Of a stretch of 32,000 nucleotides of DNA, positions 1-32,000 are shown piece after piece. Made by a program: the position numbers and the translations under genes. Origin of the DNA: Kineococcus radiotolerans SRS30216 = ATCC BAA-149 (lineage in GTDB: Bacteria; Actinomycetota; Actinomycetes; Actinomycetales; Kineococcaceae); NCBI RefSeq assembly GCF_000017305.1, contig NC_009664.2:4560001-4592000 (forward strand), read 5' to 3'. The notes beneath the pieces were generated by a model. The model had not been told where the DNA came from. It ran no database searches and was given only the letters and a program-made list of their open reading frames with translations. Position 1 is the stretch's first letter. Each line of letters starts with the position of its first letter.

Positions 1-2
1 CC

Positions 3-524
3 CCCACGCCCAACTCCACGCCCACGCCTGAAGGTGCCACCCCGACGGGCGCACCCACAGCCACCGCCCCGGCACCGACTTCCCCGGCCGTTGAGCTGCC
101 CGCAGCGTCTCCGCAGAAACCCATCGAGGAGTCGCCCATCCCGGCGCCTCCTGCGGTGCCCCCCGCAGCGCCCACGTCGGCGCCCACCTCCACCTCGGCT
201 CCCGCCGATGTGCGTCCCATCACGGTGGCACCCCTCGGCGCGTCCCCGGTGAAGGTGACGACGGGATCTGCCGCTCGGGCCGCTGGGGGCGCTCCGAGGT
301 CGGGTGGTGGTTCCATGTCGGACCCGTCGGATCTGCCGACGCGCCTGGCTCGCACCGGGGCCGAACTGGGACCTACCCTGGGCTTGGCTCTAGGGGCCAT
401 CGCCGCGGGTCTGCTCCTCAGCGCTCTGGCCCGGCGGCACCGCTCACCTCAGGATTCAACTCAGCGAGCACCTGAGCATGCGCCTGAGCGTTCAATACAA
501 CGAGCCTCGCGGGGCCGACAATGA
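3..524 (+). CDS. C-terminal part of a cell-wall-anchored surface protein (5' end outside window): Pro/Thr/Ala-rich stalk followed by an LAxTG-type sorting signal
   Basis: Frame is open from the window edge to TGA 522-524. Tail reads ...LARTG + hydrophobic GPTLGLALGAIAAGLLLSAL + ARRHR, a sortase signal of the LAxTG type typical of actinobacteria. About 30 residues follow the charged tail, which is atypical. Confidence 0.6.
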   Translation, partial: PTPNSTPTPEGATPTGAPTATAPAPTSPAVELPAASPQKPIEESPIPAPPAVPPAAPTSAPTSTSAPADVRPITVAPLGASPVKVTTGSAARAAGGAPRSGGGSMSDPSDLPTRLARTGAELGPTLGLALGAIAAGLLLSALARRHRSPQDSTQRAPEHAPERSIQRASRGRQ

Positions 525-2224
525 CCCGGCGCGCCGCCAGCTGGCGTGCGATCCGTCGGCGCACGGTCGGTCAGCCCCCGGTGAGCCAGCCCCCGGTCAG
601 CCAGCGTGCGGTGAGCCGACGGGCGGTCACCGCTGTGGTCGCGACGACCCTTGCCGCACTGCTCAGCGTCGCGCACCTGGGAACGCTCGGCGACATCGCC
701 GAGACCACCGATGCGTCCTGGGTGGACCGGGAGATGGTGCAGTCCTCCCTGTCGGTGGGTGGACCGCTCAGCTGCGCCACCCTCGGCCGTTACAGGAGCG
801 CCAGCCAAGCGCGGATGACCACTGGTCGCCTGCTGGGACGCGACCTGTCCACAGTCGTGGACGTGGCCGGGGTGTCGGTGACCAACCCGGGGACTGGAGC
901 CAGCGCGGTCCCAGCCACGACGACCCCCGTGGGTGCTGACGCATTCCGCAACAACCTCACCATCACCGCCTTGAACACCGCCCTCAGCACCGACCTGAGC
1001 GGAGTCCTCACCCTTCCGCTGGCCGGCACCAACCTCGGCGCCTACGCCCAGTACGCCCGGGCCGGCAGCGAGGGCAAAGCCGTCGCCGCCGCCGGGCTGA
1101 TCTCCGACACCGGTGCCCTCGCCCTCGGCAGCGCCGCTACCCCCGCCACCCCCGCCAGCACGCCCGCTGGGGATGCCGCCAGCATCGACCTGGCCAAGCT
1201 CGCCCCCGCCACCGTCGCGCTGGCTGGGGTCAACCTGGGTGTCGGCGCGGTCGGAGCCCGCGCCGCACTCCAGGGGTGCCAGCTGAGCAGTAACGTCCCC
1301 TCAGCCGAGCGCAGCTACGGCATCGCCTCGCTGAACCTCCGGGCCTCCGTTCCGGCGGTGAAGACCGTCGGCACCACCCTGACCACCCAGCTCGGTGCGG
1401 TCTCCACCACCGTCGACGGGCTGAAGACCACCCTGCAGTCGACGCTGAAGAACGTCGTAGGTCCTCTGCTAGGAGGTACTGCGGGAACGAGCACGGCGAA
1501 CATCACCCTCGACCTCGCGGCCTTGAACACCGAACTGCTGACTCCCCTCAGCGATGGGATGGTCACCGTGGACCTGCGCAACGGGCTGGTCACCGTCGAT
1601 GTGGCCGAGCTACTCAGCGGTTCCGGTGGCCTCAACGGGCAGGCGCCGAACACACAGTTGTTGCTGACCACACTCAACACCACCGTACCCAACCGGGTGA
1701 CGGCACTGCTGAACACCTGGAAGACGCAGGTCCAGCAGCGCCTGACGGCAGTCCTGAACGCCGCCGCGGTCGAGCTCCGCGTCACCGTGGCCCCGCTGGG
1801 ACTGGGGACGCCCAAGATCGTCGTCATCAACTCCACGCTCGGTGGGCTGGTGCAGGGCACCGGCACCACCAGCATCGACGGGGCAGCCCCCGCCGGCGGC
1901 TTGCTCTCCATCCTCACGTCGTCGCTGCTGCCAGCCCTGGGAGCGGTGGTCAACACCGCCCTGTTCGCCGCTCCTGCCGGCGCGGTTCCCGCCGTGGCGT
2001 CCGCGCTCACCCCGGTCATCGCCGCGGTGGCGCCGGCGCTGACTCCGGTGATGGCTGCGGTGACATCGGTGCTGACCCTCACGGTCAACGTGCAAGACAG
2101 CCCCGCCAGTGGCGTGCACCGTGTCAGCGCCTTGCGCATCGGGGTACTGGCCTCCACCGCCGCCGGTAGCGAGCTGCGCCTAGCCACCGCCGTCGCTGGA
2201 CCCGTTACCTCATTGACGCCCTAA
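521..2224 (+). CDS. Secreted or surface-associated Ala/Thr/Leu/Gly-rich protein with an N-terminal signal anchor; function unknown
   Basis: 567-aa ORF. Its ATG overlaps the upstream stop (ATGA at 521-524). N-terminus has an Arg-rich segment then the hydrophobic AVTAVVATTLAALLSVA. The antisense ORFs are Arg/Pro-rich shadows. Confidence 0.7.
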   Translation: MTRRAASWRAIRRRTVGQPPVSQPPVSQRAVSRRAVTAVVATTLAALLSVAHLGTLGDIAETTDASWVDREMVQSSLSVGGPLSCATLGRYRSASQARMTTGRLLGRDLSTVVDVAGVSVTNPGTGASAVPATTTPVGADAFRNNLTITALNTALSTDLSGVLTLPLAGTNLGAYAQYARAGSEGKAVAAAGLISDTGALALGSAATPATPASTPAGDAASIDLAKLAPATVALAGVNLGVGAVGARAALQGCQLSSNVPSAERSYGIASLNLRASVPAVKTVGTTLTTQLGAVSTTVDGLKTTLQSTLKNVVGPLLGGTAGTSTANITLDLAALNTELLTPLSDGMVTVDLRNGLVTVDVAELLSGSGGLNGQAPNTQLLLTTLNTTVPNRVTALLNTWKTQVQQRLTAVLNAAAVELRVTVAPLGLGTPKIVVINSTLGGLVQGTGTTSIDGAAPAGGLLSILTSSLLPALGAVVNTALFAAPAGAVPAVASALTPVIAAVAPALTPVMAAVTSVLTLTVNVQDSPASGVHRVSALRIGVLASTAAGSELRLATAVAGPVTSLTP

Positions 2225-2290
2225 GCGGGGCAGGTTCCGTAGACCGACACACAGGCACACCGCGGCGCACAGGAACAGCCAACGGACCCG

Positions 2291-2875
2291 GTGGGTACGG
2301 ATGGGTCGGGAACAAGCGGCCTCGCGATGAGACGCCAGAGTCACGCCCGGGCGAGGACGCGGCCATGCCGTTCCATTCGATGGCGGTTCGCGTGGCGACA
2401 ACGTCGGGCTGTGCTCCGCGGTCAGCGCAGGTTGGCCGGCCTCTACGACGAGCACCAGCCCGGCGCCCTGCTCGCCGTGGGCTGCGGAGACGGGACGGCG
2501 CTGCTGCCCACCCTGCAGACCAGGCGGCACCGTCCCGCCCGCCTCGACGTGGTCGAGCCCTCCGAGCCGCTGCTGCAGGCCGCCACCTCCGGGCTGCGCC
2601 ATTGTTAGGGCAGTGGGCGGGACATCGGGCGGGACATCGGGCGGGACATCGGGCGGGACATCGGGCGGGACATCGGGCGGGACATCGGGCGGGACATCGG
2701 GCGGGACATCGGGCGGGACATCGGGCGGGACATCGGGCGGGACATCGGGCGAAGCAGCACGGCGGATGAGTCACCGGCGATACACGCCTGGCCGGTGACG
2801 GTCCAGGACTTCCCCACCGAACAGAGCCCCGTCCCGCTGAGTTCCTCGACCGTGTCCGGCGCGGCGCGGAGTTAA
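2291..2875 (+). pseudogene. Class I SAM-dependent methyltransferase-like gene, disrupted by a premature TAG plus an in-frame 12-bp array and truncated at the C-terminus
   Basis: LLAVGCGDGTALL (motif I-like) and RLDVVEPSEPLLQAA precede TAG 2606-2608. The same frame continues through (GRDI)11 into AIHAWPVTVQDFPTEQSPV (post-I-like) and stops at TAA 2873-2875, far short of a full methyltransferase. Confidence 0.4.
2615..2751. repeat. Perfect tandem array (GGGCGGGACATC) x11 plus a 5-nt partial copy
   Basis: Read directly from the sequence: 11 identical 12-bp units at 2615-2746, then GGGCG. An 8-bp-stem hairpin TCACCGGC-N12-GCCGGTGA follows at 2771-2798. Confidence 0.98.
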
Positions 2876-3207
2876 CCCTGGCTCGTCGGGCGTCGGGGCG
2901 TTGTTCGCAGATTCTCCGCGCACATCGCGAGATGACCCGGATGGTCGGTACCTGAGCTCCGGCGTCCTCCGCGGTGCGCGAGCCTCGGGAAGCATTCGCT
3001 GGTCACATGGGCAGGAGGACGAGCACCTGTCACGGTGGCCTCACCGAGGAATCGACGGTCTATTAGCCATCCGGGTGGAGCGTGGCGGAGCTGGCTGGTC
3101 AACGATCTCCCGCGGTACTCGATCTGCGACTGCGGCACGGGTAGCGGGCTGGACGAGCGCTCCCTCGGGGCACAGTGGGGCACAGCTGGGGCAGACCTGG
3201 CTTGTGC

Positions 3208-3549
3208 TCAGGAGGCTGCGCAGGCGCTTGCTGGGGCTGAGCGGACGAGGGTGAAGGCTTCGGCCATCACGGCCGTATCAGCTGCCCCGGCACGCGTGGT
3301 GTTCACGCACTCACCGGTGCGCAGTGAGCCCAGGGACAGGTGCGCCACGTGCTCAGGGTCGAAGCACAGCTGCTGCCCTCCGGTGAGCTGCAGGCACACG
3401 GCTGGACCGGTCGAGACCACCACAGCGGCTTCGGAGGTGTGGGCGGGTGTGCGCAGCACGATGACGGCAGCGAACGTGAGCAGGACGGAGACGACGCCTA
3501 GCGCGAGCGTCGGCCGGCGTGCACCGGTGTTGCTCTCGGCGATCCTCAC
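3208..3549 (-). CDS. Small exported or membrane-anchored Cys-containing protein, function unknown
   Basis: 113-aa ORF. Its GTG start overlaps the stop of the upstream GGDEF-EAL gene (GTGA at 3546-3549). N-terminal TM/signal segment LALGVVSVLLTFAAVIVL; 4 Cys in the mature part. Confidence 0.55.
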   Translation of the reverse strand: MRIAESNTGARRPTLALGVVSVLLTFAAVIVLRTPAHTSEAAVVVSTGPAVCLQLTGGQQLCFDPEHVAHLSLGSLRTGECVNTTRAGAADTAVMAEAFTLVRSAPASACAAS

Positions 3550-5642
3550 AGAACCCGCGATGAGGACACCGCGGCGGCGGTGGCGCTGCCCGCGTCGGGG
3601 ACCTGGCCGGTCGCCTGGCTGGGGACCGAGCCCGTGACCCGGTCCGCGGCTCGGCCGACGACGTGGTCGGTGGCTCGGCCGACGACGTGGTCGGTGGCTC
3701 GGCCGACGACGTGGTCGGTGACGTAGCCGGTGGCGTGGTCGGGGACGTGGCTCGCGACTTCGCGCGCCGGCTGGGGACGGGCGTAGAGGTAGCCCTGGGC
3801 GTAGGTGCAGGACAGCTCCCGCAGCACCTGCGCCTGCTGCTCGGTCTCCACACCCTCAGCGACCACGTCGAGGCCGAGGCTGCGGGCGAGTTCGATGATG
3901 GAGGCCACCAGCGTCGTCGCGGACCCGCCGTGGGCGAGGTCGGTGATGAAGGACTGGTCGATCTTGACGGTGTCCACCGGCAGCCGCCGCAGGTAGGACA
4001 GGCTGGAGTAGCCGGTGCCGAAGTCGTCGATGGCCACCAGCACCCCGGTCGCGCGCAGCTGCGCGAGGCGGGCTGAGACGGCTTCGAGGTCGTCGACCAG
4101 GACGCTTTCGGTGACTTCCAGGGTCAGCTGGTGCGGGCGCAGGCCGCTTTCGCGCAGCGCCTCGCGCACGGTGTGCAGGATGTCGTCGGAGGCCAGCTGC
4201 ACGGCGGAGAGGTTGACCGCCACGCTCACCGGGTACCCGCGCTCCGCGCTCCACGTCGCGGCTTGTGCGGTGGCGGTGCGAAGCACCCACGCCCCGATGG
4301 CCAGGATGTCGCCGCTGGCTTCGGCGAGGGGGATGAACTCCAGCGGGGGCACGGTGCCGCGTTCGGGGTGGTGCCAGCGCAGCAGCGCCTCGTACCCCTT
4401 CGGCTGGGCCAGTCCGTTGTCTTTCCGGAAGTCGACCGTGGCCTGGTAGTGCACTTCCAGCTGCCCGGCGTCGAGGGCGTGGGTGAGGTCCTCGCGCAGG
4501 GACGCCTTGTCGTGGGCGGCCTGCGACATACCGGGGGAGTAGGCCACGAGGCGGTTCTTGCCGGCGGCTTTGGCCCAGTACATCGCCAGGTCGGCGTTGC
4601 GCAGCAGCTCGGTGGCGGTGTCCAGCTCGCTGAGCGTTCCGCACAGGGTGGCGGTGTCGGCGGTGCCGAGGCTGGCGTGGACGTGGATGGGCTGCCCGTC
4701 CACGTCCACCGGCTGGGCGAGGCTGGCGAGGAACCGCTCTCCGACCCGGCGGGCGGGGGCGGCGCCGCCGTGGATGACGACGGCGAACTCGTCCCCGCCC
4801 AGGCGCGCCACCAGGTCGCTACCGCGCACGCAGGCGCGCAGGCGTTCGGCCACCGCCAGCAGCAACTGGTCCCCGGCGGCGTGACCGCGGGAGTCGTTGA
4901 CGTTCTTGAAGTCGTCGAGGTCGACGAAGAGGACCCCGACCTGGTCCCGGCGAGACAGCACCCGGGTGAGGAACTCGCTGAGCTGGGTGCGGTTGGCCAG
5001 CCCGGTGAGGGCATCGCGCAGGCCCTGCTGCTCGTTCAGGCGCCAGGAGGTGAGGTGGGTGGCGCTGGCGGCGAGGACGAAGCCGGCGTGGATCATCATC
5101 CACCGCCAGGGGTGGGTCATGGCGGCGTGGTGGTCGTAGACGTCGCCGGGGAACAGCGTGCCGAGCAGGCCGTGGTGGACGACGACGATGAGCAGGCCCA
5201 CGCTGAAGGGGACCCAGTCCTGGTAGAGGGCGACGAGACCGACCATGACGAAGAAGTGGAAGTGCGCTTCGGTCTGCCCGCTCCAGAACTGCACGAGCAC
5301 GGTGGAGGCGAGGAAGAGACTGACCGAGGCCGCACCGGAACGCAGCTTGCGGGAGGAGGACGGCGGCAAGGCCAGCAGCAGGGGAGCGGCGACGAGCAGC
5401 CCACCGGCGAGGCTGGCCGCGACGCCTTGTGCGCTGAAGGCACCGAAGAGCACCAGGACCAAGGCCTGCAGTCCCGCGACGCGCACGATGGCGCGGTGGC
5501 GGCGCTGCCACACCTCATCGGGCAGCATCCGTCCGCGCGGCAGCACCGAGAAGGCGAGCCCAGCGTGTCGACGCGCGGCTTCCCTGAGGGATCTCACGGT
5601 GACTCCTTCGACCGTCCGCGAGCCCAGGAGCACCAAACGCAC
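3546..5642 (-). CDS. Membrane-bound bifunctional c-di-GMP enzyme: about 6 TM His-rich N-terminal domain + GGDEF + EAL
   Basis: RLGGDEFAVV with an RGSD I-site 5 residues upstream; YEALLRW, DDFGTGYSSL, KIDQSF and EGVET are all present. The start could instead be the internal ATG at 5528 (MLPDEVW). Confidence 0.9.
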   Translation of the reverse strand: MRLVLLGSRTVEGVTVRSLREAARRHAGLAFSVLPRGRMLPDEVWQRRHRAIVRVAGLQALVLVLFGAFSAQGVAASLAGGLLVAAPLLLALPPSSSRKLRSGAASVSLFLASTVLVQFWSGQTEAHFHFFVMVGLVALYQDWVPFSVGLLIVVVHHGLLGTLFPGDVYDHHAAMTHPWRWMMIHAGFVLAASATHLTSWRLNEQQGLRDALTGLANRTQLSEFLTRVLSRRDQVGVLFVDLDDFKNVNDSRGHAAGDQLLLAVAERLRACVRGSDLVARLGGDEFAVVIHGGAAPARRVGERFLASLAQPVDVDGQPIHVHASLGTADTATLCGTLSELDTATELLRNADLAMYWAKAAGKNRLVAYSPGMSQAAHDKASLREDLTHALDAGQLEVHYQATVDFRKDNGLAQPKGYEALLRWHHPERGTVPPLEFIPLAEASGDILAIGAWVLRTATAQAATWSAERGYPVSVAVNLSAVQLASDDILHTVREALRESGLRPHQLTLEVTESVLVDDLEAVSARLAQLRATGVLVAIDDFGTGYSSLSYLRRLPVDTVKIDQSFITDLAHGGSATTLVASIIELARSLGLDVVAEGVETEQQAQVLRELSCTYAQGYLYARPQPAREVASHVPDHATGYVTDHVVGRATDHVVGRATDHVVGRAADRVTGSVPSQATGQVPDAGSATAAAVSSSRVL
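3648..3719. repeat. Perfect tandem repeat, 24 bp x3 (GGCTCGGCCGACGACGTGGTCGGT), inside the C-terminal tail of the GGDEF-EAL gene
   Basis: Three identical units at 3648-3671, 3672-3695 and 3696-3719. They are in frame and encode the octapeptide repeat TDHVVGRA. Degenerate copies flank the array. Confidence 0.95.
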
Positions 5643-5804
5643 TCGGATGGACCAGGGGTGGCGGCTGCGTCCTCCCGCACTGGATCACCGCGAGAGGAAC
5701 TCGATGGGAGATCCGGCCGCCCGGACGGCCAGGTCGAGGCGACTCGGCGTGGCCGTCCAGGGGGCGCGGGTGGAGTGGGCTGGCGACGGGTGGTGCGGGT
5801 GGTC

Positions 5805-6173
5805 TCAGATGGCGAGGTCGCGCTCGAGGATCGTCAGCTGGCGGCGCGCCATGGCGAGGTTCGAGGAGTCCTTCTTGAGGACCAGGTACAGGAAGAGGCC
5901 CTGGCCGGACTGGGACTGGATGAGGCGGATCAGGTGGATCTGGGTGCCGAGGGTGATGAGGATGTCCTCGATCTGCTCGGACAGGCCCAGGCGCTGCATG
6001 GTGCGCAGCTTGGCGCGCACGACGTCGGTGTTGCCGGCGGCGGCGACGTCGAGGTCGAGGGCGCCGCCCCCGACCTGGCCGAGCGACATGCCCGACTCGT
6101 AGTCGACGAGGGCCGCGGCGGTGGCGCCGTCGATCTCGAGGCAGGCCTTCAGGGTCGCGTCGACGTTGGTCAC
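5805..6173 (-). CDS. Roadblock/LC7 (MglB-like) domain protein
   Basis: DATLKACLEIDGATAAALVDYESGMSLG ... EDILITLGTQIHLIRL ... LFLYLVLKKD pattern. GTG start at 6173 is preceded by GGAGGA with a 6-nt spacer. The longer ORF to 6191 lacks an RBS. Confidence 0.6.
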   Translation of the reverse strand: MTNVDATLKACLEIDGATAAALVDYESGMSLGQVGGGALDLDVAAAGNTDVVRAKLRTMQRLGLSEQIEDILITLGTQIHLIRLIQSQSGQGLFLYLVLKKDSSNLAMARRQLTILERDLAI

Positions 6174-6523
6174 GTCTGGTCCTCCACACAAAGAGCGGCA
6201 CGCCGTACCGACGGCACGGTGTAGTGCTCGTCGGAGAAGCGGCGGCAGACCTTGATCGAAACCGACACATCTGCTCCGTGAGGCCCGTCACAACAACTCG
6301 GGACGCCGTGATCGGCGCCGACGCGGCGGAGGCGACCGCTCCGCGAGCGCGATCACCCGGTGCAGGCCGAGGACGACCAGGAGTGGTTGACGGTGGCAGT
6401 CGTGCCGGCGACCCACGCGAAGCGCGTGAGGCCAGCTGCCGTCCTCGACTCGTGTCTCACCGATGCGCCTGCCTCGTGAGGTGAGTCGCTGCGCCTGCCT
6501 CGGGGAGGAGGAAACGAACCCGT

Positions 6524-7627
6524 TCAACCTCCCCGCCGGGCTTTGACGGCGTACATGTCGCCGTCCGCGCGGTGCAGGAGCGTCTCGGCGCTGCCGTGAT
6601 CCCCATCGGCAGCGCCGTGAGTGTCGGTTCCAGCGGCGGGGGTGGTAGCGATGCCGATGGCCACACCGAGCGCGAGGTCGGTGAAGGCGCTGGCCCAGGT
6701 GCCGCCGGTGAGGCGCTCGACCACGACCGCGGCTTGGGCGGCGGTGGTGTTCTCGCACAGCACGGCGAACTCGTCCCCGCCGAGGCGGGCGGCGGTGTCC
6801 TCCGGGCGTACGCAGTCGCGCAGGTGATCGCCGAAGGACTGCAGGAGCCGGTCCCCGGCGGCGTGGCCGTGGCGGTCGTTGACGGCCTTGAAGTTGTCCA
6901 GGTCCAGGTAGAGCACGCTCACCGGCTGGTCGTGACGCTCTCCCCGGGGCAGAGCTCGGTCGAGCTCCTCGAGGAAACGGGCGCGGTTCCACAGGCCGGT
7001 GAGGGAGTCGTGGCTGGCCTCGTACTGCAGGCGCCGGCGCAGGTCTTCCCGGTCGGTGATGTCCTCGAGGTGCATGATCAGGTGCTCTCGTCCGGGCGCG
7101 GTGTCGCGCACAGCGGAGGTGGTGACCCGCACGTCGCGGCGGGGACCGGTGGCGGTGGCGAAGCGGGTCTCGTGCACGACGGTGTCGACGTCACCTCGGC
7201 GCAAGGCGGCGTAGGCAGCCTTCGCCGCTGCCACCAGATCATCGGGGAGCAGGCGGAAGAGGTCACGCCCGAGCAGGTCCTGCGGGGGGTAGCCGAGCAG
7301 GGCGGTCATGGCGGGGTTGACGCGCAGCACGGTGCCGTCAGGGTGGCAGACGGCCACGGCGAGGGGGGCGTGCAGGAAGGCACTGACCGCGTCCTCAGCC
7401 AGGCCAGCGGACTCCGATGCGGACCCTGGCGCTGACCCCGGCGCGGACTGCGACTCCGGCCTGCTCCTTCGGCGGGGCGCACGTTTCGAATCATGGTCAG
7501 CTCCAGCGCGGGGGCCGGCCCTGCGGCCGGTTCCACGGCCCGGTCCGTCGAGGACAGCGTCGTCATCCACCACGTCACCGTGAAGGGTGGGTGGGTGAGT
7601 CCGCAACCGGTTCGCTCGGATGTACAC
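6524..7627 (-). CDS. PAS-GGDEF diguanylate cyclase
   Basis: PAS-like HPDGTVLRVNPAMTALLGYPPQDLLGRDLFRLL. GGDEF region SHDSLTGLWNRARF, LDLDNFKAVNDRHGHAAGD and RLGGDEFAVL, with an RPED I-site. The start codon is uncertain because the N-terminus is low-complexity. Confidence 0.85.
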   Translation of the reverse strand: MYIRANRLRTHPPTLHGDVVDDDAVLDGPGRGTGRRAGPRAGADHDSKRAPRRRSRPESQSAPGSAPGSASESAGLAEDAVSAFLHAPLAVAVCHPDGTVLRVNPAMTALLGYPPQDLLGRDLFRLLPDDLVAAAKAAYAALRRGDVDTVVHETRFATATGPRRDVRVTTSAVRDTAPGREHLIMHLEDITDREDLRRRLQYEASHDSLTGLWNRARFLEELDRALPRGERHDQPVSVLYLDLDNFKAVNDRHGHAAGDRLLQSFGDHLRDCVRPEDTAARLGGDEFAVLCENTTAAQAAVVVERLTGGTWASAFTDLALGVAIGIATTPAAGTDTHGAADGDHGSAETLLHRADGDMYAVKARRGG

Positions 7628-7713
7628 CGCCCTGACGGATCCATGTCCCCTTCCGCCACCTGTAGTGCCCTAACGGCAGCAGAGCGCAACCACTGGCCTG
7701 CGCCGGTTGGACG

Positions 7714-9165
7714 GTGGAATGGATCCGAGGGCGCCTCGACCTCTGGTGGGCTCCTCCTGAGCCCGGGGTGGGCTGCTCGTCGCGAACGACGGGCGAGTGG
7801 ACGTGGACGAGTGCTGGGGGATCAACTGGCTTCATGACAGGACCCACCTCGCCTGGCTTCGGCGCCGGCCGATGGGAGGGGATGGACGCCGCCCCCGCCG
7901 CCCCCGTCGTCCCTGCGGTCGATGCGCTGCCTCCCGCTCCGGCGGCCGCCCTTGGCGCGGCACCTGTGCTCCCTGCTTCATCGGAGTCGCCACCGGGATC
8001 GCTGCAGCCGCTGGCCAAGCCGTGGCTCGAGCCGTCGGATCCGAGGTGGCGCTCGGCGTTGGAGGCGGTGCTGCGTGATCCCTCCCGCTTGAGCCTGCAC
8101 AGCCAGCCGATCGTGGAGCTGAGCACCGGCGCGGTGGCCGGCTACGAGGTCCTCTCCCGCTTCGACGCCCGGGCCTCGGGGATCACCGCGACCCCGGACC
8201 GGTGGTTCGCCGCGGCGGAGCACTGGGGGGTGAACGCCCAGCTGCAGGTTCGGGTGGTGTCCACGGCGGTGGCGATGCGTCAGGTCCTCCCGCCGGACAC
8301 GTTCCTCACCGTCAACGTCGAGCCGCACCTGCTGCTGGACGAGCGTGTCGCCGCGGCGCTGCTGGAGCACGGGGACCTGTCCCGGCTGGTGCTGGAGCTG
8401 ACCGAGCACACCCGCGCCGGTGATCAGCCCGGGGGCCAGGCGAGGCTGCTGGACGTGCTGGAGCAGGTCCGCGCGCGGGGGGCGATGATCGCGATGGACG
8501 ACGCGGGCACCGGCTACGCGGGGCTGAGTCAGCTGCTGGCGCTGCGCCCGCACGTCGTCAAGCTGGACCGGGAACTGATCAGCGGTATCGACGCCGACCC
8601 GGTCAAGCACGCCCTGGTGGAGGTGCTGGGGGACTTGGTGGGGCGGATGGACGGCTGGGTCCTGGCTGAGGGCATCGAGACGGCGGGTGAGTTGGAGGCG
8701 CTGGTGGGGTTGGGGGTGGCGCTGGGGCAGGGCTACGTCCTGGCCCGCCCGGCTGCGGTGATGCTGCCGGAGCTGGGTGAGGAGCTGGTGCGCGACATCC
8801 AGACATGGGCGGGACGCGCGGAGCTGGACGAGTACGTGCTGAGCCTGGTGCGCAGCGCGCGGGTGGGGACGGACCCTGCGTCGTGCGAGGTGCTGCTGGG
8901 GGCGGACGGGCGGGTGCGGGCGGTGCGCAACGCCGGCGCCGGTGGTGGCCGTAGCGACAGTGGTGGGGATGTCGTGGACCCCTCGTCGTGGTCACCGCCG
9001 CTCCTGGTGGCGCCCTCGGCGTCGCTGGCGGAGGTGGCCCGTCGGGCCGCGACCCGTCGCCCTGAGGACGTGGGCGCGCCGCTGGTGTGCACCGACGGGC
9101 AGGGCGTGGTGGTGGGGGTCGTCGCCGTGGCGGACCTGCTGGTGGCCTTGTCCCGCGCTCGGTAG
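7714..9165 (+). CDS. EAL-domain c-di-GMP phosphodiesterase with a C-terminal CBS-like region
   Basis: QPIVELSTGAVAGYEVLSRF (EVL variant), ELTEH, DDAGTGYAGL, KLDRELI, EGIET, QGYVLARP. The Pro/Ala-rich N-terminus leaves the start uncertain (alternatives ATG 7834 or 7882). Confidence 0.8.
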   Translation: MEWIRGRLDLWWAPPEPGVGCSSRTTGEWTWTSAGGSTGFMTGPTSPGFGAGRWEGMDAAPAAPVVPAVDALPPAPAAALGAAPVLPASSESPPGSLQPLAKPWLEPSDPRWRSALEAVLRDPSRLSLHSQPIVELSTGAVAGYEVLSRFDARASGITATPDRWFAAAEHWGVNAQLQVRVVSTAVAMRQVLPPDTFLTVNVEPHLLLDERVAAALLEHGDLSRLVLELTEHTRAGDQPGGQARLLDVLEQVRARGAMIAMDDAGTGYAGLSQLLALRPHVVKLDRELISGIDADPVKHALVEVLGDLVGRMDGWVLAEGIETAGELEALVGLGVALGQGYVLARPAAVMLPELGEELVRDIQTWAGRAELDEYVLSLVRSARVGTDPASCEVLLGADGRVRAVRNAGAGGGRSDSGGDVVDPSSWSPPLLVAPSASLAEVARRAATRRPEDVGAPLVCTDGQGVVVGVVAVADLLVALSRAR

Positions 9166-9350
9166 CCCCCTGTCCCCGATACGGCGGCAGGTGCGGGCTC
9201 AGCTGTGGACGCTGATCAGCGCAGGTGGGTGAGGCGGGCGGTCTCGGCTCAAGCAGCAGCGCCGGGACCCGATACCTGAGAACATCGTTCTCCTCGTCGC
9301 AGCCTCGGTTGAAGCGCGGTCTGGTCGCCCTATCCCATCTCGGAGTGTTG

Positions 9351-9524
9351 ATGATGAAGAAGTTCCGTTGCGGTGACGTCGTGCCCGGCTGCACCCGCGC
9401 CTTCACCGGCTCCGTCGACGAGATCCTGCTGGCGGTGGCTGGTCACGCCCGCGCCGACCACGGCCTGGTGGAGGTGCCGGAGGAGCTGGTGGTGCAGGTG
9501 CGCTCGGCCATGGTCGACGCCTGA
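9351..9524 (+). CDS. DUF1059 family small protein
   Basis: MMKKFRCGDVVPGCTRAFTGSVDEILLAVAGHARADHGLVEVPEELVVQVRSAMVDA matches the DUF1059 pattern. GGAG lies 6 nt upstream of the ATG. Confidence 0.85.
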   Translation: MMKKFRCGDVVPGCTRAFTGSVDEILLAVAGHARADHGLVEVPEELVVQVRSAMVDA

Positions 9525-10059
9525 CCCGCTCCGTCGGCGGGCCAGGAGCCGAGCCCGTGCCTGACGGTCGCAGGTTCCGGCTGACGTGTGAACCCGATCG
9601 CTCGGCGGCTGGACGTCCACGGCATCACGGGCCGCGGTGAAGTTGGCGAGGGCGGTGAGGTCAGCTGGGTAGGGCTGCGATGACGCGCTCGCTGTCGAGG
9701 CGCCGGGTGTAGCTGCCGTTGTTCACGGGTGTGCAGTAGCCCTGCTCGTCGCGGCGTCCGGTGGCGAAGCGTGGGTCAGGGCGGCGGCGATGCTGATGAG
9801 TCGTGCGTTGCCTGCCGGATGACTGCGACCCCCGGTCCCCAGGCGTTCGAGCAGGGCTTCGTGGGGCGGTGACGTAAGGGGGTACTTGGCGAGCCGTGGT
9901 GAGGTGTGGTCGTGGGGGCCGGCTGGTTGGGGACCTGTGCGGTGTACGGGGTGCGGTGTGTCAGTTGAGCCCGGGGTTGGGCTCGATCCGGTGGCCCGGC
10001 GAGGTGAACGGGCTCCTGAGCCCGTCAAGGGCACCCGTCGGGGCGCCGATGTTCGTCCT

Positions 10060-11982
10060 GTGACGCGACGTGCGCAACGGGTGGCCGCTCTGGTGGACGG
10101 TGGGGTGGACTTCCCCCGCCGCCTGCTCGCGGGCCTGTGCGCGCGGCTGGCCCCGACCCAGTGGCAGGTCGTGGCCTACAACACCTGGCGCGACAGGCTG
10201 CACGATGCGGACCTGCTCGTGCAGGCGCTGGAAGCAGGACACTTCGCTGCGCTCATCGTGACCCAGCAGCGCAACGCCGAGTCTGAGCGCGTGGCCGTCA
10301 CCGCTGCCCGGAAGTACCACGTCCCCGTGCTCGGCGTCGGCAGGCGCGTTCCCGGGGCCGTCGCCGTGATGGCCGACAACCACGTCGGCATGTCCGCGCT
10401 CCTCGACCACGTCCTGGCTGACGGGAAGGCTCGGCGGCCGGTGTTCCTGCGCGGCAACCCCGGCAGCCCCGACGCCGAGGAACGCGAGGACGCCTTCGTG
10501 CAGGGGTTGCGACGTCACGACATCCCTCTCTGCGCCGCGCGGGTGCTCGACTCCGGATTCGACCGCGACCCCGCCTTCCGGGCCTTGAACCGCTGCCTGC
10601 AGGACGGCTTCCGCCCCGACGCGGTCGTGGCGGGCAACGACGAAGCGGCCCTGGGAGCCCTTGACGCCGTGGCCCTCGCCGGTTTCCGGGTGCCTCAGGA
10701 CCTGTCCGTCACCGGCTTCGACGACTCCCCGATCGCCGAGCTCATCGGGCTGACCTCCATCGACCAGGACCTCCCCGCGCAGGGGCGGGCGGTCGCGGAA
10801 GCCCTCCTGGGGACCGGGCGCCGAGACGTCGTCGTCGTGAGCGCGGCCCGGCTACGGCGCTCGACGGGTGTGGAGTGCGCTGAGAGCGGCGTGCGTCCCC
10901 TGCCGCACCGGGACCGCCTCGCCCAGGTCCACGACCTGCACCGGGTGCTCACGACGTGCAGCTCCGTGGCGGAAGTGATCGACGTGCTGCCGGCGTGGTT
11001 GCCGCGACTCGGCATCGACCGCTTCGCCCTCGTGCTGCGCCTTCCCGGCCCCACCAGTGGTGAGGCGCTCGCCCGGGTGGCCCTGCTGTGCTCCGGTGAC
11101 GTCGTCCAGACGCACTCCTCCGCGCCCTTCCCCGAACGACTCCTCCTGCCCCCCGCTCTCGAGGACGCCTTCCCCCAAGCGGTGGCGGTCAGGACGTTGG
11201 TGGGCCCCTCCGGGTGTCACGGCCTGATGGTCCACGGCATCGAGCAGGACGAGCAGGACCGGACCGTCACCGCAGCCCTGCAGGTGGCCCTCGGCCAGGT
11301 CGTCGACACCCTCCAGCGCGAGCAGGAGCTCACCCACCGGGCCGAAGCCCTGGGCAGGCACGCGGAACGCCTGGAGGAGCTCGTCGCGGAGCGCACCGCC
11401 GCTCTGGAGGCGGAGGTGGCGACGAGGCAGGCGGCCGAGGCGCGGTTGCGCAAGGCCAACGTCGAGCTCGAGAGGCTGAGTTCGATGGATGAGGTCACCC
11501 AGGTGGCGAACCGGCGGGCGTTCAACCGCTTCCTGGAGAGCGCGTGGGACCGGGCGTCTCGTGACGGGGAACCGGTGGGGCTGGTGATGTGCGACCTCGA
11601 CGCCTTCAAGGCCTACAACGACCTCTACGGCCACCTGGCCGGGGACCACTGCCTGCGCCAGGTCGCTGCCGCCCTGACGTCGTCCGCTCGGCGATCTTCT
11701 GACCTCGTGGCTCGCTACGGCGGTGAGGAGCTGGTGCTGCTCCTGCCCGGGGCGGGCCCCGAGGCGACCGCCCGGGTGGCCGAAGCGGCCGTCGCTGCTG
11801 TGCGCGCGCTCAGGCTGGAGCACGAGCGCGGTCCCCGGGGTCTGGTCACCGTCAGCGCCGGGTGGGCGGTGGCGAACCCCGCGCTGGAGGATGACGAGCA
11901 GTCCCTCATCCGCGCCGCGGACACCGCCCTGTACCGCGCCAAGGAGCACGGGCGCGACCGTTGCGTCGGTCCCGGCAGGTAA
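10060..11982 (+). CDS. Sensor diguanylate cyclase: LacI/PBP-type sugar-binding-like domain + coiled coil + GGDEF-type domain (GGEEL variant)
   Basis: PBP-like RVAALVDG...VVAYN...ALIVTQQ...VPVLGVG...PVFLRG...AVVAGNDEAALGALDA...VPQDLSVTGFDD. C-terminus has VANRRAFNRFLE, DLDAFKAYNDLYGHLAGD and RYGGEELVLLL with an RSSD I-site. The ORF is open from 9886; GTG 10060 is my best guess for the start. Confidence 0.8.
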   Translation: MTRRAQRVAALVDGGVDFPRRLLAGLCARLAPTQWQVVAYNTWRDRLHDADLLVQALEAGHFAALIVTQQRNAESERVAVTAARKYHVPVLGVGRRVPGAVAVMADNHVGMSALLDHVLADGKARRPVFLRGNPGSPDAEEREDAFVQGLRRHDIPLCAARVLDSGFDRDPAFRALNRCLQDGFRPDAVVAGNDEAALGALDAVALAGFRVPQDLSVTGFDDSPIAELIGLTSIDQDLPAQGRAVAEALLGTGRRDVVVVSAARLRRSTGVECAESGVRPLPHRDRLAQVHDLHRVLTTCSSVAEVIDVLPAWLPRLGIDRFALVLRLPGPTSGEALARVALLCSGDVVQTHSSAPFPERLLLPPALEDAFPQAVAVRTLVGPSGCHGLMVHGIEQDEQDRTVTAALQVALGQVVDTLQREQELTHRAEALGRHAERLEELVAERTAALEAEVATRQAAEARLRKANVELERLSSMDEVTQVANRRAFNRFLESAWDRASRDGEPVGLVMCDLDAFKAYNDLYGHLAGDHCLRQVAAALTSSARRSSDLVARYGGEELVLLLPGAGPEATARVAEAAVAAVRALRLEHERGPRGLVTVSAGWAVANPALEDDEQSLIRAADTALYRAKEHGRDRCVGPGR

Positions 11983-12377
11983 CGTCGCCGCTGGGTCAGC
12001 CCTGCGTGAGCATCAACCGTGGGAGACGGGCCTGGGAGGCGGGCCATCCCCGGTTGTCCGGGGGAGTCGAGAACAACCTCTGGACCTGCTCGGTCACCTG
12101 GCGTCTCACGGATGCCTCCACACTTCGACGCTGCTTGGGCAGGGATGCTGTTGTGGTGGTCGCGGGGATCACCAGAGCAGCAGCCTTCGCCCGTCCCGTC
12201 AACGTGTTCACTCATGGTCCGTCGCCGTTCTCACTCACGACGTGGAGCAGTCGGTACTGGCTGGCGGAGACGCCCCTGGTGTCAGTGCTCAGGACCTGTT
12301 CAACGAATCCGACGAGGTCTGGAGCTACTGCACCGAGGTGCTCGGGCACGCTGGGAGTCGAGTCTCTCCGGGCGGGT

Positions 12378-13118
12378 CTAGCGGTTCAGGACGCCCCCAC
12401 CCTTTATCTGGCCCTTCACCTGGTCCAGAACCTCACCTCCGATCTGGCCCTTCACCTGGCGCAGCAGAGCCTGATCGATCGCCCGGCTCTGTGCCAGCGC
12501 CCGGTCCCCGGCGACGCGGTCGGCTTCCTGACGTTGCGCGTCGGCCTCCTCGCGCAGCAGCTCCGCCGGTGTGCGCGGAGGCCCGCCGTCGCGGTGCAGG
12601 AGGTCGGCGGCTTCGGCGGCGGCGTCGTGCAGGACCTGCAGGTCTCTATCGGTGAAGGTGTGGGGGTCTCGGCCCATGACGCAGACGGTGCCGATGACCT
12701 GCTGGTGCAGTCGCAGCGGTACCCCGGCGTAGCTGGCGATGGCGAAGCGGCGCAGCAGGGGGTTGTCGCGGTGGCGTCGGTCGCGTTCGAGGTCGTCGAT
12801 GACGTAGGCGTCGCCGGTGAGGACGACGTCGGTGCAGGGGGCGAACTCCGCGGGCACGGTGCGGACCAGGCGCAGCCAGCCGCTGAGGCCGTGGAAGGCG
12901 GGGTACACCGCGGCGCGTTCGGTGAGCACGCTGAGCGTGCTGATGGGCAGGCCCACCTGCTGCGCGACGCTGGCGGTGAGCTCGTTCAAGCGCGCCGCGG
13001 TGCCCGGGCGGGGTCGGGTGCCGTACTGCCGGACTACCCGCAGACGTTCCAGGCTCCCCAGTCCCGCAAGATCTTCGTGCACTATTGGCCCCTTGTCCCC
13101 GCGTCGGCTGCTGGGCAC
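12378..13118 (-). CDS. GAF domain-containing protein
   Basis: ARLNELTASVAQQVGLPISTLSVLTERAAVY...DAYVIDDLERDRRHRDNPLLRRFAIASYAGVPLRLHQQVIGTVCVMG is GAF-like. The C-terminal coiled tail carries a duplicated LxQVKGQI segment. Confidence 0.7.
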   Translation of the reverse strand: MPSSRRGDKGPIVHEDLAGLGSLERLRVVRQYGTRPRPGTAARLNELTASVAQQVGLPISTLSVLTERAAVYPAFHGLSGWLRLVRTVPAEFAPCTDVVLTGDAYVIDDLERDRRHRDNPLLRRFAIASYAGVPLRLHQQVIGTVCVMGRDPHTFTDRDLQVLHDAAAEAADLLHRDGGPPRTPAELLREEADAQRQEADRVAGDRALAQSRAIDQALLRQVKGQIGGEVLDQVKGQIKGGGVLNR

Positions 13119-13301
13119 CGGTGGTGCCTACCAAGCGTTTCGGGGCTGCGTGGGGCGCTCTTGACGCGCACCGGGTGGTCCTGGGGCCTCTTTCACCCCC
13201 GCGGCGGCTCGCGTACCCCTACATGGCCCAGCGGTACCCGCGGACGGGTCTGGAGGGTCGCGCACCGACGTGGTGTCGAGCCGTGGTGTCGAGCCGTGGT
13301 G

Positions 13302-14020
13302 TCAGGTCATGACTCCGGATGCTACGAACCACCTCGACAACCCCTCACTCATCAGGAGCGCACGTGGCCGGCTGTCCGCGATGACGTGTCCTGGCGCCCC
13401 CTGAGGATCGGTGTAGGCGGAAGACCTCCTGCCCGCCGCCCAACCGGTGCGGTGGCTCAGCAGGTCCTTCTCCATCTCGCGCGGCAGGCCGTGCACCTTG
13501 CGGTGCGGGCGTTGCGGCGGGAGCTCCGCGCGCTGCATCCGCGGCCAGGTGTCGGCCATGGTCTCCTCCACCGGCCGGCACACCAGCCCCGCCCGTGCGG
13601 CCCTAGTGGTGTCGACTTCGAGGAACCCGGCGAACTTCCCGTGCGGGGGGATCTAGCACGACAGGTGCGTCCATGGTCCGGCTCCCGCGGCGGCCAGGTC
13701 CGCCTTGGGGATCCACACCAGCTCCGCGTCCGCACCGGTCGCCGCCACGCACGCGGTGAGCAGTCCGGCGGTCTGACCCCAGCGGTAGACGGAACCGCTG
13801 AGACGTAGGCATACCGGTGCACACTCCCCCTCAGGAGCTTGGCGGTGCCGGTGGCGACACGCGGTGCTCCGGCCCAGGTGTCCACCACCGCGTCCCAGCG
13901 TCGATCGCTAAAGGCTGCGGCCAGGGCGGTGGTGTTGGTGCGGCCGGCGTGCAGGATTTGCACGCCTGCGAGGAGGTGGCCGGTACGTCCGCGGTCCAAG
14001 ACGGTGGCGTCGCTGACCCG
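13302..14020 (-). pseudogene. Decayed NAD-dependent epimerase/SDR-family reductase gene
   Basis: The N-terminal part (VLDRGRTGHLL...ILHAGRTNT...WDAVVDTWAG...RYAYVS) is in one frame. The rest (SGSVY...AELVWIPKADL...FAGFLEVDTTRAARAGLVCRPVEETMADTW...GLPREMEKDLL) is in another frame, with a shift near 13800. There is an in-frame TAG at 13653-13655, and the central catalytic ~100 aa are missing. Confidence 0.6.
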
Positions 14021-14173
14021 GCGTTCCCGTTCCGTCCGCAGCTGAGAGCTGTCGCAGCCGCTGACGCGGCGGGCGTCACCGAGCAGGGTGGGGCGCGGTG
14101 AGCCCCGGGGCCAGCGCCCGGCGCAGCCGGCGACGTAGCCTGCTGGCGGTCTGGCCCGATTGGGTCTGGCCGG

Positions 14174-14398
14174 TCAGGCGCCTTCGTCCTCAGTGCGGGT
14201 GGCTGCCACCAGGGCGTTGGCGTGCCCGTGACCCATGCCGTGCTCGCTCTTGAGCCAAGCCACCTGCTGCATGTGCTTCACGTCGGGGTGCTGGGCGCGG
14301 TGCTCACGCAGCAGTTGCTGCCAGTGCGTGATCGGGTGTCCGTACTTCGCTTCGATGGCGGGGAAGTACGACGCGGGTCCCTTGGTGGTCTCAGGCAT
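14174..14398 (-). CDS. DUF4287 domain protein
   Basis: MPETTKGPASYFPAIEAKYGHPITHWQQLL...VAWLKSEHGMGHGHANALVA matches the DUF4287 pattern. ATG 14398 is preceded by GGAGGAG (14405-14411) with a 6-nt spacer. The 134-aa ORF in the track only extends through the upstream repeat array. Confidence 0.85.
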   Translation of the reverse strand: MPETTKGPASYFPAIEAKYGHPITHWQQLLREHRAQHPDVKHMQQVAWLKSEHGMGHGHANALVAATRTEDEGA

Positions 14399-14410
14399 GA
14401 GGCTCTCCTC

Positions 14411-14550
14411 CTGGTGCTCGTCGGTGCTGGCCGGTGCTGGCCGGTGCTGGCCGGTGCTGGCCGGTGCTGGCCGGTGCTGGCCGGTGCTGGTCGGTGCTGG
14501 TCGGTGCTGGTCGGTGCTGGTCGGTGCTGGTCGGTGCTGGTCGGGTGTTG
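14411..14550. repeat. 10-bp tandem array, 12 perfect units in two blocks plus degenerate flanking units
   Basis: TCGGTGCTGG x1 (14421), CCGGTGCTGG x6 (14431-14490), TCGGTGCTGG x5 (14491-14540). Degenerate units at 14411-14420 and 14541-14550. The array abuts the RBS of the DUF4287 gene. Confidence 0.98.
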
Positions 14551-14716
14551 ATTGGGGTGTCGTTGAGGGATGGACCATTGGTACTCGCGTAGCTCATCGT
14601 TTCTTGGCTGCTCAGTGCGTCTTCGACCGCGCCCAGAGGGAGAGCCGCAGACGTCTCGAGGGCCGCTATCACCGGTGTTGGTCCTGGCACCCTGCAGTGT
14701 GGGTGTCGTGAAGTCA

Positions 14717-15373
14717 TCAGCGCCTCAAGCCGAGGGTGGCGATGAGGTCCTCGTGCAGCTCGAACCACACCCGGTGGCAGGAGTCGCGATCGATGCCGCT
14801 GATCCACGCCGGGTCAGCGGGAGCGGCGTCCACCGCTGCGCTGAAGCGGGAGTGGTACCCGGTGAAGCGGGTCAGGCCAGCGCGCAACCTCCCCTCCAGG
14901 CCGACCAGGGCGTTCGCGGCGGTCTGGAGGGTGTGCAGGGTTGCGGGCAGGTCGGCGGTGTGGTCACCGATGCCCATCTCGCTGAGCTGCCACGTGGTGC
15001 AGGTCTCGGCGACGACGGCGTTCCAGGCCAGGAAGTCGGTGTGGACCGCCTCGACGAGGGGACGGGTGCCGCTGGCCTGCAGTTCGGCGGCCAGCAGGTG
15101 CTCACCGTGCAGCTTGCCCGCCTCGGTCAGTGACCAGCCCTCATCGCCGGCGTAGCGGGTGCACGTCACCCAGCCATGGGCTTGAGCGTCGAGCAGGTGT
15201 TCGCGGACCTGGGCGTCCACGACATCCGGCTCGTCGCGCAGTGAGCGGGGTTCGAGGGCGCGGGGTTCGAGGGCGCGGGATGTGAGGAGGGTCGTGATGC
15301 GGGCGGTGTCGGCGTAGCCGAGGGTCCGCACGGCGTGCAGCACGAGCAGTTCGGGGGTGGAGGTGCCACTCAC
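14717..15373 (-). CDS. Hypothetical 218-aa protein, last gene of the HTH / PEP-utilising operon (possible N-terminal winged-helix region)
   Basis: GTG start overlaps the upstream stop (GTGA at 15370-15373). Contains a 15-bp x2 duplication (15245-15274) encoding RALEPRALEP. I recognise no family. Confidence 0.6.
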   Translation of the reverse strand: MSGTSTPELLVLHAVRTLGYADTARITTLLTSRALEPRALEPRSLRDEPDVVDAQVREHLLDAQAHGWVTCTRYAGDEGWSLTEAGKLHGEHLLAAELQASGTRPLVEAVHTDFLAWNAVVAETCTTWQLSEMGIGDHTADLPATLHTLQTAANALVGLEGRLRAGLTRFTGYHSRFSAAVDAAPADPAWISGIDRDSCHRVWFELHEDLIATLGLRR

Positions 15374-16674
15374 CGGTTCTCCTTCGGGCTGTCGCAGGCG
15401 CGAGGACGGGGGCGACTGCTGGTGCTGGTGCTGGTGCTGGTGCTCGTGCTGGTGGAGGTGGTGATGGTGCCGTGGGTCCCGTCCACGCGCACCAGGCGGC
15501 CGTCGGTGAGCACGTCGGTCGCGCCGGCTGCGTCGGTGACGGCGGGGATGGCGAACTCGCGGGCGACGATCGCTGCGTGGGCGAGGATCCCGCCGATCTC
15601 GGTGACCACGGCGGCGGCCCGGGCCAGCAGGGGTGTCCAGGCCGGGGAGGTGGCGCGGCAGACGAGCACGTCGCCGGGGCTGAAGCGGGCGAAGTCGTCC
15701 AGGTCACGGATGACTCGGGCCGGGCCGGTGGTGGTGCCTGGGCTGGCGGGGGTGCCCCTCAGCAGGACGGCACCGGCACTGGTCTCAGCGCCGGTCTCAA
15801 CGCCGTCTGTGCCGCACCGTGTGCCCTCGGGTCCTGCGGGGGCTGTGGCGGTGGGCCCTAGGGAGGAGCCGGTGGTGGGCCCCAGGGGGGAGCCGGCGGT
15901 GGCCCCCCGGGTGGAGCCGGTACTGGATCCCGCGGTGGAGCGGGTGGTGATGGGCCGGGCCTGCAGGATCCACGTCGTTCCTGCGGCGATGGCCCACTCC
16001 ACGTCCTGCGCAGCGCCCAGCAGTTCCTCGACGCGGTGGGCGGTGTCCGCGAGGTCGTTCAACTGGGCGGGGGTGAGCAGGGCGCCGGTGTCTGCACCGG
16101 CGTGCGCGCCGGCGTGCGCACCGGGTTGCGTGCCGGGGTTCACGAGCCAGCGCTGCGGGGTGCTGCGGCCGCTGACGAGTGCGTCGCCGAGCCCACGGGT
16201 GGCTTCGACGACGACCTGCTCGGCGCCGGTGACGGGGTGGTGGGTGAACATCACCCCGGCCACCTCGGCGGGGACCAGCACTTGGATGAGCACCGGGGAT
16301 CCGCTGATTGGTGCCACCTGGTCCGGTGAGCGGCCGAGGCGAGTGGTGTAGGTGGTGGCGGCAGCGCCGGAAGCGGCCGAGTGGCGCACCTCCCGCACCA
16401 CCTCCGCGGGCGTCCGTGCTCCCAGGTGAGTGTGCAACTGACCGGCGAAGCTGACGCGCTGGCCGTCTTCGCCCGCAGCGGAGGAGCGCACCGCGAACGG
16501 CCCGCCGCCCAGGGCGCGCAACACCGGTTCCAGTTCGTGCTGCCAGTGGTCTCCGTCGAGGGCGTTCAGGACGACGACGCCGGGCGGAACGGGCAGACCG
16601 GCGTGCCGCAGTCGCGCCAGGGTCGCCGCCTTGACGCCGCAGCGGGGGTCCGCCTCGGTTAGTGGGATGAGCAC
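15370..16674 (-). CDS. PEP-utilising enzyme family protein: PEP/pyruvate-binding (ATP-grasp-like) N-terminal domain + swivel phosphohistidine domain, with no third catalytic domain
   Basis: N-terminus LIPLTEADPRCGVKAATLARLRHAGLPVPPGVVV. C-terminus GTPASPG...ARVI...FSPGDVLVCRATSPAWTPLL..AAAVVTEIGGILAHAAIVAREFAIPAV. A long low-complexity linker and a (ST)n tail are encoded by tandem DNA repeats. Confidence 0.8.
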   Translation of the reverse strand: MLIPLTEADPRCGVKAATLARLRHAGLPVPPGVVVLNALDGDHWQHELEPVLRALGGGPFAVRSSAAGEDGQRVSFAGQLHTHLGARTPAEVVREVRHSAASGAAATTYTTRLGRSPDQVAPISGSPVLIQVLVPAEVAGVMFTHHPVTGAEQVVVEATRGLGDALVSGRSTPQRWLVNPGTQPGAHAGAHAGADTGALLTPAQLNDLADTAHRVEELLGAAQDVEWAIAAGTTWILQARPITTRSTAGSSTGSTRGATAGSPLGPTTGSSLGPTATAPAGPEGTRCGTDGVETGAETSAGAVLLRGTPASPGTTTGPARVIRDLDDFARFSPGDVLVCRATSPAWTPLLARAAAVVTEIGGILAHAAIVAREFAIPAVTDAAGATDVLTDGRLVRVDGTHGTITTSTSTSTSTSTSTSSRPRPRACDSPKENR

Positions 16675-16677
16675 GAC

Positions 16678-17169
16678 TCACCCGCCCGTCTCGAGGTGGC
16701 GGCTCTTGCTGCTGCGACGGGCTTCGCCATCGCTATTGCCGGCGCCGGCGCTGTTGCTGGCCCTGCCGTCGGTGTCTTCATCGCGGTCCCCGTCGCCAGG
16801 ACCATCGAGGCGGGTCAGGATGCGGTTCAACCGTTGCTGCGCTGCCTGCGCCGAGCCCAGGCCGAGCGCGACGGCGACCTGCGGCCACGTCATCCCCGCG
16901 GCGCGCGCGGCGAAGAGCAACGCCGCCTCGACCTGGTCCAGTTCTGCGCGGGCCGCGTCCAGCAGGTGCAGACCGGATCGCAGCAGGTGCGGATCGGTAC
17001 TGTCCGCATCGCGGGCGACCCAGGCGGCCAGGCGCACCAGTTCGGTGTCGGAGAGGGGCCGGCCGCGGTGCTGCCACGGTCGCGGTGGCAGGTCGCCGCC
17101 GCCGGCCGCCTCGAGAGCCGTGCGTGCCCGGTCCAGGAGGGCGGCGGCGTCGTGGTCAGAGGAGGGCAC
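16678..17169 (-). CDS. Helix-turn-helix (sigma-70 region-4-like) DNA-binding protein, first gene of the operon
   Basis: MTWPQVAVALGLGSAQAAQQRLNRILTRL is an HTH-like segment. The stop lies 3 nt before the next gene's GTG. The start appears leaderless (see promoter feature). Confidence 0.55.
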   Translation of the reverse strand: MPSSDHDAAALLDRARTALEAAGGGDLPPRPWQHRGRPLSDTELVRLAAWVARDADSTDPHLLRSGLHLLDAARAELDQVEAALLFAARAAGMTWPQVAVALGLGSAQAAQQRLNRILTRLDGPGDGDRDEDTDGRASNSAGAGNSDGEARRSSKSRHLETGG

Positions 17170-17175
17170 GTGACC

Positions 17176-17216
17176 AGTTCAACTCCTCAACAGAACGTTG
17201 TCAACTACTCGTTGAG
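17176..17216 (-). promoter_or_regulatory. Candidate sigma-70-type promoter for a leaderless transcript, plus a nested CAAC/GTTG palindrome (possible operator)
   Basis: Minus strand reads TTGACA (17204-17199), 17 nt, TGAACT (17181-17176), 6 nt, GTG start codon (17169). Overlapping plus-strand sequence CTCAACagaacGTTGtCAACtactcGTTGAG at 17186-17216. Confidence 0.4.
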
Positions 17217-18220
17217 AGGCGAGTGTCGGAGTGGTTGGCGGGTCACAGCAGAACGTCACCTCCTCGGGCGGCGTCTGCCTTCACCGACCGACGAGGGTGT
17301 CAGCAGCGAATGATGAGGAAGCATGCTGCACGACAGGTGCCGGGTGTCTGCGATGGGTGGTGGAGGCCGCGGCCTCAGTCCCGGGCTTCAGACCAGGGCT
17401 GAGGATGGGGGTGTAGCGCCTGGTGCGTGATGGTGTGGACCTCACTGACCCGGTCGTAGCTGACCCATCCGCCGATTGGTCCGCTGTGCTCGAAGTCTCC
17501 AAACTGCACCCTGCTGCTTTCCTCGCGGGCTCTCAGTACTCCTGCGGAGTCCCGCCCCTGGCCGTGCCTCTGATATACCCCGGCCGTCGCCGAGACGCAC
17601 GACGTGCTTGATCTCAGACTTCGGCGTCTGCTGATGCAGCAGCTCGTTGCTGGCCCTGAGGACGGTGTCCAGGGCCGACATCGGCGTGACCGCGATGCGT
17701 CGGAGCCGACGTCCACCCAGATCGCGGGATGACCGCGCGCTCCGCTGTGTGCTCGTGCTCTACTGGAGTCCTTCGTGCCCTGGACCCGGCGCGGTGGCAG
17801 CACCACCTGATGACTCGGTGGGGAGAAGTCTGCGTGGGGGTCTCTCGCCTCGGGAGCCGGCCGTGCCCGCCCCGCCAGGTCTGCGGGTGGCAATGCGTCG
17901 AGCCGACGGCGCGGCGGGAGGCCTGACCTCGATCGAACAGCCGGAGGGGTCAGGACTTCGCGTGCGCGGCTAGCTGCTGCTGACTCGGCCGCCACTGACT
18001 CGACCGCCACTGACTTGGCCCGTAGCCGACGCTGGGCCTCGGTGCTGGCGGGGCACTACCCTGTAGTCACTGCGCCACCGTGGCGTCGCCTCCACCGCCC
18101 AGGCGGAGGGCGCCACGGCCTGGGTTGGACCCACAGCTCTCGCAGGTTCCGTCACCGCTTCTGCAGCGGCGGGAACCGTTGCGGGGCGTCGAGCTCCGCG
18201 CCCCGTGTGGAGGAGCCCCC

Positions 18221-19000
18221 GTGTCCCCAGATCCCGCGTCCCCGACCCCCGCGTCCCCGACCGAACCGGTCGAACCGGCTGTGGCGACCCCACCGCCGGC
18301 GGGGGAGCTGATGGACCCCCAGGACGCGTTCGCCGAGCTGAGCACGCTCGTCGTGGGCGAGACCCCCCTCAGCCAGGTCCTGGCCCGGGTGGCCCAACTC
18401 GCCCAGGAGTGCGTGCCCGGGGCGGAGGAGGTGTCGGTGACGCTGCTGGAAGGCGACCGCGCCCGCTCCGCGGCCTTCACCGGCAAGCTCGCCGCCGCGC
18501 TGGACGAACGCCAGTACGAGGGCGGCTTCGGCCCCTGCATCGACGCCGCCCAGAGCGGGCAGGTCATCCGCGTGGACGACACCGGCGCGGAGGAGGTCTA
18601 CCCCGACTTCGCCGCGGTCGCTGCGCGTCAGGGCGTGCGCAGCAGCCTCTCCGTGGGCATGCCGATGCCCCAGCGGATCCTGGGTGGGATCAACGTCTAC
18701 CGCTTCGACGAGGGCGTCCTGGACGAGGACGCGGAGAAGACGTTGCAGGCCTTCGCCGCCTACGCCGCGGTCGCGTTGGCGAACCACTCCCTCTACGCCT
18801 CCTCGATGGCGCTCAACGGCAACCTGCAGGTCGCGATGCAGTCCCGCGCGGTGATCGAGCAGGCCAAGGGGGTGCTGGTGGCGAGTCTGCGCTGCAGCCC
18901 GGAGGAGGCGTTCGCGCACCTGGCGAAGCAGTCCCAGCACACCAACCGCAAGCTGCGCGACATCGCCACCGAGATCGTCGAACGCGCCGGCCGCAGCTGA
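18221..19000 (+). CDS. GAF-ANTAR RNA-binding antiterminator-type regulator
   Basis: GAF-like LARVAQLAQECVPGAEEVSVTLLEGD...GPCIDAAQSGQVIRVDD. ANTAR region LQVAMQSRAVIEQAKGVLVASLRCSPEEAFAHLAKQSQHTNRKLRDIATEIV. GTG 18221 follows GGAGGAG with a 5-nt spacer; alternative ATG at 18311. Confidence 0.85.
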   Translation: MSPDPASPTPASPTEPVEPAVATPPPAGELMDPQDAFAELSTLVVGETPLSQVLARVAQLAQECVPGAEEVSVTLLEGDRARSAAFTGKLAAALDERQYEGGFGPCIDAAQSGQVIRVDDTGAEEVYPDFAAVAARQGVRSSLSVGMPMPQRILGGINVYRFDEGVLDEDAEKTLQAFAAYAAVALANHSLYASSMALNGNLQVAMQSRAVIEQAKGVLVASLRCSPEEAFAHLAKQSQHTNRKLRDIATEIVERAGRS

Positions 19001-19086
19001 ATCGGCTCGACACCCGCAAGGGGGACTGGCTCGTCACCATGAGGGTGACGTCGCTATGAGCGTGACGTCACCGGTTGCTGTCGGTC

Positions 19087-19117
19087 GCGCCCGGATTGCG
19101 GGATGGCCGGTAGGTCG
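19087..19117 (+). repeat. Interspersed element copy (diverged core GGGATGGCCGGTAGGTCG)
   Basis: Shares an identical 18-nt 5' extension, GCGCCCGGATTGCGGGAT, with the copy at 26463. Ends 11 nt before the stop of the convergent gene at 19128. Two related ATGAG(G/C)GTGACGTC boxes sit at 19039-19053 and 19056-19070. Confidence 0.6.
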
Positions 19118-19127
19118 AGCAGCCGTC

Positions 19128-19463
19128 TCAGGGACCGCGACGCTGCCGCAGGGGCCGGTCATCACCATCGTGGTGGTAGCTGATCTCGACGTCGGTCAGC
19201 TCGTTCTGCAGCCGGTAGGCCAAGCGCAGCCCCTCGTCCTGCCAGGCCCGCTCCTGCTCCTCGTCGGACCAGCGGTAGTCACTCCACCCGAGGGCGTTGA
19301 ACCGCTCGTTCCGCGCCCGCAACTGCTCGACGAGCTCAGCGCTGACGCCGAGGCTGGTCAGCTCGGCCGGGCCGACATGATCAGGGTCGCTGTCCCAGGC
19401 GGGGTCCTGCTCGCCCCACTCAGCCATGACCCGCAGGGCGACGGGGCGGTAGGGCTCCTCCAC
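19128..19463 (-). CDS. Hypothetical acidic Trp-rich 111-aa protein
   Basis: Clean ORF with protein-like composition (MEEPYRPVALRVMAEWGEQDPAWDSDPDHVGPAEL...). The overlapping plus-strand ORF is low-complexity. No family recognised. Confidence 0.55.
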   Translation of the reverse strand: MEEPYRPVALRVMAEWGEQDPAWDSDPDHVGPAELTSLGVSAELVEQLRARNERFNALGWSDYRWSDEEQERAWQDEGLRLAYRLQNELTDVEISYHHDGDDRPLRQRRGP

Positions 19464-19798
19464 CGGATGAGCATGTCAGCCGGTGTCTGACCTGGGGGCA
19501 GGGCAGTGGGATCGCGGACACACCTCGTAGCGGCTCCGCTCGGCCGCTCGCTCATCGGCGTGAGCGTGTCCTCGGTAAGGCGCTCGGGCGGCGTCGTGGG
19601 TGTGAGAGGCCCGTGTCTGCCTCACGGTCCGCATCATGACGTGAAACGGGAAGGTGTCGGCGATCTCACAAGATCGCTGAGGGGTTGTGAGGAAGGGTTC
19701 ACGCGACCGGTCGGCGTCAGCAACGCCGACGTGACCGGGCGCGGTGAGCGTTGACCTCACCATCGTGGACCCGGCGGGTCCCATTCCCTGGAGGCGTC

Positions 19799-20989
19799 GT
19801 GGCCGGTCTCTTCACCCCCTTGACCATCAAGGACGTGACTCTGCGCAACCGCATCGGCATGTCACCCATGACGATGTACCGCTCCGTAGACGGGGCAATG
19901 AACGACTTCCACCTCATGTACCTGGGCGCCCGCGCCGCCGGCGGGTTCGGGCTGGTCTTCCCCGAGCAGGTCGCCATCGCCCCCGAAGGCCGCACCACCG
20001 TGCACTGCGCCGGCATCTACGACGACGCGCAGGTCGAGGGTCACGCCCGCGTCACCGCCATGATCAAGGACATGGGGGCGGTGGCCGGGATCCAGCTCGG
20101 TCACACCGGCCGCAACGGCAGCGAGGTCCCGCCCTGGGAGGGCGGCCTGCAACTGCCCCCCGAGCACCCTGACGGCTGGCAGGTCAGCGGCCCCTCGAAC
20201 ATCCCCTACGGCTGCGGCAAGCGTCCCTACCCGGTGCACGCGCTGAGCGTGGCGGAGATCAAAACCCTGCACCGGCAGTACGCCGACGCCGCCCGACGCG
20301 CACTGGACGCCGGTTACGAGTGGCTGGAGATGCACTTCGCCCACGGCTACCTCGCCTCGGAGTTCTTCTCCCCCCTGGCCAACCAGCGCACCGACGAGTA
20401 CGGCGGCAGTCTGGAGAACCGCGCCCGGTTCCTCCTCGAGGCGCTGGACGCGGTCCGGGAGGTGTGGCCGGAGCGGCTGCCGCTGACGATGCGGCTGGGG
20501 TCGGATGACTTCCACCCCGAGGGGATCACCTTTGAGGAGTCGATCACGGCGATCGGCTGGATGAAGGAGCATGGCCTGGACCTGGCCGACATCAGCCAGG
20601 GCGGCAACACCGACGATATGGTGAACCCGATCTGGAACGACCCCAGCGCGTGGGTGGCGCGCGCTGCGCGACTGAAGGATCGGGTGGACATCCCCGTCAC
20701 CACGAGCTGGAACCTCGGCATCCCCGCCAACGCCGACGCGGCCATCCGTTCCGGGGACGTCGACCTGGTCCTGCTGGGCCGTCCGGCGCTGGCGAACCCG
20801 CACTGGCCGGTGTGGGCGGCCCGGGAACTGGGCACTACCGAACCCTTCGACCTGGTTCCGAAGGACTGGGGGTTCTGGCTGCAGAACTTCCGCGGGCACG
20901 GCCCCAGCATCGGCTGGCCCGAGCCCGAGGTCAGCCGCCCGGCAGTGGTGACCCTGCCCCAGCAGGGAGCGCACCTGCAGAACGTCTAG
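19799..20989 (+). CDS. NADH:flavin oxidoreductase, Old Yellow Enzyme family
   Basis: LFTPLTIKDVTLRNRIGMSPMTMY, HCAGIYDD, GIQLGHTGRNGS, WLEMHFAHGYLASEFFSPLANQRTDEYGGSLENRARF. GTG 19799 follows GGAGG (19790-19794). The ORF is open from 19751. Confidence 0.9.
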   Translation: MAGLFTPLTIKDVTLRNRIGMSPMTMYRSVDGAMNDFHLMYLGARAAGGFGLVFPEQVAIAPEGRTTVHCAGIYDDAQVEGHARVTAMIKDMGAVAGIQLGHTGRNGSEVPPWEGGLQLPPEHPDGWQVSGPSNIPYGCGKRPYPVHALSVAEIKTLHRQYADAARRALDAGYEWLEMHFAHGYLASEFFSPLANQRTDEYGGSLENRARFLLEALDAVREVWPERLPLTMRLGSDDFHPEGITFEESITAIGWMKEHGLDLADISQGGNTDDMVNPIWNDPSAWVARAARLKDRVDIPVTTSWNLGIPANADAAIRSGDVDLVLLGRPALANPHWPVWAARELGTTEPFDLVPKDWGFWLQNFRGHGPSIGWPEPEVSRPAVVTLPQQGAHLQNV

Positions 20990-21048
20990 AAGAGCGCCGC
21001 ACCGGCTGCGGGCTGCACCAGGTCCTCCGGTGGGGTAGTCGCGACACC

Positions 21049-21079
21049 GGGGTGTCACCCGGGAACCGGGTGACACCCC
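21049..21079. terminator. Perfect 14-bp-stem, 3-nt-loop hairpin between convergent genes (probable bidirectional intrinsic terminator, no U-tract)
   Basis: GGGGTGTCACCCGG gaa CCGGGTGACACCCC. It lies 60 nt after the OYE stop and 58 nt after the hydrolase stop. Confidence 0.6.
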
Positions 21080-21136
21080 GCTCATCAAGCTGTGTCCGTC
21101 GTCGGCGCTCAGTTGCGGAACGTCGGCAGGTGGTTC

Positions 21137-21973
21137 TCAGGAGGCGAGGAAGTCCAGCAGGACGCGGTTGAACTCCTCGGCATGGCTGACGTTGATGCCG
21201 TGCGGCCCGCCGGCGATGACGTGCAGGCGGCTGCCGGGGATCGCGGCGTGGGTGCGCGCACCGGAGCCTGCAAAGGGCACGGTCCCGTCGCCGTCGCCGT
21301 GGACGACCAGCACAGGCACGTCGACCTTGGGGAGGTCGTCGCGGAAGTCGGTGGTCCCGAAGGACGCCATCGCCTTCAGCGCGGCCTTCTTGTCGGCCTG
21401 CTTCGTCAGAGCGAGGGCCTCCTGGCGCTGGGCCTCGGTGACCTTCAGGACCCCGTCGACGGAGAAGAAGTCGGTGACGAAGCCGTCGTAGAAGGAGTCC
21501 TCGTCAGCGGTGAGGGCGGCCTCCATCTGCGCCGCCTGCTCCTTGGTCAGCGGGCCGTCGGGGTTGTCCTTCCCCTTCGCCATGTAGGGCGGGACCGCGG
21601 CGGCGAAGACGACGCTGCGCAGGCGCTCGTCGCTGTACTTGGTGAAGTAGCGCGCGACCTCCCCTCCGCCCATGGAGAAGCCGACGAGGGTGACGTCGGT
21701 GAGGTCGAGGGCCTCGAGCAGGGCGTGCAGGTCCTCGGTGAGGGTGTCGTAGTCGTAGCCGATGCGGGTCTTGTCGCTGCGCCCGAAGCCGCGGCGGTCG
21801 TAGGTGATGACCCGGTAGCCCGCGGCGGTGAGGGCGGGGACCTGCTCGGACCAGGAGGCACCCGACAGGGGCCAGCCGTGGATGAGGACGACGGGGCGTC
21901 CGGGGCCGCCGGTGTCGTCGACGTGCAGGTCGGTGTCCTTGAACAGGCCGTGGTGGGCGGTGATCTCGGTCAT
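21137..21973 (-). CDS. Alpha/beta hydrolase of the cofactor-free haloperoxidase/arylesterase type
   Basis: PVVLIHGWPLSGASWSEQVPAL..GYRVITYDRRGFGRSD, nucleophile elbow GFSMGGGEV, and PVLVVHGDGDGTVPF...GGPHG. Confidence 0.85.
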   Translation of the reverse strand: MTEITAHHGLFKDTDLHVDDTGGPGRPVVLIHGWPLSGASWSEQVPALTAAGYRVITYDRRGFGRSDKTRIGYDYDTLTEDLHALLEALDLTDVTLVGFSMGGGEVARYFTKYSDERLRSVVFAAAVPPYMAKGKDNPDGPLTKEQAAQMEAALTADEDSFYDGFVTDFFSVDGVLKVTEAQRQEALALTKQADKKAALKAMASFGTTDFRDDLPKVDVPVLVVHGDGDGTVPFAGSGARTHAAIPGSRLHVIAGGPHGINVSHAEEFNRVLLDFLAS

Positions 21974-22285
21974 GACTCCCCTTCGGAGCGGACGCGGCGG
22001 TGGTCTGGTGGGACCTGCACTGGCCTGGGTCGAGCGCCGGTTGGACGCTCAACCACTGTGGCTACCCTGGACGGGTGGGGGTTAGGCCGCCTCCTGAGGG
22101 CTGCCAAGGGGTGCCGGTGTTGCGCCGTTCGAGGTCGCAGAGGACTTGGCGTGGTCCTCACTTCGCACGCAGTCACCATCGGCGGTGTCGATCGAAGGTT
22201 GGCGGACCGCGTGCTGTGCAAGGCGGCGCATCAAGAAGTGCTGTCCCCAGGTCGCAGTGAGGGCATTGCCTCGCTGTGGGCGAGG

Positions 22286-22841
22286 TCAGGAGGCTGGATC
22301 GTCCTTGACGAGCGGAATCGCGCTGGCGGCGATCTGGTCCAGGTTGGGCAGATCCAGCGTCGTGTGGGTGGGGGCCAGCGCAGGCCCCCAGGACACCTCG
22401 AAGCCCAGCTTGCCGTCGGTGGGCATCCCGAAGATCCGCACGGCGCACGACAGGCGCCGGACGCGACCGTCGTCCCAGACGTCGTTGCGCTCACCCAGGG
22501 ACAGTCGCTGCGGCATGTGATCGACGAAGGCGTGCACGAGGGGGTCGTTGGCCGGGCCTGGCCAGTGCTCCCACAAAGCTCCCTGTACGGCCGCCTCGGC
22601 ATCGCTGCGGGGTGGGAGGACCTGCGGGATGAAGGCGACGTCGGCGCGGGCCACCAGCCAGGCGGTCGGGGTAGGCGAACAGGCAGCGCAGGCCGATGGC
22701 GATGCCGGGGACCTTGGCCAGGACCACCGGCCCGTGAGCGATGGCTCCCAGACTGCGCCAGGTCTGATCGGAGTCTTCGATCTCCCACGGCCTCCATGGC
22801 CGCTGCCACGGCTCCCAGGACGGGGCGGATGCATCCGTCAT
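22286..22841 (-). pseudogene. Frameshifted paralog of the upstream 188-aa gene (or a sequencing error)
   Basis: The N-terminal part is in the frame of ORF 22491-22841 (…SLGAIAHGPVVLAKVPGIAIGLRCLFAYPDRL). The rest is in the frame of ORF 22286-22834 (LVARADVAFIPQ…). The switch is at CTGGCTGG (plus strand 22654-22661). Removing one base restores DRLLVARA, which aligns with DGLLLSIE in the paralog. Confidence 0.6.
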
Positions 22842-23404
22842 GCCAGCCTCACCACCCGCTCGTAGAGGTCGTCCAGGTTCTCCAGGGCCAGGACCGTCGT
22901 GGTCATCGGAGCACCCAGCTCCGGCCAGCCGGCCTCAAGAGGAAGGCGCGCGTCCTCCGGTAGCTTCGGCCACCACAGGTCCAGGTCTCGCAGGTATGCC
23001 GGCGAGCCCGGGTCCTCACCCGAGGCACCGCGGGCGACGGGTCCGCCACTGCTGTAGTGGTGTTCCAGTCGATGCCACAGCTGCCCGTCCGGGGTGAGGC
23101 CGGCGGCCGAGGCCGGGACGCTGAAGTGGGGGTCGCTGCGGGGAAGCCGAGGAGCACGCTGCCGGCCGCTGCGACCGCTGGGGTGGAAGTCAGACTCGTA
23201 GGCGTCTTGAGCGACCTGGCCGATGGCCTTGATCTCGATGGAGAGCAGCAGGCCGTCGAGGTAGGCGAAGGCGCAGCGCAGGCCGAGGCCGATCCCTGGC
23301 CCCTGGCTGAGGACGCACGGGCCGTGGGCGAGGGCTCCGAGTCCCTCCACGAAGGAGAAGGAGATGCCGCTGGTCACGGGGCCAGACTGCCGCACGTGAG
23401 GCAT
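22838..23404 (-). CDS. Hypothetical 188-aa protein, intact member of the tandem paralog pair
   Basis: Shares GLGALAHGPCVLSQGPGIGLGLRCAFAYLDGL with the downstream copy. Its stop overlaps the downstream ATG (ATGA at 22838-22841). Confidence 0.6.
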   Translation of the reverse strand: MPHVRQSGPVTSGISFSFVEGLGALAHGPCVLSQGPGIGLGLRCAFAYLDGLLLSIEIKAIGQVAQDAYESDFHPSGRSGRQRAPRLPRSDPHFSVPASAAGLTPDGQLWHRLEHHYSSGGPVARGASGEDPGSPAYLRDLDLWWPKLPEDARLPLEAGWPELGAPMTTTVLALENLDDLYERVVRLA

Positions 23405-23477
23405 CCCGTCACCAGCGGCGAGCAGCGGTCATGATGCTCGATAACCGCGTGCCTCTCGTCAGACGCATGCTCTTCGT

Positions 23478-23494
23478 GGGATGACCGCAAGCTG
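23478..23494 (+). repeat. Interspersed element copy (GGGATGACCGcaAGcTg)
   Basis: The first 10 nt are identical to the core. Lies in the divergent gap 23405-23561. Confidence 0.5.
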
Positions 23495-23561
23495 CCACGA
23501 CAACCAGGGGCTGCGTCCGCAGACGCGAGACACAGCGCTTCGAGGTCCATAGCCCTCGTCC

Positions 23562-23714
23562 ATGGACTTCGTGGTGTGCTCCTACGACCAAGAGCGAGTC
23601 AAGAACGTCGACGGGCTCCTCGGACCCGGAGAGCGCCCGCTGGTGGACTGCCCGCGGTGCGGCAGGCGATACGTGTTCACGGAAGACGGCGAGCTGGTGA
23701 GCTACAGCTCCTGA
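23562..23714 (+). CDS. Possible 50-aa protein with a CxxC knuckle (below the ORF-track length cutoff)
   Basis: MDFVVCSYDQERVKNVDGLLGPGERPLVDCPRCGRRYVFTEDGELVSYSS. High third-position GC. I found no strong RBS. Confidence 0.35.
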   Translation: MDFVVCSYDQERVKNVDGLLGPGERPLVDCPRCGRRYVFTEDGELVSYSS

Positions 23715-23803
23715 CCGGGTGGCTACCTTGAGTGCGCTTTCGATGAGCGCGTGTCTCGTCGCGCGCGGGCGCTCCAGGCCGGCCGCGAACGTGCACTGAG
23801 CAC

Positions 23804-23820
23804 GGGATGACCGTGATGTC
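23804..23820 (+). repeat. Interspersed element copy (GGGATGACCGTGATGTC)
   Basis: Exact 13-mer GGGATGACCGTGA, 90 nt after the stop of the small ORF. It overlaps the annotated ATG of the SRPBCC ORF. Confidence 0.8.
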
Positions 23821-24706
23821 TCGACGCGCCCGGGATGGGTGCTGGGAGGTTCGCGGTGTTGACCGTCCTCGACGACGGCGCTCCGCTACCGTCGGGGACG
23901 TGGCGCGCCCGCTGTACGTCGAGACGCTGGTGCGCTGCGAGGCGGACCGGTTGTGGCACCTGACCCAGGCCCCGGACCTGCACCCGCGCTGGGACCTGCG
24001 CTTCTCCTCCATCCAGCCCACCGTCCGCGACGCCGACGGGCACCAGCACTTCACCTACGCCCTCGTCCTGCCCCACCCCCGCGCGGCGCTGCTGACGGTC
24101 ACGGGCACGGGGGTGTCGGTGGGGCAGCGGCGCGATGCCGCGGGCCGCGGGACGTCGGCCTTGCGGTTCCGCCCCCACGGCGTCTTGTCCCCACTGGGTG
24201 AGGGGGCGGGGTACTGGCGCTACGTCCCCACCGAGCACGGGGTCCGGTTCCTCACCGGCTACGACTACGTCCCCGGCTGGGGTGGGCTGGGCCGGGTGCT
24301 GGACCCGTTCCTGGTGCGCCCGCTGGTGGGGTGGGCCACCGCGTGGAGCTTTGACCGCCTGCGTCTGTGGGCGGAGACCGGCTTGGACCCGGCCCTCGCC
24401 CGCAACCGCGCCCTGCGCGATGCGGCCGTCCGGTCAGTGGGCCTGGGCCTGAGTCTGGGGGCTCTCGCCGCGGCCGGTGGGCGGCGCACCCGGCGGCACG
24501 GACGGCGGCACGGACAGCGACGGAGCCTGGTGGGTGCCGCGGTGGCCGTGGCCGCTGCGGCGCTGCTCTGGCCGGTAGGCAGCGGCACCCCTTCGGCGCG
24601 CCGCTGCCTGCGTCGCGCCCCCGACCGCCGGTCCGCCACCGCACCGACCAGCCTGGACACCGTTCCCCTCCCGATGGGGTCAGCCGCGCCGGGTCGAGAC
24701 GCGTGA
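23807..24706 (+). CDS. SRPBCC (polyketide cyclase/START-like) domain protein with a C-terminal membrane/Arg-rich region
   Basis: RPLYVETLVRCEADRLWHLTQAPDLHPRWDLRF...GYWRYVPTEHGVRFLTGYDYVPGWGGLG. Its stop overlaps the DUF4166 start (GTGA at 24703-24706). The true start may be GTG 23900. Confidence 0.7.
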   Translation: MTVMSRRARDGCWEVRGVDRPRRRRSATVGDVARPLYVETLVRCEADRLWHLTQAPDLHPRWDLRFSSIQPTVRDADGHQHFTYALVLPHPRAALLTVTGTGVSVGQRRDAAGRGTSALRFRPHGVLSPLGEGAGYWRYVPTEHGVRFLTGYDYVPGWGGLGRVLDPFLVRPLVGWATAWSFDRLRLWAETGLDPALARNRALRDAAVRSVGLGLSLGALAAAGGRRTRRHGRRHGQRRSLVGAAVAVAAAALLWPVGSGTPSARRCLRRAPDRRSATAPTSLDTVPLPMGSAAPGRDA

Positions 24707-25407
24707 GCGCGCGCGAGCCGGACTTCACCGGCAGCGTGGTCCTCGCCGCCCTAGGCGCCGACGCCGCCCGCCTGCACCCGATGCTGCAGCGGCGCTTCGG
24801 GGTCTCCACCGCCGCGGGGTACTCCTGCGTGGGGCGCGGGGTCATGGACCGCCTCTGGCACGGCCCGGCGTGGACGCTGCCGTTCCTGCACCTGGGAGCG
24901 TGGCGCAACATCCTGGTTCCCGACGCCGGGAGTGATGTCCCTTTCAGCGTGGAGAATTACGCCTACGTCGACTCCTTCGGTCGTGAGACGGTCACGGTGG
25001 TCCGGACCTTCGAGATCGCCCCGGGCCGGCGGCGCCGCTTCGACGCGACGCTGGTCGCCGACGGGCCGGGTCGGGTCCTGGACTACCTCGGAACCCATCA
25101 GCACCTGGCGGTGGACCTGCGTCCGTCGGTGCTGGCGGATGGGCGGTTGCGCATCGTCTCCAGCGCGCAGCGCTTCTACGAGGGCCGCGTGGGGTTCCGG
25201 TTCCCGATGCTGTTCTCCGGGACGGCGGAGCTGATCGAGGGTTACGACGAGGGTCGGGGGAGGTACACGATCGAGGTGGCGGTCTCCAACGAGCGGTTCG
25301 GGCCGCTGGCGGGCTATTCGGGCAGCTTTACTTGTGAGTTCCCGCAGGTCGTGGGTGATGCGGTCCCGCCGGCGGTGCGGCCGTTGCGGGAGGAACAGCG
25401 CCGTTGA
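24703..25407 (+). CDS. DUF4166 domain protein
   Basis: LGADAARLHPMLQRRFGVS...GRGVMDRLWHG...FSVENYAYVDSFGRETVTVVRTF...YLGTHQHLAVDL...RFYEGRVGFRFP pattern. Translationally coupled to the SRPBCC gene. Confidence 0.7.
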   Translation: MSAREPDFTGSVVLAALGADAARLHPMLQRRFGVSTAAGYSCVGRGVMDRLWHGPAWTLPFLHLGAWRNILVPDAGSDVPFSVENYAYVDSFGRETVTVVRTFEIAPGRRRRFDATLVADGPGRVLDYLGTHQHLAVDLRPSVLADGRLRIVSSAQRFYEGRVGFRFPMLFSGTAELIEGYDEGRGRYTIEVAVSNERFGPLAGYSGSFTCEFPQVVGDAVPPAVRPLREEQRR

Positions 25408-25476
25408 ACCGTGGTGGGCGATGCGGTCCCGCCGGCGGTGCGGCCGTTGCGGGAGGAACAGCGCCGTTGAACCGTC
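25351..25476. repeat. 63-bp tandem duplication (61/63 identical) covering the last 18 codons and the stop codon of the DUF4166 gene
   Basis: Unit 1 is 25351-25413 and unit 2 is 25414-25476. Both read VGDAVPPAVRPLREEQRR-TGA-TV in the gene's frame. Confidence 0.95.
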
Positions 25477-25487
25477 GCGCGGATAGC

Positions 25488-25505
25488 GGGATGAGCGTGA
25501 GGTCC
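25488..25505 (+). repeat. Interspersed element copy (GGGATGAGCGTGAGGTCC)
   Basis: One mismatch in the 13-mer. Lies 11 nt after the 63-bp duplication. Confidence 0.75.
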
Positions 25506-25733
25506 AGCATCGCCTTGTCTCCGCGAGCACCATGGGGCCCCTTGAGGCGGACAGCACGAGACGACGAAGGGCTGGCGGTAGGCGAGATGGGTCGAGGACG
25601 GCAGCAAGAACATGGCACGGAGGACGGCGGTGAAGGCGCCGGGGTACGCGTAGGGGGCGGCGACGGCGACGGCAGTGATGATCACGATGACGACGCCGGA
25701 GCCACCGCCTGAGTCCGAGCGCGCTACGTCAGC

Positions 25734-25751
25734 GGGATGATCGTGAGGTCG
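25734..25751 (+). repeat. Interspersed element copy (GGGATGATCGTGAGGTCG)
   Basis: One mismatch in the 13-mer. Lies in the gene-free gap 25477-25858. Confidence 0.75.
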
Positions 25752-25835
25752 TCAGGTCAGCCCTTGGGCTTTCCGTTTACGCACTCGACCTCGAGACCGG
25801 CGTCGTCCTCGCGCCTGACACCGCGACCTGCTGAA

Positions 25836-25857
25836 CGGATGAGCGTCGCCGAGGCCC
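25836..25857 (+). repeat. Interspersed element copy with a 4-nt insertion (CGGATGAGCGT[CGCC]GAGGCCC)
   Basis: Matches the 25488 copy apart from the CGCC insertion. Ends 2 nt from the stop codon of the minus-strand gene 25859-26386. Confidence 0.5.
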
Positions 25858-25858
25858 C

Positions 25859-26386
25859 CTAGGGGCGCTCCTGCCCGGTCAATTGCTCCAACCGGTGCTG
25901 AAGACGCGCCGGCTCCACCCAGGCGAGGACGATGAAGAAGGAGAAGAAGGCCGCCGCCAGCAGCCACCACCGCGACCACACCAGCGCCAATCCGAGGTAG
26001 ACGACGGTGAAGACCCCGAAGGTCAGGAGTTGACGCACCCGCCCGCGGCGCGCTTCTTGCTGTCGTCGTTGCACGAGGTGGACCGCCACTTGCTGGATGA
26101 CGGGGTCGGTCGGGACGGGACCGCGTCGGGCCGCGCGGGCACCGGCTCGTTGCTGCTCAGGGCTGGCCTGCGCCGGGAGACCGGCGAGTAGACGCTGACG
26201 CATCCGGGCTGAGGCAGGCCCCATCAAGGCGCCGAAGACGACGCCGGCGATCAGCGCAAAGGGCAGCGTCGAGGTGAAGGTCTCATGGCCGGTGATGGCT
26301 GAGCCGGCCGCGAAGATCAGGGTGAAGAGGAGGCCCTGCACGATGCCCAGGACCCACCACGGTGCTTGCTGCCAGCGCCACGACAT
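25859..26386 (-). CDS. Four-TM membrane protein, function unknown
   Basis: 175-aa ORF with hydrophobic segments WWVLGIVQGLLFTLIFAAGSAI, LPFALIAGVVFGALMG, LLTFGVFTVVYLGLALVW and WWLLAAAFFSFFIVLAWV. Confidence 0.7.
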   Translation of the reverse strand: MSWRWQQAPWWVLGIVQGLLFTLIFAAGSAITGHETFTSTLPFALIAGVVFGALMGPASARMRQRLLAGLPAQASPEQQRAGARAARRGPVPTDPVIQQVAVHLVQRRQQEARRGRVRQLLTFGVFTVVYLGLALVWSRWWLLAAAFFSFFIVLAWVEPARLQHRLEQLTGQERP

Positions 26387-26462
26387 CCCTGCAGCTTGGA
26401 CTGCGTCTGCCAGGCCGGCGCCTGCAGGTGTGCGGTGTCATCCGGCTGGCGGTAGGAATGCA

Positions 26463-26529
26463 GCGCCCGGATTGCGGGATCACCGTGAGGTCCTGGTCTT
26501 GAGCTGGGGTGGGCCAGGCCGTCACCCTG
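26463..26529 (+). repeat. Interspersed element: B-type core GGGATCACCGTGAGGTCC with a diverged inverted partner (palindromic unit)
   Basis: Core at 26476-26493. CCTGG (26492-26496) pairs with CCAGG (26514-26518), and GGG (26476-26478) with CCC (26525-26527). The right arm GCCGTCACCCTG (26518-26529) is an identical 12-mer to 27668-27679. Confidence 0.7.
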
Positions 26530-26576
26530 CAGGAGGGGCGCGGCCCTCGTGGACGTCGGCATGAGATGGAGGCGCG

Positions 26577-26765
26577 ATGCGCTACCTGGCTCTGGGTGCT
26601 GTCGGCGGGATGGGAGCAGGCGCTCTTCTCACCCTTGTCTTCATGTGGAGCTCCGGCAGCACCTACGAGTGGGTGGACTCAGTGGTGGGCACGTCGCTGA
26701 TGGGCCTGCTGCCGGGGGTGGCTGTTGGGGCAATCGTCATGGTGAGGAAGGAAGACCGGCAGTGA
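26577..26765 (+). CDS. Small two-TM membrane protein (62 aa)
   Basis: MRYLALGAVGGMGAGALLTLVFMW...LMGLLPGVAVGAIVMV. GGAGG (26568-26572) lies 4 nt upstream of the ATG. Confidence 0.6.
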   Translation: MRYLALGAVGGMGAGALLTLVFMWSSGSTYEWVDSVVGTSLMGLLPGVAVGAIVMVRKEDRQ

Positions 26766-27088
26766 GGCTGCACGCCCCGGTGATGCTGTCGACCACCGCA
26801 GCGGGGGCGACTAGCTAACGCGCCGGCTGACGACCGTCGATCACCCGCTCGTCGGCAGATCCGGTAAGTCGGCGGGGTTACCTTCGTTCTGTCGACGATC
26901 GGTGATCAGGACCCAGCCTGGGCGCTCATGGAGCTGAGCGGCGTAGCCCAGCAACAGGTGATGCTCGCCAGCTACCCCTGGCCCGACCTGCGTTGCAGAC
27001 GGACAGCGAGCGGTCGATGTCTCATCGATGAGTTCGGGCGGCGGTGACAGTCCCATCGTCGACACGCACCATCGACGAGGAGGACACC

Positions 27089-27538
27089 ATGGCGACCCGT
27101 CCCATCGAGAAGGAGATCGACGTCGACGCCCCACGCGAGCGGGTGTGGGAGGTCCTGACCGGCGAGGCCACGTACCGGCGGTGGAGCGCGGAGTTCGCGG
27201 AGGGCTCCTACGCCGAGACCGACTGGCAGCAGGGCAGCAGCGTCCGGTTCCTCGGCCCCGACGGGACTGGGTTGGTCGGCCGGGTCCTCGTCAGCCGGCG
27301 CCCGGAGCTCCTGGACATCGAGTACACCGGCGTCGTGGGTGGTGGTCGCGACGACACCGAGAGCGAGCAGGCGCGCTTGTGGTCGGGGACGCACGAGATG
27401 TACCGCCTGGCCGAGGCGGGCGGCGGGACGCTCCTGGCGATCTCCGCTCCGATGGAGGAGGCCTACTACGACGAGATGGTGGGGGCGTGGGACCGTGCGC
27501 TGGCCGTGGTCAAGGAGCTGAGTCGAGGAGCTGGCTGA
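27089..27538 (+). CDS. SRPBCC/AHSA1 (Aha1-like START fold) family protein
   Basis: MATRPIEKEIDVDAPRERVWEVLTGEATYRRWSAEFAEGSYAETDWQQGSSVRFLGPDG. GAGGAGG (27077-27083) lies 5 nt upstream of the ATG. Confidence 0.8.
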   Translation: MATRPIEKEIDVDAPRERVWEVLTGEATYRRWSAEFAEGSYAETDWQQGSSVRFLGPDGTGLVGRVLVSRRPELLDIEYTGVVGGGRDDTESEQARLWSGTHEMYRLAEAGGGTLLAISAPMEEAYYDEMVGAWDRALAVVKELSRGAG

Positions 27539-27564
27539 GGTTTACCCGACCACGCACCATCCGC

Positions 27565-27632
27565 AGGATGACCGTGCGGTGGTGCGGTGGTGCGGTGGTG
27601 CGGTGGTGCGGTGGTGCGGTGGTGATCCAGTG
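27565..27632 (+). repeat. Interspersed element: core AGGATGACCGTG and inverted arm GGTGATCCAG, with the 8-bp array between the arms
   Basis: Exact 11-mer GGATGACCGTG, 27 nt after the SRPBCC stop. The minus strand reads CTGGATCACC at 27632-27623. Confidence 0.7.
27574..27624. repeat. 8-bp tandem array (GTGCGGTG) x6 plus a partial copy, non-coding
   Basis: Six identical units at 27574-27621, then GTG. The array starts inside the element copy at 27565 and ends at GGTGATCC, the inverted arm of the same element. Confidence 0.97.
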
Positions 27633-27767
27633 CCTGTCGAGGCGTCTCCTCGCCGCGAGTCGCTGGTGCCGTCACCCTGGTGCGCGGTCCGCACGGGGCT
27701 GGCATGGGGAAGCGGAGGTGCGGTGAGCGGGAGGTCGACGAGAGGACCTGCGTGGGCGCGCAGGTCC

Positions 27768-27995
27768 ATGATCGCCAGCGCGGTCCTCGCCGCTCTTGGT
27801 CTGGTCAGCGCGGTGTTGCTCTTCCTGCAGCCGTGGGCGTCCTGCCCAGGAGTCGACGACAGCTCGGCCGGCTGCCCGGTGGAGGGTGCACAGGTCGTCG
27901 TTCAGCAGATCGCCGTGCTGGTCCTGGTGGTCGGGGTGCTGGGTCTGGTGGCGTCTTCTCTGGCTCGTGCTGGGTGGCGCTCGATCCGTGGCTGA
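27768..27995 (+). CDS. Small two-TM membrane protein with an extracytoplasmic Cys pair (75 aa; 90 aa if GTG 27723 is used)
   Basis: MIASAVLAALGLVSAVLLFLQPWASCPGVDDSSAGCP...IAVLVLVVGVLGLVASSL. The alternative GTG 27723 follows GGAGG (27714-27718). Confidence 0.55.
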   Translation: MIASAVLAALGLVSAVLLFLQPWASCPGVDDSSAGCPVEGAQVVVQQIAVLVLVVGVLGLVASSLARAGWRSIRG

Positions 27996-28051
27996 GCTGC
28001 GCCCGGGTTCGCTGCTTCGTGGACTGCGGGGTTGGTGACGTTCTGGCCAGC

Positions 28052-28095
28052 GGGATGACCGTGACGTCGGGATCGCGGTCGGATGAGTGTCCGGG
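28052..28095 (+). repeat. Interspersed element copy (GGGATGACCGTGACGTCG) followed by two degenerate direct copies
   Basis: Exact 13-mer, 57 nt after the upstream stop. Followed by GGGATCGCGGTCG (28069-28081) and GGATGAGTGTCC (28081-28092). Confidence 0.8.
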
Positions 28096-28168
28096 GTGGT
28101 CCGTCAGGCAATCGGCACCACGACGAACGGGGGATGGAACCGGGTGCCACGGTGGAGAGGGTCGATGC

Positions 28169-28393
28169 ATGACGCAGCGACGCACTCAGCAGCAGACGGT
28201 GGTCTGGGCGGAGAAGCTTCAGACGTGGATCGCCCTGGCGGTGATGTTCCTGGCGATCTCGTCGCCGCAGTGGGTCGTGGCTCTGAGCGGAGAAAAGGCC
28301 TTGGCCTACGTCTCGGCGACGGCCTTCACCTTCGTGGCGGCCCTGTTCGCTGCGTACGCCTGCCGGCGCGCCCGGCGCCGCTCTCAGCGCTGA
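28169..28393 (+). CDS. Small two-TM membrane protein (74 aa)
   Basis: MTQRRTQQQTVVWAEKLQTWIALAVMFLAISSPQWVVAL...AYVSATAFTFVAALFAAYACRRARRR. GGAGAGG lies 8 nt upstream of the ATG. Confidence 0.6.
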   Translation: MTQRRTQQQTVVWAEKLQTWIALAVMFLAISSPQWVVALSGEKALAYVSATAFTFVAALFAAYACRRARRRSQR

Positions 28394-28414
28394 GTGCATC
28401 GGCACGCGGACGGC

Positions 28415-28431
28415 GGGATGACCGTGAAGCC
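28415..28431 (+). repeat. Interspersed element copy (GGGATGACCGTGAAGCC)
   Basis: Exact 13-mer, in the convergent gap: 22 nt after stop 28393 and 90 nt before the MerR stop. Confidence 0.8.
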
Positions 28432-28520
28432 GATAGCGGTCGCCTGCAGAGCGGGGCTGGCCGCTGGAGCAGTGCGTTCAGCGCAGCGAGCAGGAGACAC
28501 CGTGCCTGGTTCGACGCAGG

Positions 28521-29435
28521 TCACTCCCGGGCGGCGATCTCCGCGGCTAGTTCCATGCACCGCAGGCGGGCCGGGGAGAAGTCGTAAGGCATCTTCGCCA
28601 CGGCTTCGAGCACGTTCATGGCACCTCGTCCCCGGCCGGTGCTCAGGTCGTCCTCGTCCTCACCGTCCTCACCGTCGTCAGCGGCAGCAGGGTGCAAGGC
28701 GTCCCAGGAGTCGAAGAGCGCTTCGTCGCTGCGCGCCAGGCCGGAGTCCTCGATGACGGCGAGCAGCACCAGCTCGAAGGCGTGCCGTTCGGCGGCCACC
28801 TGAACCACGCGAGGGTCCTCGACGTCGACCGTGTCGTCGAGCGCCTCCTCGGCGCCATCGACGCGGTCGGACTCCTCCCGCAGGTGCGGGTGGGTGGCCA
28901 GGGCGATGAAACGGCCGGCTTGAACGGCCGCACCCAGCGGGCCAAAGATCCGCTCGGTAACCAGCAGGGTGTCCAGGTCGCCCTGGCGCAAGGAGCCCTC
29001 GGGCACATCCTCCAGTCGGCTAGCGACGAAGTCGGAGAGCAGCCCCGTCCTGCTGCCCCGGGTGCGCATGCGTTGCACGGCGCTGCGCTGCCGCTGCAGC
29101 TCCGCCTCCCGGGCAGCGATGGTGCTCTCCAGCCGCTCCAGGACGCCGGCGACGTCCTGGTCGCTGCCGGCACCGGCACCGGCGGGAGCACCGCCGGTGT
29201 CGGCGAAGGCGTCACGGATGTCGTCTAGGGCGATCCCGGCCTCGGCCATCCTGCGGATCCACAGCAGCCGGATCACCTCGTCGTAGCCGTAGCGGCGGCG
29301 GCCGTCGCTGCCCCGTTCGGGCTCGGGCAGCAGGCCGATCTGGTGGTAGTGCCGGATCGCGCGCGGTGTGGTGCCCGCGAACGACGCCGCGTCACCGATC
29401 TTGACCCGACGCGGCGGGGTGAAAGACGAGTGCAC
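28521..29435 (-). CDS. MerR-family transcriptional regulator with a long C-terminal effector-type domain
   Basis: KIGDAASFAGTTPRAIRHYHQIGLLPEPERGSDGRRRYGYDEVIRLLWIRRMAEAGIALDDI is a MerR HTH. GTG 29435 is preceded by GAGGAAGG. The ORF is open to 29543. Confidence 0.8.
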   Translation of the reverse strand: MHSSFTPPRRVKIGDAASFAGTTPRAIRHYHQIGLLPEPERGSDGRRRYGYDEVIRLLWIRRMAEAGIALDDIRDAFADTGGAPAGAGAGSDQDVAGVLERLESTIAAREAELQRQRSAVQRMRTRGSRTGLLSDFVASRLEDVPEGSLRQGDLDTLLVTERIFGPLGAAVQAGRFIALATHPHLREESDRVDGAEEALDDTVDVEDPRVVQVAAERHAFELVLLAVIEDSGLARSDEALFDSWDALHPAAADDGEDGEDEDDLSTGRGRGAMNVLEAVAKMPYDFSPARLRCMELAAEIAARE

Positions 29436-29538
29436 GAGCGGGGCCTTCCTCTGGGGGGCGGGACGTGGTCCACCCGACCACGTGACGCTGCGGAAGGTGC
29501 AAGTTCCAGCACTGCGCCCGGCACTCGGCCCCGCACGC

Positions 29539-29560
29539 GTCACGGTGATGATCGTCCCGG
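29539..29560 (-). repeat. Possible inverted, insertion-bearing element copy (minus strand GGGA[CGATCA]TCACCGTGAC)
   Basis: Once the 6 inserted nt are removed it matches the B-type core GGGATCACCGTGA. Lies about 105-125 nt upstream of the MerR start. Confidence 0.35.
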
Positions 29561-29581
29561 CGCATCGCTCGTGAGGCTAGG

Positions 29582-29623
29582 CGGCGCTGGCCCGGCTGGA
29601 TCCGGCGCTGGCCCGGCTGGATC
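29582..29623. repeat. Perfect 21-bp tandem duplication (CGGCGCTGGCCCGGCTGGATC x2) in the divergent MerR/membrane-gene intergenic region
   Basis: The units at 29582-29602 and 29603-29623 are identical. A partial GGATCGG follows. Confidence 0.95.
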
Positions 29624-29649
29624 GGATCGGTCAAGGGCTCGCGCACCGC

Positions 29650-29696
29650 GGGATGACCGTGACGTCGTTTTCGCCGCGGACCTGGTCGGTGATCCC
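29650..29696 (+). repeat. Interspersed element: complete palindromic unit (plus-strand GGGATGACCGTGACGTCG and minus-strand GGGATCACCGACCAGGTC)
   Basis: Exact 13-mer on the plus strand. The outer arms GGGATGACCG / CGGTGATCCC pair at 9 of 10 positions. Lies 13 nt upstream of the membrane-gene GTG at 29709. Confidence 0.85.
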
Positions 29697-29708
29697 TACG
29701 GTGGTCTC

Positions 29709-30335
29709 GTGCGAAAGGTCCCCCGACTGCTCAGCTGCCTGCTCGCCGGCGCTGCCTTCGGGGTGCTGGACTCACTGGTCAACCACGGCTCCTTCGTCGC
29801 TGACCCCGCCACCATCACGGCAGGTCAGCAGGTGGCGCGCTTCTCCAGCTACCTGCTGAACGCGGGGTGGGCGTGGGCTGCGCTGCCGGTGTTGGCCGGC
29901 TGGTGGGCCACGACGCGGCTGATGGGCGCGGTCGCAGGGTGGGTGAGCGTGTCCGCGGCGGTGGTGGCCTACTACGTCAGCGACAGCCTGGTGCGCGACG
30001 AGCCGTTCTCCTACTACACCGCAGAGATGGTCCTGTGGCTGGCGGCGTGTCTGCTGCTGTGCGCGCCGCTGGGACTGAGCGGGGCGTGGTCTCGACGCCG
30101 GGACCGGTGGGGGCTGGTGGCCGGGCTCGTCGTGCCTCTCGGGGCGGCGGTGCAGATGGCGGTCCTACCACCGGGCCTGGACGGGGTGATCGTGTACCCG
30201 CAGGCGGTGTGGGCGCGGTGGACGGTGTGGGTGGTGGCGGCGGCGGCGGCGGCGGTGAGTGCGGCGCTGCTGCTGCGGCGCTGGAGACGCTTTCGAGTGC
30301 GCGGCGCTGCGGCTGACGTCGGTGCCCTGTGGTGA
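29709..30335 (+). CDS. Multi-pass membrane protein (about 6 TM), divergent from the MerR gene
   Basis: VRKVPRLLSCLLAGAAFGVLDSL..., WAWAALPVLAGWWA, GAVAGWVSVSAAVVAYYV, MVLWLAACLLLCAPLGL, WGLVAGLVVPLGAAV, WTVWVVAAAAAAVSAALLL. The GTG 29709 start is inferred. Confidence 0.6.
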   Translation: MRKVPRLLSCLLAGAAFGVLDSLVNHGSFVADPATITAGQQVARFSSYLLNAGWAWAALPVLAGWWATTRLMGAVAGWVSVSAAVVAYYVSDSLVRDEPFSYYTAEMVLWLAACLLLCAPLGLSGAWSRRRDRWGLVAGLVVPLGAAVQMAVLPPGLDGVIVYPQAVWARWTVWVVAAAAAAVSAALLLRRWRRFRVRGAAADVGALW

Positions 30336-30435
30336 CGGGCTGGGTGCTTGCCATGGCCGGGGTGTTCGGTCCTGGTGGTGCGGCTTACCAGTGGCGGAGG
30401 TCGGTGCCGGCTCAGCGGTCGGTTCCGCGGCCGGC

Positions 30436-30789
30436 TCAGCGGCGCCCCAGCACGCTGAGCAGCACCATTGGTACGCACAGCACGGTTTGTGGAACAGCGA
30501 CCAGCAGCACGCTGACGCGTACGGCGGCGCGTTGCCGGGCGGCGATGGCGGCGGTCACCGCCGTCGGGGTGCACGCGGCTGCCGCGGCCATCAACACCAG
30601 CACGGCAACGGGGACGGCGCCAGGGTCGAAGACCGGCCACATCACGGCCGAGAAGAAGACCGGTACGGCGATTACCAGCAGGCCACCGCCGATGCCGGCA
30701 GCCAACAACGAGGCCTTGGCATTGTCGGCCAGGTTCAGGTGGTGATCGCTCACCTGCTCAGGATGCCGCCGCCACGGGGACTCGCGCAT
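30436..30789 (-). CDS. Three-TM membrane protein (117 aa from ATG 30789)
   Basis: ASLLAAGIGGGLLVIAVPVFFSAVMW, AVPVAVLVLMAAAAA, VSVLLVAVPQTVLCVPMVLLSVL. The ORF is open to 30846. Confidence 0.5.
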   Translation of the reverse strand: MRESPWRRHPEQVSDHHLNLADNAKASLLAAGIGGGLLVIAVPVFFSAVMWPVFDPGAVPVAVLVLMAAAAACTPTAVTAAIAARQRAAVRVSVLLVAVPQTVLCVPMVLLSVLGRR

Positions 30790-30867
30790 CACCTTCGGTG
30801 GTCTCACTCGGTGTGGACATCGCCACGAGCGCGAAGTCGCAGCCAATTGTAGTCACGCCCGTATCGC

Positions 30868-30910
30868 GGGATGACCGTGAGGTTGGGCTGAGGTCGGGGG
30901 CGGTGAGGCC
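30868..30910 (+). repeat. Interspersed element copy (GGGATGACCGTGAGGTT) with a weak inverted arm CGGTGAGGCC
   Basis: Exact 13-mer, between two co-directional minus-strand genes. It contains three TGAGG(T/C) boxes at spacings of 12 and 14 nt. Confidence 0.8.
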
Positions 30911-30930
30911 TGCATGTTGATGGGACGCGC

Positions 30931-31770
30931 TCAGGCGAGCGACAACGTCTGCACCGCCTGGGAGCCGTCTCGGTAGGTGACGTCGACGTCCACGCCGTGG
31001 ACGGCGTCGAGGAGTTCATCGCCGGGGAACCACAAGGCGAACCGTCCCGCGTTGACAGTGGCGGTCACGTCCCCGTTCGAGGCGCTGCGGTAGACCACCC
31101 CCGTGACGTCATCTCCGGCGAAGCCAGCAGCCACCGACAGCTCTCCGGCGTCGAGGCTGCCGGTGCCCAGATCGGTCGCGCTCAGCTCCCGAGGCCCGGG
31201 AACCGGCACGTCAGGGACACCGATGGAGCCGAACACGTCGCCGGCGAAAAGTGCGCGCGAGTCGTCGGTGATGCACAGCGCCGAGAAGCCGTCTTCTCCG
31301 GTCAGCATCACGGTGGACCATTCCCCTCGGCGCTCGGCGACTGCGACCGCGGCGCCGGCCAGTTGGGGGTAGCGGTCGGCGAAGCCGTCGCTGCTCTGCT
31401 GCTCACGGCAACTGCTCGCCGCGGCGGCGCTGTCGGCGGCGCTGAGGCCAGCCGGGGCCGCGGTCCAGCTGGCGTAGGCACGGTCCCCGCCGAAGGGGGA
31501 GGGCAGGACGAAGACACCGGCGGTGGCTGCAGCTACCAGGCCTGCCGCTAGGACGATGCGCCGGCCCGTGCGCGGGCCCGTGCGCTGCCCGGTGCGCCGA
31601 TCGGGGACGGCGAGGGAACCGGGCAGGTCGCTGGTCAGGATGCGGTCCAGGTCGGCGCGGGCGCGGGCTGCGCCCCTGGAGTCGTCGTCGAGGTGGTCGA
31701 TGGGCGGAGCGGCGTCCAGCGTGCGCAGGGCCGTCTCGATGTCATGGGTCTTGGCGTCGGTGCGGGTCAC
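30931..31770 (-). CDS. Single-TM protein co-translated with the ECF sigma factor (putative anti-sigma or sigma-associated protein)
   Basis: GTG start overlaps the sigma gene's stop (GTGA at 31767-31770). Cytoplasmic N-terminus, TM segment IVLAAGLVAAATAGVFVL, and an extracytoplasmic C-terminal domain. Confidence 0.55.
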   Translation of the reverse strand: MTRTDAKTHDIETALRTLDAAPPIDHLDDDSRGAARARADLDRILTSDLPGSLAVPDRRTGQRTGPRTGRRIVLAAGLVAAATAGVFVLPSPFGGDRAYASWTAAPAGLSAADSAAAASSCREQQSSDGFADRYPQLAGAAVAVAERRGEWSTVMLTGEDGFSALCITDDSRALFAGDVFGSIGVPDVPVPGPRELSATDLGTGSLDAGELSVAAGFAGDDVTGVVYRSASNGDVTATVNAGRFALWFPGDELLDAVHGVDVDVTYRDGSQAVQTLSLA

Positions 31771-32000
31771 GGGATGCTCCTGAAGGCGGGGTCGGCGGAC
31801 GGTCGCCGACTGGTGAGCGGGGGGTGGTCCAGGTGCAGGCGCAGAGCGCGCCGGGCTCGGCTCAGCCGTAGGCGGAAGGCCACCGCGGAGATGCCCAGCA
31901 CGCTCGCGGCGCGGGAGGAGTCCAGACCGTCGAAGACGACGAGGCTGAGAGCTTCCTGGTGGACCGCCGACAGCCGTTGCCAGGCGCGGGTCAGGTCGAC
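31767..32000 (-). CDS. ECF-type sigma-70 family sigma factor, C-terminal region 4 only (5' end outside window)
   Basis: The minus frame from the window edge reads VDLTRAWQRLSAVHQEALSLVVFDGLDSSRAASVLGISAVAFRLRLSRARRAL, a region 4.2 HTH. Confidence 0.7.
   Translation of the reverse strand, partial: VDLTRAWQRLSAVHQEALSLVVFDGLDSSRAASVLGISAVAFRLRLSRARRALRLHLDHPPLTSRRPSADPAFRSIP

Follow-up and report, generated by a model that had tools for sequence, protein, structure and literature searches.

Sedentary chromosomal integrons such as the Vibrio superintegron are long chromosomal arrays of small, mostly one-gene cassettes of unknown function, with one conserved, lineage-specific site in a single orientation at each junction. 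Their cassettes are common to several species in a different order and carry toxin-antitoxin and acetyltransferase genes, a simple Xer-related tyrosine recombinase lies nearby, and the orientation of integron arrays relative to replication is non-random. In the Xer (pdif) modules of Acinetobacter plasmids, short double-stranded DNA sites (~28 bp) flank modules of one to few genes, toxin-antitoxin pairs among them, which reappear in different contexts, and recombination is presumably catalysed by a Xer-type tyrosine recombinase. The REP/BIME elements associated with RAYT transposases are short, abundant, intergenic and lineage-specific repeats, at times tandemly arranged and linked to rearrangements, and the sfx sites of shufflons (Rci) are asymmetric tyrosine-recombinase sites. 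In these respects, all four resemble a repeat family that we analyzed in a window of 32,000 nucleotides from the chromosome of Kineococcus radiotolerans SRS30216 and in further Kineococcus genomes. We consider it likely that each copy of this repeat is a ~30-bp site-specific recombination site at the junction of two mobile gene cassettes, the whole being probably an integron-like cassette system with a different site and a different recombinase.

The exact 13-mer GGGATGACCGTGA occurs five times in the window, always on the + strand (23804, 28052, 28415, 29650 and 30868), where no occurrence is expected and none of 100 shuffled sequences gave a match. The repeat is therefore real and far above chance in the window, as the preliminary description of this DNA had stated. 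A position weight matrix derived from 173 Kineococcus copies and run over the window yielded 12 copies of ~30 nt each, all on the + strand between 17.7 and 30.9 kb (Table 1), while the motif is present from 1 to 17.7 kb only as chance-level matches. The unit, cgCGCaC..aacGC-GGGATGACCGTGA-nGTCg, is asymmetric and not palindromic; it spans ~30 nt and reaches 12 nt upstream of the 17-mer considered before. As for the earlier picture of a partly palindromic element with two arms, the pair at 29650/29686 is real but exceptional, and inverted cores are rare in the family as a whole. The previously noticed one-mismatch copies at 25488, 25734 and 26476 and the 18-nt extension GCGCCCGGATTGCGGGAT common to 19087 and 26463 are present, and so are the weaker copies at 23478, 27565 and 19100, whereas the one at 25836 falls under the matrix threshold. 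The placement of strong copies outside coding regions agrees with the genes called by GC3. Two statements had to be revised: nine rather than ten of the 11 gaps between 23405 and 30930 are occupied (26765-27089 and 30335-30436 contain no copy), and the region of 0-19 kb, thought to be free of strong copies, contains a good one at 17714-17743, so that the island begins before 19 kb.

Table 1 Matrix-detected site copies, associated half-copies and the cassette island in the window.
Feature	Sequence	Position	Strand	Context	Evidence
Site	CACCCAGATCGCGGGATGACCGCGCGCTCC	17714..17743	+	leftmost in window; 5' boundary of GAF/ANTAR regulator cassette	matrix score 26.6
Degenerate half-copy	ATGAGGGTGACGTC	19029		ahead of 19088 site	
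Degenerate half-copy	ATGAGCGTGACGTC	19056		ahead of 19088 site	
Site	CGCCCGGATTGCGGGATGGCCGGTAGGTCG	19088..19117	+	3' boundary of GAF/ANTAR cassette	matrix
Weak site	core GGGATGACCGCAA	23466..23495	+		matrix score 12.6
Site	exact 13-mer	23792..23821	+		exact match, matrix
Site	GGGATGAGCGTGAGGTC	25476..25505	+		matrix
Site	GGGATGATCGTGAGGTC	25722..25751	+		matrix
Site	GGGATCACCGTGAGGTC, left arm CGCCCGGATTGC	26464..26493	+		matrix
Degenerate site	AGGATGACCGTGCGGTG	27553..27582	+		matrix
Site	exact 13-mer	28040..28069	+	5' boundary of 360-bp cassette encoding 74-aa membrane protein	matrix
Site	exact 13-mer	28403..28432	+	3' boundary of 74-aa cassette; 5' boundary of MerR cassette	matrix
Best site	CTCGCGCACCGCGGGATGACCGTGACGTCG	29638..29667	+	5' boundary of two-gene cassette	matrix score 42.4
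Site	exact 13-mer	30856..30885	+	3' boundary of two-gene cassette	matrix
Cassette island		17714..32000	+	runs off window end	gene calls, Pfam matches

In the window, the island comprises ~12 modules with 0-5 genes apiece, encoding GAF/ANTAR, OYE reductase plus hydrolase, Zn-ribbon, DUF4166, SRPBCC, MerR, small membrane and ECF sigma/anti-sigma proteins. Several modules recur elsewhere. The left arm of the 19088 site, CGCCCGGATTGC, also lies 3' of the ANTAR homologue of a metagenomic relative (L252:4803), followed there by another cassette, and the cassette of the 74-aa membrane protein is found in Kineococcus sp. DK019 with other neighbours. The 246-bp module enclosed by sites 25476 and 25722 contains no called gene and is kept in three Kineococcus loci, and the two-gene cassette, which encodes convergent membrane proteins, aligns with a counterpart in K. 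vitellinus. The MerR cassette gene and the anti-sigma/ECF sigma pair that follows the 30856 site are on the - strand. Tandem repetition is found next to two of the sites: a 63-bp x 2 duplication (25351-25475) adjoins the left arm of the 25476 site, and the right arm of the 27553 site merges into 6.4 tandem units of GTGCGGTG (27574-27624).

Beyond the window, a 19-mer of the motif is hugely enriched in many Kineococcus species and forms, among the matches listed, clusters in which 8 kb contain 2-14 copies. These islands are dense, with a median spacing of 640 bp, and no copy was present in ~40 kb of core DNA taken from two of the Kineococcus genomes. With 73% of the DNA coding, 158 of 174 copies (91%) are intergenic (p = 6e-70). 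Tandem arrays of 'empty' 26-29-nt units also occur, with 5-18 copies. The four classes of upstream/downstream gene orientation around the copies are represented 38, 36, 34 and 28 times, and 236 neighbouring genes are co-oriented with the motif versus 229 anti-oriented. The motif orientation is thus independent of the neighbouring genes, which argues against promoters or terminators, in line with the earlier argument against a simple promoter.

Some features of the window could nevertheless point to a -10 element of an alternative sigma factor or to the binding site of a shared stress-regulon regulator: GGGAT is similar to the GGGTAT of SigB/SigF-type promoters, six of nine strong window copies are located 60-120 nt ahead of a + strand gene, the half-site ACCGYG recurs at 11-nt spacing, and an ECF sigma/anti-sigma pair and a MerR regulator are encoded within the island. 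However, a co-oriented downstream gene is no more frequent among the 158 intergenic copies than an anti-oriented one, copies lie in convergent gaps (e.g. 28403 and 25476), and the logo shows no -35 signal. An operator, as the preliminary description had also suggested, would not be expected to be strand-locked across tens of kb or to form 5-18-copy tandem arrays, and it leaves the homology breakpoints described below unaccounted for. We therefore regard a promoter or operator function as very improbable.

Almost all copies of the motif (249/251) share the strand of their own island or locus, and in 47 of 55 islands or loci this is the G-rich strand, as determined with the motif masked (p = 8e-8). 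This uniform polarity, tracking GC skew independently of gene orientation, might reflect a chromosome-architecture signal that is polar to replication and orients a translocase, pauses forks or serves in priming, with the cassettes being incidental. Known polar signals, KOPS and Chi among them, are ~8-mers, distributed chromosome-wide and mostly within genes, whereas the Kineococcus unit has 30 nt, is kept out of genes and is absent from core regions. Neither the exact inter-species homology breaks at the motif nor the tandem 'empty' units would be explained by such a signal, and it appears an improbable reading.

Evidence for cassette junctions comes from the comparison of islands between species. 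Endpoints of inter-species homology lie within 15 nt of a motif in 27% of cases, versus 2.8% of random positions, and in alignments homology is lost abruptly at the motif copies that flank a module on either side. One- or two-gene modules reappear between unrelated neighbours in permuted order, as illustrated by the cassette order of two loci (L129 and L183). One 360-bp module was found in four Kineococcus genomes at five loci, two of them in DK001, and had different neighbours at each locus. The cargo is very diverse, the largest family among 465 proteins having five members, and includes GNAT, PIN, MazF, Doc, TetR, MFS, sigma factor and SRPBCC proteins. Within the site, positions up to -3 vary together with the upstream cassette, and those from +10 to +12 onwards with the downstream cassette; each arm moves with the module next to it, the left one with the upstream and the right one with the downstream module, so that the crossover falls within the invariant core. 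Together, homology edges and arm-module linkage support the cassette-junction or recombination site that had been among the initial candidates. Against this reading, we found no cassette present versus absent between shared neighbours in the 438 kb sampled, and we observed neither excised circles nor empty sites nor strain-level insertions or deletions.

Breakpoints of this kind could also arise passively, if the motif were a REP/BIME-like extragenic element spread by a RAYT or other transposase and acted as a hotspot of illegitimate or short-homology recombination. The copies are indeed intergenic, numerous, restricted to one genus and at times in tandem arrays, and tandem duplications adjoin several sites. 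IS200/IS605-type transposition proceeds via single-stranded DNA at the replication fork, and the GC-skew polarity would fit elements moving in this way. However, the motif lacks the palindrome and inverted pairing of REP elements: an inverted core (up to one mismatch, within 120 nt) occurs downstream of 4/165 copies compared to 1/165 in the upstream control. There is no excess of hairpins (upstream folding energy -12.2 versus -11.9 kcal/mol for shuffled sequences) and no selection for a small GACC/GGTC stem, whose closing position is G in only 86/173 copies. Moreover, the copies are confined to islands instead of occurring throughout intergenic DNA, both arms segregate cleanly with the adjacent modules, and a non-exhaustive look revealed no Y1/RAYT gene. 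Overall, this explanation, proposed early on, seems unlikely.

A candidate enzyme is encoded in the islands themselves. At six Kineococcus loci, a Xer-like tyrosine recombinase gene sits within the array, invariably antisense to the motif and as a member of a conserved multi-gene module. The catalytic residues R (GLRIFE), K (GKGHK), H-x-x-R (HMLRH), H (RHAD) and Y (MRY) are legible in the sequence, and the enzyme is a dedicated Xer-like paralogue, neither XerC/XerD nor IntI. Relatives with 70-83% identity occur in Cellulomonas, Motilibacter, Jatrophihabitans and Spirillospora; the family is thus not limited to Kineococcus. Around these relatives lie intergenic repeats, co-oriented for the most part, that have the related core CATGCCGC (Kineococcus reverse complement CATCCCGC), in arrays that are sparser and, in Jatrophihabitans, of mixed orientation. 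Directly after the stop codon of the Kineococcus recombinase, we found CACTCATCTGCCGATG, a variant that deviates from the island motif. A comparison across genera revealed no conserved attI-like site upstream of the recombinase, and no homologues were found on 72,556 plasmids at E <= 1e-40. This recombinase is the likeliest candidate for the enzyme acting on the sites, but the link is circumstantial; variable islands gather mobile-element genes anyway.

The arrays, with their small, diverse cassettes that carry toxin-antitoxin and GNAT genes, one uniformly oriented site per junction and a simple Xer-related recombinase nearby, might also represent a true but divergent integron in which atypical attC sites are recombined by an IntI-type integrase. 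However, the recombinase scores 53.5 bits on the integron-integrase model (cut-off 265), is matched better by the XerC/XerD models and aligns with the solved IntI4 over residues 245-307 only. The sites are ~30 bp long and asymmetric, without hairpin potential or GTT/AAC triplets, whereas attC sites are folded structures of 55-140 nt with an imperfect-hairpin architecture. The recombinase gene lies within the array and not at its head, and cassette genes point both ways (~50/50 relative to the site), so that they would need their own promoters. In addition, Kineococcus genomes carry several islands each. A divergent integron already fails two defining features and is, in our view, highly improbable.

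In the cassette-junction model that we favour, a recombinase would cleave and rejoin DNA within the invariant core GCGGGATGACCG, so that the upstream cassette keeps the semi-conserved left arm (cgCGCaC..aac) and the downstream cassette the right arm (TGA-nGTCg). Two direct-repeat sites that recombine with each other would release a cassette in circular form, and the reverse reaction would insert the circle at any other site; shuffled, species-specific arrays like those seen here would result. The common site orientation within an island follows the replication-associated GC skew, and inverted sites on one replichore may be selected against because they would cause harmful inversions. The site has a strong asymmetry that is uncommon among simple tyrosine-recombinase core sites. 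In sfx sites, one side is more conserved and the crossover occurs within the conserved core; however, shufflons invert segments in the 3' end of one gene on plasmids, whereas the Kineococcus sites are direct repeats bounding whole genes. Similarly, pdif sites are plasmid-borne 11-6-11 XerC/XerD sites of alternating orientation, whereas the Kineococcus sites, which have an unrelated sequence, are all direct and lie on the chromosome, and the candidate enzyme is a dedicated paralogue.

To our knowledge, integrons have not been reported in Actinomycetota, the host phylum here. The literature searched contained no description of such an integron-like cassette system, in agreement with the earlier remark that no actinobacterial element with this core was known. 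If our interpretation is true, Kineococcus chromosomes would contain small, swappable gene cassettes, an integron-like layout in Actinomycetota.

The exact 13-mer GGGATGACCGTGA was found five times in the window, each time on the + strand, which confirms the preliminary description (positions in the table), and gave 0 matches in 100 dinucleotide-preserving shuffles. When up to two mismatches were allowed, 12 matches were obtained compared with 1.6 expected, and the 17-mer GGGATSANCGTGANGTC at 0–1 mismatch gave eight matches, again only on the + strand and confined to 23.8–30.9 kb. With window genes called from codon-position GC and ORF translations, every strong copy lies between called genes, as had been proposed. 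The intergenic gaps between 23405 and 30930 are indeed mostly filled, with a count of 9/11 by this gene calling instead of the 10/11 first given. A position weight matrix search yielded 12 sites, all on the + strand, and the leftmost, at 17714, contradicts the former claim that 0–19 kb is free of strong copies. The island, i.e. the dense run of motif copies that continues past the window end, therefore starts earlier than previously held.

A logo built from 173 copies defines the unit as about 30 nt, cgCGCaC..aac-GC-GGGATGACCGTGA-n-GTC-g, in which the core GCGGGATGACCG is invariant and position 13 varies (G 86, C 49, A 35), with no conservation further on. The conserved unit is asymmetric. The idea of an imperfect palindrome built from two related arms does not hold across the family: only 4/165 copies have an inverted core no more than 120 nt away, downstream as rarely as upstream, and the 40 nt upstream of the copies fold with the same energy as shuffled sequence. 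An attC-like hairpin formed with an inverted partner was rejected on these grounds. They also speak against the REP/BIME-like unit suggested earlier, as REP/BIME elements are stem-loop-forming imperfect palindromes; a RAYT (Y1 HUH transposase) gene between inverted copies is a further hallmark of them. An RNA element was likewise dismissed, since an Rfam search of the window at gathering thresholds returned no known RNA family and there is no sign of selection on the closing pair of a GACC-GUGA-GGUC hairpin. Some copies are organized in tandem arrays with a period of 26–29 nt; for example, the sampled block L205 contains GCGCAC-CGCGGGATGACC-GTGCGC five times in tandem. Such tandem units allow a 9-6-9 reading (GCGCACCGC / GGGATG / ACCGTGCGC), the layout of tyrosine-recombinase core sites, whereas ordinary junctions are without the second arm. 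Runs of 3–18 "empty" site units were observed, with a period of 26–29 nt in Kineococcus and 34 nt in Motilibacter, each unit consisting of a 12-nt core with flanking perfect 6-bp inverted repeats.

A scan for GCGGGATGACCGTGASGTY in one genome per species returned, among the matches listed, at least 54 blocks of Kineococcus species, in which as many as four exact copies fall within 8 kb; together with the window, 54 Kineococcus blocks hold 251 copies at up to three mismatches. Core DNA of two Kineococcus genomes, about 40 kb in total, contained no motif copy. These controls are the contexts of GAF/ANTAR paralogues, met when orthologous loci were sought via the GAF/ANTAR protein of the window, whose named matches turned out to be paralogues in core contexts. 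Among the matches listed, most of the actinobacterial ones outside Kineococcus, namely 19-mer matches in Mycobacterium, Nocardia, Williamsia, Rhodococcus, Gordonia and a few MAGs, belong to one conserved coding sequence, and the others are isolated singletons. As the motif contains ATG and GTG, a start-associated sequence or a repeated phage promoter was also considered; a viral scan with the 14-mer gave only chance single matches, and the genes present do not resemble those of a phage. The DNA of the window cassettes (gene units between two neighbouring sites) shares 73–88% identity with Kineococcus genomes, and for one window protein the nearest named relatives are those of Kineococcus species, with identity up to 80%. 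The source is accordingly a Kineococcus-like actinobacterium.

Overall, 158 of 174 copies (91%) are intergenic, while coding sequence accounts for 73% of the DNA (p = 6e-70). The four ways in which an upstream and a downstream gene can be oriented occur in similar numbers (38, 36, 34 and 28), and 236 island genes are co-oriented with the motif and 229 anti-oriented. With no such tie to gene orientation, the motif cannot generally function as a promoter, 5'-UTR element or terminator, which supports the earlier argument against a simple promoter; the fixed position and orientation relative to a regulated gene that characterize a promoter or operator regulon are absent. A SigB/SigF-like promoter, with a weak GTn-rich "-35" seen by eye in the window, fails on the same account, and this "-35" is gone in the 173-copy logo. 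Within their locus, 249/251 copies lie on a shared strand, which is the G-rich strand in 47/55 loci when the motif is masked (p = 8e-8), likewise in coding DNA. Strand uniformity and the match with GC skew indicate that motif orientation follows replication-associated skew and not transcription. Polar signals such as KOPS and Chi have this leading-strand skew in common with the motif, but they are short oligomers distributed along whole replichores, also within genes, whereas the motif is 30 nt long, predominantly intergenic and missing from core regions. In Kineococcus sp. DHX-1 (NZ_CP170445.1), the only complete genome sampled, two island regions lie 2.5 Mb apart with the motif on the + strand in both; GC skew is positive in four of the five island blocks, the exception being L241 (near zero). 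Assuming that orientation follows replication, both islands would be located on one replichore, which bears on the location of the origin.

Comparison of the blocks between species by BLAST revealed patchy homology, with 27% of endpoints at most 15 nt from a motif compared with 2.8% for random positions. Two window segments recur in Kineococcus sp. DK019 and K. vitellinus, respectively, and in both alignments homology begins at one motif and stops at the next. Similarly, a 360-bp module was found at five loci in four genomes (twice in DK001) with different neighbours every time, and two cassettes separated by 1.4 kb in block L129 are adjacent and in reversed order in block L183. In a linkage test based on site pairs with only the upstream or only the downstream cassette in common, positions at or before -3 go with the upstream cassette and positions from +10 to +12 onwards with the downstream one. 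This linkage of the left and right arms places the exchange point inside the invariant core. Among the explanations first put forward, the cassette junction is the one in agreement with homology that starts and stops at the motif and with arms linked to the adjacent modules. We consider it probable that the motif copies are recombination sites bounding mobile cassettes; the sampled blocks contained no exact pair of an empty and a filled site.

The sites are spaced at a median of 640 bp, and the 465 island proteins are very diverse, with five members in the largest family. Among the cargo proteins, 150 of which were screened with Pfam and PHROG (first 25 families each), are GNAT acetyltransferases, PIN, MazF and Doc toxins, TetR, MFS, sigma factors and SRPBCC proteins. 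Encoded in the window modules are a GAF/ANTAR regulator, an OYE reductase accompanied by a hydrolase, DUF4166, SRPBCC and MerR proteins, several small membrane proteins, as well as an ECF sigma/anti-sigma pair. The GAF/ANTAR gene is a cassette in its own right: in a metagenomic relative, the left arm CGCCCGGATTGC is kept, the following DNA differs, and the preceding genes are ordinary and motif-free. Tandem duplications against or inside three window sites could be slippage or recombination scars, and a gene-less module of the window may encode a small protein or RNA. In addition, IS110-family (DEDD) transposase genes recur inside islands of Kineococcus and other genera, and the element in L129 ends about 20 nt ahead of the left arm of a site; this is reminiscent of IS1111/IS110 elements, which have attC and REP sequences as targets.

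In the mechanism we propose, two direct sites would recombine and the cassette would leave as a circle with one reconstituted site (...GCGGGATGACCGTGA + nGTC...), while the reverse reaction would insert it elsewhere, with directionality set by the asymmetric centre of the site. Inverted sites on the same replichore would be purged because chromosome segments would invert, leaving an orientation locked to replication. Given the random gene orientation within cassettes, each cassette would have to carry its own promoter.

The sole recombinase family met in the islands is a tyrosine recombinase of 308–321 aa with a Phage_integrase catalytic domain (PF00589, E = 4e-26) and a SAM-like N-terminal domain. 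The R-K-H-R-H-Y catalytic residues are readable in its sequence, and the candidate enzyme is predicted to have the catalytic features of a tyrosine recombinase. It scores 119 bits with the XerC and 116 bits with the XerD model, both far below the cut-offs, and 53.5 and 25.5 bits with the integron-integrase models TIGR02249 (cut-off 265) and NF011946 (cut-off 435). XerD is its best solved relative in the PDB, and the match to IntI4 is limited to residues 245–307. Six loci in Kineococcus islands encode the recombinase, where roughly 0.1 occurrences would be expected by chance for a gene present once per genome (about 55 sampled blocks, 8 kb each), and at every one of them it is antisense to the motif (two-sided p = 0.03). 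Sites flank the gene on both sides, and in DHX-1 and DK001 it lies inside a conserved multi-gene module with sites at its ends. The sequence directly after the gene is a different variant in Kineococcus, CACTCATCTGCCGATG. In L181, the site at the recombinase 3' end is degenerate (GGGCTGACCGTCAGGTG) and followed at once by an inverted core-like CATGATCATCCCGAC, a layout absent from ordinary junctions.

The recombinase family is very widespread in Actinobacteria and unusually conserved (70–83% identity). In Cellulomonas, Motilibacter, Jatrophihabitans, Spirillospora and one more genome, intergenic repeats near the recombinase show the core (C)TCATGCCGC on its coding strand, on which the Kineococcus motif reads GGTCATCCCGC; the site core is CATCCCGC in Kineococcus versus CATGCCGC in the other genera. 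There, the site is usually located 50–120 nt upstream of the recombinase gene; arrays outside Kineococcus are sparse and at times mixed in orientation, and Motilibacter has a tandem array of 18 x 34 nt. Across genera, the recombinase upstream regions show no alignment and no conserved site. A motif-like 19-mer 88 nt upstream of the Cellulomonas gene (matrix score 15.9, not significant alone) is suggestive. No recombinase homologue was detected on plasmids at E <= 1e-40. Toxin-antitoxin-like pairs directly downstream of the recombinase in Cellulomonas and Motilibacter bring to mind the toxin-antitoxin cassettes that reportedly stabilise integrons on chromosomes. The best evidence for a link between recombinase and sites, the pairing of enzyme and core across genera, is circumstantial, and we regard it as possible rather than probable that the sites are recombined by the Xer-like enzyme and the system spans Actinomycetota.

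Coordinates of features in the window and in sampled DNA blocks (L-numbers; mostly Kineococcus loci of about 8 kb)
Feature	Location	Coordinates	Description
Exact 13-mer	window	23804, 28052, 28415, 29650, 30868	
c-di-GMP signalling genes	window	3546-11982	motif-free left part, dense in such genes; four proteins with GGDEF and/or EAL domains, in part combined with PAS, CBS or periplasmic-binding domains
Tandem duplication	window	25351-25475	63 bp x 2; copies end of DUF4166 gene
Tandem duplication	window	27574-27624	8 bp x 6.4
Tandem duplication	window	29582-29623	21 bp x 2
Module without called gene	window	25476-25751	246 bp, between two sites; conserved in L190, L193 and L241 (Kineococcus; 67-74% identity)
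Shared segment	window	28050-28396	motif and 74-aa membrane-protein gene; in DK019 with unrelated neighbours
Shared segment	window	29647-30868	two convergent membrane-protein genes; in K. vitellinus
Islands	DHX-1	2.16-2.20 Mb	L181, L197, L188
Islands	DHX-1	4.70-4.73 Mb	L193, L241
Recombinase genes	L181, L163, L219, L240, L245/L246, L174		frameshifted copy in L174
Degenerate site and inverted core	L181	3205-3250	
"Empty" site units	L205	839-965	
"Empty" site units	L193	5918-5990	
"Empty" site units	L248	14960-15560	
IS110-family gene	L129	148-1657	
IS110-family gene	L218	6595-7998	
IS110-family gene	L240	3397-4894	
IS110-family genes	L247, L250, L254		
Toxin-antitoxin-like pair	L247	11055-11578	PhdYeFM/ParE; Cellulomonas
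Toxin-antitoxin-like pair	L248	11028-11542	RHH and small ORF; Motilibacter

The mode of working is like that of a sedentary chromosomal integron: a cassette array, one site per boundary, co-oriented sites and exchangeable cassettes are all found in the islands. However, several defining features of integrons are absent here. Integrons encode an IntI-type integrase with an integron-specific additional domain, which the island recombinase is not according to its model scores. Their attC sites are imperfect inverted repeats of 55–140 nt (R''-L''...L'-R') with AAC/GTT triplets, whereas the motif is about 30 nt long, asymmetric and without a fold, and has GTG instead of GTT at the equivalent position. 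While integrase and attI head the integron array, the recombinase lies between sites here, and a conserved upstream site is missing across genera. Finally, integron cassettes are mostly promoterless and co-oriented under a common promoter, in contrast to the evenly divided gene orientations in the islands. The short double-stranded sites and the candidate Xer-type enzyme resemble pdif modules, but the island sites are direct, chromosomal and of unrelated sequence; Xer/dif and pdif systems rely on a 28-bp site with XerC and XerD arms and a 6-bp centre, and on the host XerC/XerD as recombinases. In the open-access literature, we found no account of the motif, of repeats or integrons in Kineococcus, or of actinobacterial cassette arrays, and to our knowledge integrons have not been reported in Actinobacteria.

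Integrons are the textbook bacterial device for stockpiling and reshuffling genes, and Actinobacteria are the source of most antibiotics and comprise many stress-tolerant soil organisms. We tentatively propose that the islands may represent a gene-cassette capture system of Actinomycetota, undescribed before and independent of integrons, in which a dedicated, highly conserved Xer-like tyrosine recombinase would shuffle one- to few-gene, self-expressed cassettes between ~30-bp double-stranded asymmetric sites (core GCGG(G/C)ATG). Its arrays would occupy several islands per chromosome, polarised with replication, and be most expanded in Kineococcus and sparser in Cellulomonas, Motilibacter, Jatrophihabitans and Spirillospora. 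The islands provide a concrete, testable example of recombination sites with an orientation locked to replication. If the proposal is true, cassette-array architecture would have arisen more than once, in this case out of Xer-type recombinases; the compact 30-bp site and its recombinase would be a possible genome-engineering tool for high-GC bacteria, and the system would partially explain the hypervariable, orphan-gene-rich islands in these genomes.
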